The position numbers and the translations under genes are program-made. Shown piece by piece: positions 1 through 64,000 of a stretch of DNA of 64,000 bases. The stretch is from a virus. The notes under the pieces are model-generated. The model saw only the letters and a program-made list of their open reading frames with translations, was not told where the DNA came from and did not search any database. Each line of letters opens with the position of its first letter. Within the stretch, counting starts at the first letter, position 1. The stretch lies in the IMG/VR virus record IMGVR_UViG_3300034105_001970; one strand, 5' to 3'.

Positions 1-658
1 AAATCCAACACTATTGGCATCTGATATAAGTGTTATGGAAGCAACTCCAGGTAGTTTTTTAGCATCTATATCTATGGGACTTAGTAAATCATCGTTAGCA
101 GGTGATGTAAGTTATAGTGCGGGATTGATGGTGAATAGCAATTTAAGTTCAATCGTAATGACGGGTGGTATAACAAAAATGGGAATGACGGATGATGGAC
201 AATTAGATGCAATACATTCATACGGAACTGGAATTGCATACTTAGGTGGAAACTATATGAATTTATTAGGATATACATACATCAAACCAACTGCAAAAAA
301 AGGAACATATGGTTATAATGTGGGTGTAATCAATCTACTCCTTAAAAACGATGAGACGGGTGGGTTTGAATACAATATGGCTACATCGGCAATCGTGTTT
401 TGGACTAAACCTTATCAGTATAATAAAAAATTAACAATATCACCACAGGTATTTACAATGTTTGCACCTATAAGTTATAATAGTGCAACGGGTGTAACAA
501 CAGTTAATAGACATATGGGATTTTTATTAGGTACAGCATTTGACTATAAAATTAGTAAGAGATTTGGATTTTCAGCTAACTACAAATTAAGTGGAAATAC
601 GAAAGCATTTTCTGACTTTTTAAGTAATTTTCAGATAGGCTCTAGAATGATATTATAA
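1..658 (+). CDS. hypothetical beta-strand-rich protein, 5' partial (reading frame open to window edge)
   Basis: ORF is called from TTG at 14 but the frame stays open upstream to nt 2; alternating hydrophobic/polar pattern, Gly/Tyr-rich. Confidence 0.4.
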   Translation, partial: NPTLLASDISVMEATPGSFLASISMGLSKSSLAGDVSYSAGLMVNSNLSSIVMTGGITKMGMTDDGQLDAIHSYGTGIAYLGGNYMNLLGYTYIKPTAKKGTYGYNVGVINLLLKNDETGGFEYNMATSAIVFWTKPYQYNKKLTISPQVFTMFAPISYNSATGVTTVNRHMGFLLGTAFDYKISKRFGFSANYKLSGNTKAFSDFLSNFQIGSRMIL

Positions 659-693
659 TTTTTTATAATATATAAGTGATATTCTCTCTATTT

Positions 694-725
694 TTTGGTA
701 AATTAAGTAAATAGTCGTATATTAG
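694..725 (+). promoter_or_regulatory. Bacteroidota-type promoter
   Basis: TTTGGTAA-N20-TATATTAG upstream of nuclease gene. Confidence 0.45.
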
Positions 726-730
726 AGTAT

Positions 731-1603
731 ATGGCAAGAGTAAGTTATTCACAATACACAATGTGGGCAAATTGTCCACAACAATACAAGTTAGCATACA
801 TAGATAAACTAAGTGAGTCTAAATCAAATATCAATATGGTATTTGGGACAGCCATGCACGAAGTTTTGCAACATTACCTTACGGTTTTCTATGGTGTAAG
901 TAAAAAACAAGCAAATCAATTAGACCTAAACCTAATGTTATTAGAATCTCTTAAATCTAATTTTAAGAAGGAACAAGAGAAGTTTAGTGATGGTGAAGTA
1001 GTTTGTACCAAAGAAGAATTAGAGGAGTTCTATGGGGATGGTATTGAGATTTTAAATTGGTTTAGGAAACATGGTGATAGATTGTTCTCAAAGAAAGGAT
1101 GGGAGTTAGTAGGAGTAGAAAAACCACTTAACTTAAAAGTAAAAGAGAATGTAAGTTATATGGGATTCATCGATGTACTTTTGAAGCATAAAGAAAGTGG
1201 TGAATATTATATTATAGATTTTAAGACAAGTAGAGGTGGTTGGACAAAAGATATGAAGAAGGATAAAACCAAAATCAATCAATTATTACTTTACAAATAT
1301 TTCCTATCTATTCAGTATAAGATAGATATTGAAAAAATTAAAGTAGAATATCATATCATCAAAAGAAAGATAAACAAAGATTACGAATTTCCAATTCCAC
1401 ATATGTCAGCATTCGTACCTGCGCATGGAACTAATACTACATTAAAAGGATATAAGGATTTTATGCAGTTTGTAGATTCAGTATTTTTAGAGGATGGTAA
1501 TTATAATTTACAAGCAAATTTTGAGCCAGTTCCCGGTGAGAAAAATAAAAATTGTAGATGGTGTGAATTTAAAGAGAGAAAATTGTGTTCTTTATTTAAA
1601 TAG
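731..1603 (+). CDS. PD-(D/E)XK nuclease, Cas4/RecB-like, with 4-Cys cluster
   Basis: D..IIDFKT (D-x-EhK-like) core, QLLLY motif, one N-terminal Cys plus C-terminal CRWCEFKERKLC. Confidence 0.55.
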   Translation: MARVSYSQYTMWANCPQQYKLAYIDKLSESKSNINMVFGTAMHEVLQHYLTVFYGVSKKQANQLDLNLMLLESLKSNFKKEQEKFSDGEVVCTKEELEEFYGDGIEILNWFRKHGDRLFSKKGWELVGVEKPLNLKVKENVSYMGFIDVLLKHKESGEYYIIDFKTSRGGWTKDMKKDKTKINQLLLYKYFLSIQYKIDIEKIKVEYHIIKRKINKDYEFPIPHMSAFVPAHGTNTTLKGYKDFMQFVDSVFLEDGNYNLQANFEPVPGEKNKNCRWCEFKERKLCSLFK

Positions 1604-1642
1604 TTATATATATATACATATATAAAACAAAAGGAAAATATT

Positions 1643-1840
1643 ATGGCAGACAAAACACAATTAACATCTGTAAAAATATTAACTGATTTATACAAATCCT
1701 TTAAGATTCATACGATAACTGACGGGATTACGTTACAAAAATTAGTTAATAGAAGTTTAAACCTATATATGACAGATAATTCATATAGAGACAATTTAAC
1801 AAAACATTCAGAGTTACAAGTAAGTGGTTCACAATTTTAA
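1643..1840 (+). CDS. hypothetical small protein
   Basis: ATG ORF in intergenic space, + strand, between nuclease and GT genes. Confidence 0.3.
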   Translation: MADKTQLTSVKILTDLYKSFKIHTITDGITLQKLVNRSLNLYMTDNSYRDNLTKHSELQVSGSQF

Positions 1841-1856
1841 TGAAATAAAATAAGTT

Positions 1857-3260
1857 ATGGCAAAAAAGAAAATCCTGTTATTGGCAGATGATTTAAGAAT
1901 GAGTAGTGGTATTGCTAATATGAGTAAACAATTAGTAATGGGTTCACTACAACACTATGATTGGGTTCAATTGGGTGCAGCAGTAACACATCCAGAAGAA
2001 GGTAAAATTTTAGATTTATGTGATGATGTTCGTGGTAGAACCGGAATTGAAGATGCATATCTAAAAATTTATCCATCAACAGGGTATGGAACGGCAGAAA
2101 AGTTAAGACAAATATTAGAAATTGAAAAACCTGATGCTATTCTACACTTTACAGACCCGAGATATTGGATATGGTTATATGATATTGAACATGAAATCAG
2201 ACAACATACACCAATATTCTTTTACCACATTTGGGATGATTTACCAGACCCTAAGTACAATAGAGATTACTACGAAAGTTGTGATTGGATAGGTACTATT
2301 TCAAAACAAACATTTGGTATTACAAATAGAGTTTGGAGTTTAACCTCAAAAGATAGATGGAAACAACCTGAAAATTGGCAAGTGAGTTATGTACCACATG
2401 GTATTAATCCGGAAGATTATAAAGTAGCAGATGTACCTGCCGATTTCAAAAAGAAAATATTTGGGGATAAAACATATGATTTCGTATTGTATTGGAGTAA
2501 TAGAAATATCAGACGAAAACAACCGATTGAAGTTATATACGCATTCAAAGAATTTGTAGCAACACTTTCACCTGAGCAAGCTAAAAAGACCGTATTGTTA
2601 ATGCATACCCAACCGGTGGATGATAATGGTACAGATTTACCTAGAGTTATTGCAGATTGTGCACCTGAAATCAATGTAGTATTTGATACAGGTAGATGGA
2701 ATGAAACTGAATTAAACTATCTTTATAATATTGCAGATGTTACAATTAATATAGCATCTAACGAAGGATTTGGATTAGCAACTGCAGAATCTATTATGGC
2801 AGGAACACCAATTATAGTAAATGTAACGGGTGGTATACAAGACCAATGTGGATTTGTATTCCAAAATGAAGATGTGCATGGCAATTGGGATTATACAAGA
2901 CCATCGGATTATGTTAAGTGGGGTACTCTACATGATTGGAGATTATGGAAAGATAAATTAAAGTGGGGAGATTGGGTAACACCGGTTTGGTCAACATCTC
3001 GTTCATTTACAGGTTCAGTACCTACACCTTATATATTTGAAGACCATATTGATTATGTTGAAGTAGCAGATTCAATCCGTCATTGGTATGATATGAGTAG
3101 AGAACAAAGAAAAGAAAAAGGAATATTAGGTAGAGATTTTGCACTAGGAGTTGGTGGATTAAGTGTACAAAATATGTGTCAAACTTTAATCAATGGAATG
3201 GATGGTGCATTTACGAATTGGAAACCTAGAAAAAAATACGAATTATTCAAAATAAAATAA
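1857..3260 (+). CDS. glycosyltransferase, GT4 (GT-B) family
   Basis: NEGFGLATAESIMAGTPIIVNVTGG matches the GT4 E-x7-E/EGFG motif; preceded by TAAGTTATG junction. Confidence 0.7.
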   Translation: MAKKKILLLADDLRMSSGIANMSKQLVMGSLQHYDWVQLGAAVTHPEEGKILDLCDDVRGRTGIEDAYLKIYPSTGYGTAEKLRQILEIEKPDAILHFTDPRYWIWLYDIEHEIRQHTPIFFYHIWDDLPDPKYNRDYYESCDWIGTISKQTFGITNRVWSLTSKDRWKQPENWQVSYVPHGINPEDYKVADVPADFKKKIFGDKTYDFVLYWSNRNIRRKQPIEVIYAFKEFVATLSPEQAKKTVLLMHTQPVDDNGTDLPRVIADCAPEINVVFDTGRWNETELNYLYNIADVTINIASNEGFGLATAESIMAGTPIIVNVTGGIQDQCGFVFQNEDVHGNWDYTRPSDYVKWGTLHDWRLWKDKLKWGDWVTPVWSTSRSFTGSVPTPYIFEDHIDYVEVADSIRHWYDMSREQRKEKGILGRDFALGVGGLSVQNMCQTLINGMDGAFTNWKPRKKYELFKIK

Positions 3261-3263
3261 GTT

Positions 3264-4553
3264 ATGGCAGAAATTAAAAAACCTTTAGTAGTAGTTCAAG
3301 GACCGGTAGCAACGCGAAGTGGTTACGGAGACCATAGTAGAGATTTAGTTAGAAGTTTAATTAGTTTAGATAAATACGATATTAGAATTGTATCAATGAG
3401 ATGGGGTAGTACTCCTATGAATGGTCTAAATGCAAAAAATGATAGTGATAAACAAATCATAGATAGAATTGGATTACCTATTGATAGAACACCCGATGTG
3501 TTTATTCAAATTACAGTTCCTAATGAATTTGAAAGAAAAGGAACATATAATATCGGTATTTCAGCAGGTATAGAAACAACGGTTTGTCCTATTGATTGGA
3601 TACATGGTTGTAATAAAATGGATTTGATTATAGTTCCATCTGAATTTTCTAAAGATGTATTAATAAAAACATCGTATGTAGAAAAAAATAATCAAACACA
3701 ACAAGTTATTAATAATTTCAAAATTACAAAACCAATTGAAGTTCTATTTGAAGGATTTAATGATGCAACATTTGGTGCGGCAGAAGTTCCATATATTACG
3801 GAATTAGATGCAATCAAAGAAGAGTTTGCATTCTTAATTACCGGGCACTGGTTACAAGGTCAATTAGGACATGATAGAAAAGATATTGGAATGACAATCA
3901 AAAGTTTTTGTCACGCTTTTAGTAATGAAAAACAAAAACCAGCATTGGTATTAAAAACATCATCCGCTGGGTTTAGTGTAAGAGATAGAGAAGATATGGC
4001 GGGCAGAATAGAAACACTTACAAATGAATTTGGTGATAAGTGTCCTTCAATCTATTTACTACATGGTGATTTAACTGAAACCGAAATGCATGGGTTATAT
4101 GAACATCCAAAAGTAAAAGCAATGGTATCATTTACACATGGTGAGGGATTCGGCAGACCTCTATTAGAATTCAGTTTGACGGGTAAGCCGGTAATTGCAT
4201 CTAATTGGAGTGGTCATTTAGATTTCTTAAAAAGTGGTGCAGTATTATTAGAGGGTGAATTAAAACCCGTAGATAAATCGGCACAAAATCAATTTATTAT
4301 AGATGGTAGTCAATGGTTTTATGTAAATTATTCTAATGCAATTAATAAGTTAAAAGATATTTATAAGAACTACAACACATATAAAGTTGAATCTAAAAAA
4401 TTGGGTAAGTATAATAACGAAAATTTTAGTTTACAAAAAATGACTAAATCATTTGACACTATTTTAACTCAATATGTTCCAACAATAAAACAATTTATAC
4501 CATTGAATTTACCAACCCTTACTAAGATAAATGAATCAGATACATCATTATAG
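3264..4553 (+). CDS. glycosyltransferase, GT4-like
   Basis: HGEGFGRPLLEFSLTGKPVIASNWSG motif near C-terminus; starts 4 nt after upstream stop. Confidence 0.55.
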   Translation: MAEIKKPLVVVQGPVATRSGYGDHSRDLVRSLISLDKYDIRIVSMRWGSTPMNGLNAKNDSDKQIIDRIGLPIDRTPDVFIQITVPNEFERKGTYNIGISAGIETTVCPIDWIHGCNKMDLIIVPSEFSKDVLIKTSYVEKNNQTQQVINNFKITKPIEVLFEGFNDATFGAAEVPYITELDAIKEEFAFLITGHWLQGQLGHDRKDIGMTIKSFCHAFSNEKQKPALVLKTSSAGFSVRDREDMAGRIETLTNEFGDKCPSIYLLHGDLTETEMHGLYEHPKVKAMVSFTHGEGFGRPLLEFSLTGKPVIASNWSGHLDFLKSGAVLLEGELKPVDKSAQNQFIIDGSQWFYVNYSNAINKLKDIYKNYNTYKVESKKLGKYNNENFSLQKMTKSFDTILTQYVPTIKQFIPLNLPTLTKINESDTSL

Positions 4554-5076
4554 AAAATATTTTTATAAAGAAATAGTAACCTCTATTAATGAAGTTAAGA
4601 ATGGCGGATTTTATAGATTATATGGTTACAAATATGAAGATACAGGAGTAAGTGAATCATATAGTGCCGCAACAACCCCATTGTTATTGGTATTAGGTAA
4701 AAATTCACAAAAAGGATTGATACATTGTATAAAATTAAATGAACTACCATTAACTAGATTTTTAAAATTATATGATGATATTCAAAACCAAGCATACACT
4801 CGTGAATTAATTAAAGAAATCGAAGATAAAGATGCAACGTTTAATGAAAATTTAGGATATGACACGGGTAGGAAAGCAATCTTAATTGATAAAAGTGGTA
4901 GAACCTTTTATAAAAAATCAGTTAAAAATAATAGAGATTTGCAAAAATATGATGTATATCGCACTTACAAAAAGAAAAATGTAAAGATGATTAAAGAGTT
5001 GTATTTTGATGTATCTAAACTAAAACCAAAATTAGGATTCAAAAATTTTAATACAGATGAACAAGAAATAATATAA
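4531..5076 (+). CDS. hypothetical protein
   Basis: 181-aa ORF overlapping upstream gene end by 23 nt; no recognisable motif. Confidence 0.35.
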   Translation: MNQIHHYRKYFYKEIVTSINEVKNGGFYRLYGYKYEDTGVSESYSAATTPLLLVLGKNSQKGLIHCIKLNELPLTRFLKLYDDIQNQAYTRELIKEIEDKDATFNENLGYDTGRKAILIDKSGRTFYKKSVKNNRDLQKYDVYRTYKKKNVKMIKELYFDVSKLKPKLGFKNFNTDEQEII

Positions 5077-5077
5077 T

Positions 5078-5704
5078 ATGAAAATAAGTTATGCAATTAC
5101 GGTTGTAAATGAAATAAAAGAAATACAAACATTATTACCACTACTAATAGAAAACAAAAGAGAAGTAGATGAAATTGTTGTTCAATATGATAATCAAAAA
5201 GTGACGGTTGAAGTACTTGAATATCTTAATGATTTGACATTTGACAAAAAAATTGATAAAACAATTGGATATCCTCTGAATGGAGATTTTGGAACATACA
5301 AACAACATCTTACACAAAATTGTACGGGTGACTGGATATTCCAATTAGATGCAGACGAAACAATAGACCCAATATTAATACAGGGATTATCAAATATATT
5401 AGAAGGTAATGATACTATTGAAATGTTTTTTATTCCTAGAATTAATATAGTGAATGGATTAACAGAATCACATATTCAAAAATGGAGATGGAATGTAAAT
5501 GAGAAAGGATGGGTAAATTTTCCTGATGTTCAAGGTAGATTATATCAAAACAAACAATCTATTTTTTGGGCAGGTAAAGTACATGAACAATTACAGGGAT
5601 TTGAAAGTTATACAATATTTCCACAAGATGAAACATATTGTATTAAACACATTAAAGAAATAGAAAGACAAGAAAAACAAAATGCTCTTTACGAAACGTT
5701 ATAA
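5078..5704 (+). CDS. glycosyltransferase-like (GT-A/GT2-like fold)
   Basis: N-terminal beta-alpha (ISYAITVVNE..IVVQYD) and QLDADE DxD-like motif. Confidence 0.4.
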   Translation: MKISYAITVVNEIKEIQTLLPLLIENKREVDEIVVQYDNQKVTVEVLEYLNDLTFDKKIDKTIGYPLNGDFGTYKQHLTQNCTGDWIFQLDADETIDPILIQGLSNILEGNDTIEMFFIPRINIVNGLTESHIQKWRWNVNEKGWVNFPDVQGRLYQNKQSIFWAGKVHEQLQGFESYTIFPQDETYCIKHIKEIERQEKQNALYETL

Positions 5705-6186
5705 TGAATTGGATAATTTTCACAACCGAATGTAGTGGTAAAACAACATTTTGTTCACTAAACAATAATAAATTAAAAGATTATGATTTAGTGGATTGGG
5801 ATGTGATAAAAGCATTACCAAATGGTGAATATGAAAATGAAATATTATTAATAGATGTTATGTTAGAATTGGTTAATAAAGATAATCAGATTTATTTAAC
5901 AAATATATTTCCACCAAACTTTATATTAGAGTGTAAACATTATTATAAAAATATTAAATTTGGAATAATTAATTTGAAAGAAGAAGAATTAAAAATACAA
6001 ATTAAAAGTAGACATAACCCAAATTATAATTCAAATTACATTATTGAAAAAAATAATGAATTAAAAAAAATAGTTGATAAAAAAAATACATTTAAAAGTT
6101 TTAAAAGTTTTAAAGAATTTAAAGAATATTTTGAACCATCATTAATTAATATCAAACCGATGGTACAAAGAATAATAAGATTATGA
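5704..6186 (+). CDS. hypothetical protein with imperfect P-loop
   Basis: N-terminal IIFTTECSGKTTF resembles Walker A but lacks the first Gly; ATGA overlap with neighbours. Confidence 0.3.
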   Translation: MNWIIFTTECSGKTTFCSLNNNKLKDYDLVDWDVIKALPNGEYENEILLIDVMLELVNKDNQIYLTNIFPPNFILECKHYYKNIKFGIINLKEEELKIQIKSRHNPNYNSNYIIEKNNELKKIVDKKNTFKSFKSFKEFKEYFEPSLINIKPMVQRIIRL

Positions 6187-6824
6187 AAGAAGTAAGTGTA
6201 GTTTGTACAAGTTGTAATAGACCAGATTTGTTAGAGAAAACATTAGAAAGTTTTTTCAAATATAACACATATCTAATTACCGATTTCAATGTAATTGATG
6301 ATAGTGCTGTAATTGGTTGTAATGACCATTTAAAAGAAAAATTCCCATCGGTAAGTTTTTGGTACAACAAAACTAATATAGGACAAGTTGCAAGTATAGA
6401 TAAAATGTATGGATATGTAATTACTCCGTATGTTTTTCATATGGAAGAAGATTGGGAATTTTACAAAGAAGGATTTATAGAAGCTTGTTTAGAAATTATA
6501 GATTTAGATGATAAGATTATTTGTGTTCAAACAAGAGACCCAAATGATATAGGGCATCCACTTTTACCTGATGTATATTTAACTCCAATGGGAAATAAAG
6601 TACAAAGAGTAAGTTGGGGATTTGATGGACATTGGCACGGATTTACATTCAATCCTGCACTAAAGAAAATGAAAGATTATCCAGAAGATGGGTATAAACC
6701 AATAGGTAGAGAATTAGAATTAAGTAAATATTATTATTCATTAGGATACTTTGCTATGGCATTTACAGAAGGATATTGTAAGCATGCTGGGTGGGGTAGA
6801 CACATAAAAGATGTAGGCGAATGA
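6183..6824 (+). CDS. glycosyltransferase family 2-like
   Basis: VSVVCTSCNRPDLLEKTLESF and VIDDS (DxD) as in GT2 N-termini. Confidence 0.45.
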   Translation: MKEVSVVCTSCNRPDLLEKTLESFFKYNTYLITDFNVIDDSAVIGCNDHLKEKFPSVSFWYNKTNIGQVASIDKMYGYVITPYVFHMEEDWEFYKEGFIEACLEIIDLDDKIICVQTRDPNDIGHPLLPDVYLTPMGNKVQRVSWGFDGHWHGFTFNPALKKMKDYPEDGYKPIGRELELSKYYYSLGYFAMAFTEGYCKHAGWGRHIKDVGE

Positions 6825-7939
6825 GTTACGAATTAAAAGACATTTCAGTAGTAATACCAAGTTATAATAACTTAGAGTATTTAAAATTAGTATATAAATC
6901 AGTTAGAGATATTTCTGACGATATTGAAGTTATACTATATGGGGATGGGTGTAATGATGGAACAAATGAATGGTTATTATCATTAAAACATACAAATACA
7001 ATTACCCACATATATAGTGAAAAACTTGGACATCCTGTTTTATACGATTATGGATTTCAAATAGCAAGTAGACCTGTAATAGGGATTTTGCACGCAGATA
7101 TGATAGTTCACAAAAATTTCTTTGAGAATATTTTGAAGTATGTGGGAACAAATAAAATCGTATGTGGTATGTGTGTAGAGCCACCAATTCATCCAGCAGG
7201 TAAGGAAAAATATCAATTAGATGCAGGTACATATCCAAATGAGTTTAATCAATCTAAGTTTGATGAGTTCTATGAAACGATAGAAAAAAATACAACTAAC
7301 AATGGTATATTTGCACCTTGGTTTGTATTGAAAGATGAGTACATTAATATATTAGGTGGACACGATACAAATTTTCAAACAATCGAAGATGTTGATATTT
7401 TTCATAGAATGGTAATTGGTGGATTTGATATTATACAAAGTAGAGATGCATTAGTTTATCATTTTACACAAAGAGGGCATAAATTTGAAGGTGGTGATTT
7501 ACAAAAAGTACAAGATGATTATCAAAGTAGAATAGATACCGATACAAAAAAATATATTAGAAAATGGGGGTGTATATGGTATTTTGATATAAATCACAAA
7601 CCAATTCCAATGCCAAAATATAACATTGGGTTAATCATTTATAATGCACCACAAGATTTAGTTATATTTTTAGAACCATACTTTACAACTATATACACTA
7701 ATAATTTGGGTCAAGTTGAGGGTGTTAGTAAGTTAAAAGATATTAATGATGAACTTACCAATGATAGTTTTGTGACAATAAATGCAGAACATCTAACAAA
7801 CGAAAACATAGAATTTTTAATGAAAGTACCATATGTATTAAAACAAAATACACAAATTGGGCAATTCAAAATAGATATATTTAATCTATATATAAAAAAC
7901 TACAATGAATATCAGAATGAATTAATTAAAGTAAATTAA
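6821..7939 (+). CDS. glycosyltransferase family 2
   Basis: ISVVIPSYNNLEYLKLVYKSV...EVILYGDGCNDGT is the canonical GT2 signature. Confidence 0.65.
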   Translation: MSYELKDISVVIPSYNNLEYLKLVYKSVRDISDDIEVILYGDGCNDGTNEWLLSLKHTNTITHIYSEKLGHPVLYDYGFQIASRPVIGILHADMIVHKNFFENILKYVGTNKIVCGMCVEPPIHPAGKEKYQLDAGTYPNEFNQSKFDEFYETIEKNTTNNGIFAPWFVLKDEYINILGGHDTNFQTIEDVDIFHRMVIGGFDIIQSRDALVYHFTQRGHKFEGGDLQKVQDDYQSRIDTDTKKYIRKWGCIWYFDINHKPIPMPKYNIGLIIYNAPQDLVIFLEPYFTTIYTNNLGQVEGVSKLKDINDELTNDSFVTINAEHLTNENIEFLMKVPYVLKQNTQIGQFKIDIFNLYIKNYNEYQNELIKVN

Positions 7940-7969
7940 TCTTATATTTATATATTAGAGGAAATAACT

Positions 7970-8632
7970 ATGACAACAAACAATAGTGTAACAACTAAAC
8001 CGGAAGTACCAACCGAAGATGATTTTGAAGGAATGCCATCAGCCGCAATTACAGGTGTAAGTGCAGAAAACACAAACGAAGGACCATTAGGCACAATGAG
8101 AGATACAAAACCTACTCCAACAAATGATATTTTGTGGAAAGCAACAGGTAGAGTATGTGAAGGTAGAGGAATGACAGAAAGAGTTAAGATGTATGAAAAG
8201 AAAGGTGGTGGATGGAGAATGGGTAAGCATGTTGATGAAACTGTTTATACAACACTAAGTGAATTCTATAAAAACGAAATCAAACCTAGAAAAGAAGCAA
8301 AAGAGTTAATGGTTAAAAGAAGATTAACTCCAGAAAGTATATTAAGAGAAGAAGAACCGGGTGGTGATGTAGTAGCAAGTAATGGTACACAAGACCACGA
8401 AGTTTCAATGGCAAAGGCATCATTGGTGAGTATTGGTAAAGCAGTAAATGATTTAATGGGTAGATTGGGTGATACCGAAAAAGATATTCCAGGATGGATA
8501 CAAGACCATATCACAAATGCCGAAAACTATATTGTTCAGGCATCAAAAGGATATTATGACCAGGAAGATAAAAAATTAGGAAACAACATTCCAAAACCTG
8601 AAAATCAAACACAATATTCAAATGGAAAATAA
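7970..8632 (+). CDS. hypothetical acidic protein
   Basis: 220-aa ORF, hydrophilic, no motif recognised. Confidence 0.4.
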   Translation: MTTNNSVTTKPEVPTEDDFEGMPSAAITGVSAENTNEGPLGTMRDTKPTPTNDILWKATGRVCEGRGMTERVKMYEKKGGGWRMGKHVDETVYTTLSEFYKNEIKPRKEAKELMVKRRLTPESILREEEPGGDVVASNGTQDHEVSMAKASLVSIGKAVNDLMGRLGDTEKDIPGWIQDHITNAENYIVQASKGYYDQEDKKLGNNIPKPENQTQYSNGK

Positions 8633-8999
8633 AGAATTACAACAATACATACAAGACGTTATCCACTTACAAACTCAAGTTAAGTTCTTTCATTGGCAAA
8701 CTAAAATCTATGCAAAACATAATGCATTAGGTGATTTATATGATACGATTTCAGGTAACATAGATGAATTTGCAGAAATTACAATGGGAAAATATGGTAG
8801 AATCGCAGTGGATGGTTTGAGTTATACTTTCATCAATGTTTCCGATGAAAATGTAATTAGTGTAATAGATGGTGGTATTGATATTTGTACAAAAATAACA
8901 AGTGCATTAGATGCAAAAGTAGATACTGATTTACTTAATTTGAGAGATGAATTATTAGGTTCATTGAATAAAACTAAGTATTTATTAACTTTAAAATAA
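8622..8999 (+). CDS. ferritin/Dps-like four-helix protein (tentative)
   Basis: FHWQTKIYAKHNALGDLYD...IDEFAEI resembles Dps helix A/B pattern (HW..G..F..LH...D.IAERI). Confidence 0.3.
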   Translation: MENKELQQYIQDVIHLQTQVKFFHWQTKIYAKHNALGDLYDTISGNIDEFAEITMGKYGRIAVDGLSYTFINVSDENVISVIDGGIDICTKITSALDAKVDTDLLNLRDELLGSLNKTKYLLTLK

Positions 9000-9002
9000 G
9001 TT

Positions 9003-9845
9003 ATGTATAAGATATTAGCGGTTGGTACTTCATTTACACATGGATTAGCGTTACACTTCTATAAAAGAAAAGAACTAGGATTACCATTAGATTTTAATAC
9101 AATTACAAATGATGAGTTATATTTTAATTATAAACATTCATATTCTAGTATTTTAGGTAAAAAATTAGATTTACCTAATCAAATCGTATCAAGTTCGGGT
9201 TCAAGTAATTTTTTTGAAGGATTAGAGATTATAAAAAAATCAATTAATTCGATATATTTACCCGGTGATGATAAGTTTGACCATAATTTTTTTAAACCAA
9301 AGGTAGTTATATTGCAACTTACAAATGTTACACGAGATTTTTTTATATACGAAAATAAAATTTATAAATTAGATTTTGAAACATATGATGGTTTTTTAAA
9401 ATCAAAAAAAGAATTAATAGATAATATAGATGTTGTAGATAAAAAGGATTTTATAACTAAGTTAGAGTTGGAATTAGAATTATTTACATTAGATGAGGTA
9501 CGTTGGAGAAAAAATCAAAGTGCATATTTTATAAGTAAGATTAATATACTACATAAAATTTTAAAAAGTAAAGGTGTTATATTAAAAGTAATATCATATT
9601 CAGATGATTACAAAGAAAATTTGGATAAATTTGATGAGAATATATTTGTAAAAATTCAACATAATGGTATTTCATTTTCTAATATCTTTGATTTTGTAAC
9701 TATAAATAAATTAAGAGTAGTAGATGATTTAGGAATAGATGATTCGCATCCTAATTTTGAAGCACATGAAATTGTAGCGGATAATATATATAATAGTATA
9801 TTAAATGATCCTGGATATTATACATCATTTCATTCAATTATTTAA
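9003..9845 (+). CDS. SGNH/GDSL-hydrolase-like paralogue
   Basis: N-terminal ILAVGTSFTHG block and C-terminal DDSHPNFEAHEIVADNI (SGNH block V DxxHPN-like). Confidence 0.4.
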   Translation: MYKILAVGTSFTHGLALHFYKRKELGLPLDFNTITNDELYFNYKHSYSSILGKKLDLPNQIVSSSGSSNFFEGLEIIKKSINSIYLPGDDKFDHNFFKPKVVILQLTNVTRDFFIYENKIYKLDFETYDGFLKSKKELIDNIDVVDKKDFITKLELELELFTLDEVRWRKNQSAYFISKINILHKILKSKGVILKVISYSDDYKENLDKFDENIFVKIQHNGISFSNIFDFVTINKLRVVDDLGIDDSHPNFEAHEIVADNIYNSILNDPGYYTSFHSII

Positions 9846-9887
9846 TATTTATATTATAGTATTAACCCCCTTAAATACACAAAAACA

Positions 9888-10208
9888 ATGGACCAAAACG
9901 CATATACCGTATTAATAACCGCAATTTCAATTTTAGGTGGAGCATCTGCATGGAGATTCTATGAAAAAAGAGCAATGCATAAAGAAAGAGATGAAGATTT
10001 TATTAGACACGATTGTAAAGATAGAATTGCTAAATTAGAAGGATTATTAGAAGCAGCCGGTAAAGAAAAAGATGATTTACGAATGATGATTTTAGATTTA
10101 ACTAAACAAGTAGCAGCACTATCGGTTAAAGTTGAATTTCTTACAAAAGAAAATGAAAAATTAGCAAAAACATCAACTAAATCAGACAAGAAACAATTGA
10201 ATGGATAA
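9888..10208 (+). CDS. membrane-anchored coiled-coil protein (spanin-like topology)
   Basis: N-terminal TM helix followed by charged heptad-rich segment. Confidence 0.4.
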   Translation: MDQNAYTVLITAISILGGASAWRFYEKRAMHKERDEDFIRHDCKDRIAKLEGLLEAAGKEKDDLRMMILDLTKQVAALSVKVEFLTKENEKLAKTSTKSDKKQLNG

Positions 10209-10267
10209 GTTCAATATTAATAACGAAATCAGGGCCTAAATGGACGGTGATAGTATAATACTAAAAA

Positions 10268-10486
10268 ATGGAAAAACAGACAAAAAAGAGAATAACTGTT
10301 TTAAAAGATACATCACTAATGTTAGCGATGTTCTTTCTACCACTGGGTTACGATGCACTATTCAAACTAATGATGGAATTGACAGGTTCGTATTGGGGAG
10401 CAGACGTTATCTTTTACTCAATTTCAGGTTGTTTTTGGTTATCTTATATATTACTTACACGATATTTAAATAAACATCCTAAATGA
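10268..10486 (+). CDS. small membrane protein, 2 TM (holin-like topology)
   Basis: Two hydrophobic helices; ATGA overlap with next gene; preferred over overlapping frame 10240..10473. Confidence 0.3.
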   Translation: MEKQTKKRITVLKDTSLMLAMFFLPLGYDALFKLMMELTGSYWGADVIFYSISGCFWLSYILLTRYLNKHPK

Positions 10487-10803
10487 TACTTTTGAAAAAT
10501 TTATTAAATGAAGTTGTAACAAATAAAGAAATAATTTGTGACAAATGCAAGTGGTCTTGGGATATTATAGACGGTGGAAAAAATATCTATGTTTGTCACA
10601 AGTGTGGACATGATAATAAAAAAGTAAATGAAGAAGATGGACATGAAAACGATAGAGATATGGTAGTGGGTGTTGCAGAAATTGTGCATATGATTAGAGA
10701 TATGAAAAATAGAGAAGAAGTATTGCATTCTATGATTGAAAAATTCAATAAAGAGAATGTTATTTATAATAGAGGTGAATTTACAAAAATGTGTGGACTA
10801 TGA
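10483..10803 (+). CDS. zinc-ribbon protein
   Basis: CDKC...CHKCGH four-Cys ribbon near N-terminus. Confidence 0.4.
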   Translation: MILLKNLLNEVVTNKEIICDKCKWSWDIIDGGKNIYVCHKCGHDNKKVNEEDGHENDRDMVVGVAEIVHMIRDMKNREEVLHSMIEKFNKENVIYNRGEFTKMCGL

Positions 10804-11615
10804 TAAAGTTAAAAGATTTGTTAGAAGATACAGGTAAGCATTTAAATACAGGTCTTTCCGATACTGAAAAAACCGAAGCAGAACGTGATTTTAATCAACA
10901 TCACGCTACATCTACATACACTAAACATATGGGAGTACCTGCGGAAAAACATACCGTAGATTCTGATGATGGTGAACCAAATGAACCTGGTGCACAACAT
11001 TTATATAATAAAAACAAAGACAAAATAGATAGAGGATATGAGCCGGTTGATGGACATATTGAAGATGATAAGTTGAATGTAAAGGAATCAATGTTATTAA
11101 GAGATTTAATGGCAGAAGATAAGAAATTAAGAATATTTGATTTCGATGATACATTAGTAAAAACAAAATCATTTATTTTTGTAACACATAGAGGTGGAAA
11201 AAAATCTAAATTAAGTCCTGGGGAATATGCAGTTTATACACCAAAACAAGGTGACCAATTTGATTTTTCAGATTTCAACAATGTAAACGAACCCGAACAA
11301 ATACTGGGTTATACAAAATTACTTAAAAGATTTGTAAGTAGTGAAGGGGAACGTAGAGTAACTATATTAACTGCTCGTTCAGCATATGCACCTGTTAAAC
11401 AATACTTAAAAGATATTGGTATGGGTAGTATCTATGTAATGGCATTAGGTGATGCAGACCCACAAAAGAAAGCAAAGTACATTGAGGATATGATTAAAAA
11501 GGGATATGATGATATATTCTTTATAGATGATTCCCAAAAAAATATATCAGCAGTACAACAATTAGAAAAAAAATATCCAAACGTTAAATTTAGAATACAA
11601 TTAGCTAAGCTTTAA
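10791..11615 (+). CDS. HAD-superfamily phosphatase-like
   Basis: Motif I RIFDFDDTLV, motif II ILTARS, K..IFFIDDS motif III/IV. Confidence 0.45.
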   Translation: MWTMIKLKDLLEDTGKHLNTGLSDTEKTEAERDFNQHHATSTYTKHMGVPAEKHTVDSDDGEPNEPGAQHLYNKNKDKIDRGYEPVDGHIEDDKLNVKESMLLRDLMAEDKKLRIFDFDDTLVKTKSFIFVTHRGGKKSKLSPGEYAVYTPKQGDQFDFSDFNNVNEPEQILGYTKLLKRFVSSEGERRVTILTARSAYAPVKQYLKDIGMGSIYVMALGDADPQKKAKYIEDMIKKGYDDIFFIDDSQKNISAVQQLEKKYPNVKFRIQLAKL

Positions 11616-11653
11616 TTTGGTAATATAGTTTTTATTTATTAAATTAGTTATAT

Positions 11654-12415
11654 ATGAAAGGAATAAAGTTTTGGACAAAAGATGGTTTTGATGTTGCTAC
11701 CTGTAAATGGCGACTACACGAACGAGTTAATCAAAAATTTAATGGAAGTGGTTCAGACCAAAGTGGCAACTGCTGGTATACCTATAATGAATTAGGATAT
11801 AGAGGTGATTCTATTTACAAAGATGGATTTAGAATTATGAGTATTGGTGATTCACACACCGAAGGTGTTGGTGTTAACGATGAGGAAACATGGTCACATC
11901 AATTATGTAAACTTATACCGGGTGCAGTAGATTTGAATTTTGGATTTGGTGGTAGAAGTAATGACTATATTTTCAGATGTTTACAAACTTACTTTAAAAC
12001 AGCAAGACCACAATTAGTTAATATAATGTATACATATCCATCTCGAAAAGAATATTATACAGGTACTGGTGACTTAGAACCATTTCACGTTAATCCTTGG
12101 GGATATTTTTTAGAGGATGATTTGGGCAAAAAAGAGCATGCTGGTTTTTTAGAAATTACACAAGATGAAAATGATTTAATTAATTGGTATAAAAATCATC
12201 TATTGATTACATATTTTTGTAAATTAAATAATGTTCCTATGGTATGGAATGGTAGTTTCTTAAATGATACTACAATTAAGGAAGAAAATAGATTTGATGG
12301 TGATTATGACAATTTCATAGATAAATCGGCAGATATAAAACACGCTGGAGCAGAGCATAATAAAAAATATGCTAAAAAGTTGTATAATTTCTTAAAACAA
12401 AACGATGTCATTTAA
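11654..12415 (+). CDS. SGNH/GDSL-hydrolase-like paralogue
   Basis: IMSIGDSHTEGVGV block I and C-terminal GAEHNKKYAKKL. Confidence 0.35.
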   Translation: MKGIKFWTKDGFDVATCKWRLHERVNQKFNGSGSDQSGNCWYTYNELGYRGDSIYKDGFRIMSIGDSHTEGVGVNDEETWSHQLCKLIPGAVDLNFGFGGRSNDYIFRCLQTYFKTARPQLVNIMYTYPSRKEYYTGTGDLEPFHVNPWGYFLEDDLGKKEHAGFLEITQDENDLINWYKNHLLITYFCKLNNVPMVWNGSFLNDTTIKEENRFDGDYDNFIDKSADIKHAGAEHNKKYAKKLYNFLKQNDVI

Positions 12416-13247
12416 ATTTAAACAAATATATCTCAATGGTTGTTCGTTTATGTGGGGCATGGGACATTCTAATCCAAATACATTCCAATTTTTTGAAGAA
12501 ACAAACGATATAGATACATCACATCCTGTACATTATAACGGAAAAACACCATTTAATAATTACGATTGGGTTAGGCAAAAATTTAACATTGGTGGTAGAT
12601 TAAAAGAACATTATGGTATCAATGTAATAGATGAATCGATATATGGTGGTTCATTACAAAGAGCAGTTCGTAAAACAATGAATTGGATGCTAAATAATAA
12701 TGAATTAGTTAAAGATACTTTATTCATATTAGAGTGGCCGATTGGAGTTAGACGTGAAATGTATATTGAATTACAAAAACGATATGTAAATTATACGGCA
12801 AATTTTGATAACTACGATAGTATGGACCCGTATATTCATAGAGTATTAATTAATGAATTTGCACCAAACTTCTTTGCATCTGATATAGCTTTTTTAGAAG
12901 ATTTACATTCATTGATTGGCGTTATATCCTATATTAAACAAAATGGTGGTGAATATTTAATTTTATTAGATGAATTTCCGATAGAACAATTAAATGAAAC
13001 TACATTAAAATATGTAGGTGAAAATAAGATTAAAGATGTAATTGACAAATTAATACTACCAAATACTATAACATTTACACATAGTGATAAAGCAGATATA
13101 AAATCGTTGTTAGAATATTACAGAGATTATGAAAAAGCAACAATCACAAAAGATACAAATTCAGTAGAGGTGGATGAGCATAATTCAATTAGAGGTTCTA
13201 GACTTATTGCAGAACAAATAATAAAAAACATAAATGAACTTAGTTAA
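12405..13247 (+). CDS. SGNH/GDSL-hydrolase-like paralogue
   Basis: IYLNGCSFMWGMG block I variant and C-terminal VDEHNSIRGSRLIAEQI (block V-like). Confidence 0.4.
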   Translation: MSFKFKQIYLNGCSFMWGMGHSNPNTFQFFEETNDIDTSHPVHYNGKTPFNNYDWVRQKFNIGGRLKEHYGINVIDESIYGGSLQRAVRKTMNWMLNNNELVKDTLFILEWPIGVRREMYIELQKRYVNYTANFDNYDSMDPYIHRVLINEFAPNFFASDIAFLEDLHSLIGVISYIKQNGGEYLILLDEFPIEQLNETTLKYVGENKIKDVIDKLILPNTITFTHSDKADIKSLLEYYRDYEKATITKDTNSVEVDEHNSIRGSRLIAEQIIKNINELS

Positions 13248-13578
13248 AATTTTACAATCATTTCTGTTATTTACGGCAGGTGGATTTGGACATTGGTACA
13301 TTATGTATTGGCAATTTAAAACACCAAATTGGATTAAATCACCAATACCGTATCTATTAGCAGTAGTATGTACTTTCCTTTGGATTAAAGCATCCGAATA
13401 TGGTGTAGCTGGATTTGCTGGTAGTATGTGGAGTAATAGATTTTTATTCTTTGTTACGGGAGTATTTGTGGGTATTATACTATATCCATATCATTTCAAT
13501 CAACCATTTACACTCAAAGTATTGGTGCAGTGTGCGTTAGCGGTATCTATAATTTTAGTAAGTATTTTTTGGAAATAA
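13234..13578 (+). CDS. integral membrane protein (3-4 TM)
   Basis: Hydrophobic helices throughout 114 aa. Confidence 0.4.
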   Translation: MNLVKILQSFLLFTAGGFGHWYIMYWQFKTPNWIKSPIPYLLAVVCTFLWIKASEYGVAGFAGSMWSNRFLFFVTGVFVGIILYPYHFNQPFTLKVLVQCALAVSIILVSIFWK

Positions 13579-13599
13579 CAAAACTTAGTAGTATCTTTA
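13568..13599 (+). promoter_or_regulatory. Bacteroidota-type promoter
   Basis: TTTG-N20-TATCTTTAAGTATA (same extended -7 as 54869 and 58410 promoters). Confidence 0.5.
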
Positions 13600-13615
13600 A
13601 GTATAATTAATAATT

Positions 13616-13915
13616 ATGGCAAAAAAAGAAACGGACATTTATTTAGGTGGTGGTAGTAATATTAATATTAAAACTGCTAGTATAGTAAGTGTACAAAATA
13701 TTTTAAAGTTAATTACACCAAATGATGGTTCGATTCAATTAGATATAAAAATTGAAGCAGACTTTGATACTATACCTGCAAAATATCACGAGGTATTTTT
13801 AAATATGATATCAACAAAGTATTTGGATTCGGTATCGTTTGGAGATAATCCATTTAGTTTATGTCAACCACCACCAAAGAAAAAATGGTATCAATTTTGG
13901 AAATCTAAAATATAA
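13616..13915 (+). CDS. hypothetical protein
   Basis: ORF directly downstream of promoter 13568-13599. Confidence 0.35.
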   Translation: MAKKETDIYLGGGSNINIKTASIVSVQNILKLITPNDGSIQLDIKIEADFDTIPAKYHEVFLNMISTKYLDSVSFGDNPFSLCQPPPKKKWYQFWKSKI

Positions 13916-14062
13916 TTATGGAATATTTCGCAATAGGTATAATAGGAACAGGTTTATGGATGGCTTTCGAAATTTGGAGAGCACCATTAGTAGACCAAAA
14001 TGAAAATATAATTATGCCCGCAAAAAAATTAAAAGATTTATTTAAACGTAAACAGAAATAAT

Positions 14063-14380
14063 ATGAAAAAATTCTTTGGACCATTATTGACAGCAGGAAC
14101 ATTATTAGCATTACTATATACCGTCTATGGATATAGAGAACAAAATGAAAAATTAAAGAATGAATTAAATACAATATCACCTGGTTTTTTAGAAGGTGGT
14201 GATATTGAAAAAGCAAAATATATCGATTCATTAACAAATTTAATTGATTCATTACATGATGAGGCATTTATTTCCAATAATACATTAGGTAGATATGAAA
14301 TAAGTTTACAAAATTTAGAGGAAGTAAATCCAAAAGCAGCAAAACAATTCAATGATTTTTTAACAAATGAAACAGAATAA
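14063..14380 (+). CDS. signal/TM-anchored coiled-coil protein
   Basis: N-terminal hydrophobic segment then KLKNELN heptads. Confidence 0.35.
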   Translation: MKKFFGPLLTAGTLLALLYTVYGYREQNEKLKNELNTISPGFLEGGDIEKAKYIDSLTNLIDSLHDEAFISNNTLGRYEISLQNLEEVNPKAAKQFNDFLTNETE

Positions 14381-14672
14381 TATGGAAACGCAAAATTCAG
14401 TAGGAACAGATATGGGTGGCAGTTATGATTCAGTTCATAAATTATACGAAGATTGTATAATGTGTAGTAAAGAAACTACAATATTAAAATCAACACATGT
14501 AGATTTTAGATATGGTTATGTAGATGGAGCAGGACAATTATGTAGAGAATGTTATTTAGGTGAAGATAGAAATCTTATTACAATAAATAGTAGAACAATT
14601 TTAGATACACCCAACGATGCTGAATTAGGAGCTAAGGTTAGACAGGTGTATTGGGATATTAAAAACAATTAA
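14367..14672 (+). CDS. hypothetical Cys4 zinc-finger protein
   Basis: CIMC ... CREC pairs. Confidence 0.35.
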   Translation: MKQNNMETQNSVGTDMGGSYDSVHKLYEDCIMCSKETTILKSTHVDFRYGYVDGAGQLCRECYLGEDRNLITINSRTILDTPNDAELGAKVRQVYWDIKNN

Positions 14673-14690
14673 TAAACAAAACCAAAAATT

Positions 14691-14873
14691 ATGGCAAGTA
14701 AAAAAGAAGAAATTTTTGAAGCAATCAAATCATTGTTTCTAAAATTTGAAGAAGAACACAACAAGACAACAAAAGTATCTCAAAAGAATGCAAGAACTGC
14801 AATCGGTGACTTAAAGAAATTAGTAACTGATTATAGACAAGCTTCGGTAGAAGAAACTAAAAGTTCAAACTAA
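14691..14873 (+). CDS. hypothetical small protein
   Basis: 60-aa ORF ending just before terminator 14880-14908. Confidence 0.3.
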   Translation: MASKKEEIFEAIKSLFLKFEEEHNKTTKVSQKNARTAIGDLKKLVTDYRQASVEETKSSN

Positions 14874-14879
14874 TAAAAC

Positions 14880-14908
14880 ACCCTCACCTTAAAAGTGGGG
14901 GTTTTTTA
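14880..14908 (+). terminator. intrinsic terminator
   Basis: ACCCTCA / TGGGGGT stem (one G.U), 9-nt loop, then TTTTTT. Confidence 0.6.
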
Positions 14909-14929
14909 TATTCGTATATATTTATATGT

Positions 14930-15568
14930 ATGAAAAAATTAGTATTACTTGTTACGATTTGTGTATTTTTTGCAATAGGTGGTAGAGCACAAGATGTAGT
15001 TATTTTGAAACATACAAACTATACATCACATTTTAGTAAGTCAAAAAAATATCCAGTAATGGTAGAGTGGTGGGAAACTAAAGCAAAAGTTGGTTGTCCA
15101 AATCCATTACCTAGAAGAGATGCATTTCAGCCAGACCCACAAGCAATACTTGAAACCGATATTAAAGCAGACTATGTAGGTAGTGGATATGATAGAGGAC
15201 ATATGAGTCCTGCAGCATCCAATCAATGTCAAACGGCAGGTGTTCAAATTGAATCGTTCTATATGAGTAATATGTCGGCACAAACACATAGACTAAATGC
15301 AGGAGATTGGAAATCATTAGAAGTAATGACTAGAGAGTGGGCAGTGAAAGATGATTCGGTTCATATATGGGCAGGTAATGTGGGAGAGATAAAAAAGATA
15401 GGTAAAGTATCAGTTCCAAAACAATGTTGGAAAGTGGTTTACTATAAAAAATCAAATGAATGGATGGCTTTCTTATTTGAGAATGACCAATCTAAACCCG
15501 ATGGAATATATAATAACAAAGTTGAATTAGTTGATATAGAAAAATTGACTGGGTTGAAGTTTAAATAA
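14930..15568 (+). CDS. secreted DNA/RNA non-specific endonuclease (His-Me finger, Serratia NucA family)
   Basis: Signal peptide MKKLVLLVTICVFFAIGGRAQ; catalytic YDRGHMSPAASNQ (DRGH) motif. Confidence 0.75.
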   Translation: MKKLVLLVTICVFFAIGGRAQDVVILKHTNYTSHFSKSKKYPVMVEWWETKAKVGCPNPLPRRDAFQPDPQAILETDIKADYVGSGYDRGHMSPAASNQCQTAGVQIESFYMSNMSAQTHRLNAGDWKSLEVMTREWAVKDDSVHIWAGNVGEIKKIGKVSVPKQCWKVVYYKKSNEWMAFLFENDQSKPDGIYNNKVELVDIEKLTGLKFK

Positions 15569-15572
15569 GTTT

Positions 15573-16199
15573 ATGGAAAATGAAGGTTTCTTTCCCAATT
15601 TAGATGAAACATATAAAAAAGTAGATAACTCATCTAGGGGAACATTAAAAAGAGGATTAGGTAGTAGACAATTATTAGCAGCCGAAATTACGGAAGCACA
15701 AGGTAGGTCTCGTTCGGCAAAAGATACGGCAAGGACATTGGGTGTATCATACAACACATATAAAAAATATGCAAAGATGTATGGTATATTTGAAATTGAT
15801 TATAACCCTACGAATGTTCCTATTGAACGTAGATTAAAGCTGACGGTTGGTAAATACCCTTTAAGTGAGATTCTACAAGGTATGCATCCGAACTATCCTA
15901 TCTATAAGCTAAAGAGGAGATTGATTAAAAATGATGTGTTTCCTGAACAATGTAGCTGTTGTGGGTTTGAGGAAGTAAGAGTAACGGATGGTAAAGCACC
16001 CCTATTATTAGATTTCTTTGATGGTAATTGGCAGAACCATAAATTAGAAAATCTAAGATTTCTATGTTATAATTGTTTCTTTCTACTAATAGGTAAAAGA
16101 AAAATACCAAAAGATGGTCAATATGTGGAGCAGGGTATAGTGGGTGATGAGGATGAAGAAGAAAATATAGAAGAAGATTTGGAAGATTCAGAAATTTAA
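15573..16199 (+). CDS. HTH domain plus HNH endonuclease-like protein with acidic tail
   Basis: CSCCG...DGNWQNHKLENLRFLCYNCF (CxxC..NH..N..LCxxC HNH pattern); upstream helix-turn-helix-like segment. Confidence 0.45.
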   Translation: MENEGFFPNLDETYKKVDNSSRGTLKRGLGSRQLLAAEITEAQGRSRSAKDTARTLGVSYNTYKKYAKMYGIFEIDYNPTNVPIERRLKLTVGKYPLSEILQGMHPNYPIYKLKRRLIKNDVFPEQCSCCGFEEVRVTDGKAPLLLDFFDGNWQNHKLENLRFLCYNCFFLLIGKRKIPKDGQYVEQGIVGDEDEEENIEEDLEDSEI

Positions 16200-16210
16200 T
16201 GTATCTTTAA
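16179..16210 (+). promoter_or_regulatory. Bacteroidota-type promoter (inside 3' end of HNH gene)
   Basis: TTTG-N20-TATCTTTA. Confidence 0.45.
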
Positions 16211-16237
16211 TTTATAAACAAACTAAAAATAAAAGTT

Positions 16238-16465
16238 ATGGCAAAGTATTATGAAGTACAAGTAACGATGCACCACGAAGTAGATAATGGTAAAGGTGTA
16301 TCTAAAATTAAGAAAACAAAAGAAAACTATTTAGTAGATGCAATGAGTGTAACCGAAGCAGAAGCTAGAGTAGTTAAATTATTCGTAGATTCAGCGATTA
16401 ACGTTGATTATGAAGTAACCGGTGCTAAAGAAAGTAAAATTATTGAAGTAGTAAACGCTGAATAA
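16238..16465 (+). CDS. hypothetical small protein
   Basis: Driven by promoter 16179-16210 located inside previous gene's 3' end. Confidence 0.35.
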   Translation: MAKYYEVQVTMHHEVDNGKGVSKIKKTKENYLVDAMSVTEAEARVVKLFVDSAINVDYEVTGAKESKIIEVVNAE

Positions 16466-16467
16466 TT

Positions 16468-16707
16468 ATGGCAACTGAAACAAACCCGATAGTAGTTCTT
16501 AAAAGAATTGCACCTGGAGATAGATGGGTATTTGCAGATAGAAAAACAACAATTTATCCATCACTTACCGATGCATTAGAAGCGTATTATCAAGTTAATG
16601 GTGATACACAATATTTTATAGATGCAAGAGATGGGACAGTTAGTGTGTTTGAAGTTAAAGAATACGATGAACCAATAAAAACATTCTCATTATATGGTGA
16701 AGACTGA
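16468..16707 (+). CDS. hypothetical small protein
   Basis: 79-aa ORF, 2-nt spacing from upstream. Confidence 0.35.
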   Translation: MATETNPIVVLKRIAPGDRWVFADRKTTIYPSLTDALEAYYQVNGDTQYFIDARDGTVSVFEVKEYDEPIKTFSLYGED

Positions 16708-17062
16708 TAATAATTATAAAACCATCTTTTCTGATATAGATGGTACTTTAATAGAGCAAGTTAGATTTGAAGATTTAGACCCAAATGTAGTGACTGTACT
16801 ACCGGGTGTTAGTGAAAAAATGAATGAATGGTATGAAGCCGGCCATCACATTGTATTAACTACGGCTCGTCCTTGGGATTTAGAATTGATAACTAAAATG
16901 CAAATGATAACCGCTGGTATTCGTTATCATCAATTATTAATGGGTATTGGTAGACAAGAACGATACTTAATTAATAATAGTGAAAAACTAACACCGGATG
17001 TAAGTAGAGCAATTGGAATCTCAGTAAAAAGAGATGAAGGCTTTGGGAATATTACAATATGA
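16694..17062 (+). CDS. small HAD-like phosphatase (candidate heptose bisphosphate phosphatase, GmhB-like role)
   Basis: IFSDIDGTLIE motif I and VLTTARP motif II; translationally coupled to the HldC-like gene. Confidence 0.4.
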   Translation: MVKTDNNYKTIFSDIDGTLIEQVRFEDLDPNVVTVLPGVSEKMNEWYEAGHHIVLTTARPWDLELITKMQMITAGIRYHQLLMGIGRQERYLINNSEKLTPDVSRAIGISVKRDEGFGNITI

Positions 17063-17475
17063 TAAAAGTTTGGGTAAACGGAACATTTGATATAGTCCAT
17101 TTAGGACATGTTCAGCTCTTAAAGAAAGCAGCCGACTTAGGCGATTTCCTAATCGTAGGACTTGATGGTGATAAACGAGTTAAAGAATTAAAAGGTGAAC
17201 AAAGACCTATAAATAATTTAGTAAGTAGAATTACACTATTAGAGGCTATTAGATATGTAGATAGAGTTGTAGCATTTGATTCAGATGAGCAATTAGAAAC
17301 ACTTATCAAAACCATGAGACCTGCAATAATGGTTATAGGTGAGGAATACAAAGGTAAAAAAATTATAGGAAGTGAATATGTTGGTGAAATTGTATATTTT
17401 CCTAAAATGGAAGGATTCAGTTCTACTAATGTTATAAATCAATTATATAATGGCAAAGGTAACGGAGTGTTGTAA
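17059..17475 (+). CDS. nucleotidyltransferase, RfaE domain II / HldC-like (heptose-1-phosphate adenylyltransferase family)
   Basis: VWVNGTFDIVHLGH (HxGH), KELKGEQRPI, RYVDRVVAF, GEEY, EGFSSTN align along the whole length with RfaE-II/TagD cytidylyltransferases. Confidence 0.75.
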   Translation: MIKVWVNGTFDIVHLGHVQLLKKAADLGDFLIVGLDGDKRVKELKGEQRPINNLVSRITLLEAIRYVDRVVAFDSDEQLETLIKTMRPAIMVIGEEYKGKKIIGSEYVGEIVYFPKMEGFSSTNVINQLYNGKGNGVL

Positions 17476-17812
17476 AATACCAAAAGGTTGGGGACATGAA
17501 TTAATAATCTACAATGATGAAAAATATTGTGGAAAAGTATTAGTGTTTAAAGAAGGATGTAAGTTCTCTATGCATTATCATATGTTGAAACAAGAAACTT
17601 GGTATGTAAACAAAGGTAGTTTTATTTACAAATGGATAGATACTGAACGAGGGATTACCGAAGAAACTACTTTAAAGGTAGGAGATGTAGTTACTCAATA
17701 TCCAGGACAACCACATCAATTGATAGCATTAGAAGATGGTGAAGTATTTGAAGTAAGTACGGAACATTTTGATTCAGATAGTTATAGAATATACAAAGGT
17801 GATATATTATGA
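17450..17812 (+). CDS. cupin-domain protein (possible sugar isomerase/epimerase)
   Basis: G-x5-HxH-x4-E-x6-G (GCKFSMHYHMLKQETWYVNKG) and second cupin motif GDVVTQYPGQPH. Confidence 0.5.
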   Translation: MAKVTECCKIPKGWGHELIIYNDEKYCGKVLVFKEGCKFSMHYHMLKQETWYVNKGSFIYKWIDTERGITEETTLKVGDVVTQYPGQPHQLIALEDGEVFEVSTEHFDSDSYRIYKGDIL

Positions 17813-18126
17813 GTTTTATAATTACGTCTAGTTGTATCAGTTGTATCGATGGTGGGTGTTTAAAAGTTTGTCCTATGGATTGTATACATGGACCGATAAA
17901 TACGACAGGAATGGGATTAGAATCGATTGGAATGAGTGATGAGGATAAGAAAGGTAAACAATTATACATAAATCCAATAGAATGTATAGATTGTAGTGCT
18001 TGTTTACCGGAATGTCCCGTTGATGCCATTGTTTCTAGTGAGGAAATAGCTATACAAATGGGTGAGCGTCAATCAGTTATCGATAATTACGCATTTTTTG
18101 GGTTAAAATATTTGGAAAATCAATAA
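17809..18126 (+). CDS. 4Fe-4S dicluster ferredoxin-like protein
   Basis: CISCIDGGCLKVCP and CIDCSACLPECP cysteine motifs. Confidence 0.6.
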   Translation: MSFIITSSCISCIDGGCLKVCPMDCIHGPINTTGMGLESIGMSDEDKKGKQLYINPIECIDCSACLPECPVDAIVSSEEIAIQMGERQSVIDNYAFFGLKYLENQ

Positions 18127-18142
18127 ACCTTTCGTATCTTTA
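18111..18142 (+). promoter_or_regulatory. Bacteroidota-type promoter
   Basis: TTTG(18111)-N20-TATCTTTA(18135), 35 nt upstream of ATG 18175. Confidence 0.5.
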
Positions 18143-18174
18143 AGATATATTTATAATTAAACAAAACAAAAATT

Positions 18175-18423
18175 ATGGGATTATTTACATTCATTAAAGG
18201 ATTGTTTGCAAAAGCAACCGAATTAGAAAAACAAGTAGATTCATTTGTATCAGACGTAGCTAAAGTAGCACCAGATACCGCAACTAATTTAAGAAGCGAT
18301 TTGAACAAAGTTAAAAACGTTAAAAAAGTAGCTGAAGTTAAAGTAGCTGAAGTTGAGGCTAAAGTTAAAAAAGCAACGGCTAAAGTACCTACAACTAGTG
18401 CAAAAAAGAAAACAACCAAATAA
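18175..18423 (+). CDS. lysine/alanine-rich small protein (possible nucleic-acid binding)
   Basis: C-terminal KVKNVKKVAEVKVAEVEAKVKKATAK repeats. Confidence 0.4.
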   Translation: MGLFTFIKGLFAKATELEKQVDSFVSDVAKVAPDTATNLRSDLNKVKNVKKVAEVKVAEVEAKVKKATAKVPTTSAKKKTTK

Positions 18424-18455
18424 TTTGGTAGTTTCGAATATATTAAGTATCTTAG
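18424..18455 (+). promoter_or_regulatory. Bacteroidota-type promoter
   Basis: aTTTGGTAg -33 box, 20-nt spacer, TATCTTAG -7-like box. Confidence 0.4.
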
Positions 18456-18494
18456 ACATATAAACATTAAATAACAATAACAAAAACAAAACAA

Positions 18495-18653
18495 ATGAAA
18501 AAAATGTTAGCAATTGTTGCTATCGCATCTTTAACAGCATGTGGTGGAGCAACAACAACAGAAGTGAAAACGGATTCAACGTCAGTTCAAACCGATTCAA
18601 CATCAGTAGTTACGGATTCTACAAAAGTAGATTCTACAATTACTACTAAGTAA
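18495..18653 (+). CDS. small lipoprotein with DST repeats (52 aa; not in ORF track)
   Basis: MKKMLAIVAIASLTAC lipobox signal, then (T/V)DSTxV repeats; followed by strong terminator. Confidence 0.3.
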   Translation: MKKMLAIVAIASLTACGGATTTEVKTDSTSVQTDSTSVVTDSTKVDSTITTK

Positions 18654-18662
18654 TTTATATAA

Positions 18663-18689
18663 AGGGGATAAGAAATTATCCCCTTTTTT
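18663..18689 (+). terminator. intrinsic terminator
   Basis: GGGGATAA-GAAA-TTATCCCC perfect 8-bp stem with GNRA-like loop then TTTTTT. Confidence 0.7.
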
Positions 18690-18706
18690 ATTTATGGGGG
18701 TAACCA

Positions 18707-19144
18707 ATGATTAAATGGAAACGTGATATGCAAGAGAGTTACAATTTATATTTAGATGATATTAGAGAACCTAAAGCATCCTTTAAAAAAAGTGGTGATA
18801 GTAGGTATAAAGATTTAAAATGGAAAGTAGTTAGGTCTTATGGTGAATTTATAGGAACAATCGCACTTAATGGCCTCCCTAATATTGTATCGTTTGACCA
18901 CGATTTAGGTGAGGAACATATAAACTACTATTTTGATAATGGTGGTAGAGAAAATCCACCTGACCCATTAAAAGCAGATTTCAAAGAAAAAACGGGATAT
19001 GATTGTGCAAAATGGTTAATTGAATATTGTAGTGAAAATGGTTTACCAATGCCTACATATTTAATACATTCAGCAAATCCGGTAGGTGCTGAAAACATTA
19101 GGTCTATATTGAATAGATACAACGAAATACACCAATTTACCTAA
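18707..19144 (+). CDS. hypothetical protein
   Basis: 145-aa ORF; stop followed at +4 by 13-nt palindrome ATTGATAATCAAT. Confidence 0.4.
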   Translation: MIKWKRDMQESYNLYLDDIREPKASFKKSGDSRYKDLKWKVVRSYGEFIGTIALNGLPNIVSFDHDLGEEHINYYFDNGGRENPPDPLKADFKEKTGYDCAKWLIEYCSENGLPMPTYLIHSANPVGAENIRSILNRYNEIHQFT

Positions 19145-19147
19145 CTA

Positions 19148-19160
19148 ATTGATAATCAAT
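19148..19160. promoter_or_regulatory. 13-nt perfect palindrome ATTGATAATCAAT (operator-like)
   Basis: Same palindrome family recurs at 22023, 30042, 30067, 38530; flanking AACTAATTGATwATCAATG is conserved between the 19148 and 22023 copies. Confidence 0.4.
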
Positions 19161-19236
19161 GACTTATCTATATTAGAATAAACGCTAATGTGTAACTAAC
19201 TGAATATCAGTACCTTACAAAATACTTTCCAAAATG

Positions 19237-19268
19237 TTTGGCGGTTTCAGATATTTATCGTATCTTTA
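19237..19268 (+). promoter_or_regulatory. Bacteroidota-type promoter
   Basis: TTTG-N20-TATCTTTA; lies inside track ORF 19238, so the true start is probably ATG 19292. Confidence 0.45.
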
Positions 19269-19291
19269 TGTTTCATCAAACAATAATAATT

Positions 19292-19537
19292 ATGGGTAAG
19301 TTATTAATGATTAAATGTATTAAATGTAAAAACGATATGCCGCAACTTAGATATGAAAAATACGGATATCGAAATTGTATCAATTGTAGTTCGGTAGAAA
19401 AAGTTGGTGGGGTTGCAATAGCAAATCATAAGACGGGTAACGAAATACAAATTATGCCTGCTGCAGATGCTGCACGATTATATAGATTATCACAAAGACA
19501 AGGATATGGGGTATGTAAAGGTATGAAAAGCAATTAA
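19292..19537 (+). CDS. zinc-ribbon protein (start moved downstream of promoter)
   Basis: MGKLLMIKCIKCKND...CINC Cys4; upstream residues of track ORF are just the translated promoter. Confidence 0.35.
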   Translation: MGKLLMIKCIKCKNDMPQLRYEKYGYRNCINCSSVEKVGGVAIANHKTGNEIQIMPAADAARLYRLSQRQGYGVCKGMKSN

Positions 19538-19774
19538 AGATTTTTTTAATAAACGTGGAGCCACCACATAAAAAACTGGAAAACACAAAATGGTTACTTT
19601 AAAATCAAAGTTCGAATTTATCACGAATCAATTGACAGAAGCTTTAACAAATGCAAACACTACAAGTAGTGAGCAAAAGCGTACTTACTACACAAGTAGA
19701 GCGTTGTACTATTCTCAAAGATTACAACAATTAGCTAGTAGAGCTAAGATTTCTGCTTAATTCGCAGATAAACT

Positions 19775-19822
19775 AAGATAGTTTTGGAAACATGGTAGGG
19801 GTTCGATTCCCCTACTATCTTC
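19775..19822 (+). other. tRNA-like minihelix (acceptor-like stem plus T-arm), not a full tRNA
   Basis: AAGATAGT...ACTATCTT 8-bp stem enclosing GTAGGGG-TTCGATT-CCCCTAC (canonical T-loop TTCGATT); D and anticodon arms absent. Confidence 0.25.
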
Positions 19823-19856
19823 TAACAATATTTATTCACATATAAACTTAAAGAGT

Positions 19857-22001
19857 ATGAGTTGGTATGACAGTTTTAAGACGGGTACTTTAGATTATTT
19901 AACTAAAGGTTCGTACACTAGTAAAAAGAAAGAGAAAAAATCAGCGAGTTCATTTTGGGCTGATGAATGGAGTTCCTATGACACACCTACTACATATTGG
20001 GGTGGTGATACTTGGAAACCAAAAGAGTACAATAAGGTAGAAAGCAGTACTGCTGACCTTATTAAGTTGAATGCACATAGGAGAGCAATTGCTAACTTTG
20101 TGAACATTCTTACAAACAAAAACATTCCTGTAAAGTTTTCGCGTAAAGGTGATTCTTATACTGATGGTAAATCGGTAGTATTATCAGCTGAGGTTAAACC
20201 TGAAAAGTTTGATATCGCGGTAGGTTTGGCATTGCACGAAGCATCACACATTGTTCTTACGGACTTTGAATTAATGCCTGCTTATTCTGCACCAACCGAA
20301 ATGTTTAATAACTTTGCAAAAGCAGCGGGTTTAGATGTAAATGACCCTTCTTTTGATGGTACACAACATTATCGAAACAAAGAACAATTATTTGATGTAG
20401 TTAAATCATTGGTAAACTTTGTAGAGGATAGAAGGATTGACCAATATATCTACAATACTTGTCCAGGTTATAGAGACTATTATAGAGCATTGTATGATGA
20501 GTATTTCTATGATAAGACTATTGACAAAGGATTGATAAGTGATGAATATACGGATGAAACATTACAATCGTATATGTTCCGTATTATCAATATCACAAAT
20601 CAAAATACTGACCTTAACAAATTGAAAGGTTTGAAAGAAATCTACGAAACATTAGACCTTAAGAATATTAGTAGATTAAAAAATACAACCGATTCATTAG
20701 AGGTAGCAGAAAAGATTACCAACACTATCTTACAACATATCTTAGTTGATTTAAGTAAAGATGGTAAAGGTAAGGGTAATGGTGACCCTGCAGATGTAAA
20801 CGAAGCAGGTAATGAAACTGGAGCAGAGGCAGGTGATAAACAAAACGATGAAATGGGTGGTAGTGGTGGTGATGCACCTGTGATGGGTGAGAAAGGTGAC
20901 TCTACGAGTGGTGCTTCACAAACTGGTAATGGTAAAGATTTAATGAGTGATACTGCTAAGAAACAATTGGATAAACAAATCCAAAAGCAAAAGGACTTCG
21001 TTAATAACAATATCAAAAAGAAAGGATTAACTAAGAAAGAGGATGAAACCTTAGACCAAATGGCTGAGAGTGGAACTGAAATGCAATCCGTAGGTGATAC
21101 TAAATTAGAGAATGGTGGATATATTCAACCGGTTCAATGTATCGTATCTAAGAAAATGACCGAAGGATTGATGCAAGATAGTTCGTTCCCTTTCGCTAGT
21201 TTTTGGAATGATAAATGGAATAACTGGAATGCTGATACTTTACAAAGAGGTATCGTAATGGGTACTATTTTAGGTAAGCGTATTGCAGTTCGTAGTGAGG
21301 AAAGAGAAACAATCAATCCACGCCAAAAGAATGGTAGAATTGATAAGAGAATGGTAGCGGCATTAGGATATGATTATGTAAATGTATTCAGTACCAAAGA
21401 AGTAGATAGGTTTAAGAAAGTAATGTTGCACGTTACTATTGATGGTAGTGGTTCAATGAGTGGTAGTGTGTGGGATGATACATTAGCCGTAACAATTGCT
21501 ATTTGTAAAGCAGCATCAATGGTAAGTAACTTAAATGTACAAGTTTCTATCAGAGGTACGTGGGGTGATAAACCTTACATATGTATTGCGTATGATAGTA
21601 GATTTGATAAGTTTGAGAAAGTTAAGAGATTGTTTCCTGCATTACACGCCAATGGTACAACACCTGAAGGTTTATGTTATCAAGCGATACTTAAACATTT
21701 TGTAGAGAGCAACAAAGATATGGATTCTTATTTCTTAAACATATGTGATGGTGAGCCAACATTCTCAAATCAACAATGTTCTTATAGTGGTAGAAACGCT
21801 TTGTTACACACTAAGAAAATGGTAGGACAAATCAAAGATATGGGTATACAAGTTATGAGTTACTTTGTTGGTGGCAGTTCATATAGTAGTTCATCTGACA
21901 ACTTTAAAACAATGTACGGAAGTGACAGCCGTTTTATTGATGTTAAACAAATCGTTCCTATCATTAAAACAATGAATGAGCTTTTTATGAAAAAAGCGTA
22001 A
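19857..22001 (+). CDS. VWA-domain protein, CobT-like partner of MoxR-type AAA+ ATPase
   Basis: C-terminal MIDAS HVTIDGSGSMSG; central Gly/Asp/Lys-rich acidic low-complexity region; adjacent to the AAA+ gene. Confidence 0.6.
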   Translation: MSWYDSFKTGTLDYLTKGSYTSKKKEKKSASSFWADEWSSYDTPTTYWGGDTWKPKEYNKVESSTADLIKLNAHRRAIANFVNILTNKNIPVKFSRKGDSYTDGKSVVLSAEVKPEKFDIAVGLALHEASHIVLTDFELMPAYSAPTEMFNNFAKAAGLDVNDPSFDGTQHYRNKEQLFDVVKSLVNFVEDRRIDQYIYNTCPGYRDYYRALYDEYFYDKTIDKGLISDEYTDETLQSYMFRIINITNQNTDLNKLKGLKEIYETLDLKNISRLKNTTDSLEVAEKITNTILQHILVDLSKDGKGKGNGDPADVNEAGNETGAEAGDKQNDEMGGSGGDAPVMGEKGDSTSGASQTGNGKDLMSDTAKKQLDKQIQKQKDFVNNNIKKKGLTKKEDETLDQMAESGTEMQSVGDTKLENGGYIQPVQCIVSKKMTEGLMQDSSFPFASFWNDKWNNWNADTLQRGIVMGTILGKRIAVRSEERETINPRQKNGRIDKRMVAALGYDYVNVFSTKEVDRFKKVMLHVTIDGSGSMSGSVWDDTLAVTIAICKAASMVSNLNVQVSIRGTWGDKPYICIAYDSRFDKFEKVKRLFPALHANGTTPEGLCYQAILKHFVESNKDMDSYFLNICDGEPTFSNQQCSYSGRNALLHTKKMVGQIKDMGIQVMSYFVGGSSYSSSSDNFKTMYGSDSRFIDVKQIVPIIKTMNELFMKKA

Positions 22002-22022
22002 AAACACACTAAAACTTAACTA

Positions 22023-22035
22023 ATTGATTATCAAT
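22023..22035. promoter_or_regulatory. 13-nt perfect palindrome ATTGATTATCAAT (operator-like)
   Basis: Located 22 nt after the stop of the VWA gene; 21-nt context shared with 19148 copy. Confidence 0.4.
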
Positions 22036-22097
22036 GTGTTATACATTACCCTAAATGGATGTGTATAATGTGTTGATATTCAATAGGTTATAAATAG

Positions 22098-22130
22098 TTT
22101 TGGTAGTGTGGGCAGAATTTCGTATCTTTA
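22098..22130 (+). promoter_or_regulatory. Bacteroidota-type promoter
   Basis: TTTGGTAG -33, 21-nt spacer, TATCTTTA. Confidence 0.5.
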
Positions 22131-22176
22131 TGATATATCAAACAATAATTAAACAATAAACATTAAAAATTCAGTT

Positions 22177-23409
22177 ATGAGTAAAAAAGCAACACAAGAG
22201 TATGGTTACACAAATGAAGTGTACAAAGTAGAAAATCTTAAATCCCGTTTTAACTTAGTTAATACTGCGGGTGATGTATTAAGTAGTTCAGATTCTACAA
22301 TAGTAGGTAGTTCTTTACGAAAAAAAGCATCAGCACAAAATAAAGCAATTCGTGCGCATGTAAACAAAAACGGAGCTAAAAGCTATCGTATGGTAGAAAT
22401 GCAAGAATATACGGATATGTTGGTTAAGCCGATGAATACGGATATCGCTGAAACTATCGTAGAAAATCCAACGGAGCATAAAGATGTTATCGATTTCATT
22501 CATAAAGAGGGTATGGCGTTAAAACCTGCTAACTTAATTATGAACGAGTTGAAGTGGAAATATTTATTACGTTCAGCGGTTCGAGCGCGAAATATTATGA
22601 TGACAGGACCTGCGGGTAGTGGTAAGACAATGGCAGCTAAAGCATTAGTTGCGGCATTGAAAAGACCGTTTCATTACTTTAACTTAGGTGCGACGCAAGA
22701 CCCGAGGGCGGCATTAATTGGTAACACACACTTTAACAAAGCAAGTGGTACTTATTTTAGTGAGAGTGCATTCGTTAAAGCTATTAAGACACCTTACGCA
22801 GTTGTGTTATTAGATGAATTAAGTAGAGCTCATCCAGAAGCCGCTAATATCCTAATGACAGTGTTAGACCAAACACAAAGATACTTACGATTAGATGAGC
22901 AAGAAAATTCACCAATTGTTAAGGTGGCAGAAGGTGTTACCTTTATTGCAACTGCAAACATCGGTTCTGAATATACTGCAACGCGTGTAATGGATAGAGC
23001 ATTGTTAGATAGATTCGTGACAATTGAGGTAGATGTATTGAATGCTGAGCAGGAATATGAATTGTTAAAGATGTTATATCCTGATACGAATGATTACAAT
23101 TTGAAATCAGTAGCAGAGATTGCGGCACACACTAGAGACCAAATCAAAGGTGAGGCGGGTAAATTGACAACTGCTGTATCAACTCGTATTTCAGTAGAGA
23201 TGGCAGGTTTGTTGTATGATGGTTTCAGTTTGTTAGAAGCAGCTGAGGTAGCAATCTTCCCGTTCTATTCACAAGATGGTGGTATGGATAGTGAGCGTAC
23301 TTACATTAAGCAACTTATACAAAAATTCGTAGTAGATGAGAATGAAGGTGAAAAGTTATTCAACGAAGTGAAAGAGGAAGATGCGAATGACGATACTATT
23401 GTTTGGTAA
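22177..23409 (+). CDS. AAA+ ATPase, MoxR/CbbQ/CobS-like
   Basis: Walker A MMTGPAGSGKT, Walker B VVLLDELSRAHPEAANILMTVLDQ; pairs with upstream VWA gene. Confidence 0.7.
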   Translation: MSKKATQEYGYTNEVYKVENLKSRFNLVNTAGDVLSSSDSTIVGSSLRKKASAQNKAIRAHVNKNGAKSYRMVEMQEYTDMLVKPMNTDIAETIVENPTEHKDVIDFIHKEGMALKPANLIMNELKWKYLLRSAVRARNIMMTGPAGSGKTMAAKALVAALKRPFHYFNLGATQDPRAALIGNTHFNKASGTYFSESAFVKAIKTPYAVVLLDELSRAHPEAANILMTVLDQTQRYLRLDEQENSPIVKVAEGVTFIATANIGSEYTATRVMDRALLDRFVTIEVDVLNAEQEYELLKMLYPDTNDYNLKSVAEIAAHTRDQIKGEAGKLTTAVSTRISVEMAGLLYDGFSLLEAAEVAIFPFYSQDGGMDSERTYIKQLIQKFVVDENEGEKLFNEVKEEDANDDTIVW

Positions 23410-23466
23410 TATGTTATGAGGGTATAGTTTTATACATACTCATAACGACTATACCTAAATAACTAA

Positions 23467-23500
23467 GGGGGGTACAATTTGTACCCTCCTTTATTTTTTA
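23467..23500 (+). terminator. intrinsic terminator
   Basis: GGGGGGTAC / GTACCCTCC 9-bp stem (one G.U), short loop, TTTATTTTTT. Confidence 0.65.
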
Positions 23501-23518
23501 AATTAATAATAAAACAAA

Positions 23519-24121
23519 ATGGCATTAACAAAAAACGTAAGAGCTTTCATTAATCATGTGAAAGGACATTGTAAGGAAGTGGGGATTAGATGCCAAATAC
23601 GACCTGTAAAATATTTAGTATTGAGTGGTAATATAAGATGTAGTGGTTACTTTTGTGAGGAAACTATGAGATTAGTAGTAGCGGGTAAAAGTAAAGATTG
23701 GTTAGGTATATTAACACATGAATATGCACACTTAACACAATGGCAAGATAAGAGCACTAACATATGGAAAACCGGTTCGACCGGAGTGACCCATTTAGAC
23801 GATTGGTTGGGTGGTAAAAAAATTCGTAGTGTTAAGAAAGCAATAGAATGGAGTAGAGATTTAGAATTGGATAATGAGAAACGCTCGGTAAAGCTAATTA
23901 AGAAATGGAAACTACCAATTGACCTTAACGATTATATTAAAAAAGCAAACGCATATGTTCAGTTCTACAATTATATGAGATACTCAAAGAGATGGAGTAG
24001 ACCAGGCAACGCACCATATAGTAATAAAGCTATCTATGAAGCAATGCCCCCTAATTTCAGAATGAACTACAAAAAAATGAGTGACAAGTATATGAAATTA
24101 TACAAAGAACAAAATATATAA
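23519..24121 (+). CDS. HExxH-motif protein (possible zinc metallopeptidase, SprT/WLM-like)
   Basis: LTHEYAHLTQW; Cys-rich N-terminus. Confidence 0.3.
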   Translation: MALTKNVRAFINHVKGHCKEVGIRCQIRPVKYLVLSGNIRCSGYFCEETMRLVVAGKSKDWLGILTHEYAHLTQWQDKSTNIWKTGSTGVTHLDDWLGGKKIRSVKKAIEWSRDLELDNEKRSVKLIKKWKLPIDLNDYIKKANAYVQFYNYMRYSKRWSRPGNAPYSNKAIYEAMPPNFRMNYKKMSDKYMKLYKEQNI

Positions 24122-24153
24122 TTTGGTAAATCCAATTATATTTCGTATATTTA
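24122..24153 (+). promoter_or_regulatory. Bacteroidota-type promoter
   Basis: TTTGGTAA-N20-TATATTTA. Confidence 0.45.
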
Positions 24154-24175
24154 ATAAACACTAAAATTTAAAAGT

Positions 24176-26023
24176 ATGTTAAAAACAATTTTTACCATTT
24201 CAAATGGAAAAAAGAAAATAGAAATCAAAAAATCATTAAGAATTGCAGTTGAAGCATTGGGTAGTGATTTAAGATATATATTTGAAAATAAAGATAAATT
24301 TATTAATTCAACTAGAATCAATAGATATATTAAAGAACTAAAGAAAGCAGTTCGTAAAAATATGGTTACGGCGGCTACCAATGGATTTGGTACATCATCG
24401 CCGGTATATTATATTTCAGCGAAAACAATTATCAAAGTATTGAAAAGTGAATTAGCTACTAAAGAAATTTCAAAATTAAATGCAGAATTATCGCAAAAGG
24501 CAATATATGATACATCTATTGCTTATTTGAAAGATGATATTAACTATTTTTCTGAAAAGAGATTTAAAGATAAATATTTTTCAGTTAATGGGCAACATAG
24601 AATGACACAATATATAAGTGATTTGACTGGTAAATTACCAAAAACAAATGCTGAAATTCAATTTGCACCATTTATAGTTAATGATAAGGAAATAAAATTT
24701 GAATCTTTAAAAGATTTAGAAACAAAATGTACCTCAACAAATCCTTCAAAACAAATTAAAGAATTCAAAGGACTTTCAGTTGAAGAAACAACGAATATAT
24801 ATTTAAAATATTTAAGTGAATGCCCTATCAATATAATTGAAATTACTGAAGCAGATTCATTTGAAGATATAGCCAAATTTATATGGTATAGTAATTCATC
24901 CACTAGTTGGTCAGAATTTCTACATAAGTTTAAGTTAACAAAGAATCCATTTACAATTTTTGTTAGAGATAATATTGCATCAGAAACAACTGATAGTTCA
25001 GTAGGTGGGATATTGGAGATGTTATATGGTAAAGCAAATCCAGTAAAATTTGGAACAGGTAAGTTTCAAAAGAAAGATGGTGGATTTGAATATCTCATAT
25101 CAGTTATAGCAGATACATGTTATTATGATATAAAGCAATTACAAAGATTTGGATTTAAGAATGAACAACAAATGTTATCATCTATCTTAAGCAAAGATTG
25201 TGAAATAAGCGAATCGGATTTAAAGAGTATGAAATCAGATTTATTAAAAGTTGCTAAAGTTTTTAACAAAATTGGAAGTAACGAAAATAATAATGAAGCG
25301 TTAACTGCGATAATATCAAAACCATCAATGTTTATTTTATCTATATTTTTATATAACTATATAACTAAAGTATTTCAATATATGGATTCGTCTGGTAGAA
25401 TATGGAAACCAAAGATAGAATTAAGTAATTTAGAAAACGTTATTACTGATTTTATTGCAATATGTGAGTATTATAACAATCCAATGCATCCAATCAATAC
25501 ATATTATTGGGAAACAGAAGATGGTAAACAAACACTTGATAAGGTAAACCAATCTAGTCGAAGATATTTTACCTCTAAAGAAGAAATGGATGATTCTAAC
25601 TTTTTGAAAAGCTTCAAATCAATTGAAACAAAATGTAAGGAATCACAATATGATAAGAATAATATAGACAAAGCATTTCGCAAACATATTGGAGATAGTT
25701 TTGTAACCGGATGGCATGATAAACACGATACAATTGTTAATGTAGTTAATGAAAATTTGAAAAGTGCTTTTATTTCTAAAATGGAAAATAAGCAAGAGGA
25801 TGGTTACTTTAGTGACATTAATTGGACTGATGCAACTACTATGCCTTCATACACATCGTTTTTACCATCATTTGGAAATGCTTCAAAGAGAAAAGCAGAA
25901 TTATTTGGGAATACTAAACATAAAGGACATATTAAATCTAAATCAAAACGTGGTACTAACACAATTGATAATTTAGATTTGGAAAATCCATTAATGAATA
26001 TATCTACACAAAATGTAGTTTAA
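24176..26023 (+). CDS. large lysine-rich hypothetical protein with NGQHR (DGQHR-like) motif
   Basis: 615 aa; FSVNGQHRMTQY resembles the DGQHR motif of DndB/ParB-fold proteins; otherwise no match. Confidence 0.45.
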   Translation: MLKTIFTISNGKKKIEIKKSLRIAVEALGSDLRYIFENKDKFINSTRINRYIKELKKAVRKNMVTAATNGFGTSSPVYYISAKTIIKVLKSELATKEISKLNAELSQKAIYDTSIAYLKDDINYFSEKRFKDKYFSVNGQHRMTQYISDLTGKLPKTNAEIQFAPFIVNDKEIKFESLKDLETKCTSTNPSKQIKEFKGLSVEETTNIYLKYLSECPINIIEITEADSFEDIAKFIWYSNSSTSWSEFLHKFKLTKNPFTIFVRDNIASETTDSSVGGILEMLYGKANPVKFGTGKFQKKDGGFEYLISVIADTCYYDIKQLQRFGFKNEQQMLSSILSKDCEISESDLKSMKSDLLKVAKVFNKIGSNENNNEALTAIISKPSMFILSIFLYNYITKVFQYMDSSGRIWKPKIELSNLENVITDFIAICEYYNNPMHPINTYYWETEDGKQTLDKVNQSSRRYFTSKEEMDDSNFLKSFKSIETKCKESQYDKNNIDKAFRKHIGDSFVTGWHDKHDTIVNVVNENLKSAFISKMENKQEDGYFSDINWTDATTMPSYTSFLPSFGNASKRKAELFGNTKHKGHIKSKSKRGTNTIDNLDLENPLMNISTQNVV

Positions 26024-26034
26024 AACATACAAAC

Positions 26035-26066
26035 GGGGAGCAGAAATGTTCCCCTTTATTTTTTTA
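26035..26066 (+). terminator. intrinsic terminator
   Basis: GGGGAGCA-GAAA-TGTTCCCC stem-loop followed by T-run. Confidence 0.6.
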
Positions 26067-26093
26067 ATTCATTATTTATTAGTATATTTGAGT

Positions 26094-26381
26094 ATGGAAT
26101 TTAATAAGACAGACGAGGAACTAAAACAAATGACCGACTCGGAATTATTCGAGTACCTGGATGCTAAAGCCCTAAGTCTCAAACAACATATTGTACCACT
26201 CTCTCCGTACAAATTAAAACGATTTGCACACATTTCTACGGCAGTAGCAAATAGTGATAAGGGAACGGATGAAGTGTTCTCAGATGGGTTGTATGATAGT
26301 TTAAAACCAATTATAAAACAAAACGAAAGTGCATCTATTGATATACTTATTAAAAAGAGAGGATTAAAAGATGGGATTTAA
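26094..26381 (+). CDS. hypothetical protein (start moved out of terminator)
   Basis: Track ORF 26046 begins inside the terminator hairpin; first ATG after it is 26094 (MEFNKTDEEL). Confidence 0.3.
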   Translation: MEFNKTDEELKQMTDSELFEYLDAKALSLKQHIVPLSPYKLKRFAHISTAVANSDKGTDEVFSDGLYDSLKPIIKQNESASIDILIKKRGLKDGI

Positions 26382-26568
26382 TCATTGCCACATATCAAAC
26401 CTTAGTTCCGTAATGTGGGAATTAGAAACACATGGAATTGAAAAGTTTATAAAAAATTATTCATCATACGATGCATATAGTGGTGATAGTGAAGCAATAG
26501 AATTTATTGAAACAAAATTTAAAGAATATTATGAGCAAACAACAACTACCAACAAACACACCAATTAA
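26371..26568 (+). CDS. hypothetical small protein
   Basis: 65-aa ORF overlapping next ORF in another frame. Confidence 0.25.
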   Translation: MGFNHCHISNLSSVMWELETHGIEKFIKNYSSYDAYSGDSEAIEFIETKFKEYYEQTTTTNKHTN

Positions 26569-26824
26569 TGAAAGTGGTGATGAAGATTATTTATATGAAC
26601 AATTTGAATCACAATCAGCATTAACCGAGCAATATTGGGAAGCTAAAGTAGAGGAAACAATGGATAGGATAAATGCCTACTATGATACTCGTTTTTGTAC
26701 CGCCGATGTTGAAAGTGCGGTAGCAGAAGTTATAAAGGACGAAAGAATAGTATCAGAGGTTACACATAAATTAAACGAAATCTACTTACGAAGACAAGTT
26801 ATGAATATTCAATTAAATGGTTAG
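26507..26824 (+). CDS. hypothetical acidic protein
   Basis: 105-aa ORF; start may be downstream (MSKQQL at 26531). Confidence 0.3.
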   Translation: MKQNLKNIMSKQQLPTNTPINESGDEDYLYEQFESQSALTEQYWEAKVEETMDRINAYYDTRFCTADVESAVAEVIKDERIVSEVTHKLNEIYLRRQVMNIQLNG

Positions 26825-26826
26825 TT

Positions 26827-27243
26827 ATGGCATACAACAAATTCAGATGGTGGGCAACAGGTAAAAGAAAGAAACCCCTTTCAGATAGAGCACCTTTATT
26901 TGATAAGATACAAAATGGTGATTATGATTATTCGTTTATGTTTGGTGAAGCTGATAAAATGCGAGCAACCGCAAAACAGGCATATCAACAAACATATGAT
27001 AACTATGGTGGGACCGATGAAAAGAATCGTATAGAAGCAGCATTAGAAGCAAGTAGAATGAAACGATTAAAAGCTATTAAATTAGAATTAGAAGCACATA
27101 AAGACGAACAAAAGATACTTTATAAATTAGAACATGATTTTAAAACCGTCTTTGGTTTGAATATTTGGGATGAAGCAGTAGAAAAGTGTGGTGGCGATTT
27201 AATGAGTTTATATAGTTATTATAAGACATATGCAAGAGATTAA
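26827..27243 (+). CDS. hypothetical protein
   Basis: 138-aa ORF, stop-start spacing 2 nt. Confidence 0.35.
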   Translation: MAYNKFRWWATGKRKKPLSDRAPLFDKIQNGDYDYSFMFGEADKMRATAKQAYQQTYDNYGGTDEKNRIEAALEASRMKRLKAIKLELEAHKDEQKILYKLEHDFKTVFGLNIWDEAVEKCGGDLMSLYSYYKTYARD

Positions 27244-28486
27244 AATTAAGTTTACAGAATATAAAAGTAGTTGGGGTATCGTTGATTTAGACTTCTATTC
27301 AGAGGAAGGTCAAAACAATTATATTAGACAAGGGCATATGAAGCAATTTATATTCAGCGTACAAAAGTATGGTGATATAAAATTTGTAGAGGATGATGAA
27401 GTTTATTGTATGTTCTATACTGAATCAATTTCATCTGCAATACCTGGTTTCTTACAATTAGAGAAATCAAAAGAAATTTTAGACAAACTTAGGACTGGTG
27501 TTATAAAGAAGTTGATATTCTATGGTGAGGATATGGACTTTCTTACTGTCGGTGGTCCTGTACCTGAATTGGTATTTCACCTTAATCGTTTTTTCGGTGA
27601 CCAAATTGATAAGGTATTTATTAGTATCGCATCAAAGAATTGGTCGCATGATTGGGAAAATATAAATGTAATCTATAACTTAGGATGTTTACCTTACTTT
27701 TTGGAAAACAATATAGAGAAAATAGAAGCAGAAAATATTGTAGTTAATAGTTCAAATGCACAAAAACATTTCTATACTACTAACAACCAACCGAGAGAAG
27801 CAAGAATGCACTTATACAAACACTTATTAGATAATAGGATGTTAAGTAAGTGTGAAGCAACTTTCTTTTTTAGACATTGGGATGATGGTAAAAAGTATAT
27901 CACATATTCAGAAAGGGAACGAGATGGTAATAAAAAACTATTGGATGATATAGATGATTCATTTCAATTTCCTGTTAGAGTATTTCAAAATGAATTAGAA
28001 GGTGGACACTATTACAATTGTAAGTGGGTAAACTTTGAAAAGAATAATAACGCATTAATTGATTTGGTAATAGAAACACTAAGTGACCCGGTTGATTTTT
28101 GTTCACTAACTGAGAAGGCATTTAGACCTATCGTATGTAAGAAACCATTTTTGATATTTGGTAGTGCGGGTATCTATAAAGGATTAGAGGAATATGGATT
28201 TAAGTTGTTCCCACAATTATATGATGCAAGTATATTAGATGATACTACCGAATTTTATGAGATAATGGACGAGGTTAGACATGAGGATAACGCAAAAGCT
28301 ATATTTTATAAACGAAGGTTTGCTAAATTTTTATCCATATTGGATAACTTAGCAAGTATGGATATAGAAACGTTAAGAGAACTGGTTGATGAAACTTATT
28401 TTAATTGTGAGTACAACTATCATGTTTTAGTTAAACTAATAGAGAAAGAAAAGATTAATACTATAAAATTGTTTTCAGTTGAATAA
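27230..28486 (+). CDS. hypothetical protein, possible glycosyltransferase with FucT-like motif
   Basis: IETLSDPVDFCSLTEKAFRP resembles GT10 F-x-L/V-x-F-E-N-S...Y-x-T-E-K motif. Confidence 0.35.
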   Translation: MQEIKIKFTEYKSSWGIVDLDFYSEEGQNNYIRQGHMKQFIFSVQKYGDIKFVEDDEVYCMFYTESISSAIPGFLQLEKSKEILDKLRTGVIKKLIFYGEDMDFLTVGGPVPELVFHLNRFFGDQIDKVFISIASKNWSHDWENINVIYNLGCLPYFLENNIEKIEAENIVVNSSNAQKHFYTTNNQPREARMHLYKHLLDNRMLSKCEATFFFRHWDDGKKYITYSERERDGNKKLLDDIDDSFQFPVRVFQNELEGGHYYNCKWVNFEKNNNALIDLVIETLSDPVDFCSLTEKAFRPIVCKKPFLIFGSAGIYKGLEEYGFKLFPQLYDASILDDTTEFYEIMDEVRHEDNAKAIFYKRRFAKFLSILDNLASMDIETLRELVDETYFNCEYNYHVLVKLIEKEKINTIKLFSVE

Positions 28487-29576
28487 ATATTTTAGATATG
28501 AGAATAAAGAGTTTGTAGAATATGACCATTTACCATGTGGTTATATAAAACCTACAAAAGAATGTTTAGTATTAAGTATAATGGAAGATTCATCTCGTCC
28601 TAAAATTGAACGTATTGAATTATTCATAAAAAAACAAAACATTGAAAACGTATATTTAGATTTTATTTCTACTGAAAGTTATATTGATGTAAATACCTAT
28701 AAACGATTAGAAGCAGAGTTGAGTGGGTTTAATCTTAAAATACTGACGGTAAACATACTCAATTGTCAATTCAAATCGCATGTATTTTTTCCATTACACG
28801 CCTTACAATTAGCAGACAACTTTACAAAAGATGGGTTTATACAATCAAACAAATTTATACAATGGGATGTATTAAGAACTAAGAAACGATTAAAGAAATA
28901 TTTGTTTCTTAATCATCATATGAGAACTGAAAGGTTTAAAATATTTGAATCATTATACAACAATAATAATTTAGATGATGGTTTAGTTAGTTTTAATTGG
29001 ACATTGGCTAATGACAAGTTTGATAGTAGAATGTATGATGTGAGTAATTCGGATATGGAATACATTTTAAAATCAGATGCATATAAAGTATTACCAATAG
29101 AATTAGATGGTGATAACAATGCAAGTTATGTATTTGAAAATGATATTAAACATATAGCAAATCCTGTTTACTTTCAACCACAAAATACAAACGTAACGCA
29201 TTTTCATAATACTTACTTTGAAATTATAACGGAAGGATTTAGTTCACGTACACCCGTACATCCATACGCAGATAGAAGTAATATACTACACTATTCAGAA
29301 AAGATTTATAAGCCATTAATGTTTATGAATCCATTTAGTTTTTGGGGGCCTGAAAATACATTGGAACAATTTAGTAAGCATTTAGGATTTTCATTTGAAT
29401 GTCCTTTGTATCATTGTAATAATATGGGATATGATTTAGATGCATTTAATACTAAGGTAAATGAATTTGCTAGTTTATCATACTCCGATTTACATAGTAT
29501 TTATTATGATAACTTTGAAGAATTTGAACACAATAGAAATACATTAATTCGTTATTTAAAAAACATACAACTATGA
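28479..29576 (+). CDS. hypothetical protein, possible paralogue of 27230 gene
   Basis: FEIITEGFSS...HYSEKIYKPL weak version of the same motif; similar size; adjacent. Confidence 0.3.
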   Translation: MNKYFRYENKEFVEYDHLPCGYIKPTKECLVLSIMEDSSRPKIERIELFIKKQNIENVYLDFISTESYIDVNTYKRLEAELSGFNLKILTVNILNCQFKSHVFFPLHALQLADNFTKDGFIQSNKFIQWDVLRTKKRLKKYLFLNHHMRTERFKIFESLYNNNNLDDGLVSFNWTLANDKFDSRMYDVSNSDMEYILKSDAYKVLPIELDGDNNASYVFENDIKHIANPVYFQPQNTNVTHFHNTYFEIITEGFSSRTPVHPYADRSNILHYSEKIYKPLMFMNPFSFWGPENTLEQFSKHLGFSFECPLYHCNNMGYDLDAFNTKVNEFASLSYSDLHSIYYDNFEEFEHNRNTLIRYLKNIQL

Positions 29577-29977
29577 GTGAAAGAAAATATCTCCCAACAT
29601 TAGCGGAGTTAATTGACAGATTGAGTATAGCTCAATTAAAAGAAGTAAAGATTCCTGAACACAAAGCAGAATACGCACAGGAAATTGCGGATATCGTACA
29701 TGATATTCAATTGTGTTTAGATAATAGTGACAAGCCAATTAGTGGCGAAACGATTAGAGCAATTGTAGTATTATCACAAATCAATGCACATATTTGGCAG
29801 AATGAATCGAACTATCGTAAAGGAATTAAAGAGGGAAACAATTTAGAATTAACACATGGTATCAATGGTATCAGAAATGTAGCAAAAAATAAAATTCAGG
29901 AAGTTGTTGGTGGCAGAATGGATTATAAAATAGATTGTTTAGCGGCAGAGTTTAAAGATTGGGAAATTTCCTGGTAA
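29573..29977 (+). CDS. hypothetical protein
   Basis: 134-aa ORF with ATGA overlap; followed by 260-bp non-coding island. Confidence 0.35.
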   Translation: MSERKYLPTLAELIDRLSIAQLKEVKIPEHKAEYAQEIADIVHDIQLCLDNSDKPISGETIRAIVVLSQINAHIWQNESNYRKGIKEGNNLELTHGINGIRNVAKNKIQEVVGGRMDYKIDCLAAEFKDWEISW

Positions 29978-30036
29978 TAATACATAAAATAAGGGTTGAT
30001 ATTATATAAAAATGTAATATAATAACTCAAATTCCT

Positions 30037-30084
30037 AACCCATTGATTATCAAAGAGTTATAACTTATTGATTCTCAATGGGTT
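30037..30084. promoter_or_regulatory. 48-bp near-palindrome built from ATTGAT half-sites around central AGTTATAACT
   Basis: AACCCATTGA...TCAATGGGTT 10-bp perfect outer arms; 21/25 symmetric positions per arm; contains two ATTGATTnTCAA(T/A) copies. Confidence 0.45.
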
Positions 30085-30127
30085 ATATATGTCTATAACT
30101 TTTTACCCATATATAAAAAAATCATAT

Positions 30128-30245
30128 ATGTAACTCATTGATAGTCAGTCAAAAATCTTTGAAAAACCTAAAAATAGTTACTTTGGCCTGTTCAAAGTCC
30201 AATATAAAGTCGTATCTTTATGTATTGAGTCGAGAGAATGGGTAG
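30128..30245 (+). repeat. regulatory module, copy 1 (homologous to 38523-38625)
   Basis: About 110 bp shared with 38.5-kb copy; 41-nt core CAATATAAAGTCGTATCTTTATGTATTGAGTyGAGAGAATG differs at 1 position. Confidence 0.5.
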
Positions 30246-30426
30246 TCACATAGTAAAATTTTATAATATGAATAGTGTAACATTTCAGTTCAACATTGAA
30301 TTTGAATTTAAAGATGAATCTAAATTAGATAATCTGGCAAAACAATTACAAACAGTCTTAGATAGTTTTTCTATTGAAGATAGAAAGTTTGAAATAGTAT
30401 TTAAACATAATGAAGAAACTAAATAA
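30238..30426 (+). CDS. hypothetical small protein
   Basis: 62-aa ORF starting inside conserved module; followed by terminator. Confidence 0.3.
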   Translation: MGSHIVKFYNMNSVTFQFNIEFEFKDESKLDNLAKQLQTVLDSFSIEDRKFEIVFKHNEETK

Positions 30427-30431
30427 AAAAT

Positions 30432-30457
30432 TGTGGGTTTATCCCACATTTTTTTTC
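30432..30457 (+). terminator. intrinsic terminator
   Basis: GTGGG-TTTAT-CCCAC hairpin then TTTTTTTT. Confidence 0.55.
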
Positions 30458-30479
30458 TATAACAATTAAAAGCAAATAT

Positions 30480-31328
30480 ATGAATAACACAATGAAGTTT
30501 ACAACAATTGGTAATGCTAAAAAGCAAACGGGTTTATCTTATTTAGGTAGTGTAGCGAGCAGTTCAAAAATCGCTAAAGGGTTAAAGTACAATGAAATGA
30601 CTTACATATTGTATCTTGCTCCTGCTGAACAAAGTGGTTACAATGTTTGTCCGGGTTCTACGGCTGAATGTAGAGAAGCTTGTTTAACTGAAAGTGGACA
30701 CAATAGAATTGATGTTAAGAAAAACGCAATCAATAAAGCTCGTATCAAAAAAACTAAATTGTTCTTTGAGCAGAGAGAGTTCTTTATGGGTTGGTTAGTA
30801 GCTGAGATTAGTAAAGCTAAAGCTGATGCAATTGCTAAAGGTTTTACATTTTCAGTTAGATTAAATGGCACATCCGATATTCAGCCAACATTGTTTAAAT
30901 TCAATGGTAAAGTGATTTTCGATATATTCAACGAAGTGACATTTTATGATTATACTAAGGTTGCTAATCGCTTTAAGTTGTTAGATAAGTATTCTAACTA
31001 TGATTTGACTTATTCTTTTAGTGGTTACAATATGTTACAATCATTAGAGTTATTAGAAAATAATAAAGGTAGAGTTGCTATGGTATTTGAAGGTAAACAA
31101 TTACCAATATCATTTATGGGTTATAAAGTAATTGATGGTGATGCATACGATATGAGACACTTAGATGAGACGGGTGTAATTGTAGGATTGAAGTTTAAGT
31201 TTGTTAGAACTAAGATTGATACTGCACATAACAAATTCATTATCCCTATGGATAGCAAGTTTAGTGTGTATGATGTTAATCCAATGATAACAAAAGCCGC
31301 TCAAAGTAAATTAGTAAAAGTAAAATAG
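30480..31328 (+). CDS. hypothetical protein
   Basis: 282-aa ORF; Cys cluster CPGSTAECREAC; no family recognised. Confidence 0.4.
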   Translation: MNNTMKFTTIGNAKKQTGLSYLGSVASSSKIAKGLKYNEMTYILYLAPAEQSGYNVCPGSTAECREACLTESGHNRIDVKKNAINKARIKKTKLFFEQREFFMGWLVAEISKAKADAIAKGFTFSVRLNGTSDIQPTLFKFNGKVIFDIFNEVTFYDYTKVANRFKLLDKYSNYDLTYSFSGYNMLQSLELLENNKGRVAMVFEGKQLPISFMGYKVIDGDAYDMRHLDETGVIVGLKFKFVRTKIDTAHNKFIIPMDSKFSVYDVNPMITKAAQSKLVKVK

Positions 31329-31586
31329 TATGACAAAGAAACAAAAGAAATTCTTAGATAAAAAATTAGAGAAATTTTTGAAAAGATTAGAAACACCAAA
31401 AATCAAAGAAGTGTTTGTAAGATTAAAAGATAGATAATGAAAACGGCGTATGAACGAACTATCAAACGAAGTGACCAAAAAGAAGCGGGTGTGTTTGATG
31501 GTAGGTATAAACCAAAAGTTGTACCAAACAAAAAGAAAAAAGCTCAAAAGAATTGGGCTCGTAAAAATAAATAAAAACTATAATAT

Positions 31587-32075
31587 ATGAATTTAGAATT
31601 AACATTATTGGAATTGAATCAGTTGTATTATGCAACTAGTAAGTTAGTAGAACAAAATGAATCTCACTTAAAAGAGTTGGGTACAAATATTAGTAGTATA
31701 GAATACTTTACTAATGAATTAAATAAATCAGTAGTATTGAGAGATAAAATACAAACTGCTTTATATGATGAGTGTAAAAGTTTAGATGAAGCATTAGAAT
31801 ATGTAAGTAAGTTTAATGCAGAACAATACGATAGAGAACGTGATATTCTTAAAAATGCTATTGATGAGGAAATTGAACCTGAATATGATGGTGCGGGTTT
31901 TACCGAAGATGATAGAATAGTAAATGGTGAGTATAGAGTAATATCAAACGAAGATGCAGATGAAGATGCTAAACAAAGAGATTATAGTGCATTCAATAAT
32001 TATGCAGATACTCTAAAACAAGATGAACAAAGATATAACAATAAAAAATTATTCACATTAAACCAAAATAGATAA
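31587..32075 (+). CDS. hypothetical acidic protein
   Basis: 162-aa ORF, Glu/Asp-rich. Confidence 0.35.
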   Translation: MNLELTLLELNQLYYATSKLVEQNESHLKELGTNISSIEYFTNELNKSVVLRDKIQTALYDECKSLDEALEYVSKFNAEQYDRERDILKNAIDEEIEPEYDGAGFTEDDRIVNGEYRVISNEDADEDAKQRDYSAFNNYADTLKQDEQRYNNKKLFTLNQNR

Positions 32076-32076
32076 T

Positions 32077-32427
32077 ATGAGAACAACCGATGCAAAAGCA
32101 ATAGAGTATCTTAAAGGCAATCCTATTGTTGCCACATTTATTGATGAAGTGAATGCAAAACGATTAAAGTATTATACTACTGCTGATATGGTTAGACAAT
32201 ATAAGGAGTTAGTAGTTGAAATTGGTAATAAGTATATCCGTTTATGGACTGGAACTACTTGTTGGGGTTTCATTAGTAGAGTGGATGGTGATTTGAAAGG
32301 TGCACCGATTAAGAAAGGTGACTTATTGAAACCGGCAACTTGGAAAGCACCAGCAAAACATGCACGTGGTAACATAATAGATGGAACTGCACAATGGGGT
32401 GAGTACGGACCTTCTTATATAAAATAA
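32077..32427 (+). CDS. hypothetical protein
   Basis: 116-aa ORF, 1-nt spacing. Confidence 0.35.
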   Translation: MRTTDAKAIEYLKGNPIVATFIDEVNAKRLKYYTTADMVRQYKELVVEIGNKYIRLWTGTTCWGFISRVDGDLKGAPIKKGDLLKPATWKAPAKHARGNIIDGTAQWGEYGPSYIK

Positions 32428-32437
32428 AACAAACAAC

Positions 32438-33124
32438 ATGAGTATCAATAGAACAAAAACCTTTATCGCAACTATCCCAATGAAAAGTGAGGAGCAAGTT
32501 ATCGAAATTAAAAAAGTATTAGAGCAAATCTTTGGTTGGGTAGTATTGAAAGGTAGACATAATAACCGAAAATCAGTAGTAACAAATTGGAGTGTTGGTA
32601 AACAAAATGATGTACCTTGGCGTAAAGCAACATACATTGACATCTATTTGCATCCTAAGAATCCAAACTACAATAGTTCAAAAGGTATTCATAGACAGAA
32701 TATGAAGTTGAATGATAATAATGTAGTTATTGCTCGTATGTTAGGTAATATGAAATTGGGTTTAGCAGATGGATATTACAATACGATACAAGGTAAAGGT
32801 AGCAATGTGTATCAAACAATAATGAATTTATATTATCAAAACAAACAAAAAGCCGTAGTGACAAACACACCAAAAGTGCATCCACGTTCTAATCAACCAT
32901 ATGGGCAGATTACAAAACAAATATGGCAGTTTATGAATAATAGATTTGATGCAAGTTTTACTGAATTGAAAACGTACTATGATGTTGATATTAGGGGTAA
33001 CAAAACGATATTGAATGGTGGCAGTTTTATTCATCATCATCAATCATTAACAAAACATTCAGCAAAGCGTGGTTGGTATTTAGCTAAACAATTAAACGGC
33101 AAGTATGCATTGAGGGGATGTTAA
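32438..33124 (+). CDS. hypothetical protein
   Basis: 228-aa ORF. Confidence 0.4.
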   Translation: MSINRTKTFIATIPMKSEEQVIEIKKVLEQIFGWVVLKGRHNNRKSVVTNWSVGKQNDVPWRKATYIDIYLHPKNPNYNSSKGIHRQNMKLNDNNVVIARMLGNMKLGLADGYYNTIQGKGSNVYQTIMNLYYQNKQKAVVTNTPKVHPRSNQPYGQITKQIWQFMNNRFDASFTELKTYYDVDIRGNKTILNGGSFIHHHQSLTKHSAKRGWYLAKQLNGKYALRGC

Positions 33125-33125
33125 T

Positions 33126-33320
33126 ATGAGAACATTTTTATTATGGTATTTAGTAGCGTTATTTCCGTTGCTATTTACAATCAAAAAACAAATGAAAGGT
33201 AGAGCATTAGAACATGATGTAAAATACAATCTTTATGTATTCATTAAATGTTTATTTTACTTACCGAGATGGTATTACTTAATAATTACAGAAGCAATTT
33301 TTAAAAATAAAAACAAATAA
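33126..33320 (+). CDS. small membrane protein
   Basis: TM helix LLWYLVALFPLLFTI. Confidence 0.3.
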   Translation: MRTFLLWYLVALFPLLFTIKKQMKGRALEHDVKYNLYVFIKCLFYLPRWYYLIITEAIFKNKNK

Positions 33321-33321
33321 A

Positions 33322-33537
33322 ATGTTAGATACAATTAAAATGAAATTCTTTCTTAAAATGAGAGAAATTGAAGAACAACGAGAAGAAACAATGGGCAGTT
33401 TAGAATTTCAGAATTGGATGCGGGAGTTAAATATATCTCAATCATATGAGGACCCAACATTGAAACTAAATGCTGGTGACTTAATGAGACAATACGATAT
33501 GAAAAAATATTCTAACTTAAACTTTAAAAATAATTAA
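33322..33537 (+). CDS. hypothetical small protein
   Basis: 71-aa ORF. Confidence 0.3.
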   Translation: MLDTIKMKFFLKMREIEEQREETMGSLEFQNWMRELNISQSYEDPTLKLNAGDLMRQYDMKKYSNLNFKNN

Positions 33538-33538
33538 T

Positions 33539-33943
33539 ATGAACTTAATAGAATCGATTGAGAAATCAAAATGGATGAGCAAAGCAGGTTATCATAAAGA
33601 AGCCTTAGACTTATGTAATGAAGCCTTAACATACTTAACAAAGAAGGATATGGAAGGTGAAACAAAAGTGAAATGTTATACACCTGTTTGGGGTGAGCCT
33701 ATTGTTACTAAATATGGTAGAGCAAAGCGTGTTGATAGGTACGATAAGGTAGAAACAAAAGCAATAGAGTTTTGGAAAGATAGGTTCTATGATTTGTTAT
33801 TGTTATTCACACAAAGATACAATCGTAAGATGGGTATCAAACCAAAGAAAGAAAAACCATTTAAGAAACATGGTATTGAAACATTTATGAGTACGGCAAC
33901 ATTTGGTTCAATGGGAGCTGGTGGTAGAAATCATTTAGACTAA
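33539..33943 (+). CDS. hypothetical protein
   Basis: 134-aa ORF with basic C-terminus. Confidence 0.35.
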   Translation: MNLIESIEKSKWMSKAGYHKEALDLCNEALTYLTKKDMEGETKVKCYTPVWGEPIVTKYGRAKRVDRYDKVETKAIEFWKDRFYDLLLLFTQRYNRKMGIKPKKEKPFKKHGIETFMSTATFGSMGAGGRNHLD

Positions 33944-34098
33944 TGAAAACATATTACGATATAACCATAGTGACAAAGTTAGGTGATAGGGTAAATATAA
34001 ACAAATTATCTTATTCACATATTACACAATTGACCACTAATACGGATATAGAAACAATAATAATAAACAAAGAGTATTCAAAGAAAATAAAATAAGTT

Positions 34099-34434
34099 AT
34101 GACAAGTAAAATCAAATCAGTTTCATTCTCTTTACTTAAAAGAGAGTTTAATGTATCAGAGTTATTAACCAATATTCGTTCCGTTGGTCCTGTTGTATGG
34201 AGTTGGGGAATGTGTGAAATGAGTAGTTTAGATAATAAAGGTTTATTATTTAAAGTTAGTGGACATCATCACAAAGGATGGGTATTAATTACATTAGATT
34301 GGAGTGATACATTTGAGGTACACTTAATTAATGCAGATAGTTCAATTAAGAAAACATTTGATATGGTTTACATTGATAGTTTGATTGACACGATTGACAC
34401 CGCAGTTGAAAAGATTGCAGATTATCAATATTAA
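34099..34434 (+). CDS. hypothetical protein
   Basis: TAAGTTATG junction. Confidence 0.35.
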   Translation: MTSKIKSVSFSLLKREFNVSELLTNIRSVGPVVWSWGMCEMSSLDNKGLLFKVSGHHHKGWVLITLDWSDTFEVHLINADSSIKKTFDMVYIDSLIDTIDTAVEKIADYQY

Positions 34435-34444
34435 AAAATAAGTT

Positions 34445-34777
34445 ATGAAATTTAAATCACATTTCCCACCTGTTTCATATCAAGGAATCTTTGATAAACA
34501 ATGGTATGTTATATGTAGTTCCGATGGTGATGGCTGGGTTAAAGTAAATAGAAATTATCAATGGAGTGAGTTAGAAACATTATGGCATAAAATTGAGTAT
34601 GGTAAAAAACCTAAACTAATAAAAACAAAACTAAAAGAGTTTAAAGTAAATGGTAGTAAAGGTAATGTATATAAGGTAGTAAATGATGAAGGTATTTGGA
34701 CTTGTAGTTGCCCGGCACATGGTTTCGGACGTGGTAAAGATTGTAAACATATTATATCAATAAAAAATAAAAAGTAA
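34445..34777 (+). CDS. SWIM zinc-finger protein
   Basis: C-terminal WTCSCPAHGFGRGKDCKHI (CxC...CxH). Confidence 0.4.
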   Translation: MKFKSHFPPVSYQGIFDKQWYVICSSDGDGWVKVNRNYQWSELETLWHKIEYGKKPKLIKTKLKEFKVNGSKGNVYKVVNDEGIWTCSCPAHGFGRGKDCKHIISIKNKK

Positions 34778-34781
34778 AATT

Positions 34782-35159
34782 ATGGGATTAGACATGTACG
34801 CGTTTTCTACTAACGCAAAACCGAAAACGGATGTAGACTTTGAAACTAAGAATTTTAAACCAGAGGAAGTTTTCTATTGGCGTAAACATCCTAACTTACA
34901 TGGTTGGATGCAATCTATATATGATACAAAGGGTGGAACATCGGATAGTTTTAATGGTGATTGTGTTGTATTAGATACTTTTGATTTAGATGCATTAGAA
35001 GCGGATATTAGAGAAGGTAATTTGCCTGATACATCCGGTTTCTTTTTTGGTGAGAGTTCTAATGGTGATGAAGAAAATGAAAACGATTTGTTATTTGTTA
35101 CTAAAGCAAGGGAAGCAATAGCAAATGGTAAGACAGTATATTACACAAGTTGGTGGTAA
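34782..35159 (+). CDS. hypothetical protein
   Basis: 125-aa ORF. Confidence 0.35.
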   Translation: MGLDMYAFSTNAKPKTDVDFETKNFKPEEVFYWRKHPNLHGWMQSIYDTKGGTSDSFNGDCVVLDTFDLDALEADIREGNLPDTSGFFFGESSNGDEENENDLLFVTKAREAIANGKTVYYTSWW

Positions 35160-35254
35160 TATGAAAACAATAATAACAAAAGTTCTATTCATTCTTAGAG
35201 AGTGGATAAAACAACATCATGAAATGGAAAGAGTCACAAATAAAATAAAAAGTT

Positions 35255-35470
35255 ATGATAAAAAGTAAAAATGAAAAATTGGGAATTGAAATTGATTTGA
35301 CGGGACCTGATGGTAACGCGTTTGTATTGATTGGTATGGCTAGTAGATTAGCTAAGCAATTAGGATTAGATGGTAAAGCTATTCAAGCAGAAATGATGAA
35401 AGGTAATTACGAACATTTATTAGAAGTGTTTGATAGAGAGTTCGGCGAGTTTGTAACATTATATAGATAA
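35255..35470 (+). CDS. hypothetical small protein
   Basis: 71-aa ORF. Confidence 0.3.
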   Translation: MIKSKNEKLGIEIDLTGPDGNAFVLIGMASRLAKQLGLDGKAIQAEMMKGNYEHLLEVFDREFGEFVTLYR

Positions 35471-35488
35471 CATTAAAAACAATAAGTT

Positions 35489-35854
35489 ATGAAAAAAATA
35501 TTTCCAAAGAAAGAAAGAGGACCAATGATGCTAATGGATAAGGTATTTACTATTGGTGTGTTCTCCGCAAATACACAACAATATGTATGCACCAAAGTGA
35601 CCGATTTAGGAAATGATGGGACATATAAAAAATATGGAGTTCATTTCAACTGGTTACCAACAACATTTGCAGTACCGGAAATAATGAGAATGGATATTAC
35701 ATTAAACAATGGAAGTAATCACATTGAAGTTCAGTTATTTGAAAAACGACCGAATGGTTCATATCTACCTTTATTCCATAAAGGATATGATAAGGAAAGA
35801 ATATCATCGGTAGTAAATATTCAAAGTATGCTTAACGATTTAATTAAAAGTTAA
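35489..35854 (+). CDS. hypothetical protein
   Basis: TAAGTTATG junction. Confidence 0.35.
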   Translation: MKKIFPKKERGPMMLMDKVFTIGVFSANTQQYVCTKVTDLGNDGTYKKYGVHFNWLPTTFAVPEIMRMDITLNNGSNHIEVQLFEKRPNGSYLPLFHKGYDKERISSVVNIQSMLNDLIKS

Positions 35855-36231
35855 TGAAAACAAAAACATATTTTAGTGAGTTCAAAAGTGATGTTGCAGT
35901 TGCAATACTAACCAAAGATGACTACCGATATGAAGTAATGAAACCACTATTTGAACAATGTGGTTTTGGTTTCGCTGAGACAAGTTCGGGTTGTGTATTC
36001 ATAGATGGTGAAGTGAAATTGACCAAAGATGAATTGTGGTGGGTAGAAGCACATGAAGTAGCACACATAATGTTGAAACACACAAAGGATAGAAACGAAA
36101 GTGATGAAGTTGCGGCTGATATGTATTCAATCATATTACTATTAGATAAAGGGTATAAGAAAGCAGCACAATTAGTAGAGGATAAATTTGAAGAAAGACA
36201 TAAAAGAAAATATTATGAAACTAACAATTAA
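35854..36231 (+). CDS. small HExxH-motif protein (ImmA/IrrE-like metallopeptidase candidate)
   Basis: WWVEAHEVAHIMLKH. Confidence 0.35.
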   Translation: MKTKTYFSEFKSDVAVAILTKDDYRYEVMKPLFEQCGFGFAETSSGCVFIDGEVKLTKDELWWVEAHEVAHIMLKHTKDRNESDEVAADMYSIILLLDKGYKKAAQLVEDKFEERHKRKYYETNN

Positions 36232-36544
36232 GAACTTTGAAAAACTATTCCGTAAACAATGGGATGATAAAAACTACATTGAAGATATTGATGAAAGGAG
36301 AGATGAATATAGAATTAATGTATGGCGAGGTAATATGAGACATATCATTATATTAAATAGAAGGCCGGTAGAACTTAACCCATCAGCTATATCGGATGGT
36401 TATTACACAATTGGAAAATGGAGTAACGAAGCATTTTGTGTAAGATATCCCTATTGGATAAAGCATGAGGACATAGTGAATATAAATAGTCTAATGAACA
36501 AACTTAAATTACTAACGGATGAATGGACACCTAAATTATTATAA
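36215..36544 (+). CDS. MLTIKN-family small protein (N-terminus MKLTIKNFEKL)
   Basis: Track ORF starts at TTG 36188; first ATG 36215 gives family N-terminus with one inserted Lys. Confidence 0.4.
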   Translation: MKLTIKNFEKLFRKQWDDKNYIEDIDERRDEYRINVWRGNMRHIIILNRRPVELNPSAISDGYYTIGKWSNEAFCVRYPYWIKHEDIVNINSLMNKLKLLTDEWTPKLL

Positions 36545-36547
36545 GTT

Positions 36548-36952
36548 ATGAATTACAATATAATACTAGCAATCGCAATGGTATGTTTACCTTACGAAAT
36601 GGAACGAGAGGAATTAAGAATCAACACAATGATTGAAACGATTACTCCCGAAATAGTGACACTAACCACATATAAAGCAAATGCAGCCGAAACGGATAGT
36701 ACACCAAATATAACTGCGAGTGGATTTAAGATTACTAATCCAAAGAAACATAGAATTATTGCAGTTAGTAGAGATTTAAAAAAGAAATATAAGTTTGGAC
36801 AAAAGATTAGAATTGTTGGTGCCGGCAAATATGATGGTACATATAGAGTTCACGATGTAATGAACAAACGATATACGAAACGAATTGATATATTAATTGG
36901 AGCAAACGATAAACAAACTAAATTAAGAAAAATTAAAATTTATAAAATATGA
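36548..36952 (+). CDS. 3D-domain (MltA/YuiC-like) protein with N-terminal signal anchor; candidate peptidoglycan hydrolase
   Basis: TTYKANAAETDSTPNITASG...RIIAV...KIRIVG...RVHDVM...RIDIL matches 3D-domain layout (TAY...ITASG...D.G...RIDLF). Confidence 0.4.
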   Translation: MNYNIILAIAMVCLPYEMEREELRINTMIETITPEIVTLTTYKANAAETDSTPNITASGFKITNPKKHRIIAVSRDLKKKYKFGQKIRIVGAGKYDGTYRVHDVMNKRYTKRIDILIGANDKQTKLRKIKIYKI

Positions 36953-37476
36953 AAAAGCCAGAAAACTTTCACAAAGTAGATAACGAAAAAATTAAATTTG
37001 GAAATACTGAAATTGAAATTGATGTATGTAAAGAGGGATTCTTTGTTCAGCAACGATACGATGGAAGTTGGAAAAATTGTGTATTGTTTGAAATGAATTG
37101 GGATAAAAACCAATACAATGTTAAAATATGTGCAATTGGTGATGGTATGGATGGTTGGTATATACATGAAGATATGCCTATCGTAAAAGATTCAATTCTA
37201 ACGATAGAACGATTTAAGGAATTTGTTATCGATAGTATGTATGATGTGGCAAATAAAGTTAATTTAGAAGTGGTACAACCTGATACAATGGGTATGACTG
37301 ATATGACGTTAACTGAAATTAAACATAGTGTAGCGAGTAGTTCAGGTCCTAATACAACATATGAAGTGACCGAAAATGTACTTGGAACTAGTGATTGGAG
37401 TTGTACTTGTCCTGCATATCAGTATAGTAAAGAAACACCACAAACTTGTAAACATATTAAACAACTTAAACCATAG
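36949..37476 (+). CDS. SWIM zinc-finger protein
   Basis: C-terminal WSCTCPAYQYSKETPQTCKHI. Confidence 0.4.
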   Translation: MKKPENFHKVDNEKIKFGNTEIEIDVCKEGFFVQQRYDGSWKNCVLFEMNWDKNQYNVKICAIGDGMDGWYIHEDMPIVKDSILTIERFKEFVIDSMYDVANKVNLEVVQPDTMGMTDMTLTEIKHSVASSSGPNTTYEVTENVLGTSDWSCTCPAYQYSKETPQTCKHIKQLKP

Positions 37477-37479
37477 TGT

Positions 37480-37830
37480 ATGCTAACCATTAAAAACTTT
37501 AATGAACTTAAAGGTAATTATATTGAATGTGATGGTTATACATTATCCATTGAGGATATAAACGAAGGTACGGAAAAGTATGCAATAACAGTTTCATTGA
37601 TAAAACAAAATGGAACAATACAAGATTACATTGGATTTACTCTATTAAGGGATAGCAGTGCAAAATATAGTGGTAACTATGTTATGTATCAAACACACGC
37701 ATCTCATTTAAGAACCGAAGTGACTTTGAATTGTATTAAAAACAAAGATTGGTTTGGTTATATGATATGCCAAATGGCGGGTAACAATAATTGGCAAATG
37801 AAAATTAAACCTATTAAAGCATATAAATAG
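37480..37830 (+). CDS. MLTIKN-family small protein
   Basis: N-terminus MLTIKNFNEL; rest unrelated to other members. Confidence 0.45.
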   Translation: MLTIKNFNELKGNYIECDGYTLSIEDINEGTEKYAITVSLIKQNGTIQDYIGFTLLRDSSAKYSGNYVMYQTHASHLRTEVTLNCIKNKDWFGYMICQMAGNNNWQMKIKPIKAYK

Positions 37831-37831
37831 A

Positions 37832-37863
37832 TTTGGTAGTATCAGAAAAATTAACTACCTTTA
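37832..37863 (+). promoter_or_regulatory. Bacteroidota-type promoter
   Basis: aTTTGGTAg-N20-TACCTTTA. Confidence 0.45.
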
Positions 37864-37883
37864 TAGATTAAATAAAACAAATT

Positions 37884-38147
37884 ATGAAAACATTTAAAGA
37901 TATTGAATTTAAAACAAACCCTATGGGTGCTGAGTTTGGTATTGTAAGTAGAACTAAATTAGATAATGGATATGAAGTATCAGTAGTACAAAGTCCGCAC
38001 TCGTATGGTGGTGATATCGGATTGTATGAATTAGCTATTTTCAAAGATGGTGAAATATGTTACGATACGCCGATTACGAATGATGTACTTGGTTATTTAA
38101 GACCCGAAGATGTAATGGATGTAATTGCTAAACTTGAAAAATTATAA
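37884..38147 (+). CDS. hypothetical small protein
   Basis: 87-aa ORF. Confidence 0.35.
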   Translation: MKTFKDIEFKTNPMGAEFGIVSRTKLDNGYEVSVVQSPHSYGGDIGLYELAIFKDGEICYDTPITNDVLGYLRPEDVMDVIAKLEKL

Positions 38148-38148
38148 T

Positions 38149-38472
38149 ATGCTTACAATAAAAAACATAGAAAAAATGGTTGGTTATACTTGTAATAGCC
38201 GAACCATAAAAGAATTTTATAATCTACATAATCAAAGAATGAATTATGATTCTTATGTATTTGTATTTAAAGATGATGGTGCGGGCAAACCGGATTGTGA
38301 AGTTTATTTAGACAGAGATAAAAAACCACAAGGTAATTATAAACTATATGTTATGGGATGGGCAGCAGCTACCGAAGTCGAAATAGATAATTCAGATGTT
38401 AGAAGTGCAGCTGATTTGGCAACTATGATAACAAAATGTTTAGCAAAATTGGATAACTATAATTTTAAATAA
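38149..38472 (+). CDS. MLTIKN-family small protein
   Basis: Track ORF begins at TTG 38125; ATG 38149 gives MLTIKNIEKM. Confidence 0.45.
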   Translation: MLTIKNIEKMVGYTCNSRTIKEFYNLHNQRMNYDSYVFVFKDDGAGKPDCEVYLDRDKKPQGNYKLYVMGWAAATEVEIDNSDVRSAADLATMITKCLAKLDNYNFK

Positions 38473-38522
38473 TATTAGGTATCATATAATAAAAAATACT
38501 AATATGATAAGGTTATATTGAC

Positions 38523-38625
38523 GTAACTAGTTGATTCTCAATAAAAACTTTTAAAATTAGTTCACTTTGGGCATTGCCAATTCAATATAAAGTCGTATCT
38601 TTATGTATTGAGTTGAGAGAATGAC
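38523..38625 (+). repeat. regulatory module, copy 2 (homologous to 30128-30245)
   Basis: gTTGATTCTCAAT palindrome variant, TTCACTTTGGGC, then the 41-nt core with CGTATCTTTATG. Confidence 0.5.
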
Positions 38626-38652
38626 TACTCATATAATAAAAAATCATAATAT

Positions 38653-38991
38653 ATGCTAACACTAAATAATATAGAAAAATTAAAAAATACATACATTGGA
38701 AAATGGGAAGTCTTGGGAGTAGAAGTATGTGGTGCTAGTGAACATCACATAAACGCAGACCATTATAATATTCGTTTAAGTAGAAATAGTAATAGTAAAG
38801 ATAGTGTTGGTGCCGCTATTCAAATTGAAAGAAAAGCAGGGGAATTTGGTTATAATATTTGCGTATGTTATGAACACTATGATAAATTTATTTCAATTAC
38901 AGCATGGCCGAAAGATAGATTACTAGATAAAAAGAATTTCTTAGCTTCAATGCAAGGGATTTTAGATGCCGAATATGATAAACGTAAATAA
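38653..38991 (+). CDS. MLTIKN-family small protein (variant MLTLNNIEKL)
   Basis: Divergent N-terminal decapeptide; first gene after module copy 2. Confidence 0.4.
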   Translation: MLTLNNIEKLKNTYIGKWEVLGVEVCGASEHHINADHYNIRLSRNSNSKDSVGAAIQIERKAGEFGYNICVCYEHYDKFISITAWPKDRLLDKKNFLASMQGILDAEYDKRK

Positions 38992-39008
38992 AATATAAAA
39001 CCTAAAAT

Positions 39009-40118
39009 ATGAAATTAGAAACAATTTACAAAAAAACAAAGACCGGTGCAACGCAAGAATGGACAATTGAAGTAGTAGGTAATAAATACCGAACCCATAG
39101 TGGACAAGTTGGCGGTGCTATTACTACGAATGAGTGGACAATTTGTTATGGTAAGAATATTGGTAGAGCAAATGAAACTACGGATAAAGAACAAACGATG
39201 GCAGAGGCGGTAGCTAAACGAACTAAGAAATTAGAGAGTGGTTACTTTGAGAATATTAAACACATAAACAAAACACAATACTTTGAACCAATGTTAGCTG
39301 CAAAGTGGGAGGATTGTAAAGATAAAGTTACATATCCAATTTATTCGCAAGCTAAGTTAGATGGTATTCGTTGTATAGTGACAAAAGATGGTATGTTTAG
39401 CAGAAATGGTAAACCTATTCTTTCAGCGCAACATATCATGTATAGCTTATGGCATGTATTTGTAATGAATCCTGATTTGATATTAGATGGTGAGTTATAT
39501 GCCGATAAGTTCGCTAATGATTTCAATAAGATTGTATCTTTGGTTAAAAAAACAAAACCAACTAAAGAGGATTTAATTGAAAGTGAAAAAAGTATAGAGT
39601 ATCACATATACGATTTACCTAGTTCAGATAATAACTTTGTAAAAAGAATGTATGATTTAGGAATACTATTTGAAACATTTTCACAAGTAGGTAAGTATTG
39701 TAGAATAGTACAAACATATAAAGTTGATAATGCAGATATGGTTGAGGAATTATATGGTGGATATGTAGAACAAGGTTATGAAGGTCAAATCTTAAGAATA
39801 GATGGTAAGTATGAAAACAAACGAAGTAAGAATTTATTAAAACACAAATCGTTTGTTGATGATGAATATACTATCTTAGATATTGTAGAGGGTGAGGGTA
39901 ATAGAACCGGCACTGCTGGTTATATGGTATTTGAAACGATTGATGGAAAACCTTTCAAATCAAATGTAAAAGGAACATGGGATGAAACGGCTGAAATGTT
40001 AAAGAGTAAAAAGAAACTAATCGGTAAGCAAGCAACGATTAAGTATTTTAATTTAACACCTGATGGTATTCCCCGTTTTCCATATGTAATTAATATTGAT
40101 AGAAACGAATACGAATAA
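39009..40118 (+). CDS. ATP-dependent DNA ligase
   Basis: Motif I KLDGIR, motif III DGELY, motif IV EGQILR, motif V LLKHK, in the canonical order and spacing. Confidence 0.85.
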   Translation: MKLETIYKKTKTGATQEWTIEVVGNKYRTHSGQVGGAITTNEWTICYGKNIGRANETTDKEQTMAEAVAKRTKKLESGYFENIKHINKTQYFEPMLAAKWEDCKDKVTYPIYSQAKLDGIRCIVTKDGMFSRNGKPILSAQHIMYSLWHVFVMNPDLILDGELYADKFANDFNKIVSLVKKTKPTKEDLIESEKSIEYHIYDLPSSDNNFVKRMYDLGILFETFSQVGKYCRIVQTYKVDNADMVEELYGGYVEQGYEGQILRIDGKYENKRSKNLLKHKSFVDDEYTILDIVEGEGNRTGTAGYMVFETIDGKPFKSNVKGTWDETAEMLKSKKKLIGKQATIKYFNLTPDGIPRFPYVINIDRNEYE

Positions 40119-40121
40119 GTT

Positions 40122-40646
40122 ATGAGAAAGAAAATAATATTCATAGATGTAGATGGGCCTTTAGCGTGGGGAAATTGGGGTGATGGAAAGGTTATAATTG
40201 ATGAAGGAAATGTATCACCATTTACAATACCATATGCTTGGGATATACCTGAATGTGAAGCATTGAAAACTATATTAGATGAAACAAATGCTGAGTTAGT
40301 ATTGAGCTCAGATTGGAGAAATCATTTTTCATTTGACCAGATGCGTGCAATATTTCAACACTATGGAATACATCGTTCACATTTAATTGATACAACAACA
40401 TATCAATACCTGTGGGATAAGATGAGTAGATGTTCAAATGATTATATGAGAGCGGCACAAATAGCAAAGTGGGTTAAAGATAATAAGATTAGTAATTGGA
40501 TAGCAATTGATGATTTGAATGTAGCATTACACTTTAAGTTTATGAATATCCCACAATGGAGACACGTAAAAGTAAATGGTGAAATGCAATTCAAAGGTAA
40601 GTTAAGAAATAAGATTGATGAATGTATAACAAAATTAAATAGATAG
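40122..40646 (+). CDS. HAD-superfamily phosphatase (possibly nucleic-acid 3'-phosphatase partner of the ligase)
   Basis: IIFIDVDGPL motif I, LSSDW motif II, K...IAIDDLN motif III/IV. Confidence 0.45.
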   Translation: MRKKIIFIDVDGPLAWGNWGDGKVIIDEGNVSPFTIPYAWDIPECEALKTILDETNAELVLSSDWRNHFSFDQMRAIFQHYGIHRSHLIDTTTYQYLWDKMSRCSNDYMRAAQIAKWVKDNKISNWIAIDDLNVALHFKFMNIPQWRHVKVNGEMQFKGKLRNKIDECITKLNR

Positions 40647-40654
40647 TATGAAAT
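40626..40654 (+). repeat. 29-bp direct repeat, copy 1 (ATAACAAAATTAAATAGATAGTATGAAAT)
   Basis: Identical copy at 40864-40892; the two copies bracket the 71-aa gene 40648-40863. Confidence 0.6.
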
Positions 40655-40863
40655 ATATTTTTAGAGGTCATATTGTGTTTGAATACAAACCAGATGATAA
40701 ACGGGATAAAGTGGTTCAAGGTAAAATTCATGATGCAATTCCCGCATTTGATTTTTGTCATATGATTCCTGAGGATTATAAATTGTTAGGAGAATTTTTT
40801 GATAGGGTATATAGACATACTCAAGGTGAATTAGTTGAACTAAATGATATTGAAGTATATTAA
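40648..40863 (+). CDS. hypothetical small protein flanked by 29-bp direct repeats
   Basis: 71-aa ORF; repeats include the stop/start junction. Confidence 0.3.
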   Translation: MKYIFRGHIVFEYKPDDKRDKVVQGKIHDAIPAFDFCHMIPEDYKLLGEFFDRVYRHTQGELVELNDIEVY

Positions 40864-40892
40864 ATAACAAAATTAAATAGATAGTATGAAAT
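40864..40892 (+). repeat. 29-bp direct repeat, copy 2
   Basis: Perfect match to 40626-40654. Confidence 0.6.
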
Positions 40893-41116
40893 TTGAAGAA
40901 GCAGAACAAAAAGCACTTACTATTAAATGGCAAATAGGCACTTGTAATCAAGGAGAAAGATGTTGGTGTAGGACTATAAAGCCTATTGAACCTATACTTT
41001 TTGATGATGGGGATAGTCAAGATGAATATTGGATAGTTGGATCTGGGGAGTTGCATAAACATATTGCGGAGTATTTTGTTGAACTCCATAATAAAAACAT
41101 TGAAAATAAAAAATAG
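40886..41116 (+). CDS. hypothetical small protein
   Basis: 76-aa ORF. Confidence 0.3.
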   Translation: MKFEEAEQKALTIKWQIGTCNQGERCWCRTIKPIEPILFDDGDSQDEYWIVGSGELHKHIAEYFVELHNKNIENKK

Positions 41117-41121
41117 GTAAT

Positions 41122-41751
41122 ATGAATAAGTTAAAATTTGAATTAAAATACTTAATAAATCGTTTCAGTTGGTTGGGAATATTAAACTCACCATTCAAAC
41201 CATTTAAAGTTGGTTTCTATGCTGGTAAAATAGCAATAGGTGTTCCTTATTTCTTTCCTAGAAAATGGGTTAAAGGAAATAATAAACTGATAACTGCAGC
41301 GGTTACATCGGAAATAGCAACACAAAAGAAATACAATGAATTAAATCCTACGCATGCTCGTAAGATAAAATCTTTTGAGGAGTTATTTGAAGAAAAGAAA
41401 AACTATAACTTTGCAGTACCACTTAAAGTAGGATTCAGTTATTGTGGGTTGGGTTGGAAAATAAAGTGGACTGATACCGATTATAGATTTGAATGGAACC
41501 CTGTATTTTCGTTTGTGTTCTTTGGTTATCAAATAGCAATAACAATTTATAGTCCTTACCACGACCACTATTGGACAAGTTGGTTATATTATAAAAACCA
41601 TACCGATAAAACTAAATCAAAGAGAGAGAGAATAGAGCAATGTAAAAAAGAATTTGGACAAAAATGGGTTCGTAGTAAAGATGGCAAAGATGAGGTTGTG
41701 GATTATTACGAATGTATTTTGAAAAGAAAATATATAACAAATGAATTATAA
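41122..41751 (+). CDS. hypothetical protein
   Basis: 209-aa ORF. Confidence 0.4.
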   Translation: MNKLKFELKYLINRFSWLGILNSPFKPFKVGFYAGKIAIGVPYFFPRKWVKGNNKLITAAVTSEIATQKKYNELNPTHARKIKSFEELFEEKKNYNFAVPLKVGFSYCGLGWKIKWTDTDYRFEWNPVFSFVFFGYQIAITIYSPYHDHYWTSWLYYKNHTDKTKSKRERIEQCKKEFGQKWVRSKDGKDEVVDYYECILKRKYITNEL

Positions 41752-42091
41752 TAAAATAATCATAGGTATCTTATTTGGTATCTTAGGACAGATTGGTACA
41801 TTCTTACAATTACAAGGTAGTTACAAGTATGGTTGGTATGAGAAGTATCAATGGTTGGTTATATTAGCATCATTACCACTAGGATGGGTTTACATACAAA
41901 GTGTAAACTCATTCATAGCTGGGTTTGGTGGGCAGATATGGCCTTCTCGTTTGTTAGGATTTGGTATCGGTGTAATTATATTTACCTTGATGTCACACTT
42001 TTTATTCAAAGAGCCATTAAGTTTAAAGAATGCATTATGTTTAGGATTGGGATTTGTAATAGTAGGTATTCAATTATTTGTTAAAAATTAG
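41741..42091 (+). CDS. integral membrane protein (4 TM)
   Basis: Hydrophobic helices; embedded track ORF 41851..42084 is in another frame and was rejected. Confidence 0.4.
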   Translation: MNYNKIIIGILFGILGQIGTFLQLQGSYKYGWYEKYQWLVILASLPLGWVYIQSVNSFIAGFGGQIWPSRLLGFGIGVIIFTLMSHFLFKEPLSLKNALCLGLGFVIVGIQLFVKN

Positions 42092-42092
42092 T

Positions 42093-42638
42093 ATGAGAAT
42101 ATTAATTATTGCTAATATGAGGAGTGGTTCTACAACTTTATTAAAATGGTTGGGAATAGAGTTGGGGTACAAAACAATAAACGAATTACATAATCCACTA
42201 TTTCCGGTTGAGTTTGAGTTAAATAGTAATAACTTTATTGTTAAAGAAATACATCATCATATTAAAGATATACCAAATTATATATCAAAGTTTGATAAAG
42301 TAATAACACTAACACGTACTGATACATTTGATAGTGCAGTTAGTTTATTATATTGTGATGAAAAACCAAATTATGATTATCATTCAAAATATAAAATAAA
42401 TGATAAATGGATTTCAGACAGAATATATGAAATACATAGAATAGAAAGAGAATTTATTAAACAAAATAAAGATATCGTTAGTATAGATGCATTTCATATA
42501 ACATATGAAGGCATTTTTAAAACAAAAACCGAACTTAAAAAATTATGTGAATATCTAAATATAGATGTTAATAATTTAAAAGCAAGTGAATTGTTAAATA
42601 ATAATAACAGGTATCGTAATAATAATAAAATGATATGA
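42093..42638 (+). CDS. sulfotransferase-like protein (Stf0/Sulfotransfer_3-like)
   Basis: MRILIIANMRSGSTTL (PAPS 5'-phosphosulfate-binding-like RSGST) and TRTDTFDSAVSLLY 3'-PB-like; track start TTG 42078 replaced by ATG 42093. Confidence 0.4.
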   Translation: MRILIIANMRSGSTTLLKWLGIELGYKTINELHNPLFPVEFELNSNNFIVKEIHHHIKDIPNYISKFDKVITLTRTDTFDSAVSLLYCDEKPNYDYHSKYKINDKWISDRIYEIHRIEREFIKQNKDIVSIDAFHITYEGIFKTKTELKKLCEYLNIDVNNLKASELLNNNNRYRNNNKMI

Positions 42639-43846
42639 AAAATATAGTATTAGGAATTATATTAGTTATAGCGGTTAGTTGTAATAAAACTATACCGAGT
42701 GTGATACCACCAATTGTAGTAACACCGATTGTATTAACACCGACTGAATTACCAAAAATTATATATTATGGTAAGACATCATATGAATTAAAAAATACAA
42801 AAAACTTTATCAATATTGATTCACTTAGAACAAACCTTGGTATTAGGAATATTGGAAAATACAATGGTAATAGTAATAATGGTTGGGTATATGTAGATAT
42901 GAATAACGATGGATTAGAAGATATTTTTTATCCATACACATCGGATGGCGAATTTAATTCAAAACCAGATGTGTTTATAAATAAAGGTAAAACATATATT
43001 AGTGATAATAGTATGTTACCGAGTGACTACACCGGTAATCAAACAACAAGAAAAACAATTGTTGGTGATTTTAATAATGATAGTTTACCGGATTTGTTTT
43101 TATGTAATCATGGATATGAAAGTAATAACTATTGGCCAGGCGAAAACAACACATTGTTATTAAGTGACAAAAAAACAGGCAAATATAAAATAGGAACATT
43201 ACCTGATATTGGTAAATCCTTTTGGCATGGGGGAGCAAGTGGTGACTTAAATAAAGATGGTAATATTGATATCGTTGTAACTGCCGGAAATAGCATTAAA
43301 GTTTTATATGGTAGTGGCAATGGTAGTTTTAATGCAACCGATTGGAAATATAAAGGAGCATCCGGTTATTTAACAATTGAAATATTAGATGTAAATGAAG
43401 ATAATCAATTGGATATTATAATGACTGGGTTTGAAGGATTCCCAAATTCAGATAGGTATTCTAAATCTACTATATTTTGGAATAATAATAATGAATTTAG
43501 TAACAATACAATTATATGTGAACCAAATATAAATGGATGGGCATTGGTATTGGATATTGTAGCAGCCGACATCGATAATGATGGTACAACTGAAATAATA
43601 TTAAATAGAACAATCGATAGTGGTACTAATTGGTATAATGGATTTCAATTAAGTGTGTATAAAACAACTGATAATTATAAAACGTTTAAAGAAAACAATA
43701 TTATAACATATCAAACTAATTCAAAAGCATGGATGTCCAAATTAAATTTATATCAGAAAGATAATGTTTATTATTTAGATGGTATTACTATAAATGGAAA
43801 AATATATCATTGGAAACAAGACCCTATAACTAAAACATTTAATTAA
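42635..43846 (+). CDS. lipoprotein with FG-GAP / VCBS-type beta-propeller repeats
   Basis: Lipobox VIAVSC; five D-x-N-x-D-G-x-x-D/E loops (DMNNDGLEDIF, GDFNNDSLPDLF, GDLNKDGNIDIV, LDVNEDNQLDII, ADIDNDGTTEII). Confidence 0.5.
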   Translation: MKNIVLGIILVIAVSCNKTIPSVIPPIVVTPIVLTPTELPKIIYYGKTSYELKNTKNFINIDSLRTNLGIRNIGKYNGNSNNGWVYVDMNNDGLEDIFYPYTSDGEFNSKPDVFINKGKTYISDNSMLPSDYTGNQTTRKTIVGDFNNDSLPDLFLCNHGYESNNYWPGENNTLLLSDKKTGKYKIGTLPDIGKSFWHGGASGDLNKDGNIDIVVTAGNSIKVLYGSGNGSFNATDWKYKGASGYLTIEILDVNEDNQLDIIMTGFEGFPNSDRYSKSTIFWNNNNEFSNNTIICEPNINGWALVLDIVAADIDNDGTTEIILNRTIDSGTNWYNGFQLSVYKTTDNYKTFKENNIITYQTNSKAWMSKLNLYQKDNVYYLDGITINGKIYHWKQDPITKTFN

Positions 43847-44021
43847 TGAGCAGATATGATAGATTATTATTAGAGCAAGCGAGAGATTACTTTACCCGTA
43901 AACTTAAATTATTAGAATCATTAGATAAACATCTGACGGATAAAGGAAACTTTACAAAAGGTCAGCAAGATTTATTACGGAAACTTACAAAGGATGATAC
44001 TTATTCAAAAAAGTAGTACAT

Positions 44022-44219
44022 ATGAAATGGGAAAACAAATTAAAAGCAACTGGCTTCCTTTCGCTTAAAAACAAAGATGGTGATACATTTTCATATATTA
44101 AATTAGATGATGCACACAAAATAGCAGAAGCAGCCTATAATGAAGCATTGGATAAGGTATATGAAATTTATAAAGATGAAGCAGATATAGTTGATACGAT
44201 TAAAGATTTAAAAATATAA
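44022..44219 (+). CDS. hypothetical small protein
   Basis: 65-aa ORF. Confidence 0.3.
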   Translation: MKWENKLKATGFLSLKNKDGDTFSYIKLDDAHKIAEAAYNEALDKVYEIYKDEADIVDTIKDLKI

Positions 44220-44220
44220 A

Positions 44221-45378
44221 ATGACATTTTATTACGATTCTATTTATGGTTTAGATTTTAAATATTTTGAATCAATTGGATATAATCTTATAGAATTACA
44301 ACATAATGATTTTAGTTACATTGGTAATCTTAAAGATAATGATGTATTATTTACTACATTAGATACAATTGATAATATAAACAAATCGGTAAATCCAAAT
44401 ATAAAATTAAATATATTTTTGTTTATTAAACATGAATATTGTAATGAACATAGGCGTAAAGCAATTATAGAAAGTAGAAATACAAATCATACTATATATT
44501 TCTTAACAACGCATTTAGATGTGTATAGTATTGAAAATGATTTATCATTTAAAAATAGATGTTATCCATTTACAAACTTATTTTCAAAAGTAGCCTATAT
44601 ACCAAACAATAATAGAACAAAGAAGTTTAATTTCTTTAATAGGTCTATAAATTTACGAAGACTTAAAATATTTGAATTGCTAAAAAAAGCAGATATTCAA
44701 TTAAGCCAATGTTATTATACATTTGGTAATATAATAAAAAAAGATACGTTTGGTAATCTTTCTACAATACAAGATTTTATTAATTATAGAAATAGACCGG
44801 GTGGGGGACGTAGTGGTAATGATGATTTAATAATTGATACCGAATACTTAAATCAATTTGTAAATGAGTTTTTTATATATGAGAACAAAGATGCGGTAGC
44901 ATTAGGACAGATACAAAGCTCAGATACAAATGATATGTATAATACTATTAATACAAACTCATTAGATTCATATATTTCATTTACTATTGAAAGTAGTGGT
45001 GATAGTGGTGATGATTTAAGGTTGACAGAAAAAACAATTAGATCTTGGTTATGTAAAAATATATTCTTATCTTTACAATGTAATGGGTTTAACTCAGCAT
45101 TAAGAGGATATGGAATCGAAACATTTGAAGATGTATTTGGATTAGAAATTGGATGGGATGATAATAAAACGGAAACTGAAAGAATAGAAATATTTGTAGA
45201 TGCTTTAAAACGAATCAATGAATTATCAATTGATGAAGTTAAAGCAATATATGAATCGGATAATGTTCAACAAAGATTAGAAAAGAATTATAAATTTATA
45301 ATGGAAGGCTTTAATCCTACCAATACAATATTAGAAATAGAAAAATTAATTGGTTATGAAAATAATGTTCCTAAGTGA
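44221..45378 (+). CDS. hypothetical protein, possible glycosyltransferase with FucT-like motif
   Basis: ISFTIESSGDSGDDLRLTEKTIRSWL resembles GT10 FENS...TEK motif; similar size to 27230/28479 proteins. Confidence 0.35.
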   Translation: MTFYYDSIYGLDFKYFESIGYNLIELQHNDFSYIGNLKDNDVLFTTLDTIDNINKSVNPNIKLNIFLFIKHEYCNEHRRKAIIESRNTNHTIYFLTTHLDVYSIENDLSFKNRCYPFTNLFSKVAYIPNNNRTKKFNFFNRSINLRRLKIFELLKKADIQLSQCYYTFGNIIKKDTFGNLSTIQDFINYRNRPGGGRSGNDDLIIDTEYLNQFVNEFFIYENKDAVALGQIQSSDTNDMYNTINTNSLDSYISFTIESSGDSGDDLRLTEKTIRSWLCKNIFLSLQCNGFNSALRGYGIETFEDVFGLEIGWDDNKTETERIEIFVDALKRINELSIDEVKAIYESDNVQQRLEKNYKFIMEGFNPTNTILEIEKLIGYENNVPK

Positions 45379-46060
45379 CACTCATGGTAGACACCTTGAG
45401 ATTACTGAATTATATGGTGAATTGCCGTATGTAGATATTATTGTACATAGTGGGGATTGTACTCGTTATGGTGAATTTGAAGAAACTGATTTATTTATGA
45501 ATTGGTTTAGTAAACAAAATGCAAAACATAAAGTATTAGTAGCGGGCAATCATGATTTTGTATTACAGCAAACCGATAGGCGTAATTGGTTATTGGCAAA
45601 TAATTATGGAGTTACCTATTTAGAAGATAGTTTTATAAACATCGATGGGTTAGGTATCTATGGTAGTCCATGGTCTCCTGTATTTGGTATGTGGGCATTT
45701 ATGAAACAAAGAAATGCAGAATTAGATTCGGTATGGCAAAAAGTACCAACTGACGGAAGTGTAGATTTGTTAGTGACACATACACCTAGATATGGTAGAT
45801 TTGATGTGAGTGTGAGAGGCAACTATAATGTAGGATGTGAGATGTTAGCGTATAGAATCAATGACATACACCCTAAGGTCCACGTATTTGGACACATACA
45901 TGAATGTGGTGGAATGATTAAAGAGGAAACCGAAGTGCCGTTAGAGGGTATGATAAGTTTGAATGCATCGTTATTAAACATTCGTTATGTATTAGCTAAT
46001 CCTATTTGGATATGGGACACTGAAACAAATGATTGGAATTCAATAGAAATAAAAGAATAA
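45350..46060 (+). CDS. calcineurin-like metallophosphoesterase
   Basis: LSDTHG, GDCTRYG, AGNHDF, GHIHE motifs in order. Confidence 0.8.
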   Translation: MVMKIMFLSDTHGRHLEITELYGELPYVDIIVHSGDCTRYGEFEETDLFMNWFSKQNAKHKVLVAGNHDFVLQQTDRRNWLLANNYGVTYLEDSFINIDGLGIYGSPWSPVFGMWAFMKQRNAELDSVWQKVPTDGSVDLLVTHTPRYGRFDVSVRGNYNVGCEMLAYRINDIHPKVHVFGHIHECGGMIKEETEVPLEGMISLNASLLNIRYVLANPIWIWDTETNDWNSIEIKE

Positions 46061-46205
46061 GATATGATAATGAGTTATGTAATAGGAATCGGTTGCAGCT
46101 TTATAATGGCTGCAATCGTTTCATTTTTTTGGGTAAGGGGAATTGATTATATGAAAGAAAATCATCCCGATTACAAAGGTGAAGATTTTTTAAATTGGAA
46201 CGATA

Positions 46206-46877
46206 ATGAAAAATAAACTTTGGGTATTTGGCTGTTCGTTTTCAACCGGAATGAATTTGATTCAACCTACTGATGAAGATACATTAAGAATTAGTTGGCC
46301 GTATGTATTGGCGGATAAATTAGATTTAGAATTAGTAAATAGTGCACGTCCTGGACAATGTAATTGGGTATCTATATTGCAATTCATAGATAGGAGAGAT
46401 GAAATTCAGCCAGGCGATAAGGTTGTATTTGAATTTACATTCTTTGATAGGTATAATATTTATCCAACAAAAGCACAATTAATAGATTTAGAAGCTTATT
46501 TTAGTAGACATTCTAATGGTGGAACATTTGCAGATAATTTAGTAGAAATGAGGAAGGTTAATTATAATTGGTTTAATAAACAAGTAAACAATTGGTGTAT
46601 TAAAAAAAAAATATCAATTTACTATTGGAGTGCAGAAGGACAAGTTCATTCAGATTTTAAAAAATACAAAGAGATTATTACTTTTATACCTGCACCCAAT
46701 TCAACAAACGAATTTACAAACTATTCGTTTTATACAAAGTGGCAAGACCAATTAGAGGAACAACATATTATAGAACCGAATGGTAATATTGATAAACATT
46801 TTAATGAGTTAGGACATCAACGAATGGCTAATCATTTTTTTGAATATATTAATACTTATAGGAAATCGTTATTATGA
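46206..46877 (+). CDS. SGNH/GDSL-hydrolase-like paralogue
   Basis: LWVFGCSFSTGMN block I variant (Asp to Cys), DKHFNELGHQRMANHF block V-like; C-terminal 20 codons identical to next gene. Confidence 0.5.
   Translation: MKNKLWVFGCSFSTGMNLIQPTDEDTLRISWPYVLADKLDLELVNSARPGQCNWVSILQFIDRRDEIQPGDKVVFEFTFFDRYNIYPTKAQLIDLEAYFSRHSNGGTFADNLVEMRKVNYNWFNKQVNNWCIKKKISIYYWSAEGQVHSDFKKYKEIITFIPAPNSTNEFTNYSFYTKWQDQLEEQHIIEPNGNIDKHFNELGHQRMANHFFEYINTYRKSLL
46818..46877 (+). repeat. 60-bp direct repeat, copy 1 (3' ends of tandem SGNH genes)
   Basis: CAACGAATGGCTAATCATTTTTTTGAA(T/C)ATATTAATACTTATAGGAAATCGTTATTATGA; second copy 47588-47647; 1 mismatch. Confidence 0.7.
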
Positions 46878-47647
46878 ATAAGTTATGGATTTTCGGTGAT
46901 AGTTTTTCACATGGGCACGGCTTTAATAATTCTGACCCATTCTATGAAGTTACTTTATCCGATGATATTGATAAAAGATATTGGTGTGAAATAGTAGCAC
47001 ATGAATTAAATTTGGAACTACATAATCACGCTAGAGTAGGTGCATCCAATGACTATATATTGGACAACATTTTAAATAACGCAGATAAGATTGGAGAAAA
47101 CGATTATGTTGTAATCCAAGCTACATATTATAGTAGATTTGATGTTCCACACAAAAGCTCATTTAGTTTTTTACATACAATTGTTAGATATGATGATAGT
47201 AGACATATTAACGTAAACTTAATAGGTGATGATGATATGACTGACCATAAACACGAAACATTAGTAGATTTTGCAGTTTATTTTGCAGGATTACCGGCAT
47301 ACAAACACAGACAACTTAATAGATTTGAAAAATTAATAAATTTACTAAAAACAAAAAATGTTGTATTTTGGTGTTTAGAATCTCCAGATTCTCCAAATAT
47401 ACATGAAATTGAAATTCTAAAAAAACCATACTTTCTTAAATTTGAGAACAAATATATAGGTGGAGAGGATTGTTTCAAAGAACACAAAGCAACTATTTCC
47501 GATGAAAGTAATGGTAAGATGCAAGATGGACATATTGGTGTAAAAGGACAACAAATCATGTCAGTAGAAATACTAAAAAAGTTTAACCAACGAATGGCTA
47601 ATCATTTTTTTGAACATATTAATACTTATAGGAAATCGTTATTATGA
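46874..47647 (+). CDS. SGNH/GDSL-hydrolase-like paralogue
   Basis: LWIFGDSFSHGHG (GDS-x-x-xG), QDGHIGVKGQQIM (DGxH). Confidence 0.55.
   Translation: MNKLWIFGDSFSHGHGFNNSDPFYEVTLSDDIDKRYWCEIVAHELNLELHNHARVGASNDYILDNILNNADKIGENDYVVIQATYYSRFDVPHKSSFSFLHTIVRYDDSRHINVNLIGDDDMTDHKHETLVDFAVYFAGLPAYKHRQLNRFEKLINLLKTKNVVFWCLESPDSPNIHEIEILKKPYFLKFENKYIGGEDCFKEHKATISDESNGKMQDGHIGVKGQQIMSVEILKKFNQRMANHFFEHINTYRKSLL
47588..47647 (+). repeat. 60-bp direct repeat, copy 2
   Basis: See 46818-46877. Confidence 0.7.
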
Positions 47648-48375
47648 AAGTTTTAGTTATCGGTGATAGTTGTACTGATGTATTTGTATATGGTTATTGT
47701 AAAAGATTATGTCCCGAAGGACCTGTGCCAATATTTGAACCGAGTAGAACAATTACCAATATGGGTATGAGTGGTAATGTAGTAGCTAATCTTAAATCGT
47801 TGGGAGCTGAGAAAGTTGAGTTGGTTACTAACAAAGAACAAATTACAAAGACTAGATATGTAGAGGAAAAAGCAAATCATATGATTATCAGAATTGATAG
47901 TAATGATAAGGTTAGTAATTCATTTGATGTAAAAAGAGTTCCATTCAATGATTATGATGCAGTTATTGTAAGTGATTATGACAAAGGATTTCTATCATTA
48001 TCAGATTTGAAATTGATTAGTGATTCACATCCATTAACTTTTATAGATACAAAGAAACCATTATCAGCAGAAATGCGTAATTATACATTCATTAAGATAA
48101 ATGAAGTTGAGTGGGAAAATTGTAAAGGACAGGAATACGAAATGTGGCGAGAAAGATTAATTATAACAATGAGTGAACGAGGTGCAATGTATGATGGTAT
48201 TACATATCCGGTTAACAACGATATTGAGGTTAGAGATTTGAGTGGTGCAGGTGATACCTTTATGGCTTCATTAGTAGTTAGTTATTTAAAAACAAAAAGT
48301 ATAGAAGTTAGTATTGAATACGCAAATGATTGTGCAACAAAAGTTGTACAAAAACGTGGTGTAGTTACATTGTAA
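47644..48375 (+). CDS. PfkB-family sugar kinase, RfaE domain I / HldA-like (heptose 7-phosphate kinase family)
   Basis: VLVIGDSCTDVFVYGYCKRLCPEGPVPIF aligns with RfaE-I N-terminus (ILVVGD...SPEAPVPV); DLSGAGDTFMASLV anion-hole/GAGD motif. Confidence 0.7.
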   Translation: MKVLVIGDSCTDVFVYGYCKRLCPEGPVPIFEPSRTITNMGMSGNVVANLKSLGAEKVELVTNKEQITKTRYVEEKANHMIIRIDSNDKVSNSFDVKRVPFNDYDAVIVSDYDKGFLSLSDLKLISDSHPLTFIDTKKPLSAEMRNYTFIKINEVEWENCKGQEYEMWRERLIITMSERGAMYDGITYPVNNDIEVRDLSGAGDTFMASLVVSYLKTKSIEVSIEYANDCATKVVQKRGVVTL

Positions 48376-48410
48376 TAATAAAAACATATATTTATATAAA
48401 ACAAAACAAA

Positions 48411-48677
48411 ATGATAAATTTAGAAGCATTTGGACCATTTTTAGAGCACGCTGGAAATGTAGAATTAGTAGAAGCAAAATTATTTGGACTTATTGTATTA
48501 AATAAAGATAATACATTTTCAACAATAACAATTGCTGAAGACGAATTAGTGAAATACGAACATGTTAATTTTTTAGACATCGAAGATGATGAATTAAAAG
48601 AAAGATTAGTAGAAGAAGCACATTTAGTAAGTATTTCAAATCCAGCATGGCCTATTGCTAAGTTGATTGAATGGTAG
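48411..48677 (+). CDS. hypothetical small acidic protein
   Basis: Track ORF 48330 overlaps the kinase; first in-frame ATG after kinase stop is 48411. Confidence 0.3.
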   Translation: MINLEAFGPFLEHAGNVELVEAKLFGLIVLNKDNTFSTITIAEDELVKYEHVNFLDIEDDELKERLVEEAHLVSISNPAWPIAKLIEW

Positions 48678-48694
48678 TATATTAATACTAAATA

Positions 48695-49426
48695 ATGGTT
48701 ACACAAAATAAATTATGGTGCTTCGGTGATTCGTTTACCGCAGGTGATGGGTGTATTCGGTCACCTAAAGAAAACCCATATTCACCAACTACGATTTCGT
48801 ATAGAAAATATTTAAACAAACAGGATGGAGAGGAAATTCTAATCTATCCTGATTATGTGTCTAACCATTTCAATTTAGAATTAATCAATACAGCTAGTGG
48901 TGGTGCATCAAATGAAATGATATTTGATAATGTATTTACACATATAAAAGATATAAAGAAAGATGATTATATTATAATTGGAATATCTTATTTTGAAAGA
49001 TTTGATGTTTTCATAAATAATATATTATCACCAACTAACATAAATAGTATATCAACAACATCGGATATTGTATTTCAAAATAATGCTTTAAGTAGACAAG
49101 GATTATTAGAAATTGTAAACAATAGAAATAATAAAGTATTTAAAGATAGATTGATTCGACAAATCAAAGCAGTAAAATATTTATTAAATTCGATATGTGA
49201 TAATGTATGTATATGGACACATGATAATGATATATTAGATGGTGTAGATACCGACGTATTTTTAATACCAGATAAATATAAAAAATTTAGTTCATTTGTA
49301 TATGATAATAAAATGGCATTAGCACAAGAAACAAATGGTGAGGTTCCCGATGGACATTTTGGTGCACCCGGTCACAAACTTTGGGCAGATATTATAATAA
49401 AATATTTTGAAAATGGAACAAAATAA
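48695..49426 (+). CDS. SGNH/GDSL-hydrolase-like paralogue
   Basis: LWCFGDSFTAGDG and PDGHFGAPGHKLWADII. Confidence 0.55.
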   Translation: MVTQNKLWCFGDSFTAGDGCIRSPKENPYSPTTISYRKYLNKQDGEEILIYPDYVSNHFNLELINTASGGASNEMIFDNVFTHIKDIKKDDYIIIGISYFERFDVFINNILSPTNINSISTTSDIVFQNNALSRQGLLEIVNNRNNKVFKDRLIRQIKAVKYLLNSICDNVCIWTHDNDILDGVDTDVFLIPDKYKKFSSFVYDNKMALAQETNGEVPDGHFGAPGHKLWADIIIKYFENGTK

Positions 49427-50090
49427 TATTTGGATATTTGGATGTTCACATTCTACTACTATTTGGAAAGATGAAGCAAAAACCGATGGTATAAAACCAT
49501 ATGGAAAATATTTAAGTGAATGGTTTGATTTAAAATATAATCAACCGGATAAGAGTGGACAAGGTAATGATAGTATTGTTACCGAAATCTTTAAAAATAT
49601 CAATAACATAAAAAAAGATGATTTACTAATAGTACAATTTACACATTTTAGTAGGTCCGTTTGGTATGATACACAGCAAAAAGAAATATACAACGGTGCA
49701 TGGGCAGAACGTAAAGGAATTAATCCAAATCCAAATGATATTAATAATGAAAGTTGGTATAAAATTACAGACCTAAAATCACAACATCCAATAATACAAA
49801 CACATATTTTCTTAAAAGAATTAAGTAAATTGATTGGATTTAAATATTATGTGTTTTTCTATGAAGATTGGATGTGTAAAGATTACGAATACTTTTTTAG
49901 AGAGGATGTAAATTCAAAAGTTACAATAAAATTTGGTGATGAACAATTTAATACATTGGGTAGATACACTAAGCATTATAAATTAACAACTTTGGCGGAA
50001 AGTGGTGAAATGCAAGATGGTCATATGAGTACGGAATCACATAGACGAGTTGCAGAAATGATACACAAATACATAAATGAAAATGGATAA
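49407..50090 (+). CDS. SGNH/GDSL-hydrolase-like paralogue
   Basis: IWIFGCSHSTTI and QDGHMSTESHRRVAEMI. Confidence 0.5.
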   Translation: MKMEQNNIWIFGCSHSTTIWKDEAKTDGIKPYGKYLSEWFDLKYNQPDKSGQGNDSIVTEIFKNINNIKKDDLLIVQFTHFSRSVWYDTQQKEIYNGAWAERKGINPNPNDINNESWYKITDLKSQHPIIQTHIFLKELSKLIGFKYYVFFYEDWMCKDYEYFFREDVNSKVTIKFGDEQFNTLGRYTKHYKLTTLAESGEMQDGHMSTESHRRVAEMIHKYINENG

Positions 50091-50871
50091 GTTATACATA
50101 TATGGATGTTCACATAGTGCCGGCAATCTATTAGGATATTCACACTTTGAAGATCCAGGATTACCTAGAATAAAGAATGATATTAATTTTATGGAAACTG
50201 ACTATACCAAATGGTTAGGTAGAAAGGGAATGCCATTTTTTGAAATAATAGCAAATGAATTGAACTTAGATTGGATATTAAGAGCAGAAGGTGGTGATAG
50301 TAATTCACAACAATTTAAAAAGCTATTAAAAGACCTACCAAATATAAAAGAAAATGATGTTGTATTATTTCAATTAACACATTATCATAGATTTGAAGTT
50401 CCGTATAAAAACAATGAAGGAAAGTGGGAAACTACTGCATTTCAAGCCGGCGGTAGTTTAAAATATGATAATGATAAATATCGTCAATTTTATATGGCAC
50501 ATTTAGATTTTGAAGATTGGATATCGATAAATTCTGTTGTAATAATATTATCATTATTAAATTACATTAAAAGTAATGTAACTAAAAATGTATTTTTATG
50601 GAGTTATCCAAATATAGAGCAGTGTATAAAAGAAAATACATCTATATTAAATTTTCCTAATTTAATTAAATTTGAATGTGACAGAGGAATTGTAGAAACG
50701 GCATATGAATGTAGTAATCATATAGATTGGAATACTGATTTGATTATTGAATTTGAAACTAATAAAATAGTAAAAGATTCACATTTTGGAGAAACTGGAC
50801 ATAAATTTATAGCCAAAAACATACTTAATTACATAAATCATAATACTTATATAAAAGAAAAAGGAGATTAA
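50077..50871 (+). CDS. SGNH/GDSL-hydrolase-like paralogue
   Basis: LYIYGCSHSAGN and KDSHFGETGHKFIAKNI. Confidence 0.5.
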   Translation: MKMDKLYIYGCSHSAGNLLGYSHFEDPGLPRIKNDINFMETDYTKWLGRKGMPFFEIIANELNLDWILRAEGGDSNSQQFKKLLKDLPNIKENDVVLFQLTHYHRFEVPYKNNEGKWETTAFQAGGSLKYDNDKYRQFYMAHLDFEDWISINSVVIILSLLNYIKSNVTKNVFLWSYPNIEQCIKENTSILNFPNLIKFECDRGIVETAYECSNHIDWNTDLIIEFETNKIVKDSHFGETGHKFIAKNILNYINHNTYIKEKGD

Positions 50872-50874
50872 AAA

Positions 50875-51213
50875 ATGTCAGAATTAATAACAAGAGAAGT
50901 TAAATACGCTGGATTCAGAGAATTATCAGATGCAAATGAAGCATTGTATCAAGCTGGACAAGTTGGTGTTACATTAGTAAATGAAGATGGAACTATATTC
51001 ACAGCAGCTGTGTTAAGTATGGATGAGTTTGAAACCGACAGATACTTAGTTATCACTCCAAATGATAAAGTAAAAGCATCAGCAGCATCAGTAGCAAACC
51101 CTGGATATTGTTTTGTTTGGGATAAAGATGTGAATGGTGTGCATGCAGATGATGTACATGAGACAGGTGTTGGACCAGTTGTAGAAATTCCAGTAGAAGA
51201 AGTAACTGAATAA
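50875..51213 (+). CDS. hypothetical protein
   Basis: 112-aa ORF followed by terminator. Confidence 0.4.
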   Translation: MSELITREVKYAGFRELSDANEALYQAGQVGVTLVNEDGTIFTAAVLSMDEFETDRYLVITPNDKVKASAASVANPGYCFVWDKDVNGVHADDVHETGVGPVVEIPVEEVTE

Positions 51214-51235
51214 TATTATATATTTATATTAACAA

Positions 51236-51266
51236 TAGGGGTAATTAAAAAATACCCCTATTTTTG
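51236..51266 (+). terminator. intrinsic terminator
   Basis: TAGGGGTA / TACCCCTA 8-bp stem, 9-nt loop, TTTTTG. Confidence 0.65.
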
Positions 51267-51275
51267 TTTGGTATA

Positions 51276-51506
51276 ATGGATAACTTATTGTATATTTACA
51301 TTATGAATATATTTAGAAAAATAAAGCAATTCTTTAAGCCTGAATATCATTTCTTTATGTTAAAAAATGGCGAGGAGCTAGAACTAAGAGTATATCGTAA
51401 TGGTATAAGAGTTTCACAAAAAGAATTAATGACTACTAAAAGAGGCAGTAAAGTATTAGGTGATTATTTAGCAGAACAAAAAGCAAAAGAAACAAAATCT
51501 AAATAA
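51276..51506 (+). CDS. hypothetical small protein (start moved out of terminator)
   Basis: Track ORF starts at TTG 51264 inside terminator T-run; first ATG 51276 (MDNLLYIY). Confidence 0.3.
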   Translation: MDNLLYIYIMNIFRKIKQFFKPEYHFFMLKNGEELELRVYRNGIRVSQKELMTTKRGSKVLGDYLAEQKAKETKSK

Positions 51507-51507
51507 T

Positions 51508-51777
51508 ATGTTTCAATTAAATAGACAATTGATGAAGTTTAATGATAAACTATATATCGTTAAAAAAACAATCGATGGTGAACGCATAAATGATTTAGAA
51601 TTAGCCAAAGAATATTACGAAGCTGATTACATATTAAGACCCAAAACATCCAACGATTATATATTTTTAGAAACAATACAAGATTTAGAATATGAGCAAA
51701 TCAATGAGTCAAAAGGACATCCTATTGCAGAACATAATGAAGTCCGACAAGAAGAAGCAGAACAAGATAGTATCTAA
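51508..51777 (+). CDS. hypothetical small protein
   Basis: 89-aa ORF, 1-nt spacing. Confidence 0.3.
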   Translation: MFQLNRQLMKFNDKLYIVKKTIDGERINDLELAKEYYEADYILRPKTSNDYIFLETIQDLEYEQINESKGHPIAEHNEVRQEEAEQDSI

Positions 51778-51849
51778 CAATTCAGTTGGTAAAACTAATA
51801 CCAAAGGTACAATAGATGTAAAGGCTAAGAATAGAAAATCACAATAACA

Positions 51850-51881
51850 TTTGGTAGTTTGAATAATTTATCGTATCTTTA
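51850..51881 (+). promoter_or_regulatory. Bacteroidota-type promoter
   Basis: aTTTGGTAg-N20-TATCTTTA upstream of SPFH gene. Confidence 0.5.
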
Positions 51882-51895
51882 TAAAAATAAAGGTT

Positions 51896-52450
51896 ATGTT
51901 TGATAAATTAATAGCAGTAATACAACAATTTGGACATTCAATAATGCCCGTATTCGTAGTGGATATGTGGGAAAAGGCATTGGTATTAAGATTCGGTAAG
52001 TTTAATGATATAAAAGATCCGGGTTTACATTGGAAAATACCATTTGTAGATTCAGTATGGCATCAAACCATTGTAACACAATCAATACATTTGCATCCAC
52101 AATCAATCACATCATTAGATTATAGAAATATAGTAGTAAGAGCAATTGTTAGGTATGATATTGCAGATGCATATTTGTTTTTAACTAAGTTAGCACACCC
52201 GACTGATGTATTGGTAGACACAACGGGTGCAATGATTAGAGAAATTATTGAGGAACGAAATTGGGAAGACTTGATTGATATAGAAGTTGAATTAACCAAA
52301 ACAATTGGTGCTAAAGTTAAAGAGTGGGGTATTAATATAGAAAAGGTCACTTTAACCGATTTAGCTGAAATCAATTCAATCAGAGTTATAACCGATGGTG
52401 ATAACAATAGACAATCAATAGTTCCATTAACCGATACAACCAATAGCTAA
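51896..52450 (+). CDS. SPFH/band-7 (stomatin/prohibitin/HflK-like) domain protein
   Basis: N-terminal hydrophobic anchor; GLHWKIPFVDSV...VVRAIVRYDIADAYLF...IREIIEE pattern typical of SPFH. Confidence 0.55.
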   Translation: MFDKLIAVIQQFGHSIMPVFVVDMWEKALVLRFGKFNDIKDPGLHWKIPFVDSVWHQTIVTQSIHLHPQSITSLDYRNIVVRAIVRYDIADAYLFLTKLAHPTDVLVDTTGAMIREIIEERNWEDLIDIEVELTKTIGAKVKEWGINIEKVTLTDLAEINSIRVITDGDNNRQSIVPLTDTTNS

Positions 52451-52451
52451 T

Positions 52452-52733
52452 ATGAAAAGTAGACGTAACAAACACAAAGGGGATGGTGAAATAAGAAAAG
52501 TATTTATGCAGCAACTTATAAACACATTAAAGGATAGTGAGTTTATGGAAGGAGTAATGAATGAATTGATTGCATTATATAATCAAAATACAGATGAACA
52601 AAACCAATTAGAATTTGATGAAAGTATGTTACCTGATATGTTAGCGGTATGTGTAGAGAATGAGCAATATGAAATCGCAGCGAGAATACATAAACAAATG
52701 ACTAAAACCGAAACAAATGTTGAAGCAAGATAA
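52452..52733 (+). CDS. hypothetical protein
   Basis: 93-aa ORF. Confidence 0.3.
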   Translation: MKSRRNKHKGDGEIRKVFMQQLINTLKDSEFMEGVMNELIALYNQNTDEQNQLEFDESMLPDMLAVCVENEQYEIAARIHKQMTKTETNVEAR

Positions 52734-52977
52734 GGAAGGATATTATATAGTTGAATCGGCATTGGATTTAAAACAATACCATAGAATGACAGATTTAACT
52801 ATGCGAGAGAAAATTCAATTAAGAGCAGAATTGAATCCAGAAAAGGTAAAGGTAAAGAAATCAAACCCTAAACAAATGGATGGTGTTAAGAGTGATGAAC
52901 CTTTTGTAAAAACAAGAAAGATAACAAAGAAAGTAGACAGACCAGAGCCAACTGAATTTGATAAATGGTTTAATTAA
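52717..52977 (+). CDS. hypothetical basic protein
   Basis: 86-aa Lys-rich ORF. Confidence 0.3.
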   Translation: MLKQDKEGYYIVESALDLKQYHRMTDLTMREKIQLRAELNPEKVKVKKSNPKQMDGVKSDEPFVKTRKITKKVDRPEPTEFDKWFN

Positions 52978-53170
52978 TATGGAAAAACATTACGCAAAAG
53001 AAATAATAGCATGGGCAGAGGAAGCTAAAGAAACATTATTAATTCGTAAAGAAATAATATTAGATGATGATTTAACCGATGAACAATTAGGTGCTATTGT
53101 TAGAATAATGTATCGTGCAAAAGTAAGAGCAGAAAATGATTCAATTGAAAGATGTAAAAAATTTATATGA
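52958..53170 (+). CDS. hypothetical small protein
   Basis: 70-aa ORF. Confidence 0.3.
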   Translation: MINGLINMEKHYAKEIIAWAEEAKETLLIRKEIILDDDLTDEQLGAIVRIMYRAKVRAENDSIERCKKFI

Positions 53171-53994
53171 CAAACAAACATAATATAGAAATCGTATTTG
53201 CAACCGGATGTTCACATAGTGCAGGTGGCGGATTAGAAACTATTAAGTATGCAGACGATAAGGTAACATTAGTACGTGATATCTACAAAGAAAAATACAA
53301 TGTATGGTGGGATAATCAATTAGAAGTTACATATGCTAGTAGATTAGCAGATATGCTAGGATGTAAGGTAGAAAACAAAGCAGCAAGTGGTGGTGGAACT
53401 GGTAGAGCAGTTAGAGAGGCATTTGATTTTGTAAAAAGAAATTGGGATAAAAAAGATAAGTTACTATTGTTATTAGAATTACCCGCATACTTTCATAGAT
53501 TAGATATGTATTCAACCAATCTAAATAGTTGGGTAGTAGTAAATCATTCAGTTAATGAGAATGGTGTAAGAGACCATATATACGCAACACGTGGGTATTA
53601 TATGGATGGGCACCATGGTGATTTTAAAAATACAAATAAAGATGGTGCATTAGAAAAATACTTAGATAACTTTATAGATTATGATATTGAAGTTGCTAAA
53701 ATGAATAGAGAGGCAGAGATGTTATTGACATTTTTAAAATACCATAAAATTAAATTTATATATTTTGAAGGTGGTCAAAAACTAAAAGGTGTTTTGGATA
53801 AATCATTATTATCAAACGAATTAAATATAGAAGGGCATACTGATTTTCATCATTGGATAATGAAAAACGGATATACTATAAAGGATGAATTAGGTGCTGA
53901 TATATTAAACGATTTACATCCTGGTTATTTCGGCAACATAAAGTTTGCTGAGTTTTTATATGGATATGTAAATGAAAATTGGGATATATTATAA
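53167..53994 (+). CDS. SGNH/GDSL-hydrolase-like paralogue (divergent)
   Basis: IVFATGCSHSAGGG block I variant; C-terminal LHPGYFGNIKFAEFL. Confidence 0.45.
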   Translation: MTNKHNIEIVFATGCSHSAGGGLETIKYADDKVTLVRDIYKEKYNVWWDNQLEVTYASRLADMLGCKVENKAASGGGTGRAVREAFDFVKRNWDKKDKLLLLLELPAYFHRLDMYSTNLNSWVVVNHSVNENGVRDHIYATRGYYMDGHHGDFKNTNKDGALEKYLDNFIDYDIEVAKMNREAEMLLTFLKYHKIKFIYFEGGQKLKGVLDKSLLSNELNIEGHTDFHHWIMKNGYTIKDELGADILNDLHPGYFGNIKFAEFLYGYVNENWDIL

Positions 53995-54776
53995 TGAAAG
54001 GATATTTTTTACCAGATTATAATATTGCACTACAATTTACTAATAAAACAGGTAGTTTACAAATGATAAATACCTTTATGTTATTTTTTAATTACAATAA
54101 TATAAAATATGAGGAGGCTACTATATTATATAATTCACCTAATCCATTTGATGAAAAAACGCAATTTTATATTTTTACAAGAAATCCAATAGATAGATTT
54201 ATTACAACGTATAATTGGTTTATGAATTCAATTGATGGACCGGAAAATGTTTTAAATTTAAAAAAGAAATATAACATACCTGATATAGAATCATATATCA
54301 ATAACTATACTAAGATAATGTACGAAATAGATGATACACATTATCAACCACAAATATTTGAAATTTTAGCGTTTGAACGAAATAAGTTTAATTTTGATTC
54401 AAAATCAATAAAAGATTCTCTTTTTAAAGGATATAATACTAATTATACATTTCTAAATATGGAAATGATTTCAACATTTTTAGAAAATTTTACAAATACA
54501 TATCAATATTCGCATGGTAATCTTTTAGATTTATCGTTACCTAAAACGGATTACGAATGCAAACTAATATTAGATTTAATACCAGAATTTGTATCTATGG
54601 ATATAGAATCAAAAAAACATTTTAATTTTTTATATTTGGCAATTAAATCAATTTTAGACAAAGGTCATCATCATACTAATAGCAGAATTGAATTAGATAC
54701 TCCAAAACTCCGTGCAATTATAGGAAAAATACCTATTATTAAAATAGAAACACAATTATATGGATATTCTTTATAG
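53979..54776 (+). CDS. carbohydrate-sulfotransferase-like protein (Sulfotransfer_2-like)
   Basis: FTNKTGSL (5'-PSB-like K-T-G-S) and FYIFTRNPIDRFITTY matching the CHST 3'-PB motif F-x-F-V-R-D-P-F-E-R-L-V-S-A-Y. Confidence 0.45.
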   Translation: MGYIIMKGYFLPDYNIALQFTNKTGSLQMINTFMLFFNYNNIKYEEATILYNSPNPFDEKTQFYIFTRNPIDRFITTYNWFMNSIDGPENVLNLKKKYNIPDIESYINNYTKIMYEIDDTHYQPQIFEILAFERNKFNFDSKSIKDSLFKGYNTNYTFLNMEMISTFLENFTNTYQYSHGNLLDLSLPKTDYECKLILDLIPEFVSMDIESKKHFNFLYLAIKSILDKGHHHTNSRIELDTPKLRAIIGKIPIIKIETQLYGYSL

Positions 54777-54813
54777 TCCGTAAAAGTCTCATATAACAAA
54801 AATATTTAATATG

Positions 54814-54833
54814 TTGCATGTCATGCAAGTCAA
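54814..54833. promoter_or_regulatory. 15-nt palindrome TTGCATGtCATGCAA
   Basis: Perfect inverted repeat just downstream of sulfotransferase stop and upstream of terminator. Confidence 0.3.
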
Positions 54834-54840
54834 TAGCAGT

Positions 54841-54868
54841 AAGGGGTACATAAAAAGTACCCTTTTTC
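54841..54868 (+). terminator. intrinsic terminator
   Basis: AAGGGGTAC-ATAAAAA-GTACCCTTT stem-loop then T-run. Confidence 0.6.
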
Positions 54869-54900
54869 TTTGGTAAAATGGGTAATTTTTCGTATCTTTA
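54869..54900 (+). promoter_or_regulatory. Bacteroidota-type promoter
   Basis: TTTGGTAA-N20-TATCTTTA; ATG 54906 lies only about 6 nt downstream, so the transcript would be leaderless or nearly so. Confidence 0.45.
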
Positions 54901-54905
54901 AGTAT

Positions 54906-55136
54906 ATGAATACAATAGAAATACTAGGATATGTGGCTACAATAGTTACATTAATATCAATGATGGCTAAGAATATGAAACTATTGAGAATATTAAACTC
55001 AATTGGTTGCGTATTATGGATGTCATACGGAATTATACGAAATGATAATCCGGTTATAGTGGTGAATAGTACAATATTGATAATTCATTTAGTATCTTTG
55101 TATAAAACAAAACGAAATGAATCAATGGGTATGTAG
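54906..55136 (+). CDS. small 2-TM membrane protein (holin-like topology)
   Basis: Track ORF 54870 N-terminus is the translated promoter; MNTIEILGYVATIVTLISMM... two TM helices. Confidence 0.35.
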   Translation: MNTIEILGYVATIVTLISMMAKNMKLLRILNSIGCVLWMSYGIIRNDNPVIVVNSTILIIHLVSLYKTKRNESMGM

Positions 55137-55758
55137 TATATGTGGCAATGATACATCTAATACGGATTATGATTACTTAGTTAATTATGACCATATCAGT
55201 TGTTTATTAGGAGTATGGGGTGGCAAAGATGTACCAACAAATAAAAGTAAATTAAAGAAACCTATGAAAATTAAGAATTGGGATAAGACTAGTGGGTTTA
55301 CATACAAAGGTTATACGATAGTTAATCCAATACATAATGCAACAGGTGAATGTTATTATGCAGATGTATTAAATTTAAACTTACCACAAAAACCAAAATG
55401 GCATTTAGAATTATTATTGGGGTGTGGGGGCATAACACCTGCGTATGGTGAACACATACTTAAATTATTGGATGGCAACGGCTTGAATATAAAACACAAA
55501 ATAGAATTAGTTGATATTAGAACTATTGCTTTATTTAGAGTAAGGTATGAGGAAATAATTGATGAAATGTTAAGTAGACAATTAACATCAGCACCAACAC
55601 ATGGTGTTCATTCACCCGGTATAACTACAAATGGAACTAATATTGTTTACACTAATGGTAATACAACATATACACATGGTTCAATAGTAGATACAATAAA
55701 AGAGTTACAAAGACAAATTGATGAATTAAAATTACATACACCATCAAATCCTTTTTAA
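55117..55758 (+). CDS. hypothetical protein
   Basis: 213-aa ORF; N-terminal CSICGND Cys pair. Confidence 0.4.
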   Translation: MNQWVCSICGNDTSNTDYDYLVNYDHISCLLGVWGGKDVPTNKSKLKKPMKIKNWDKTSGFTYKGYTIVNPIHNATGECYYADVLNLNLPQKPKWHLELLLGCGGITPAYGEHILKLLDGNGLNIKHKIELVDIRTIALFRVRYEEIIDEMLSRQLTSAPTHGVHSPGITTNGTNIVYTNGNTTYTHGSIVDTIKELQRQIDELKLHTPSNPF

Positions 55759-55774
55759 CATTAATAAAAATACA

Positions 55775-56095
55775 ATGGAAACAAAAGCATTAAAAAAACT
55801 AAAAGAGGAATTAGAATATTGGAAATACTATGAATCAGTAAACAATATGGGTAAATGGTCTAAGCAAGTACGTGTGGATAAGTTAAAAGAACAAATCGAA
55901 AACTTAGAAACATTAACTGGATTTGCTGCACAATTTTATAGTGGTAGCGATGAAAATGAAAAGTTAATATTCACCGAAGGATTTGTAGAAGCAGTAAGGG
56001 TTATGGGTTCACTAGAACAAGATGAAGTTATTGAAAACGAAAGTGGTAGCTACGATGACTTATTTAATAAAAAAGGTATAGCACATAAAAACTAA
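55775..56095 (+). CDS. hypothetical protein
   Basis: 106-aa ORF. Confidence 0.35.
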   Translation: METKALKKLKEELEYWKYYESVNNMGKWSKQVRVDKLKEQIENLETLTGFAAQFYSGSDENEKLIFTEGFVEAVRVMGSLEQDEVIENESGSYDDLFNKKGIAHKN

Positions 56096-56176
56096 ATGAT
56101 ATGGATTACTCAATGATTGTATTTTGCGGAATGACAATTCTTATATTTGGCATAACAATATTAGATGAAAAAATAA

Positions 56177-56530
56177 GTGAGAACAAAAAAAGTAAAACAA
56201 AGTAATATGAAAAAAGTAATAGCAATTTTATTAGTATCGTTATTGTGGGTATGCTTAGTAAATGCACAGTATCCAAATAGAGACACAATACATTACAATC
56301 AATTTAGAGATTTGGTTGAATGGCAAAGAGAACATTGGAAAAATAGAATTGAAAAGGAAACGAATGAACAATATCAAATGATTTATATTGATAGGGCAAT
56401 CATTGATAAAAAGAATAAAAAAATATATCTTTATAGTTCATACGATTTAGTATCGGGTGATGAACATGGTATTGGTATAAATTTATTTGTTAAACCAAAA
56501 AAGAAAAAAACTAAGTTATGGAAATTATAA
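56177..56530 (+). CDS. secreted small protein
   Basis: Signal peptide MKKVIAILLVSLLWVCLVNAQ (probable start 56207). Confidence 0.35.
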   Translation: MRTKKVKQSNMKKVIAILLVSLLWVCLVNAQYPNRDTIHYNQFRDLVEWQREHWKNRIEKETNEQYQMIYIDRAIIDKKNKKIYLYSSYDLVSGDEHGIGINLFVKPKKKKTKLWKL

Positions 56531-56823
56531 TAACACTAATTGTATTGATTATTGTATGGTGTGTTGCATTTATGGTAGGAATAAAACAAGGTACAAAACA
56601 ATTAACCAATCAAATTAAAAAAGATGGTGGGTATTTTGATATGGAAATTACAGGAGCAGTTTACCCGTATAAAACTAGTTCACTAAATGATGACACAATG
56701 GGCTCAATTGGTAGTAAACCAAAAACACAAACGGATTATGCGAGAGAACATAGTAAGGAATTTGAAGCAGAAGTTCGTAATGTGATTATAACAACATTAA
56801 AAGAAAAACATAAAAAGAAATAA
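56518..56823 (+). CDS. N-terminally anchored small protein
   Basis: TM helix IIITLIVLIIVWCVAFMVGIKQG; paralogous N-terminus with next gene. Confidence 0.35.
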   Translation: MEIIITLIVLIIVWCVAFMVGIKQGTKQLTNQIKKDGGYFDMEITGAVYPYKTSSLNDDTMGSIGSKPKTQTDYAREHSKEFEAEVRNVIITTLKEKHKKK

Positions 56824-56826
56824 ATT

Positions 56827-57114
56827 ATGATAGTATTATTAATTATGGCATTTATTATCGGTTGGTTAGTAGGTGCAAAGCAAGAACAAAAACGTTTATT
56901 GAATCCAAAAGTGTATGCACCTGAACCGGAAGTTGTAGAACATTTACAAAAGTTAGCGGGTATCAAAGAACATGATAGCACAAAGGGTGTAGAAATTTTA
57001 TCAGAAATTAATACTAATCTTAGTAAGAAAAAAGATGTTAATGGTAATAAATTACTAACTGAACTTTTAAATGCAGCCAACATTGAAACAAAATCGGATA
57101 ACGATAAAAAATAG
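56827..57114 (+). CDS. N-terminally anchored small protein
   Basis: TM helix IVLLIMAFIIGWLVGAKQE. Confidence 0.35.
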   Translation: MIVLLIMAFIIGWLVGAKQEQKRLLNPKVYAPEPEVVEHLQKLAGIKEHDSTKGVEILSEINTNLSKKKDVNGNKLLTELLNAANIETKSDNDKK

Positions 57115-57364
57115 TGAGAACATTGTATTATCAGATGTAGGGAATGGTTGGTCTATAAATAAAATTAGAAGTTCACTCAATCATTATCATATCAGTATAA
57201 ATAATCGTGGTTATAACTATTTTATATATTGTACTATAAGCCGCAAACCTACACCTATTGGATTGTTCATACTAACATATGGTACGGAGTATATGGCAAT
57301 AACAAAAGACCAACTAAAAAATATGCGATATGTAGTTAGGTGTATAAACGGATTGATATGCTAA
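57071..57364 (+). CDS. hypothetical protein
   Basis: 97-aa ORF overlapping neighbours; low support. Confidence 0.25.
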   Translation: MQPTLKQNRITIKNSENIVLSDVGNGWSINKIRSSLNHYHISINNRGYNYFIYCTISRKPTPIGLFILTYGTEYMAITKDQLKNMRYVVRCINGLIC

Positions 57365-57654
57365 CAATTAAGAATTATATTGAAATTGTAAATACAAAGA
57401 TTAGAGATACGACTGTATTTATCCATAATGTTGAGGAAACTGAAACTCAATATAGAATAGTAGTGGCTAATAACCATAACATTGGATTTGAAATGAGTTT
57501 AGAGCGGACACCAATTGGACGAGGTGACACGGCATTATATGAATTATGGTATTGGGATAAGAATGGAAATGTTCAACGAAGTTTATTAGCAAAGAATAAA
57601 ATCGATACAAAGCGGAAAATGATAAAACGAATTACCGAACTTATAATTAAATAG
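57358..57654 (+). CDS. MLTIKN-family small protein
   Basis: Track ORF starts at GTG 57340; ATG 57358 gives MLTIKNYIEIV. Confidence 0.45.
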   Translation: MLTIKNYIEIVNTKIRDTTVFIHNVEETETQYRIVVANNHNIGFEMSLERTPIGRGDTALYELWYWDKNGNVQRSLLAKNKIDTKRKMIKRITELIIK

Positions 57655-57655
57655 T

Positions 57656-57985
57656 ATGCTAACAATAAAGAATTATATAGGTAACCCAATGACAGAAAGT
57701 GATTTTTTCCTGTTTGAACGTTGCACCATATATGATGTAGAGGAAAAAAAATTGGTATATGAATTTAGAATAAGGGATAAGGATTGCATACCATTGTGTT
57801 CTATCTATTTAGCAAGAGAAGCTAATCCTGAGGGTAAGTATGGTATGTGGGGTATAATTAATAGTTACGTTTATAGGACAACAGAAACTCGTTATATAGA
57901 TAAGGTATTAATAAAGAATTGGAATTGGGTAGCAACTGATATGAATGCAATTATTCAAGATATATCAAAAATGAAATGGATATGA
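57656..57985 (+). CDS. MLTIKN-family small protein
   Basis: MLTIKNYIGNP. Confidence 0.45.
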   Translation: MLTIKNYIGNPMTESDFFLFERCTIYDVEEKKLVYEFRIRDKDCIPLCSIYLAREANPEGKYGMWGIINSYVYRTTETRYIDKVLIKNWNWVATDMNAIIQDISKMKWI

Positions 57986-58359
57986 ATGTACATGATTGTA
58001 TTAGATGCAACAATCCAATTAACTATGATGATACTGACTGGTGCGATGTATGTGATATGAGTGTGTTTGATGACCGAATGATAAAACAAAATAATATGCT
58101 AACAATAAAAAATCCGCAACAATTAATCGGACAAGAATATAGTGATTGGTTAAAAGTAATTGGTGCAAACGAGAATCAATATCATTATGAATTTACATTG
58201 GCTAATAAAGAAATGAGCCAAATAGAAACTTTCTTATTACATAGAAAGCAAACCGAAAATGGATGTTATATACTGGAATATAATGGTCACACATTATGGT
58301 TAAATAAAGATGAGTTTGACACAACGGATAAGATTATAATTTGTATGCAAACAATATAA
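57976..58359 (+). CDS. MLTIKN-family protein with optional 40-aa zinc-ribbon N-extension
   Basis: CIRCNNPINYDDTDWCDVC precedes an internal MLTIKNPQQL at ATG 58096; either start is possible. Confidence 0.4.
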   Translation: MDMNVHDCIRCNNPINYDDTDWCDVCDMSVFDDRMIKQNNMLTIKNPQQLIGQEYSDWLKVIGANENQYHYEFTLANKEMSQIETFLLHRKQTENGCYILEYNGHTLWLNKDEFDTTDKIIICMQTI

Positions 58360-58360
58360 T

Positions 58361-58393
58361 CAGCGGGAAGGGGCGGGGGTTGAGCGAAGGTCG
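58361..58393. other. GC-rich island (GGGAAGGGGCGGGGGTTGAGCGAAGGTCG)
   Basis: Stands out in roughly 30 percent GC DNA; homologous element at 61535-61564; followed by TTTTTTTTTGATAGT. Confidence 0.4.
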
Positions 58394-58409
58394 TTTAACC
58401 TAATTTTTT

Positions 58410-58441
58410 TTTGATAGTTTCATATATATTTCGTATCTTTA
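58410..58441 (+). promoter_or_regulatory. Bacteroidota-type promoter
   Basis: TTTG-N20-TATCTTTA. Confidence 0.5.
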
Positions 58442-58461
58442 AGTATAAACTAATTCATAGT

Positions 58462-58635
58462 ATGGCACTAAGAAAAATTCTAAGAGCAATGAAAGCATCA
58501 TTGATTGCAGAGCAAGCTAGAATACCTAAAACAATATTAGGTAATTTCATACATAGATTTAAAATACATTCTATGGAAGGTAGAATATCTAAAATAGAAA
58601 CCGAATTACTCAAACGAAAAACAAAGAAAGTATGA
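58462..58635 (+). CDS. hypothetical small protein
   Basis: Track ORF 58411 N-terminus (IFRIFKY) is the translated promoter; first ATG after the promoter is 58462. Confidence 0.3.
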   Translation: MALRKILRAMKASLIAEQARIPKTILGNFIHRFKIHSMEGRISKIETELLKRKTKKV

Positions 58636-59501
58636 ATTTAGGATATGCATGTATTAATATGAGTTTGGGTAAAAAGGTCACTACAAACCGAACAATGATT
58701 AAGAGAACTTTTTTAGAAAAGGGACTGGATTATGTATCGGATTGTGTTATACAAAATGTAGCGGACTTAGAACGGATTATAGAATGGAATGAGCAGAATG
58801 GTATTAAGATGTATCGTATGAGTTCCGATATGATGCCATGGGCTACTGAATATCAATTTGAACAATTAAAAGATTGGAATGAAATTGCAATCATACTAAA
58901 AAGATGTGGTGATAAAGCAACAAAGTATGGACAAAGATTATCATTTCATCCAGGTCCTTTTAATGTATTAGTTTCACCAAAAGAAGCGGTAGTACAAAAT
59001 ACAATAAATGATTTAGAAGTGCATGGTAGGTTGATGGATGCGATAGGATTATCTAAAACACCTTACAATAAAATCAATATACATTGTAACGGAGTGTATG
59101 GTGATAAGCAAAGTGCGATGGATAGGTTCATAGATAATTTTAAACTACTATCTGATTCAGTAAAGAGCAGATTAACAATTGAGAATGACGATAAGGCGAG
59201 TATGTATTCAGTTAAAGACTTAATGTATATTCACAATGCAATAAAGATACCTATTGTATTTGATTATCATCATCACACATTCAATACCGGAAATTTAAGT
59301 GAGCAAGATGCATTAGAGTTAGCTATGAGTACATGGCCGAAAGGTATAACACCGGCAGTTCACTATTCTGAAAGTAAGATGGGTAGTAAGCCACAGGCAC
59401 ATAGTGATTTCATTGAAAGGATTCCTGAAACATACGGCAACATAGTGGACATAATGGTAGAAGCAAAACAAAAAGATTTAGCAATAATAAAATTTATATA
59501 G
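58632..59501 (+). CDS. uvdE: UV DNA damage endonuclease UvdE
   Basis: Full-length collinear match to the UvdE family: LGYACIN, YRMSSDMMPWATE, SFHPGPFNVLVSPKE, INIHCNGVYGDK, LTIENDDK, IVFDYHHH, VEAKQKD. Confidence 0.9.
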   Translation: MNLGYACINMSLGKKVTTNRTMIKRTFLEKGLDYVSDCVIQNVADLERIIEWNEQNGIKMYRMSSDMMPWATEYQFEQLKDWNEIAIILKRCGDKATKYGQRLSFHPGPFNVLVSPKEAVVQNTINDLEVHGRLMDAIGLSKTPYNKINIHCNGVYGDKQSAMDRFIDNFKLLSDSVKSRLTIENDDKASMYSVKDLMYIHNAIKIPIVFDYHHHTFNTGNLSEQDALELAMSTWPKGITPAVHYSESKMGSKPQAHSDFIERIPETYGNIVDIMVEAKQKDLAIIKFI

Positions 59502-59502
59502 A

Positions 59503-59628
59503 ATGAAAACAATAGCAACGATAGCATTGATAGTAGAAATAGCATGTGTATTGACGGCAGTAGTATGGATAACAATACTATTGATTAAAGCATCAAAATT
59601 GATTAAAGCATCAAAATCGAAGAAATAA
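59503..59628 (+). CDS. tiny membrane protein (41 aa; not in track)
   Basis: TM helix; C-terminus encoded by 17-bp tandem duplication (LIKASK x2). Confidence 0.25.
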   Translation: MKTIATIALIVEIACVLTAVVWITILLIKASKLIKASKSKK

Positions 59629-59629
59629 A

Positions 59630-59842
59630 ATGAAAACAGCATTAGAAACACTATATGATAACTATGGTAACGGAATGGACGAACTATGGAGAAAATCAGA
59701 TGTAGGTGATTTAGATGATTGGCTTTATGATAATTGGTTAGTGGAAGACTCTACCGGAAAATTTAGAATATTAAAAATAGAAGAGTTTGATTATTTACTT
59801 AAAAATGATAATAACTTCGCAAATAAATGGAATAACATATGA
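59630..59842 (+). CDS. hypothetical small protein
   Basis: 70-aa ORF. Confidence 0.3.
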   Translation: MKTALETLYDNYGNGMDELWRKSDVGDLDDWLYDNWLVEDSTGKFRILKIEEFDYLLKNDNNFANKWNNI

Positions 59843-60039
59843 TAACAATAATAACAATATACATAATAGGATTTTTCTTAACACTAACATTTTTTAAATA
59901 CTTTGGACTGAAAATTGGATTTGATTATGATAATCGTAAAATGCAATGGGATTTATGGCTTATAAAGAATGGTAATGATCCAGGATATGAGAATATAATA
60001 CTAATAAAGGAGATAAAAGACTTCTACTATTTTAAATAA
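59839..60039 (+). CDS. small membrane protein, paralogue of 60639 gene
   Basis: IGFFLTLTFFKYFGLKIGFDYDNRKMQWD; about 85-bp near-identical DNA shared with 60676-60760. Confidence 0.35.
   Translation: MITIITIYIIGFFLTLTFFKYFGLKIGFDYDNRKMQWDLWLIKNGNDPGYENIILIKEIKDFYYFK
59866..59951 (+). repeat. about 86-bp direct repeat, copy 1
   Basis: 3 mismatches to 60676-60760. Confidence 0.6.
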
Positions 60040-60044
60040 GATAT

Positions 60045-60398
60045 ATGATACAGAAATACAAAAAGAAGCCAATAACAATAGAAGCTATTCAGTTTAAAGA
60101 AGAGAGTATACCTACCATAAAAGATTGGTTAGGTGAGAATCTATTAGCAGAAGCACACTACAGTTCTCCGATACATTGGATATACCGAATAAAGACCCTA
60201 GAGGGAAATATGCTGGTAACTGAAGGAGACTTTATAATCCGAGGAGTGAAGGGAGAGTTCTATCCATGTAAGCCGGATATCTTCTACGCTACCTACAATG
60301 GACCGGTTAAAGTGATATGGGACCACACCACAGGAGAATATGACCCTGAGTATCTTAAACAACAAGACAGTATTGAAAAGCAGTTAAACAATAAATAG
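60045..60398 (+). CDS. hypothetical protein
   Basis: 117-aa ORF. Confidence 0.35.
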   Translation: MIQKYKKKPITIEAIQFKEESIPTIKDWLGENLLAEAHYSSPIHWIYRIKTLEGNMLVTEGDFIIRGVKGEFYPCKPDIFYATYNGPVKVIWDHTTGEYDPEYLKQQDSIEKQLNNK

Positions 60399-60414
60399 AA
60401 AAACTATAAAATAT

Positions 60415-60633
60415 ATGACACCAAAAGAAAAAGCATTAGACTTAGTAGAGGATATGTTCAACTGTCCAGAAACGGGTTACAACGAACATAAAATCGAATG
60501 TGCATTAATAGCTGTAGATGAAGTTATAGAATTTATGGAAGCTGATGATTTTGATAGTGATACTTGTTATTGGGCAAATCATTCTCAAATGAAATATTGG
60601 ACGGAAGTAAAACAAGAAATAGAAAAACTTTAA
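60415..60633 (+). CDS. hypothetical small acidic protein (MTPKEK N-terminus)
   Basis: Shares MTPKEKxxxLV N-terminus with 62764 gene. Confidence 0.35.
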   Translation: MTPKEKALDLVEDMFNCPETGYNEHKIECALIAVDEVIEFMEADDFDSDTCYWANHSQMKYWTEVKQEIEKL

Positions 60634-60638
60634 AATAT

Positions 60639-60890
60639 ATGATAACAGGTTACTTAATAATGATAATATATCCAATAGGATTTTTCTTAACACTAACATT
60701 TTTCAAATACTTTGGAGTGAAAATTGGATTTGATTATGATAATCGTAAAATGGAATGGGATGACTGGGAAAGTAATGAACAAGCATTTACTGCATTCTCT
60801 ATATTTTGGCCGGTGATAATACCTATGATTTTAATAATTGGTATTTTCAAAATGATATTCAAATTTGGAAAATGGTATCTTAAAAAGTAA
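60639..60890 (+). CDS. small membrane protein, paralogue of 59839 gene
   Basis: Track ORF 60564 overlaps upstream gene; ATG 60639 gives MITGYLIMIIYPIGFFLTLTFFKYFGVKIGFDYDNRKMEWD. Confidence 0.35.
   Translation: MITGYLIMIIYPIGFFLTLTFFKYFGVKIGFDYDNRKMEWDDWESNEQAFTAFSIFWPVIIPMILIIGIFKMIFKFGKWYLKK
60676..60760 (+). repeat. about 86-bp direct repeat, copy 2
   Basis: See 59866-59951. Confidence 0.6.
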
Positions 60891-61028
60891 AATTGACTAT
60901 GAAAATAATATACATGCAAAGGACAATTGAAATGATTGTTAAAAATGAAATTGAATTGTCAGCAGATAGTTTACTCAATACAAAACCGACAAGAGTTGAA
61001 ACACACAAAGAACAAAACTATTTAGTAT

Positions 61029-61211
61029 ATGAATTGGTTTAATATATTATTTCCTGTGTTAAAAGATTTAGAAGATTTGATAGTGGATGGGCAGACAACA
61101 AGTTTAGATACAATTGTAAGTAATAACATAGAATTAGCAAAGGAGTTGGAAGGTAAACCACCAATGAATGCACAACAAATAAAAGAATATGTTAACAATA
61201 AAGAATTATAA
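61029..61211 (+). CDS. hypothetical small protein
   Basis: 60-aa ORF. Confidence 0.25.
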   Translation: MNWFNILFPVLKDLEDLIVDGQTTSLDTIVSNNIELAKELEGKPPMNAQQIKEYVNNKEL

Positions 61212-61530
61212 ACAATTAGAAGGTTGGGCACATAACTATAAAGATTTACGAATAGGTGAAATAGGTGAAAGTGCCGACAATTATATTTTTAGAGTTGCAT
61301 ATAATTCAATACCATACACTATAAAAATATTTAGAACAAAACTTATTACAAACGAATATGAAATGATATTGAGGGATGGGGCAGATATAACACAATTCGG
61401 CAGAGCATGGATAAAAAAAGAACAATTGGAAATAAATCTAATAACCAATTCGTTTGAAAAACTTATTGTAAGTAGTAAACCAAAAGCAAAAGGAATTAAC
61501 AACCCGTTTTATTCAAACGGCCCATTTTAA
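61189..61530 (+). CDS. MLTIKN-family small protein
   Basis: MLTIKNYKQLEG. Confidence 0.45.
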   Translation: MLTIKNYKQLEGWAHNYKDLRIGEIGESADNYIFRVAYNSIPYTIKIFRTKLITNEYEMILRDGADITQFGRAWIKKEQLEINLITNSFEKLIVSSKPKAKGINNPFYSNGPF

Positions 61531-61534
61531 TAAC

Positions 61535-61564
61535 AAAGGGGCGGGGGTTGGGGGCAAGTCGAAT
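61535..61564. other. GC-rich island (AAGGGGCGGGGGTTGGGGGCAAGTCG)
   Basis: Homologous to 58361-58393; followed by TTTTTTTGATAGT as in first copy. Confidence 0.4.
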
Positions 61565-61584
61565 TAGGAAATTTTTTTGATAGT

Positions 61585-61620
61585 AAGGGGATATGTAGTT
61601 AATACTTAATCCCTTTTTTA
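61585..61620 (+). terminator. probable intrinsic terminator
   Basis: AAGGGGAT ... ATCCCTTT stem with 16-nt loop then TTTTTTA. Confidence 0.4.
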
Positions 61621-61652
61621 TTTGGTAATATCAAATATTTGTCGTATATTAG
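61621..61652 (+). promoter_or_regulatory. Bacteroidota-type promoter
   Basis: TTTGGTAA-N20-TATATTAG (same -7 variant as promoter at 694). Confidence 0.45.
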
Positions 61653-61673
61653 AGTTAATAAATAAAAAAAGAT

Positions 61674-62375
61674 ATGGAAAATCCAAGAGATATTAAAATA
61701 GAAATAAAAGAACATCCTGGTTATTTTGTGGATGGTACGGGATTGATATGTTATAAAAAAAATAGTGGTTTTTTTTATTGTAAAAAGGCAGACAAACAAT
61801 CCGCTTTCATTTTACAAAACGGAAAACAAATTACAATAAGTGAGAGTGAGTTCGCAGATAAGTATGTTCCGGGTTGGAGGCAATATAGAAAATCAATTAG
61901 TGAACAAACGCCAACATTGGATTCTTTACATAAATATTTACAAACAATCATTGAAACCAACGCGGAGTTAAGTCAAAAGGTAAAATGGTTAAACGAATAT
62001 ACAAATAAGATATTGAATATTAAAAATACACCGATAGAAAAACCTATACAAAAAGTTAAATCAAAACCGACTAATTCAGTTATTAAATTGGATAAAAGGA
62101 GAAAACCAAATACATGGAAAGGTGAATTTGACAATAGTAAAGTTGAATTGCCTTTAATGACAAAAACAAAATCGGATATAAGTAAAGAGTTTGTAAAAAT
62201 AAAATTAGATATTAAAAAATCTTTGAAACAAAAAGGATATAGTGAAAAAGAAATCAAAGAATTTGAACCACATATTACTAGTGAAAGTTATTTCCATGCA
62301 TCCGCAAATAAGTGGGAGCAATTGATAGAAAAATATGGAATAGATAAGGCAAGTGAATTATGGAATAAATATTAA
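61674..62375 (+). CDS. hypothetical lysine-rich protein
   Basis: 233-aa ORF. Confidence 0.4.
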   Translation: MENPRDIKIEIKEHPGYFVDGTGLICYKKNSGFFYCKKADKQSAFILQNGKQITISESEFADKYVPGWRQYRKSISEQTPTLDSLHKYLQTIIETNAELSQKVKWLNEYTNKILNIKNTPIEKPIQKVKSKPTNSVIKLDKRRKPNTWKGEFDNSKVELPLMTKTKSDISKEFVKIKLDIKKSLKQKGYSEKEIKEFEPHITSESYFHASANKWEQLIEKYGIDKASELWNKY

Positions 62376-62395
62376 CAATATAAAACAATAATAAA

Positions 62396-62542
62396 ATGGA
62401 TAAGTTAAAAAGGATTTGGAATGTAGTATTAGTGCCAACGGCATTTTTCTTAGGAGCAATTAATATGTGGATAGGTGAAACGGCAGTAGGTTGCATGTTT
62501 ATTCTATTTGCGACAAACGAAACAATAAATAAAGATAAGTAA
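62396..62542 (+). CDS. tiny membrane protein (48 aa; not in track)
   Basis: ATG ORF with one TM helix filling the gap. Confidence 0.25.
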   Translation: MDKLKRIWNVVLVPTAFFLGAINMWIGETAVGCMFILFATNETINKDK

Positions 62543-62767
62543 GTGCACTACGAGATAGTAATACCAATTGGAATAGAGGATAACTATTTTAATATAGGAA
62601 TAGACTTTTGGTTGCAACATATAACTGCGACAAACAAAGTCACAAATCGGGATGAAGTAATAATAAATTTGAAAGTAATAGGTATTCAGTTAGACAATAG
62701 ATTAATAAAAGATTATAAGATAGTAAAAGAAAAGAGTTACACAATAATAAAAATAAAATCAGTATGA
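62543..62767 (+). CDS. hypothetical small protein (GTG start)
   Basis: No in-frame ATG near the start; weak. Confidence 0.25.
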   Translation: MHYEIVIPIGIEDNYFNIGIDFWLQHITATNKVTNRDEVIINLKVIGIQLDNRLIKDYKIVKEKSYTIIKIKSV

Positions 62768-62955
62768 CACCAAAAGAAAAGGTAGAGGAATTAGTAGGAG
62801 AATTTTATAAGATAACTACACATGACCAAAGGGCAATGGAATGTGCAATGGTTACAATTAAAGAGGTGTTAATGAAAGTTAGACATTGGGCACCAGAACA
62901 TACAATAGAGTTCTGGGAAGATTGCAAAAAAGAATTAGAAATTAAAATGAAATAA
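62764..62955 (+). CDS. hypothetical small protein (MTPKEK N-terminus)
   Basis: N-terminal MTPKEKVEELV shared with 60415 gene. Confidence 0.35.
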   Translation: MTPKEKVEELVGEFYKITTHDQRAMECAMVTIKEVLMKVRHWAPEHTIEFWEDCKKELEIKMK

Positions 62956-62956
62956 T

Positions 62957-63208
62957 ATGAAATTAGAATTTGGATTGAGTGTATTTAGTAAAAGAGAAAC
63001 ACTATTAGGTATTGAGTTAACGACGCACAACGGAATAGTGGCAAGTGAGGATGCGTTATATGAACAACGAGTAGTGGAGTTTAGTATTGGAATTTGCTTT
63101 GCGATATTCACAATAGGTTTCTTATCAAAGGGCGAAAAGTTAGATACGCCGGATATGGATAATCTACAAAGAGCAATGAAATCATTTGAAAGTGAAATGG
63201 ACAAGTAA
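62957..63208 (+). CDS. hypothetical small membrane protein
   Basis: 83-aa ORF, one hydrophobic helix. Confidence 0.3.
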   Translation: MKLEFGLSVFSKRETLLGIELTTHNGIVASEDALYEQRVVEFSIGICFAIFTIGFLSKGEKLDTPDMDNLQRAMKSFESEMDK

Positions 63209-63360
63209 ACCCGTTCACATCTAACGATTTCGAAAGTAAAGTAATAATAATTCAGCAAAGAATGTATGTAAAGCAAACCCTAATATATGTACTATGTATA
63301 ATGATAGTATACATGGTATGGTTAAGAGAGTATATAAAGAATAAAAGAAAATAAGTAAGT

Positions 63361-63510
63361 ATGAATAAGAAAACAATAATAGAAGCAGTAGGGTTTATCC
63401 TAATGGTAGTAACTATATTAACCTTATTATGTGTACTATATGAAGTGAATGAACTGAAGGGATTAATGAAGGATGCAAGTAATTTTAGAAGTATAACATA
63501 TCGAAAATAG
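63361..63510 (+). CDS. tiny membrane protein (49 aa; not in track)
   Basis: ATG ORF with TM helix in otherwise empty gap. Confidence 0.25.
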   Translation: MNKKTIIEAVGFILMVVTILTLLCVLYEVNELKGLMKDASNFRSITYRK

Positions 63511-63513
63511 AAT

Positions 63514-63873
63514 ATGCTAAACATAAAGAACATAAATAAAATCCTAAATATAGCAGTGGATATGGAATGGTATATAAGAGGTGTAAGTTTAATAGATGGT
63601 TACAATAGTATAACAAAAAGAGAACAACCTGAGTACCTTATAACCCTATGGAATACACTAACGAATACTGAAATGAATGTTTATTTGGAACGAGATAGTT
63701 TCTTAAATGATTTCTATGGGTTATATGTAATAAAGAATGGTAATAAGCAAGAACAATTATTGAGGATAGAATGGATTAAAGATATGGATAGATTTTTAAA
63801 GCATATAAGAGCACTTACAAATGAAACTAATGGTATTGTTAATAAACAAGGAGTGGTTAGGGGATGTAAATAG
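63514..63873 (+). CDS. MLTIKN-family small protein (variant MLNIKNINKIL)
   Basis: Shares the DNA/protein N-terminal signature with the family. Confidence 0.4.
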   Translation: MLNIKNINKILNIAVDMEWYIRGVSLIDGYNSITKREQPEYLITLWNTLTNTEMNVYLERDSFLNDFYGLYVIKNGNKQEQLLRIEWIKDMDRFLKHIRALTNETNGIVNKQGVVRGCK

Positions 63874-64000
63874 TATGAGTAATAAACATCAAATAAAAAA
63901 TATATTCCTTATACACAATCTAATAAACGGAATAAAACAAAAAGGATTTGCAAGTCGTGCAACCCACATCTATTGGCGGGATATAGATAGTACAATAAGA

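Follow-up and report, generated by a model that had tools for sequence, protein, structure and literature searches.

A soluble glycosyltransferase island with a conserved core and variable end in an aquatic phage, possibly acting on a phage protein

The analysed window, a 64,000-nucleotide stretch of viral DNA (IMG/VR record IMGVR_UViG_3300034105_001970), carries at positions 1857-7939 a run of plus-strand open reading frames (Table 1) whose spacing ranges from an overlap of 23 bases to a gap of 3 bases, and the limits of this run are exactly those proposed when the sequence alone was read. That sequence-only reading counted six genes, including two small unknown proteins and a P-loop protein, and both statements had to be corrected, as there are seven open reading frames and only two of them, the 181-aa protein (u181) and the 160-aa P-loop protein (p160), are not glycosyltransferases. 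Its assignment of two GT4 and three GT2 enzymes was borne out by Pfam and PHROG profile matches on ORFs 1, 2, 4, 6 and 7, and the motifs it cited were found, EGFG...E in both GT4-like proteins and VVIPSYN and DGCNDGT in ORF7, all invariant or nearly so across homologues. Three further glycosyltransferase candidates had been suspected elsewhere, but the other window ORFs of at least 200 aa showed no match to any glycosyltransferase family. Sequence computation showed that the five glycosyltransferases are acidic (pI 4.8-6.4) and free of hydrophobic segments, and no membrane segment was found in any protein of the block.

Table 1. Features of the glycosyltransferase block, its flanks and other window genes considered in the analysis
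Feature	Position	Strand	Description
Promoter-like motif TTTGGTA-N18-TCGTATATTAG	690..725	+	heads unit of nuclease and glycosyltransferase block
PD-(D/E)XK nuclease (Cas4/RecB-like)	731..1603	+	Pfam PDDEXK_1 1e-21; PHROG exonuclease 8e-30
65-aa basic protein	1643..1840	+	pI 9.1; directly upstream of GT4a
ORF1, GT4a	1857..3260	+	467 aa; GT4-type glycosyltransferase (GT-B, retaining class)
ORF2, GT4b	3264..4553	+	429 aa; second GT4-like enzyme
ORF3, u181	4531..5076	+	181 aa; basic core protein
ORF4, GT2a	5078..5704	+	208 aa; small soluble GT2 (GT-A class)
ORF5, p160	5704..6186	+	160 aa; P-loop small-molecule kinase; variable slot
ORF6, GT2b	6183..6824	+	213 aa; GT2 glycosyltransferase
ORF7, GT2c	6821..7939	+	372 aa; GT2 domain and C-terminal region
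Boundary genes, 220-aa protein and DUF5856 protein	7970..8999	+	DUF5856 7e-19
Non-specific endonuclease	14930..15568		
HAD-type phosphatase, HldE-domain-II-like nucleotidyltransferase and cupin	16694..17812	+	candidate sugar-nucleotide donor genes; TIGR02199 7e-36 (under cut-off); PHROG 7878 3e-42; HAD Hydrolase_3 2e-3; Cupin_2 2e-7
HldE-domain-I-like (PfkB) sugar kinase	47644..48375	+	candidate donor-pathway enzyme; TIGR02198 1e-33 (under cut-off); PfkB 4e-13; PHROG 8133 5e-79

Eleven copies of TCGTATMTTWR, the 3' half of the promoter-like motif, are present in the window against 0.56 expected, all of them on the plus strand and between genes, and the motif holds the same position relative to GT4a in the related loci L005, L011 and L012. 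We read it as a Bacteroidota-type host promoter, which would make transcription of the unit early. The PD-(D/E)XK nuclease is a fixed upstream neighbour of the island, preceding GT4a in all 83 loci that had sufficient sequence. The 65-aa protein gave no match in a family search and may be a ribbon-helix-helix-like regulator; homologues take the same position in L005, L006, Flavobacterium phage vB_FspM_immuto and 9 of 13 MAG contigs. The variable island is bounded downstream by the genes for the 220-aa and DUF5856 proteins. L028, L047 and L082 encode homologues of the former at about 10.7 kb downstream of GT4a, and its L005 relative has a weak DUF3008 match on record.

GT4a, the first core enzyme, matched Pfam Glycos_transf_1 at 4e-8, above the curated cut-off, and GT4-conflict at 1e-6; it has at least 8000 homologues, with 63-95% identity among the matches listed, and N-E-G-F-G-x5-E and R-N-I-R-R-K are invariant in the homologue alignment. 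Its closest solved structure is chlorovirus B736L (3.6e-8), with the similarity confined to residues 199-330 in the nucleotide-binding C-terminal half. GT4b, which comes after GT4a in 72 of 73 loci, matched PHROG 2170 'glycosyltransferase' at 1e-19 and Glycos_transf_1 at 1e-4, the latter under the Pfam cut-off, and among 56 unique homologues DRK and GEGFGRPLLE, an EX7E motif which GT4a likewise retains, are invariant. The u181 protein is basic, consists of a small beta-barrel plus helices, and weakly resembles the fold of the T4 gp2 DNA-end protector. GT2a, the last core enzyme, matched PF00535 Glycos_transf_2 at 3e-7, above cut-off, keeps D-A-D-E invariant in 44 unique homologues, and was found in each of the 43 loci whose sequence extends 4.5 kb or more downstream of GT4a.

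Among the variable genes, p160 has a gluconate/shikimate-kinase fold, while GT2b (PF00535 Glycos_transf_2 at 2e-7, above cut-off) is specific to the window's own subclade, with homologues limited to L005, L011, L012 and L027 (74-80% identity for the three measured). GT2c matched PF00535 at 5e-15, above cut-off, Glyco_tranf_2_3 at 6e-8, and an NCBIfam EpsD-like model at 6e-15, far under the cut-off of that model; its GT2 domain (about residues 1-220) is followed by a 150-aa C-terminal region. LHADM is invariant across GT2c homologues, and Asp-containing metal-site-like motifs are conserved in all three GT2-type enzymes. GT2c is fast-diverging, with only 44-48% identity to L005, L011 and L012 whereas the flanking genes reach 80-91%. 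Instead of decorating a macromolecule, such a pathway might yield a soluble sugar compound with a metabolic role in infection, either a glycoside or an oligosaccharide, such as a compatible solute, a signalling sugar or a glycan bound to a primer. This would agree with the fold of p160 and with weak solved-structure matches of GT4a to trehalose synthase, sucrose-phosphate synthase, BshA and MshA, enzymes whose acceptors are small molecules. With E values of 0.02-0.7, however, these matches are generic for the GT4 family, five transferases with rapidly swapped tailoring genes fit a single metabolite poorly, and the diversifying outer chemistry suggests a recognised surface, so that we regard a metabolite as very unlikely.

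The block represents the short form of a glycan island that occurs across a broad clade of large aquatic phages, whose hosts are probably Bacteroidota. The first genes of the island are common to hundreds of related uncultured phages, and the core order of nuclease, 65-aa protein, GT4a, GT4b, u181 and GT2a was the same in all 43 loci that had sufficient sequence, and a further 13 MAG contigs of greater divergence share it. The core enzymes show 41-95% identity over this wide clade, whose members were binned with very different bacteria, and the family was confined to phage or metagenome contigs in a search of 185,579 species genomes. Downstream of the core, relatives swap glycosyltransferases, kinases, aminotransferases, epimerases and nucleotidyltransferases, even where GT4a is 89-91% identical. 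Their islands carry genes for DegT aminotransferase, GNAT, epimerase, HAD-NTP-transferase, methyltransferase and radical SAM proteins, which is typical surface-glycan chemistry, and in L006 a homologue of the window's distant nucleotidyltransferase lies within the island. In addition, the islands of 31 of 43 relatives encode a protein of 65-166 aa, in which a conserved 40-aa head is joined to a tail whose length is hypervariable, and the composition of this tail (60% S/T/G/P/N, 30% S+T) makes it a candidate mucin-like acceptor; a homologue search of the window found none. No flippase, polymerase or priming transferase was found in the island or in those of relatives.

By its glycosyltransferase genes the island is closest to those of immuto (Immutovirus), 'Microcystis phage Mel-JY01' and the 'moraphages', and the gene order is as in these relatives (nuclease, small ORF, GT4a, GT4b, small ORF, GT2a, variable genes, GT2c-like gene). 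Amino-acid identity to immuto is 43-48% for GT4a, GT4b and GT2a and 33% for GT2c. Relatives are already annotated with these glycosyltransferases, and the island type was thus already known. In moraphages, which infect Bacteroidota and are linked to Rhodothermus phage RM378, four glycosyltransferase orthogroups are among the core orthogroups (all or at least 80% of genomes, tier unstated), with their function left open (PMC12619734). Compared with all of these, the window's island is the shortest variant (6.1 kb) and has no nucleotide-sugar genes inside, while its P-loop kinase and GT2b were not seen in them. The virulent lifestyle assumed earlier is plausible, judged from relatives.

Virion proteins, a host surface glycan and hydroxymethylated DNA bases had been listed as acceptors for this co-directional phage block, and with its five glycosyltransferases confirmed all three remain candidates, although the evidence weakens the host-surface option. 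Enzymes that act from the cytoplasmic side on intermediates of the host envelope, either lipid-linked or belonging to the LPS core, would alter O-antigen, capsule or LPS, and may provide superinfection exclusion, less re-adsorption of progeny to debris, or grazer evasion. This is the usual proposal for the analogous 'LPS / cell-wall' clusters of the cyanomyoviruses P-SSM2, S-SCSM1 and S-SCSM2R, large lytic aquatic T4-like myoviruses which likewise combine many soluble glycosyltransferases with nucleotide-sugar enzymes and face the same three acceptor hypotheses, but which use families GT10, 11, 24 and 25 and for which a conserved-core architecture is not described (PMC12801897). GT4a had no detectable DNA or protein match to cyanophage records of the phage collection. 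The genes for an HldE-like kinase and an HldE-like adenylyltransferase point to ADP-heptose, a donor for the LPS core, and the nearest curated families of GT2c, weakly matched, are exopolysaccharide enzymes. Remodelling of the host envelope is nevertheless improbable, given block proteins without membrane segments, the lack of an initiating phosphoglycosyl transferase, flippase, polymerase or ligase, a core conserved across phages of very different bacteria while host surface glycans are strain-specific, and cultured relatives that are lytic myoviruses, which would gain nothing obvious from lasting seroconversion.

A close rival, though in itself doubtful, is that the transferases build mono- or oligosaccharides on a hydroxylated or hydroxymethylated phage base, which would shield the genome against host restriction as well as against the non-specific nuclease that the phage itself encodes, with the variable outer genes reflecting an arms race with modification-dependent nucleases. 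The island ends a replication/recombination module, with DNA polymerase B, clamp loader and dUTPase as neighbours in relatives and the nuclease in the window, and the RM378 homologue of GT4a adjoins genes for a DNA-polymerase-I-like protein, ribonucleotide reductase, Erf and helicase; the probable early promoter, the basic, weakly gp2-like u181 and the endonuclease encoded in the window point the same way. Judged by replication genes, the T4-like setting is shared with known phage DNA glycosylation (T4 alpha- and beta-glucosyltransferases, 5mYOX- and ThyS-linked GT-A/GT-B enzymes, RB69/DLP3 arabinosyltransferases), in which the DNA GT-A class has the signature R...DDD...EDY/F. In RB69 and DLP3, up to three sequential GT4-like enzymes act on DNA, and the donor pathway comprises a HAD phosphatase, nucleotidyltransferase/kinase and isomerase (bioRxiv 10.1101/2025.06.16.659550), to which the window's HAD, nucleotidyltransferase, cupin and PfkB kinase genes are comparable. 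Known pathways, however, usually cluster with base-modifying enzymes (bioRxiv 10.1101/2023.12.21.572611), whereas the island has no linked base hydroxylase, hydroxymethylase, methyltransferase or dioxygenase, and a search of window ORFs of at least 200 aa found neither a TET/JBP nor a cytosine methyltransferase domain. Thymidylate-synthase homologues, the hallmark of the hydroxymethylated-DNA option, are absent from the 64-kb window and, in 103 of 104 loci, from within 10 kb of the core. The sole ThyA homologue of immuto retains the canonical D169 and N177, and this phage is already equipped with a complete 7-deazaguanine DNA-modification set. The five glycosyltransferases of the block are all acidic, the T4 alpha- and beta-glucosyltransferase structures gave no sequence match, and the tailoring chemistry of the relatives is far more elaborate than in DNA glycosylation systems. 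We know of no DNA glycan that needs five to seven transferases plus amino-sugar tailoring, as would be the case here.

Our tentative preference, with a probability of about 0.35, is that sugars are added step by step in the cytoplasm to an acceptor specified by the phage, most likely one of its own proteins. That the phage specifies the acceptor is suggested by the conservation of the first enzymes and their confinement to phage or metagenomic contigs. The block would be a phage-encoded cytoplasmic glycan-assembly line in which two retaining-type GT-B enzymes, GT4a and GT4b, and the small GT-A enzyme GT2a place the first, conserved sugars on the acceptor, most likely a virion-exposed protein. 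Extension or decoration of the glycan would fall to the genes after GT2a, here a p160 sugar kinase, GT2b and GT2c and in relatives different transferases and nucleotide-sugar pathways. Donors would be drawn from the host's pools and perhaps also from an NDP-heptose-like pathway that the phage encodes elsewhere in the window. Chlorovirus capsid N-glycans, in which a conserved core bears strain-specific decorations, and Mimivirus fibril glycans are made by virus-encoded enzymes, and in 2023 Freeman et al., whose study PMC12619734 cites, reportedly described virion glycosylation by phage-encoded enzymes in the mycobacteriophages Che8, Corndog and Myrna. Virion-glycosylating viruses have soluble cytoplasmic transferases, as in the window, and the giant viruses share amino-sugar pathways (aminotransferase, acetyltransferase) with the window phage's relatives, but the island of the present clade has no adjoining structural gene. 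In Gram-positive bacteria, GtfA/GtfB and extending transferases O-glycosylate serine-rich-repeat adhesins in the cytoplasm. The likeness, at GT4 family level, lies in a neighbouring GT4-type GT-B pair followed by more soluble transferases and, in relatives, a Ser/Thr-rich low-complexity protein in the same locus; GtfB is non-catalytic whereas GT4a and GT4b both carry EX7E, and the accessory Sec system is absent, as is the Ser/Thr-rich protein from the window.

In favour of a phage protein we counted the established enzyme classes and catalytic motifs, the acidic soluble enzymes without flippase, polymerase or priming transferase, the core order and phage-contig restriction with downstream swapping and GT2c divergence, the surface-glycan-type genes and candidate acceptor of relatives, and the chlorovirus glycosyltransferase as top solved relative of GT4a. 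Counted against it were the absence of that acceptor from the window, the lack of adjoining structural genes in window and relatives, an apparently host-type, probably early promoter, the DNA-end-binding likeness of the basic u181, a literature search that found no glycoprotein data for any clade member, and the GT4-like enzymes that glycosylate DNA in RB69 and DLP3 (bioRxiv 10.1101/2025.06.16.659550). In general, conserved first sugars followed by variable extension would mean that related phages share a glycan core and differ in its outer parts.

The stretch at 1857-7939 on the plus strand was borne out as a glycosyltransferase block of tightly packed ORFs, with seven genes in place of the six counted from the sequence alone. 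GT4a, the first of them, scored 33.4 bits against Glycos_transf_1 (PF00534), above the curated cut-off of 26.4, and also matched PHROG 2170 'glycosyltransferase', while GT4b scored 22.1 bits, which is under that cut-off, and matched the same PHROG over its full length at 1e-19. The motifs quoted in the sequence-only reading were present and conserved. E303-x7-E311 in the C-terminal domain of GT4a was invariant in 10 diverse homologues, including that of the Rhodothermus phage RM378, down to 27% identity, and the EX7E of GT4b (GEGFGRPLLE) was invariant in 56 unique homologues, on which ground both enzymes look catalytically competent; by family match and EX7E motif they are predicted to be GT4-type enzymes of the GT-B/retaining class. 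The other three transferases all exceeded the cut-off of 23.3 bits for Glycos_transf_2 (PF00535), with scores of 31.0 for GT2a, 31.4 for GT2b and 56.3 for GT2c. A true DxD (D-A-D-E) was invariant in 44 sequences for GT2a, and variant acidic motifs with no literal DxD were found in GT2b (E-E-D-W-E, kept in 5 sequences) and GT2c (L-H-A-D-M, invariant in 6 sequences). These family matches and Asp-containing motifs assign the three, as predicted proteins, to the GT2-type, GT-A/inverting class. Coordinates of all features are collected in the table.

None of the seven block proteins has a hydrophobic segment (maximum 19-residue Kyte-Doolittle hydropathy of 1.27 or less), and all five transferases are acidic, with pI values of 4.8 to 6.4. 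The block thus differs from the Gtr serotype conversion systems of temperate phages (GtrA/GtrB/GtrC), which consist of a membrane-embedded bactoprenol glucosyltransferase, a flippase and a serotype-specific transferase; the sole Gtr-type trace was a marginal match of the GT2c N-terminus to PHROG 841 (3e-5). Three additional candidates had been suggested elsewhere, and no further glycosyltransferase domain was found among the window ORFs of at least 200 aa. For the 160-aa protein p160, which had been described as an imperfect P-loop protein, the P-loop held, with an E-C-S-G-K-T loop and an R-H pair invariant in 26 homologues, and no family match was obtained. Its conserved Walker-A G-K-[ST] loop and kinase-type three-layer fold place it in the P-loop NMP/gluconate/shikimate kinase superfamily, and we read it as a putative small-molecule kinase, probably acting on a sugar or sugar acid. 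The enzymology itself is ordinary.

Coordinates of features in the window and, where a locus is named, in its relatives
Feature	Coordinates	Strand	Remark
TTTGGTA-N(15-18)-TCGTATCTTTA motif	690-725, 18110-18142, 19235-19268, 22095-22130, 24122-24153, 30185-30220, 38570-38603, 51848-51881, 54868-54900, 58410-58441, 61618-61652	+	
PD-(D/E)XK nuclease	731-1603	+	
Conserved basic protein	1643-1840	+	65 aa
GT4a	1857-3260	+	467 aa
GT4b	3264-4553	+	429 aa
u181, basic protein	4531-5076	+	181 aa
GT2a	5078-5704	+	ORF 4, 208 aa, PF00535 match
p160, P-loop protein	5704-6186	+	160 aa
GT2b	6183-6824	+	ORF 6, 213 aa, PF00535 match
GT2c	6821-7939	+	ORF 7, 372 aa, PF00535 match
DUF5856 protein	8622-8999		
SGNH/GDSL-like ORF	9003-9845		
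SGNH/GDSL-like ORF	11654-12415		
Non-specific DNA/RNA endonuclease	14930-15568		Endonuclease_NS, 7e-34
HAD phosphatase to cupin	16694-17812		flank the adenylyltransferase
HldE-like adenylyltransferase	17059-17475		
ATP-dependent DNA ligase	39009-40118		
HldE-like PfkB kinase	47644-48375		
SGNH/GDSL-like ORF	48695-49426		weak Pfam GDSL match
ORF with Ser/Thr/Asn/Gly-rich stretch	55117-55758		213 aa
UvdE UV-damage endonuclease	58632-59501		3e-64
L002 (Mel-JY01), shared module	5674-13989		PP395634
L008 (immuto), 7-deazaguanine set and ThyA	18607-36971		MW353176
L011, gene in GT2a-GT2b slot	13843-14666		286 aa
L012, empty GT2a-GT2b slot	13830		
L053, Ser/Thr-rich protein	13181-13561		
L061, Ser/Thr-rich protein	13125-13625		
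L037, Ser/Thr-rich protein	4368-4565		

At least 8000 homologues of GT4a were found in public metagenomes, with 63-95% identity among the matches listed and on contigs of up to 250 kb, and 383 IMG/VR contigs encode a relative. Among phage records only Flavobacterium phage immuto, 'Microcystis phage Mel-JY01', an uncultured 484-kb phage and RM378 (28%) carry it, and the search of 185,579 species genomes returned 13 MAG contigs, all with phage-like synteny and none from isolates. The ORFs of 87 loci were clustered to describe the architecture of the island. Upstream of GT4a the nuclease is present in 83 of the 83 loci that extend far enough in that direction, and GT4a is followed by GT4b in 72 of 73. 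All 43 loci that reach at least 4.5 kb beyond GT4a have both GT4b and GT2a, with a u181 family member between the two in 41. After GT2a the content is variable and includes a Glyco_trans_1_2 protein, more GT2s, a HAD-NTP-transferase fusion, a DegT aminotransferase, GNAT, epimerases, methyltransferase-like proteins, a PRK-kinase/aldolase fusion and radical SAM. Homologues of the 220-aa protein and of the DUF5856 gene of the window mark where the island stops, which is about 10.7 kb from GT4a in freshwater relatives and 6.1 kb in the window. The DUF5856 protein at this edge, which is kept in the relatives and in Mel-JY01, has a Dps/ferritin-like sequence pattern (FHWQT...HNALGDLYD).

Within the window's subclade, in which GT4a is 89-91% identical, GT2c is just 44-48% identical and its neighbours 80-91%. 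In the slot between GT2a and GT2b, the window and two relatives (L005 and L027) have the P-loop kinase, L011 has an unrelated gene, and in L012 the slot is empty. The differing slot and the divergent GT2c among such near-identical phages suggest, from these comparisons, that cassettes may be exchanged within the island. Mel-JY01, with Microcystis as its recorded host, has the nuclease/GT4a/GT4b/GT2a module in common with immuto and the window; in its record GT4a is split into pieces of 573 and 909 nt, a sign of a frameshift or of an error in sequencing, and our search of the literature on this phage returned nothing.

The recurrent motif TTTGGTA-N(15-18)-TCGTATCTTTA is intergenic and lies just upstream of gene starts, and its 3' half occurs 11 times in the window in comparison to 0.56 copies expected, all of them intergenic and on the plus strand. 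The motif resembles the Bacteroidota -33/-7 promoter; if it is a promoter of this type, the host would be a member of the Bacteroidota and the units behind the motif would be transcribed early. One copy immediately precedes the nuclease, the next is not met before 18.1 kb, and the first clear hairpin with a T-run downstream is near 14.9 kb; the nuclease, the 65-aa protein and the seven-gene block thus probably form one host-polymerase transcription unit, which is likely early. A sigma-70 and terminator scan of 1-14000 was uninformative, with fewer promoter-like sites than in shuffles, and the T4-type late-promoter string TATAAATA has 8 copies, which are scattered and none of which precedes the block. 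An apparent motif cluster within the GT4b coding sequence was a product of a loose regex and was discarded. The tRNA scan of the window found none, and a tRNA-like string near 19.8 kb was not a tRNA by ARAGORN.

u181 is a genuine conserved protein: in an alignment of 29 sequences 22 columns are invariant, and many of these are tyrosines. It is basic (pI 9.4) and has no usable relative in Pfam, PHROGs or NCBIfam, and an exhaustive profile search gave 83 representatives, all of 77-222 aa, with no domain fusion among them. When compared with viral models by Foldseek, five T4-gp2-type 'DNA end protector' proteins were in the top 18, all weak (E 0.008-0.26, TM 0.3-0.4), and hhalign against a 6-member gp2 alignment gave a marginal match of u181 residues 29-85 to T4 gp2 140-195 (E 0.015, probability 3%). 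No PHROG gp2 match was obtained, the gp2 HMM does not recover u181, and HMM and tblastn searches for a gp2 homologue were negative in the window, in the complete genome of immuto and in the part of RM378 that was sampled. The gp2-likeness is a lead, not a finding.

The island encodes a kinase and five soluble transferases, which are of the Leloir type and fall into two mechanistic classes; its first enzyme set is fixed and its second rapidly exchanged, it occurs in phage contigs only, and no membrane or export machinery was found in it. From this combination we infer that a glycan would be assembled stepwise in the cytoplasm, with an inner core conserved across the clade and a strain-specific periphery, on an acceptor that, being apparently constant across the clade, would be specified by the phage. 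Remodelling of the host envelope, which is how the 'LPS' clusters of cyanophages are usually interpreted (PMC12801897), fits poorly with soluble enzymes, with the missing priming and export steps and with a core conserved across presumably different hosts, and we consider it unlikely.

The acceptor that we tentatively favour is a phage protein, probably on the virion, with a rough probability of 0.35. Four observations argue for it: the tailoring chemistry of the relatives is of the surface-glycan type, most islands contain a Ser/Thr-rich protein, the pairing of GT4 enzymes with extending transferases is as in serine-rich adhesin glycosylation, and the best solved relative of GT4a is a chlorovirus enzyme. 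Serine-rich adhesins are glycosylated by paired GT4 enzymes and then by extending transferases. The Ser/Thr-rich protein, of 65-166 aa, is encoded between u181 and GT2a in 31 of 43 relatives and consists of a conserved 40-aa N-terminal head (MTSKEFVLWLKGF...) and a tail of hypervariable length with 60% S/T/G/P/N and 30% S+T, terminating in ...YGYPSGSAWSYTNS. It looks like a candidate mucin-like glycosylation acceptor; neither the window, which carries no structural genes, nor a set of 50,697 phage records contained a homologue. A window ORF without a family match encodes a Cys-rich N-terminal segment and a Ser/Thr/Asn/Gly-rich stretch (SAPTHGVHSPGITTNGTNIVYTNGNTTYTHGS), which is reminiscent, in its composition and in a YTNG motif, of the tail of the relatives' protein. 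Three SGNH/GDSL-like hydrolase/acyltransferase-type ORFs with a G-[DT]-S motif near the N-terminus, only one of which has even a weak Pfam match, are scattered around the window's island, and ORFs of this type (families f22 and f26) stand inside the island in relatives; they could be candidate glycan O-acetyl-modifying enzymes.

Phage DNA is a close rival as acceptor, and possible in our judgement. The island lies within the replication module both here and in RM378, its transcription is probably early, and u181 is basic and faintly gp2-like. GT4-like enzymes of RB69 and DLP3 act on DNA, with a donor pathway comparable to the one suggested for the window (bioRxiv 10.1101/2025.06.16.659550). 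In the window homologues of the two halves of HldE, a PfkB kinase and an adenylyltransferase, are encoded apart, the latter flanked by a HAD phosphatase and a cupin, and a homologue of the adenylyltransferase lies inside the glycan island of a 221-kb relative (L006). Since all HldE-like scores are under the equivalog cut-offs, a possible NDP-heptose-like sugar-activation pathway is only a suggestion.

Against DNA stands the lack of any ThyA-, TET- or methyltransferase-type partner linked to the island. The sequence-only interpretation, in which five transferases would need an acceptor and hydroxymethylated bases are one candidate, is partly supported. Among ORFs of at least 200 aa in the 64-kb window, which is part of a genome, there was no base hydroxymethylase/hydroxylase, cytosine methyltransferase or TET-like dioxygenase. 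With ThyA of E. coli and of immuto as queries, tblastn on the window plus 104 loci matched only immuto itself and L093, and a ThyA homologue was near the core in 1 of the 104. The island differs from the T4-type, 5mYOX/ThyS-linked and RB69-type pathways in that these searches found no base-modifying partner gene nearby. At the sequence level, phmmer searches of all solved chains with GT4a and GT2c found no DNA glucosyltransferase and no relationship to the enzymes of known phage DNA glycosylation (T4 AGT/BGT, JGT/TarP-like GT-A). The immuto ThyA also counts against DNA, as it looks canonical and immuto already has a 7-deazaguanine system. This ThyA has 423 aa, large insertions and canonical D169/N177, and the immuto DNA-modification set is full (FolE, QueD, QueE, QueC, QueF, DpdA); the window showed no homologues of this deazaguanine set.

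If an oligosaccharide were built on the phage genome without a ThyA/TET/methyltransferase partner, the GT4 and GT2 enzymes would be using an acceptor base or an attachment chemistry that is new. The gp2-like u181 would then share a single module for DNA protection with the Cas4-like nuclease, and the swapped outer genes would give a strain-specific 'DNA serotype' against modification-dependent nucleases; we regard this reading as improbable. The window also encodes a non-specific endonuclease, and one may ask how the phage's own DNA escapes it.

The core genes are already annotated as glycosyltransferases in the immuto and Mel-JY01 records, four glycosyltransferase orthogroups are among the core orthogroups of the moraphages, a Bacteroidota-infecting aquatic lineage related to RM378 (2025, PMC12619734), and analogous gene clusters occur in large cyanomyoviruses (PMC12801897). 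In the literature searched, we found no description of the fixed core and hypervariable tail bounded by conserved genes, of an invariant small basic protein inside the core such as u181, of the Ser/Thr-rich protein of the relatives or of the p160 kinase fold, and the open-access literature yielded nothing specific on glycosylated capsids with phage-encoded transferases.

The clade of large aquatic phages that carries GT4a, GT4b and GT2a is abundant and has almost no members in culture, and these three genes rank with its best conserved. The acceptor question is directly testable in immuto (vB_FspM_immuto), a cultured relative with the same core that grows on Flavobacterium sp. LMO8. If DNA is the acceptor, the chemistry of genome hypermodification would be extended. 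If the virion is the acceptor, tailed phages of Gram-negative aquatic bacteria would have self-made, strain-variable glycan coats, which to our knowledge have so far been shown only for actinobacteriophages and giant viruses, and such coats would matter for adsorption, for grazing, for how sticky the particles are and for their recognition by antibodies or lectins.

Follow-up and report, generated by a model that had tools for sequence, protein, structure and literature searches.

In bacteria, ADP-L-glycero-beta-D-manno-heptose is produced by a pathway comprising GmhA, HldE (or HldA plus HldC), GmhB and HldD. Phage-encoded routes to activated sugars have also been described. Phages RB69, DLP3 and HY126 make UDP-arabinose by means of an isomerase, an anomeric kinase, a small 1xpj-like HAD and a nucleotidyltransferase, the sugar being a pentose and the acceptor 5-hydroxycytosine in DNA (AfhE/AfhF; PMC13326640). 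In a metavirome system ("contig 53"), a HAD-kinase, a PF01467-type cytidylyltransferase-like enzyme and a glycosyltransferase put heptose on 5hmC DNA (bioRxiv 10.1101/2023.12.21.572611), which shows phages to be capable of both producing and using NDP-heptose. Finally, the T4-like cyanophage gene clusters GC304–308 (P-SSM2, S-SM2, P-TIM68, S-CAM1 and others) contain genes labelled nucleotidyltransferase, carbohydrate kinase, "phosphoheptose isomerase", "cysteine dioxygenase" and nucleotide-sugar epimerase.

The DNA analyzed here, referred to as the window, is a 64-kb stretch of a genome that measures about 230 kb and belongs to a freshwater jumbo-phage lineage. The phage is uncultured, and when the region was compared by megablast with 50,697 phage records, no match was obtained. 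The five open reading frames of the original prediction, with their overlapping start and stop codons, were confirmed at their positions. The relevant features are the following:

1857..7939, + strand: five glycosyltransferase genes (two GT4-like, three GT2), with Pfam Glycos_transf_1, GT4-conflict and Glycos_transf_2 matches
16694–17062, + strand: miniature capless HAD phosphatase, 122 aa; proposed sugar-1,n-bisphosphate distal phosphatase (GmhB-like role)
17059–17475, + strand: HldC-like (RfaE domain II-like) sugar-1-phosphate nucleotidyltransferase, 138 aa
17450–17812, + strand: small metal-binding cupin, 120 aa; proposed ketose/aldose phosphosugar isomerase (functional GmhA substitute)
17809–18126, + strand: FdxA-type (7Fe pattern) ferredoxin, 105 aa; adjacent backbone gene, judged to lie outside the sugar module
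29573–29977, + strand: P134, an all-alpha, hyperconserved protein of 134 aa; module-linked
47644–48375, + strand: short HldA-like (RfaE domain I-like) PfkB sugar-phosphate kinase, 243 aa

The transferase, kinase, cupin and HAD were assigned to PHROGs 7878 (E 3e-42), 8133 (E 5e-79), 7851 (E 1e-38) and 1238 (E 2e-10), respectively, and thus all four families of the module are encoded in the window. The similarities found for the five proteins go far beyond what chance would give. The same four families are found in the cyanophage clusters GC304–307, with 40–50% identity to the window proteins for the transferase, the kinase and the cupin; there the genes are contiguous, accompanied by an HldD-like SDR and contained within larger sugar clusters, whereas in the window they occupy three sites and are accompanied by P134. 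The gene set is not new in kind, as it is already annotated as heptose or LPS genes in cyanomyoviruses and pelagimyophages. We assign a probability of about 0.6 to the reading that the window genes make up a dispersed copy of a mobile phage pathway of four enzymes leading to an NDP-sugar, in which the cupin and the HAD would replace GmhA and GmhB.

The nucleotidyltransferase had been predicted to align with RfaE domain II, a placement with TagD being the outcome that would count against it. Its best-scoring model was TIGR02199 (rfaE_dom_II; 123.2 bits, E 7e-36, model positions 14–142 of 144), 39 bits above the TagD model (84 bits), the score being lower than the equivalog cutoff of TIGR02199 (123.2 vs. 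181.5 bits). Pairwise comparison gave 41% identity over 134 aa (96.7 bits) to residues 343–475 of E. coli K-12 HldE and 34% identity (78.6 bits) to B. subtilis TagD, and PF01467 (67.6 bits) indicated the cytidylyltransferase-like fold. Residues H14-x-G16-H17 and S121/T123 are kept across 25 phage homologues, and the motifs HxGH, KGxxRPxN and SST are conserved in the family; KGxxRPxN is common to the phage enzyme and HldE and is absent from TagD. By these sequence comparisons the transferase is closest to HldE domain II rather than to TagD-type cytidylyltransferases.

The kinase was likewise expected to align with RfaE domain I and not to fall into a ribokinase or fructokinase clade. An end-to-end alignment was obtained with TIGR02198 (rfaE_dom_I) at 116.8 bits, compared with 34 bits for ribokinase, the value being below the cutoff of the model (345 bits); PfkB (49.7 bits) indicated the fold. 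With 243 aa against about 310 aa for the full-length domain, the protein is some 70 aa shorter than HldA; its alignment with residues 13–303 of E. coli HldE (26% identity) includes 60 gap columns and shows that much of the HldA lid is missing. HldA (4e84) was the only solved structure matched, and the family profile scored 97.7 bits to it versus 46.9 bits to the best ribokinase. The conserved residues include N153/E156 (NxxE), G201-A-G-D204 (GAGD) and P24-E-x-P-x-P29, which corresponds to the HldA-type N-terminal PE(A/G)PVP motif. As judged from these scores and motifs, HldE domain I is the nearest relative of the kinase.

A profile search of the transferase against PDB structures ended in a tie between HldC and TagD, and weak NMNAT-type matches were also found. 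Together with the 34% identity to TagD, the dispersal of the genes over 31 kb and the occurrence of the cupin in a podophage lineage with neither transferase nor kinase, paired there with an AAA_28 (NadR-type) kinase, these results would fit genes that do not form one pathway, the transferase being a TagD/ECT-like cytidylyltransferase for an alditol or amino-alcohol phosphate and the kinase and HAD being unrelated enzymes of nucleoside or NAD salvage. We consider this highly improbable in view of KGxxRPxN, a motif of the HldE type that is missing from TagD, of the kinase and transferase genes that directly adjoin or overlap at dozens of phage loci, a close relative of the window phage among them, and of the fusion of the two enzymes in the phage locus L160.

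The HAD protein has kept its nucleophile motifs, with DxDGT (motif I) and T-A-R (motif II) invariant. The allele present in the window is substituted in motifs III and IV, with GR for the KP and NN for the (D/C)D of the other module HADs. Similarity was restricted to weak generic HAD-IIIA/IIB and 1xpj matches; no match to a GmhB model was obtained for this protein, and E. coli GmhB as query gave 0 matches, both in the window and in about 240 viral loci. In a near-identical strain the HAD allele is precisely exchanged for a 33%-identical one, the subgroup to which the window HAD belongs lies away from the module in other phages, and many loci with cupin, transferase and kinase have no detectable HAD. 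Co-occurrence and fusion with module partners place a small HAD in the module, and membership of the GmhB family was not supported by sequence; the GmhB-like role proposed here comes from the genetic context.

The original prediction had noted the absence of a GmhA/SIS isomerase. In agreement with it, no SIS/GmhA Pfam match was found among the window ORFs scanned, and a phmmer search with E. coli GmhA against all window ORFs of at least 60 aa gave 0 matches. GmhA homologues were also absent from the cyanophage records carrying the kinase and the cupin. A set of 7,983 ORFs, taken from the window together with about 240 viral loci, contained homologues of HldA, HldC and HldD, three of the five canonical enzymes, and none of GmhA or GmhB. 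Since both homologues are absent and the cupin and the HAD are the remaining proteins of the module, these two would fill the GmhA and GmhB steps.

The cupin scored above the Pfam threshold for Cupin_2 and carries a canonical and invariant metal-ligand motif (H42/H44/E49/H89); its AF2 model has a pLDDT of 88. The score against PF07385 was just under threshold (20.1 vs. 20.8 bits), and that against PF01050 was 18.2 bits (cutoff 23.6). The family profile retrieved the D-lyxose isomerases 2y0o (E 8e-6) and 7nzo (E 3e-5) with an extended alignment and with N- and C-terminal signatures in common. The H-x-H...E...H site, "YCxKxL", "KxET" and the C-terminal "E(V/F)S" are common to the cupin, the D-lyxose/D-mannose ketol-isomerases of PF07385 (2y0o, 7nzo) and the archaeal cupin PMI 7zvy, the latter, with 110 aa, being close to it in size. 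Identity is only about 20–24%, and the substrate proposed for the cupin is a phosphorylated heptulose in place of a free pentose or hexose. The Foldseek neighbours included lyxose isomerase, the 110-aa archaeal PMI and the CapF cupin domain; structural comparison alone does not separate isomerase, epimerase and oxygenase for this protein, and the profile-sequence search was more discriminating.

The CapF cupin domain among the top structural matches, and a weak WbuC match, bear on the possibility that the cupin is not an isomerase but an NDP-4-keto-sugar epimerase or ketoisomerase (split CapF/WbuC-like) acting after activation, with the host GmhA performing the isomerization. The bacterial cupin lying next to Gmd is also compatible with such an enzyme, in bacteria and in T4-like phages an SDR is usually found beside the cupin, and several SDRs surround the module in large phage clusters. 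However, the similarity to lyxose isomerases extends past the cupin core and is stronger than that to CapF (8e-6 and 3e-5 vs. 1.6e-3), and the metal site, which is invariant here, has no counterpart in RmlC-type epimerases. The SDR found next to the phage cupin resembles HldD, an enzyme that works without a cupin partner; in the window no SDR was found, the presence of the cupin notwithstanding. The fusion of the cupin to a HAD in another phage points to the phosphosugar stage. As regards the supply of isomerized substrate by the host, many marine cyanobacterial hosts reportedly contain no heptose in their LPS. A post-activation epimerase is therefore unlikely. On the ketol-isomerase signature and the fusion to a HAD beside a full-length HldE and an HldD-like gene, the cupin is most likely the missing sedoheptulose-7-phosphate isomerase and not an epimerase; of the two activities originally offered for it, the D-lyxose/mannose isomerase signature agrees with isomerase, and an RmlC-type epimerase is not favoured. 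Within the literature covered, a search for a cupin-type sedoheptulose-7-phosphate isomerase, or for a characterized phage HldE/ADP-heptose pathway, returned nothing relevant.

The combination of HldA-like kinase, HldC-like transferase, small HAD and cupin proved to be a recurrent, mobile phage module, found in T4-like cyanophages, pelagiphage-like contigs and freshwater jumbo phages and often accompanied by an HldD-like epimerase. The full set of four families is also present in S-SM2 and P-TIM68. Among the records listed, all 30 of the 30 kinase-bearing phages had the cupin; conversely, 80 cupin loci contained the transferase in 42 cases and the kinase in 41, usually directly adjacent. The cupin itself occurs in at least 581 IMG/VR contigs, and its metagenomic homologues number in the thousands. 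In L160 the HAD and the cupin form a single polypeptide; its neighbours are an HldD-like SDR and a fused HldE of full length, which is 32% identical to the E. coli protein (202 bits). The proposal that a pair of HldE domains, a HAD and a cupin belong together was sustained by co-occurrence in many phages and by this fusion, the set not being unique to the window. In the cyanophage records, where the label "phosphoheptose isomerase" corresponds to the HAD and "cysteine dioxygenase" to the cupin, both names appear to be misnomers.

In the T4-like copies, the SDR beside the cupin scored 182 and 207 bits against TIGR02197, compared with 50 bits for GalE, the values being below the TIGR02197 cutoff (274.6 bits); with E. 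coli HldD as query, up to 174 bits were obtained for phage SDRs. Since an HldD-type C6 epimerase is sensible only on a heptose, the presence of these SDRs beside the cupin points to a heptose as the sugar. The bacterial homologues of the cupin are found in GDP-mannose/fucose clusters (Gmd, 534 bits; fcl-like SDR; WcaI-like GT) and, in the bacterial loci L192 and L204, 3–4 kb from a fused HldE. Both settings fit a role as isomerase of a manno-type phosphosugar.

The GDP-mannose/fucose setting, together with the fact that the nearest characterized relatives of the cupin isomerize mannose, lyxose or mannose-6-phosphate, would also fit if the same chemistry served another sugar, for example a hexose or other aldose (fructose-6-phosphate to mannose-6-phosphate, beta-mannose-1,6-bisphosphate, beta-mannose-1-phosphate and ADP- or CDP-mannose), with no heptose product in this phage. 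All the enzymes score below the heptose equivalog cutoffs, and no HldD-like gene was found in the window. Because these scores are those of divergent relatives, substrate specificity may differ. Against a non-heptose product stand the HldD-like SDRs embedded in the module of many other phages, the kinase, which is far closer to the heptose-7-phosphate kinase than to any other relative, and the association of the cupin, by fusion or as a neighbour, with a canonical HldE in L160, L192 and L204. Another sugar is thus considered improbable, and ADP-heptose is most likely the product that the gene set would make, as suggested by these homologies.

With ADP-heptose as the predicted product, the order of reactions would be the same as in bacteria. 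The cupin would isomerize a ketose phosphate to a manno-configured aldose phosphate in place of the SIS-type GmhA, the short HldA-like PfkB kinase would phosphorylate the anomeric carbon, the miniature HAD would remove the distal phosphate in place of GmhB, and the HldC-like transferase would form the NDP-sugar, which glycosyltransferases encoded elsewhere in the genome presumably use on some acceptor. Substrate, nucleotide, cupin reaction, acceptor and downstream use are given here as we infer them. Compared with the bacterial pathway, the kinase is a homologue of HldE domain I (26% identity to the E. coli sequence) and the transferase of domain II (41%), and the places of the SIS-type GmhA and of GmhB would be filled by a metal cupin of 120 aa and a HAD of about 100–120 aa; many phage copies add an HldD-like epimerase, whereas the window copy lacks HldD and has its genes dispersed. 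The logic of isomerase, anomeric kinase, small HAD and nucleotidyltransferase is that of RB69, DLP3 and HY126, in which three of the four steps use other folds (SIS isomerase, APH-like kinase and NTP_transferase-type uridylyltransferase). The "contig 53" system differs in that an APH-like kinase is fused to the HAD and heptose-7-phosphate comes from E. coli; it is also linked with a T4 beta-GT-like DNA glycosyltransferase and with the synthesis of 5hmC, and no counterpart of either was found in the window.

Five genes at 16–18 kb and 47.6 kb had been described in terms of a translationally coupled cassette with a distant kinase. The junctions consist of a 14-nt overlap between the upstream gene and the HAD, an ATGA overlap between HAD and transferase, a 26-nt overlap between transferase and cupin, an ATGA overlap between cupin and ferredoxin, and an ATGA overlap between an upstream SGNH-like gene and the kinase. 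Over the whole window, 38 of 106 gene junctions overlap, 11 of them as ATGA; translational coupling was therefore rejected as functional evidence. Synteny with relatives showed that the transferase and the cupin are an inserted pair, so that, with the exchanged HAD allele and overlaps ordinary for the genome, the supposed cassette is better described as a mosaic. The kinase does lie 30 kb from the HAD, transferase and cupin, and the module is not contiguous here; this separation is a lineage-specific rearrangement, as a close relative has kinase, transferase and P134 adjacent, and in other relatives (L011, L024, L038 and others) the module genes are contiguous.

The ferredoxin had been included in the same operon. 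It shows the cysteine pattern CxxCxxxxCxxxCP...CxxCxxCxxxCP, which matches FdxA, and its match to NF045490 (57.8 bits vs. a cutoff of 135) was in two stretches. The gene is kept at the same site in syntenic relatives devoid of transferase and cupin (L046–48) and is missing from all other module loci, whatever the lineage. On these grounds of synteny a functional link to the module was rejected, and the ferredoxin is regarded as a backbone gene.

The five glycosyltransferases of the window are possible consumers of the activated sugar, which might serve the heptosylation of a glycan, a protein or DNA that had originally been suggested; none of them resembles WaaC or WaaF, and GT9 heptosyltransferases of this type were absent from the window and represented by one weak match in about 240 loci. 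No genes for DNA hypermodification (ThyA-like, TET, methyltransferase) or base hydroxymethylation were detected by Pfam among the ORFs of the window, that is, in 64 kb of the genome of about 230 kb. It is a doubtful extension of the proposed pathway that the cupin represents a new non-orthologous sedoheptulose-7-phosphate isomerase and forms, with the mini HAD, the lid-less HldA, HldC and, as a putative fifth component, P134, a virus-specific self-sufficient ADP-heptose pathway of abundant marine and freshwater phages, which would heptosylate phage DNA or the virion rather than host LPS.

If the proposed pathway is correct, the widespread "LPS-like auxiliary genes" of ocean and lake phages would constitute a defined, complete and host-independent NDP-heptose pathway built with two non-orthologous enzymes. 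The misleading annotations "cysteine dioxygenase" and "phosphoheptose isomerase" would be corrected and a new small isomerase family defined. What these phages glycosylate, whether virion, DNA or host envelope, would become directly testable, the four genes being small. P134, for which no known relative was found and which occurs in no isolated phage, is a further module-linked partner; it is more conserved than the enzymes encoded beside it and offers a separate and cheap target.

The five genes of the original prediction were recovered from the mechanical ORF list at the same coordinates, all on the + strand. These genes, together with a run of glycosyltransferase (GT) genes, are as follows:

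Genes of the original prediction and candidate users of the sugar product in the window
1857-7939, + strand, five consecutive GT genes, two GT4-like (one matching 'GT4 in conflict systems') and three GT2
16694-17062, + strand, small HAD protein
17059-17475, + strand, HldC-like nucleotidyltransferase
17450-17812, + strand, cupin
17809-18126, + strand, ferredoxin
47644-48375, + strand, PfkB kinase

The best NCBIfam model for the nucleotidyltransferase was rfaE_dom_II (123 bits, nearly the whole model covered), followed by TagD (84 bits). Pairwise comparison showed 41% identity (96.7 bits) with residues 343-475 of E. coli HldE versus 34% (78.6 bits) with B. subtilis TagD, and the KGxxRPxN motif was common to the nucleotidyltransferase and HldE. 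The kinase scored 117 bits with rfaE_dom_I versus 34 with ribokinase (NCBIfam), and a profile of 24 phage kinase homologues matched HldA (4e84) at 97.7 bits versus 46.9 for the best ribokinase. Its alignment with HldE residues 13-303 showed 26% identity and 60 gap columns, the PEAPVP, NxxE and GAGD motifs being all intact; it is a shortened HldA with part of the lid missing. The RfaE domain II and domain I assignments originally made for the two proteins were those of the closest models, although both proteins score below the curated equivalog cutoffs of 181.5 bits (nucleotidyltransferase) and 345 bits (kinase). Placement in the TagD or the ribokinase clade was also checked and in neither case seen, the rfaE models outscoring both. 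As judged from sequence, the two proteins are divergent relatives of the HldE domains and not certified orthologues.

The cupin family showed strikingly high conservation, with 70-80% identity among more than 100 metagenomic clusters, and has the canonical G-x5-H-x-H-x4-E-x6-G motif and the His of the second motif. These canonical ligands predict a metal site, which counts against an RmlC-type epimerase. A confident AF2 model (pLDDT 88) retrieved with Foldseek generic metal cupins, including D-lyxose isomerase (24% identity), the CapF cupin domain and KdgF, as well as a 110-aa archaeal phosphomannose isomerase. The relatives were better discriminated by the sequence profile, which matched the D-lyxose isomerases 2y0o (E 8e-6) and 7nzo (E 3e-5) in alignments taking in the N-terminal 'vNne-YC-K-L' strand, 'K-ET' and the C-terminal 'E(V/F)S'; CapF aligned over the core alone (1.6e-3). 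Bacterial cupins 43-50% identical to the phage protein were found in MAGs of Binataceae, delta-proteobacteria and planctomycetes, with Gmd (534 bits), an fcl-like SDR and a WcaI-like GT as neighbours. Such a GDP-mannose/fucose cluster is a setting in which one would expect a phosphomannose isomerase. Two further bacterial cases had the cupin 3-4 kb from a fused HldE. Of the two activities first suggested for the cupin, isomerase is thus favoured by the lyxose isomerase matches and RmlC-type epimerase disfavoured, and the protein is best seen as the putative missing isomerase of the pathway. The same cupin (about 65% identical) also occurs in a podophage-like lineage (L118:2727-5301 and some 30 IMG/VR loci like it, L106-L146), where it shows translational coupling with a P-loop kinase of the AAA_28 (NadR-type) family and has an FAD/NAD oxidoreductase upstream; the nucleotidyltransferase and the PfkB kinase are absent from these loci.

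The small HAD protein, a PHROG 1238 member, has invariant DxDGT and T-A-R motifs. Its sole solved relative, matched weakly (E 0.31), is the 126-aa protein 1xpj, to which the arabinose-bisphosphate phosphatases of RB69 and DLP3 are likewise reported to be most similar in structure (PMC13326640). HAD was not detected at many cupin-nucleotidyltransferase-kinase loci, and the window allele departs from the usual residues in motifs III/IV and belongs to a subgroup found apart from the module in other phages. In a near-identical strain (93-97% nucleotide identity in both flanks) homology breaks at the ends of the HAD ORF (window 16710-17057), and a different small HAD, 33% identical in protein sequence, is present (L041:5299-5609). 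The swap between the two strains is a precise allele replacement.

E. coli GmhA, GmhB, HldD, HldE, WaaC and WaaF served as queries against the ORFs of the window and of about 240 viral loci, 7,983 in all. HldE gave 208 matches, HldD 156 and WaaF a single weak one; GmhA, GmhB and WaaC gave none in this set, in agreement with the earlier remark that no GmhA was recognised in the window. GmhA was likewise not found in any cyanophage record carrying kinase and cupin. Three of the five canonical steps therefore have homologues, and the two gaps coincide with two extra conserved proteins, the isomerase-like cupin and the phosphatase-type HAD. The SDR adjoining the cupin in T4-like modules scored 182 and 207 bits with TIGR02197 versus 50 with GalE, and E. 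coli HldD matched phage SDRs adjacent to the nucleotidyltransferase at up to 174 bits; since such an SDR would be an HldD-like C6 epimerase, the sugar should be a heptose. Most tellingly, a 110-kb viral contig (L160, IMG/VR 3300009159_003989) encodes HAD and cupin as a single 228-aa fusion protein (7644-8330, +). Convergent with it lies a full-length fused HldE (8368-9804, -; 202 bits and 32% identity to the E. coli protein across both domains), and an HldD-like SDR comes next (9895-10791, +). This locus would bring together five activities of the pathway in compact form, and it is the strongest pointer to the cupin and HAD filling the gaps.

On the strength of the recurrent homologues, the cupin and HAD in the gap positions and the L160 fusion, a route from S7P to ADP-D,D-heptose is proposed. 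The cupin would convert S7P to heptose-7-P, the kinase would form heptose-1,7-bisP, the HAD would release heptose-1-P and the nucleotidyltransferase would yield ADP-D,D-heptose. From the observed homologies, motifs, co-occurrence and fusion we infer the substrates, the nucleotide and the cupin reaction. All scores in the pathway assignments are sub-threshold. The original observation is confirmed and its interpretation partly supported; a heptose-nucleotide pathway is the preferred explanation (probability about 0.6), and the case for it is stronger now than as originally argued. In the window no HldD-like gene, GT9 heptosyltransferase or base-modification gene was seen, and the five GT2/GT4 genes are only candidate users of the product. 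Heptosylation of phage DNA has a precedent in a separate system (bioRxiv 10.1101/2023.12.21.572611), to which no feature of the window provides a link.

A tblastn search of 50,697 phage records found the kinase in 34 and the cupin in 35, all T4-like cyanophages or marine virus records, the one exception being a bacterial chromosome among the kinase matches; among the matches listed, the cupin was present in 30 of 30 kinase records. In S-SM2 and P-TIM68 the module genes are grouped (T4-like gene clusters 304-308) and labelled nucleotidyltransferase, carbohydrate kinase, "phosphoheptose isomerase", "cysteine dioxygenase" and nucleotide-sugar epimerase. The third and fourth of these RefSeq/PHROG labels appear to be misnomers, for the small HAD and the isomerase-like cupin, respectively, that are spreading via phage annotation. 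Cyanophage and pelagimyophage papers give such genes as heptose/LPS auxiliary genes, with no experiments. The cupin was found in at least 581 IMG/VR contigs, and the best 80 of these had the nucleotidyltransferase (42) and the kinase (41) within 8 kb, mostly directly adjoining, an SDR in 29 and HAD in 19, counts that are biased because module genes served as queries in collecting the loci. The window system is a new lineage's copy, here given a variant reading, of a module already present, uncharacterised, in known cyanophages.

The exception to this bias is a set of 79 loci seeded with P134, a 134-aa protein (window 29573-29977, +) that had no match in Pfam, PHROGs, NCBIfam, PDB or isolated phages and has more than 8000 metagenomic homologues. 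Within 8 kb of P134 these loci had SDR (63), kinase (32, of which 29 at no more than 2 kb), cupin (31), nucleotidyltransferase (28) and HAD (25), a common layout being SDRx3-P134-kinase-SDR-NT-HAD-cupin-SDR. Identity was at least 68% in each collected copy, above the conservation of the adjoining enzymes. The low-confidence model (pLDDT 66) showed four helices and a conserved, unstructured C-terminal tail, and its fold search was uninformative; P134 is a predicted all-alpha additional component within or beside the kinase/nucleotidyltransferase/cupin/SDR clusters of many phages. Large clusters with two or three SDRs, P134, kinase, SDR, nucleotidyltransferase, HAD, cupin and SDR were observed around 5000-12000 in each of L250, L254, L272, L276, L277, L290, L291 and L307. 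Their SDR content suggests further NDP-heptose tailoring (dehydration, epimerisation or reduction) in other lineage members.

The window is most closely related to uncultured jumbo phages of about 230-290 kb, whose sample names suggest a freshwater origin. Synteny with window 19.8-40.6 kb was seen in a 237-kb relative, which carries kinase (86%), nucleotidyltransferase (85%) and P134 (84%) mutually adjacent; at the matching window position the P134 gene alone is left. The 30-kb separation of kinase and nucleotidyltransferase pointed out earlier is therefore real in the window but a rearrangement; in other relatives the kinase is ~65 kb from the cupin-nucleotidyltransferase pair. In a more distant syntenic relative one HAD gene takes the place of window 16467-17807 (small ORF, HAD, nucleotidyltransferase and cupin), and the ferredoxin, which has the FdxA cysteine pattern, is kept with its flanks. 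None of the other lineages compared has a ferredoxin close to the module. By synteny, therefore, the ferredoxin is a backbone neighbour and the nucleotidyltransferase-cupin an inserted pair, so that the ferredoxin is rejected as a member of the system.

The overlapping junctions described for these genes were confirmed, with ATGA at HAD/nucleotidyltransferase, cupin/ferredoxin and upstream gene/kinase and 26 nt at nucleotidyltransferase/cupin. Overlap, however, is the norm in the window (38 of 106 junctions; ATGA in 11 of 106) and is therefore not informative on function, and the framing as a coupled cassette was abandoned. The only terminator-like hairpin near the cassette, a strong one, lies at 18661-18686. 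A stand-alone cREC_REC (cyclic-phosphate processing receiver) domain protein (18707-19144, +; E 1e-21) is encoded 3' of both.

Around the kinase, window 46206-50871 (+) holds a tandem array of four or five SGNH/GDSL-like paralogues ('FGDSFS' N-terminal, 'DGH' C-terminal), one member alone having a weak Pfam Lipase_GDSL match; glycan O-acyl esterase or transferase is a possible activity for them, and paralogues also occur near the module in the comparison loci L006, L014 and L031. The GT genes are preceded by a PD-(D/E)XK nuclease gene (731-1603). At 19857-23409 (+) a 714-aa protein with weak PHROG matches (one labelled 'cobalamin biosynthesis protein') is followed by a MoxR/AAA_5 ATPase, a pair conserved across relatives. 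Other genes, for nucleic-acid repair and processing, encode an ATP-dependent DNA ligase beside a HAD_SAK_2 ('Swiss-army-knife' RNA repair HAD) protein (39009-40646, +), a UvdE UV-endonuclease (58632-59501, 217 bits), and a DNA/RNA non-specific endonuclease (14930-15568) whose N-terminus appears to be signal-like.

Follow-up and report, generated by a model that had tools for sequence, protein, structure and literature searches.

The non-coding island at 30 kb of the viral DNA analysed here (64,000 nucleotides, referred to as the window) carries three copies of a 25-bp palindromic motif on the upstream side of a predicted Bacteroidota-type promoter. In our reading, to which we give a probability of about 0.5, a DNA-bending protein of the host, from the IHF/HU family or a similar dimer, would bind the sites of the island, and the array would work as an architectural element on the upstream side of an early promoter. 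The more general view, in which a DNA-binding protein found across the phylum recognises such arrays in front of host-type promoters, is probably correct, and the odds that the candidate binder is a DNABII protein are about even. The motif, its recurrence and conservation, its placement relative to promoters, its spread across the phylum, and the lack of hairpin covariation are directly observed; protein binding, a host-encoded binder of the IHF/HU type, and an effect on transcription are what we infer from the sequence.

The island is built from 25-bp palindromic sites

A preliminary description of the island had reported a 48-bp near-palindrome, and the quoted sequence was found letter for letter at positions 30037-30084. 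Its 10-bp outer arms, AACCCATTGA and TCAATGGGTT, are perfect and grow to 11 bp when T30036 and A30085 are added. The central AGTTATAACT lies at 30056-30065, both inner sites, ATTGATTATCAAA and ATTGATTCTCAAT, were recovered, and the third site, ATTGATAGTCA, is present at 30137-30147. A repeat search returned the palindrome at 30036-30085 with overlapping arms of 28 nt that are 86% complementary, and also a three-member direct-repeat family, TAAC-NN-ATTGAT-NN-TCA, at 30036, 30061, and 30131. The near-palindrome is in fact two abutting copies of a 25-bp palindrome, TAAC-NN-ATTGAT-W-ATCAAT-NN-GTTA (sites 1 and 2 in Table 1). Thus, the long composite palindrome arises because two palindromic sites adjoin. 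The third site described before belongs to another such unit (site 3), of which it forms the consensus left half; the right half is replaced by AGTCAGTCAAAAA. The distal half of this unit matches the consensus perfectly, and an A-tract stands in place of the proximal half.

The island is the longest non-coding stretch of the window, as had been claimed; the sole longer gap in the ORF map, 48376-48694, contains an ATG ORF. The next longest gaps, 38473-38652 and 22002-22176, both bear the motif, so the three longest gaps of the window all carry it. The window has a GC content of 30%, and its major ORFs lie nearly all on the + strand. A DNA similarity search of the region from 27 to 33 kb against GenBank phages gave no match. 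Within the window, no tRNA and no Rfam match at the gathering score were detected, the only hits being miRNA-like chance matches with E values of at least 0.2.

Table 1. Coordinates of the island features and of the remaining motif sites in the window; site centres refer to the predicted transcription start
Feature	Positions	Strand	Sequence	Remarks
Site pair	19142-19166 and 19193-19217	.		5' of promoter TTTG 19237-19240 / -7 box 19261-19268
Site pair	22017-22041 and 22066-22090	.		5' of promoter TTTG 22099-22102 / -7 box 22123-22130
Site 1	30036-30060	.	TAACCCATTGATTATCAAAGAGTTA	palindromic motif, 25 bp; 31.3 bits; centre at about -177
Site 2	30061-30085	.	TAACTTATTGATTCTCAATGGGTTA	abuts site 1; best score in the window, 32.5 bits; centre at about -152
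Conserved A-rich spacer element	30104-30127	+	CCATATATAAAAAAATCATATATG	between sites 2 and 3; found by eye in alignments
Site 3, promoter-proximal, asymmetric	30131-30155	.	TAACTCATTGATAGTCAGTCAAAAA	centre at about -82
TTTG, possible -33 element	30182-30185	+	TTTG	27 nt from the -7 box
-7 box	30213-30220	+	TATCTTTA	within conserved cGTATCTTTATG; TAnnTTTG at 7 of 8 positions, A for the final G
Small ORF	30238-30426	+		62 aa; second ATG at 30268 is the likelier start; missing in most relatives
Canonical intrinsic terminator	30432-30456	+		GC stem and T8; separates the small ORF from the GP88 gene
GP88-family gene (PF17338)	30480-31328	+		conserved gene 3' of the site array in relatives
Asymmetric site	38524-38548	.	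TAACTAGTTGATTCTCAATAAAAAC	consensus half and A-tract; 5' of -7 box 38596-38603; centre at about -72

The motif recurs in four intergenic gaps of the window

The 17-nt half pattern, searched with up to two mismatches, gave 25 matches in the window as compared to 7.6 ± 2.9 in shuffled sequences, and the number of 25 was reached in none of 100 shuffles. Good matches were confined to four intergenic gaps at 19.1, 22.0, 30.0, and 38.5 kb. When the window was scored with a PWM built from related phage sites, six sites reached 16-32 bits, compared with 13.3 bits for the best of 20 shuffles. By the same measure, strong site pairs occur at only three loci in the 64 kb. The clusters start 0-59 nt past the stop codon of the gene before them, and no canonical terminator lies in this interval. 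The site centres lie at -68 and -119 with respect to the 19.3-kb promoter and at -57 and -106 with respect to the 22.1-kb promoter. The gene downstream of the 22.0-kb pair encodes an AAA_5 ATPase, whose nearest isolates were Microcystis phage Mel-JY01 and a 484-kb uncultured phage; the motif was absent from 40 kb of each.

Host-type promoters follow the arrays

Promoters of the Bacteroidetes housekeeping sigma factor consist of a -33 TTTG and a -7 TAnnTTTG element, with the last base of the latter at -5 and a canonical spacing of 19-21 nt between TTTG and the -7 box (PMC6847099). The window contains nine + strand copies of cGTATCTTTAwG, at least eight of which lie 5' of a start codon, and TTTG is located exactly 20 nt 5' of TATCTTTA in seven of the nine. 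For all site-centre distances the transcription start site (TSS) was set 5 nt past the -7 box, and that of the island promoter is predicted near 30225. Palindromes were found upstream of four of the nine promoters, at distances of 57-180 bp. A properly spaced -33 element is missing at the copies at 30212 (27 nt) and 38595 (26 nt), and the promoter at 30212, with its misplaced TTTG, may depend on the upstream factor. All sites lie 5' of the core promoter and none overlaps it, the three island centres included (Table 1).

In the phage loci, a strict TTTG-N19-21-TAnnTTTR promoter was found 10-150 bp beyond 62 of 178 site clusters, where about 4% would be expected from the promoter density, corresponding to an eight-fold enrichment. 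Bacterial site clusters showed no enrichment upstream of strict promoter matches. Sigma-70-like hexamers, TTGATA-N16-TATAAT at 29996-30023 (11 of 12 positions), were considered as the relevant promoter and rejected because they are not conserved in relatives and because the Bacteroidota RNA polymerase has a different consensus (PMC6847099). Shine-Dalgarno motifs precede only 9 of the 106 start codons of the window, and the leaders are A-rich, which is also typical of Bacteroidota.

Individual sites are conserved upstream of GP88 genes

GP88-family homologues (PF17338) were taken from 35 IMG/VR contigs. Most relatives with 74-94% GP88 identity carry one to six sites (six in relative L127) located 170-300 bp 5' of GP88. 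The order of elements at these loci is array, TTTGG..., tcGTATCTTTA, leader, and ATG. The intergenic sequence between the elements diverges, and both the number of sites and their spacing (25-38 bp or more) vary. What is kept upstream of GP88 are the 25-bp sites, and not the long composite palindrome on which the preliminary description had focused.

The proximal site of the GP88 relatives is systematically asymmetric, with a consensus distal half and either CAATAAAAAC or CAATGAACTTTTTT as the proximal half. Among homologous promoters, its centre lies at -62 in one class, at -72 in another, and at -82 in the window and in relative L116. A 10-bp insertion in the latter two leaves the helical face unchanged. 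Over all loci, helical phasing of the site-to-promoter distance is weak, and one homologous class dominates it. The A-rich spacer between sites 2 and 3 is similar to the A-rich leader immediately 5' of the GP88 start codons in relatives.

The motif is distributed over unrelated phages and Bacteroidota chromosomes

The exact pattern, with 20 specified bases, was searched alongside its reversed version, a palindrome of identical composition, as control. The 25-mer pattern occurred in 112 IMG/VR stretches and the control in none, and 66 of the 112 stretches have no protein in common with the window. Among bacteria (GTDB genomes), the exact pattern was present in at least 120 stretches, and 76 of 80 belonged to Bacteroidota among the matches listed, with Cytophagales, Saprospiraceae, Bacteroidales, Flavobacteriales, and Sphingobacteriales represented. 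The bacterial loci had no genes in common with the phage (2 of at least 120 loci). Their sites are intergenic, with only 23 of 318 located inside ORFs for the loci among the matches listed, and occur at similar per-gap frequencies of 0.53, 0.39, and 0.42 in convergent, tandem, and divergent gaps, respectively. The neighbouring genes are unrelated to each other (ftsZ, mnmE, parA, an aminotransferase, SpoU).

One Microscillaceae MAG contains approximately one site per 1.5 kb, and some of its copies have extended palindromic flanks with A/T tracts. High copy numbers were seen in a few MAGs only; isolate genomes have one exact copy each. In Emticicia, a site is flanked by tRNA-Asp on one side and a CTnDOT-type integrase gene on the other, and in Chryseobacterium a site lies 11 nt beyond the tmRNA gene. 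Both copies are located in att-like contexts, in which IHF-type host factors act. As the same motif is frequent in the chromosomes of Bacteroidota, a general host factor is indicated rather than a phage repressor. The simplest explanation is a binder that the phylum has in common, and the binder is therefore most likely host-encoded.

The motif resembles a symmetrised IHF site

Each half of the motif holds its information in a pair of 4-bp blocks, TAAC at ±9-12 and TTGA at ±2-5; the centre and everything beyond approximately 27 bp carry none. Neighbouring sites tile at distances of 25-30, 36-38, and 48-52 bp. The right half, W-ATCAA-T-NN-G-TTA, corresponds to the IHF consensus WATCAR-N4-TTR, and the left half to its reverse complement. 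Every site of the window has at least one perfect WATCAR-N4-TTR half, and both halves match in the sites at 19142, 22017, and 30036 (site 1 of the island). In lambda attP, the same pattern gave exactly three matches, which are H', H2, and H1. When H' (aaaagcATTGcTTATCAATttGTTg) was aligned with the motif, W on W, 19 of 21 specified positions matched.

In the IHF site, WATCAR lies between two kinks 9 bp apart; the protein clamps TTR on one flank and can clamp an A-tract on the other, and T44 is the middle T of TTG (bioRxiv 10.1101/382655). The centre of the palindrome falls on W. The kinks were reportedly located at bp 28/29 and 37/38 by Rice and coworkers in 1996, and with kinks at these positions W would coincide with the IHF pseudo-dyad. 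Given these kinks, the motif would most likely be an exact two-fold symmetrised IHF site, YAA-N4-TTGAT-W-ATCAA-N4-TTR, with W on the dyad. Read as a mirror-doubled IHF site, the motif most likely provides an array on which a DNA-bending protein docks, rather than a replication origin.

In the asymmetric sites, as in lambda H', a consensus half stands opposite an A/T tract. Of the phage one-half sites, 28 of 58 have an A4/T4 tract at the side lacking the consensus, compared with 13 of 58 at a control position, and bacterial one-half sites showed no A-tract enrichment (9 of 64 versus 10 of 64 at the control). Unlike the E. coli sites, which are bound by the IHF alpha/beta heterodimer, the sites described here have the consensus on both halves, as a homodimer would predict. 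They differ further in the extra conserved C/G at ±9, in their ability to abut at 25 bp, and in belonging to Bacteroidota. An IHF/HU-family protein of this phylum, BHFa of B. thetaiotaomicron, is the host factor for CTnDOT integration and one of the one to three classical HU/IHF-clade proteins of Bacteroidetes (PMC6606824; PMC5499826).

Several points weigh against the IHF reading. The resemblance draws on a short consensus and, for W as the dyad, on the kink positions attributed to Rice and coworkers. Abutment at 25 bp is tight for a protein with a footprint of more than 25 bp. The failure to find a DNABII gene or recognisable regulator in the window and the fetched loci, the missing A-tract enrichment in bacterial one-half sites, the weak helical phasing over all loci, the REP-like density in the Microscillaceae MAG, and the single exact copy per isolate genome count against it as well. 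Finally, a winged-helix dimer of the MarR/Rrf2 type fits a 25-bp two-block site equally well and is a serious alternative.

A dedicated helix-turn-helix regulator as an alternative

The island could be an operator or activator array for a dimeric (winged-)helix-turn-helix (HTH) regulator, encoded by the phage or belonging to a family that mobile elements share, with the CobT/CobS-like genes, GP88, and the ligase cluster as its regulon. Each half of the palindrome contains TAAC and TTGA as conserved 4-bp blocks, and MarR/Rrf2-type sites are built in the same manner. The restriction of strong pairs to three loci in 64 kb is regulon-like, and the proximal positions at -62, -72, and -82 resemble those of class I activators. 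The TTGATTATCAA core is, moreover, common to the box of FabT, a MarR protein; it is identical in the Streptococcus FabT operator, ANTTTGATTATCAAATT. FabT differs, however, in belonging to another phylum, in its small dedicated regulon, and in lacking the TAAC/GTTA outer blocks of the motif. Sites of the FNR/CRP family share the inverted TTGAT/ATCAA pentamers and the class I positions near -62, -72, and -82. The FNR box itself, TTGAT-N4-ATCAA, was rejected, as the spacer of the motif is 1 nt rather than 4, the outer TAAC/GTTA blocks are extra, and the genome distribution is general. The sites of Fur, CRP, IscR, H-NS, and CtrA, the ARG box, parS, and dif were also rejected, on a comparison by eye of their consensus sequences with the motif.

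Pfam and PHROGs searches of the neighbouring genes and a Pfam search of all window ORFs (concatenated) revealed no regulator, HTH, or DNABII protein, which speaks against a regulator encoded in the window. Similarly, tblastn with HU and IHF queries against the window and the related and fetched loci yielded no DNABII gene. When the genes adjoining the sites were clustered in search of a binder that regulates itself, no shared family emerged in bacteria, and phages yielded only ordinary neighbours. The identical motif occurs in phages that have no genes in common with the window and beside bacterial housekeeping genes in all gap types, which would be unexpected for a dedicated phage regulator, and the sites never overlap the core promoter. 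We therefore regard a dedicated HTH regulator as unlikely. The earlier suggestion of a multi-site operator survives in part. A multi-site protein-binding region agrees with half-site sequences that are conserved, recurrent, present in relatives, and tiled at 25-50 bp. A classical operator does not, because all sites lie 5' of the core promoter and the motif is common in Bacteroidota chromosomes.

Primary sequence rather than base pairing is conserved

Another explanation is a REP-like extragenic palindrome, serving as a 3' UTR hairpin of the upstream operon in mRNA 3'-end protection or termination, or else an amplified selfish repeat. The location of the clusters directly behind the upstream stop codon, with no canonical terminator between, would suit a hairpin of this kind, as would the folding z-score of the island (-5.8). 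The density in the Microscillaceae MAG is REP-like, and some copies there have extended palindromic A/T-tract flanks; this density could result from amplification of the element and not from factor binding. Base pairing was assessed with 162 unique sites. The symmetric N positions showed no Watson-Crick excess (z = -0.9 for positions 5/21 and z = -2.2 for 6/20). Among phage sites oriented by the coding strand, G:U pairs were slightly in excess of A:C (161 versus 116), a point in favour of a hairpin, but non-wobble mismatches were frequent, numbering 383. As the symmetric positions do not covary, the primary sequence and not the pairing is selected.

Other observations point in the same direction. 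The conserved proximal half sites are unable to form a hairpin, divergent gaps, which contain no 3' ends, are as site-rich as tandem gaps, and the phage copies are not followed by a U-tract. The consensus lacks the GTAG/CGTC head of classical REPs and gave no Rfam family match. In addition, its sequence is conserved phylum-wide, whereas REPs are species-specific. A REP-like hairpin or repeat is thus quite improbable. Judged by its sequence pattern, the two-block symmetric motif is the signature of a dimeric DNA-binding protein and not of an RNA or DNA structure.

Origin of replication and cruciform as improbable readings

The preliminary description had considered an origin of replication and a cruciform-forming recombination site equally compatible with the structure. 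An origin with iteron-like repeats would fit a long AT-rich non-coding island with repeated sites, and IHF-type sites are common in replication origins. The same arrays are, however, present at four or more loci of the window and in many chromosomal gaps, and a conserved promoter and gene follow the array in all relatives. The GC-skew analysis proposed as a check for origin activity gave values of 0.12-0.32, always positive and with no inflection near 30 kb, and gene orientation does not change there. An origin is therefore very improbable. A cruciform-forming recombination or packaging site made of the 48-50-bp palindrome is hardly credible: the 50-bp composite with its perfect 11-bp outer arms is a by-product of two adjoining palindromic sites, relatives differ in spacing (27-38 bp) and site number (1-6), no recombinase gene lies nearby, and the outer N positions, often complementary (CC/GG) within GP88 loci, are not kept complementary in abutting pairs at non-homologous loci.

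Proposed function of the array

According to the mechanism that we favour, the island would be the upstream regulatory region of a host-type promoter (Bacteroidota sigma-A, -33/-7) from which the small ORF and the GP88 gene are transcribed. The three palindromic sites of the island would be bound by a dimeric sequence-specific protein supplied by the host, likeliest a homodimeric one of the IHF/HU (DNABII) family. The bound protein would introduce a sharp bend 5' of the promoter, which has its -33 element in an unfavourable position. Together, the asymmetric proximal site, with its conserved helical face, and the distal pair would organise the upstream DNA into a nucleoprotein structure, and this architecture may set the strength or timing of the promoter by bringing upstream DNA or partners to the RNA polymerase. 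Alternatively, the array may insulate the promoter from read-through of the upstream operon, a role that we propose because the array and the upstream gene have no terminator between them.

On a wider and more tentative view, which we consider possible though somewhat doubtful, the 25-bp palindrome would be an undescribed phylum-wide element for a nucleoid-associated protein of Bacteroidota. It would be scattered intergenically; in some Cytophagales it would have multiplied to a REP-like density, integrase/att junctions would make use of it, and many unrelated Bacteroidota phages would have adopted it as an upstream early-promoter module. Such a protein could belong to the classical HU/IHF clade, as a homodimeric IHF-like member, or be one of the Bacteroidota-specific HU expansions. 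A limited literature search covering the core sequence, Bacteroidetes REPs, and BHFa/DNABII turned up neither a description of the motif nor a consensus published for any sequence-specific nucleoid protein of Bacteroidota.

How Bacteroidota and their phages control transcription has been mapped only poorly, and promoters, sigma factor, and translation signals depart from the E. coli paradigm. With its high information content and its position upstream of promoters in many uncultured phages, the 25-bp motif could serve as a host-phylum marker for viral contigs and as a handle for finding early promoters. It also represents a testable candidate site for BHFa-like IHF/HU proteins, which is of relevance for the integration of resistance-carrying conjugative transposons. 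If the binder is not a DNABII protein, the motif still defines a general DNA-binding factor of Bacteroidota.

Comparison with known systems

The kind of element is known, namely nucleoid-protein sites at phage promoters and att regions; what is new is its symmetric form of 25 bp, its occurrence in this phylum, and its presence in many different uncultured phages. The phage promoters lambda pL and Mu Pe have IHF sites on their upstream side, and the sites described here are likewise located tens to approximately 180 bp 5' of early-type phage promoters. The Bacillus phage SPO1 encodes TF1, an HU-type protein that binds near early promoters and prefers hydroxymethyluracil DNA. The putative DNABII-type preferred sites of the window resemble this system in their position at phage early promoters and differ from it in that no DNABII gene was found in the window or the related loci. 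Among repeats, the RIP/BIME-type REP clusters of E. coli and the Correia elements of Neisseria bear IHF sites. Like these, the motif is a short extragenic element and a candidate nucleoid-protein site that has been amplified intergenically in the Microscillaceae MAG. Unlike them, it ends at approximately 27 bp without flanking REP hairpins or terminal inverted repeats, occurs phylum-wide, and reaches high copy numbers in few MAGs.

Promoters and the leader of GP88

Near-identical promoters of the form TTTG-N20-(c)GTATCTTTA(w)(g) recur in the window as a family; every member is on the + strand, and a start codon lies downstream of at least eight of them. Judged by its sequence, this family is of the Bacteroidota -33/-7 type, with A in place of G at position -5. 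Its members are probably early phage promoters read by the host polymerase. We also considered a sigma-70-type promoter, TTGATA-N16-TATAAT, which is near-perfect, with a match at 11 of 12 positions, and is not conserved in the relatives. The match is probably a chance outcome of AT-rich sequence.

Two stretches of the window form a direct repeat of 39 nt with one mismatch, spanning the -7 box, the leader and the ATG; weaker similarity extends for a further ~20 nt or so. The ATG of the copy at 38.6 kb opens an ORF of only 12 codons, the real gene starting later, at 38653. The repeat looks like a duplicated promoter/leader module.

An ORF of 62 aa and a strong terminator separate the promoter from the GP88-family gene only in the window and in one relative, L116; in the other relatives, the promoter leader continues directly into GP88. 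The second ATG of the ORF (30268, ...ttataatATGAAT) is a copy of the GP88 start context. Because GP88 of the window sits behind the predicted terminator and lacks a promoter of its own, the arrangement suggests that the gene may be controlled by attenuation or read-through.

A conserved element, ATATTA-N10-TAATAT / ATATATAAAAAAATCATATATG, is located upstream of the palindromic sites 1 and 3, with equivalents in the loci L113-L140. The A-rich leader directly preceding the GP88 start codons of the relatives (tatataaaaaaattataatATG) is closely similar to it.

Features of the window
Feature	Position	Strand	Basis
Promoter family members	13591, 16201, 18134, 19260, 22122, 30212, 38595, 51873, 54892, 58433	+	sequence pattern
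Sigma-70-type match	29996-30023
39-nt direct repeat	30202-30240, 38583-38621
62-aa ORF and terminator	30238-30456
Element preceding sites 1 and 3	29999-30020, 30104-30127		conserved sequence
714-aa protein (vWA/CobT-like by eye) and 410-aa AAA_5 ATPase (CobS/MoxR-like)	19857-23409
Set of nine small paralogues, each about 105-125 aa	36188, 37480, 38125, 38653, 57340, 57656, 57976, 61189, 63514
Five or six paralogous ORFs (220-265 aa)	46206-50871

Paralogous ORFs

The nine small ORFs have an MLTIKN(F/Y)-like N-terminal motif in common, and none of the nine had a match in a Pfam search. The 220-265-aa paralogues carry an N-terminal (W/I)xFG(C/D)S(F/H)S motif and look GDSL/SGNH-like by eye; a Pfam search returned no match for them.

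Surroundings of the palindromic site

One pair of sites lies upstream of the gene for the 714-aa protein and another upstream of the AAA_5 ATPase gene. In other IMG/VR contigs, homologues of both belong to those window genes found most frequently beside exact sites.

In the MAG JALONJ01 (Microscillaceae Prado074; L148-L223), the motif has a density of about one copy per 1.5 kb and is present in nearly all sampled intergenic gaps, chiefly as TAACTAATTGATWATCAATTAGTTA; some of the copies lie inside longer shared repeats. Here, the site is amplified in a REP-like manner in one genome. In Emticicia (L161, 634-2218), tRNA-Asp is followed by the palindrome and then by a gene for a CTnDOT-type tyrosine integrase (Arm-DNA-bind_5), and in Chryseobacterium (L151, 4929-5362), the palindrome lies 11 nt beyond the tmRNA 3' end. 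Both loci look like integrated-element junctions.
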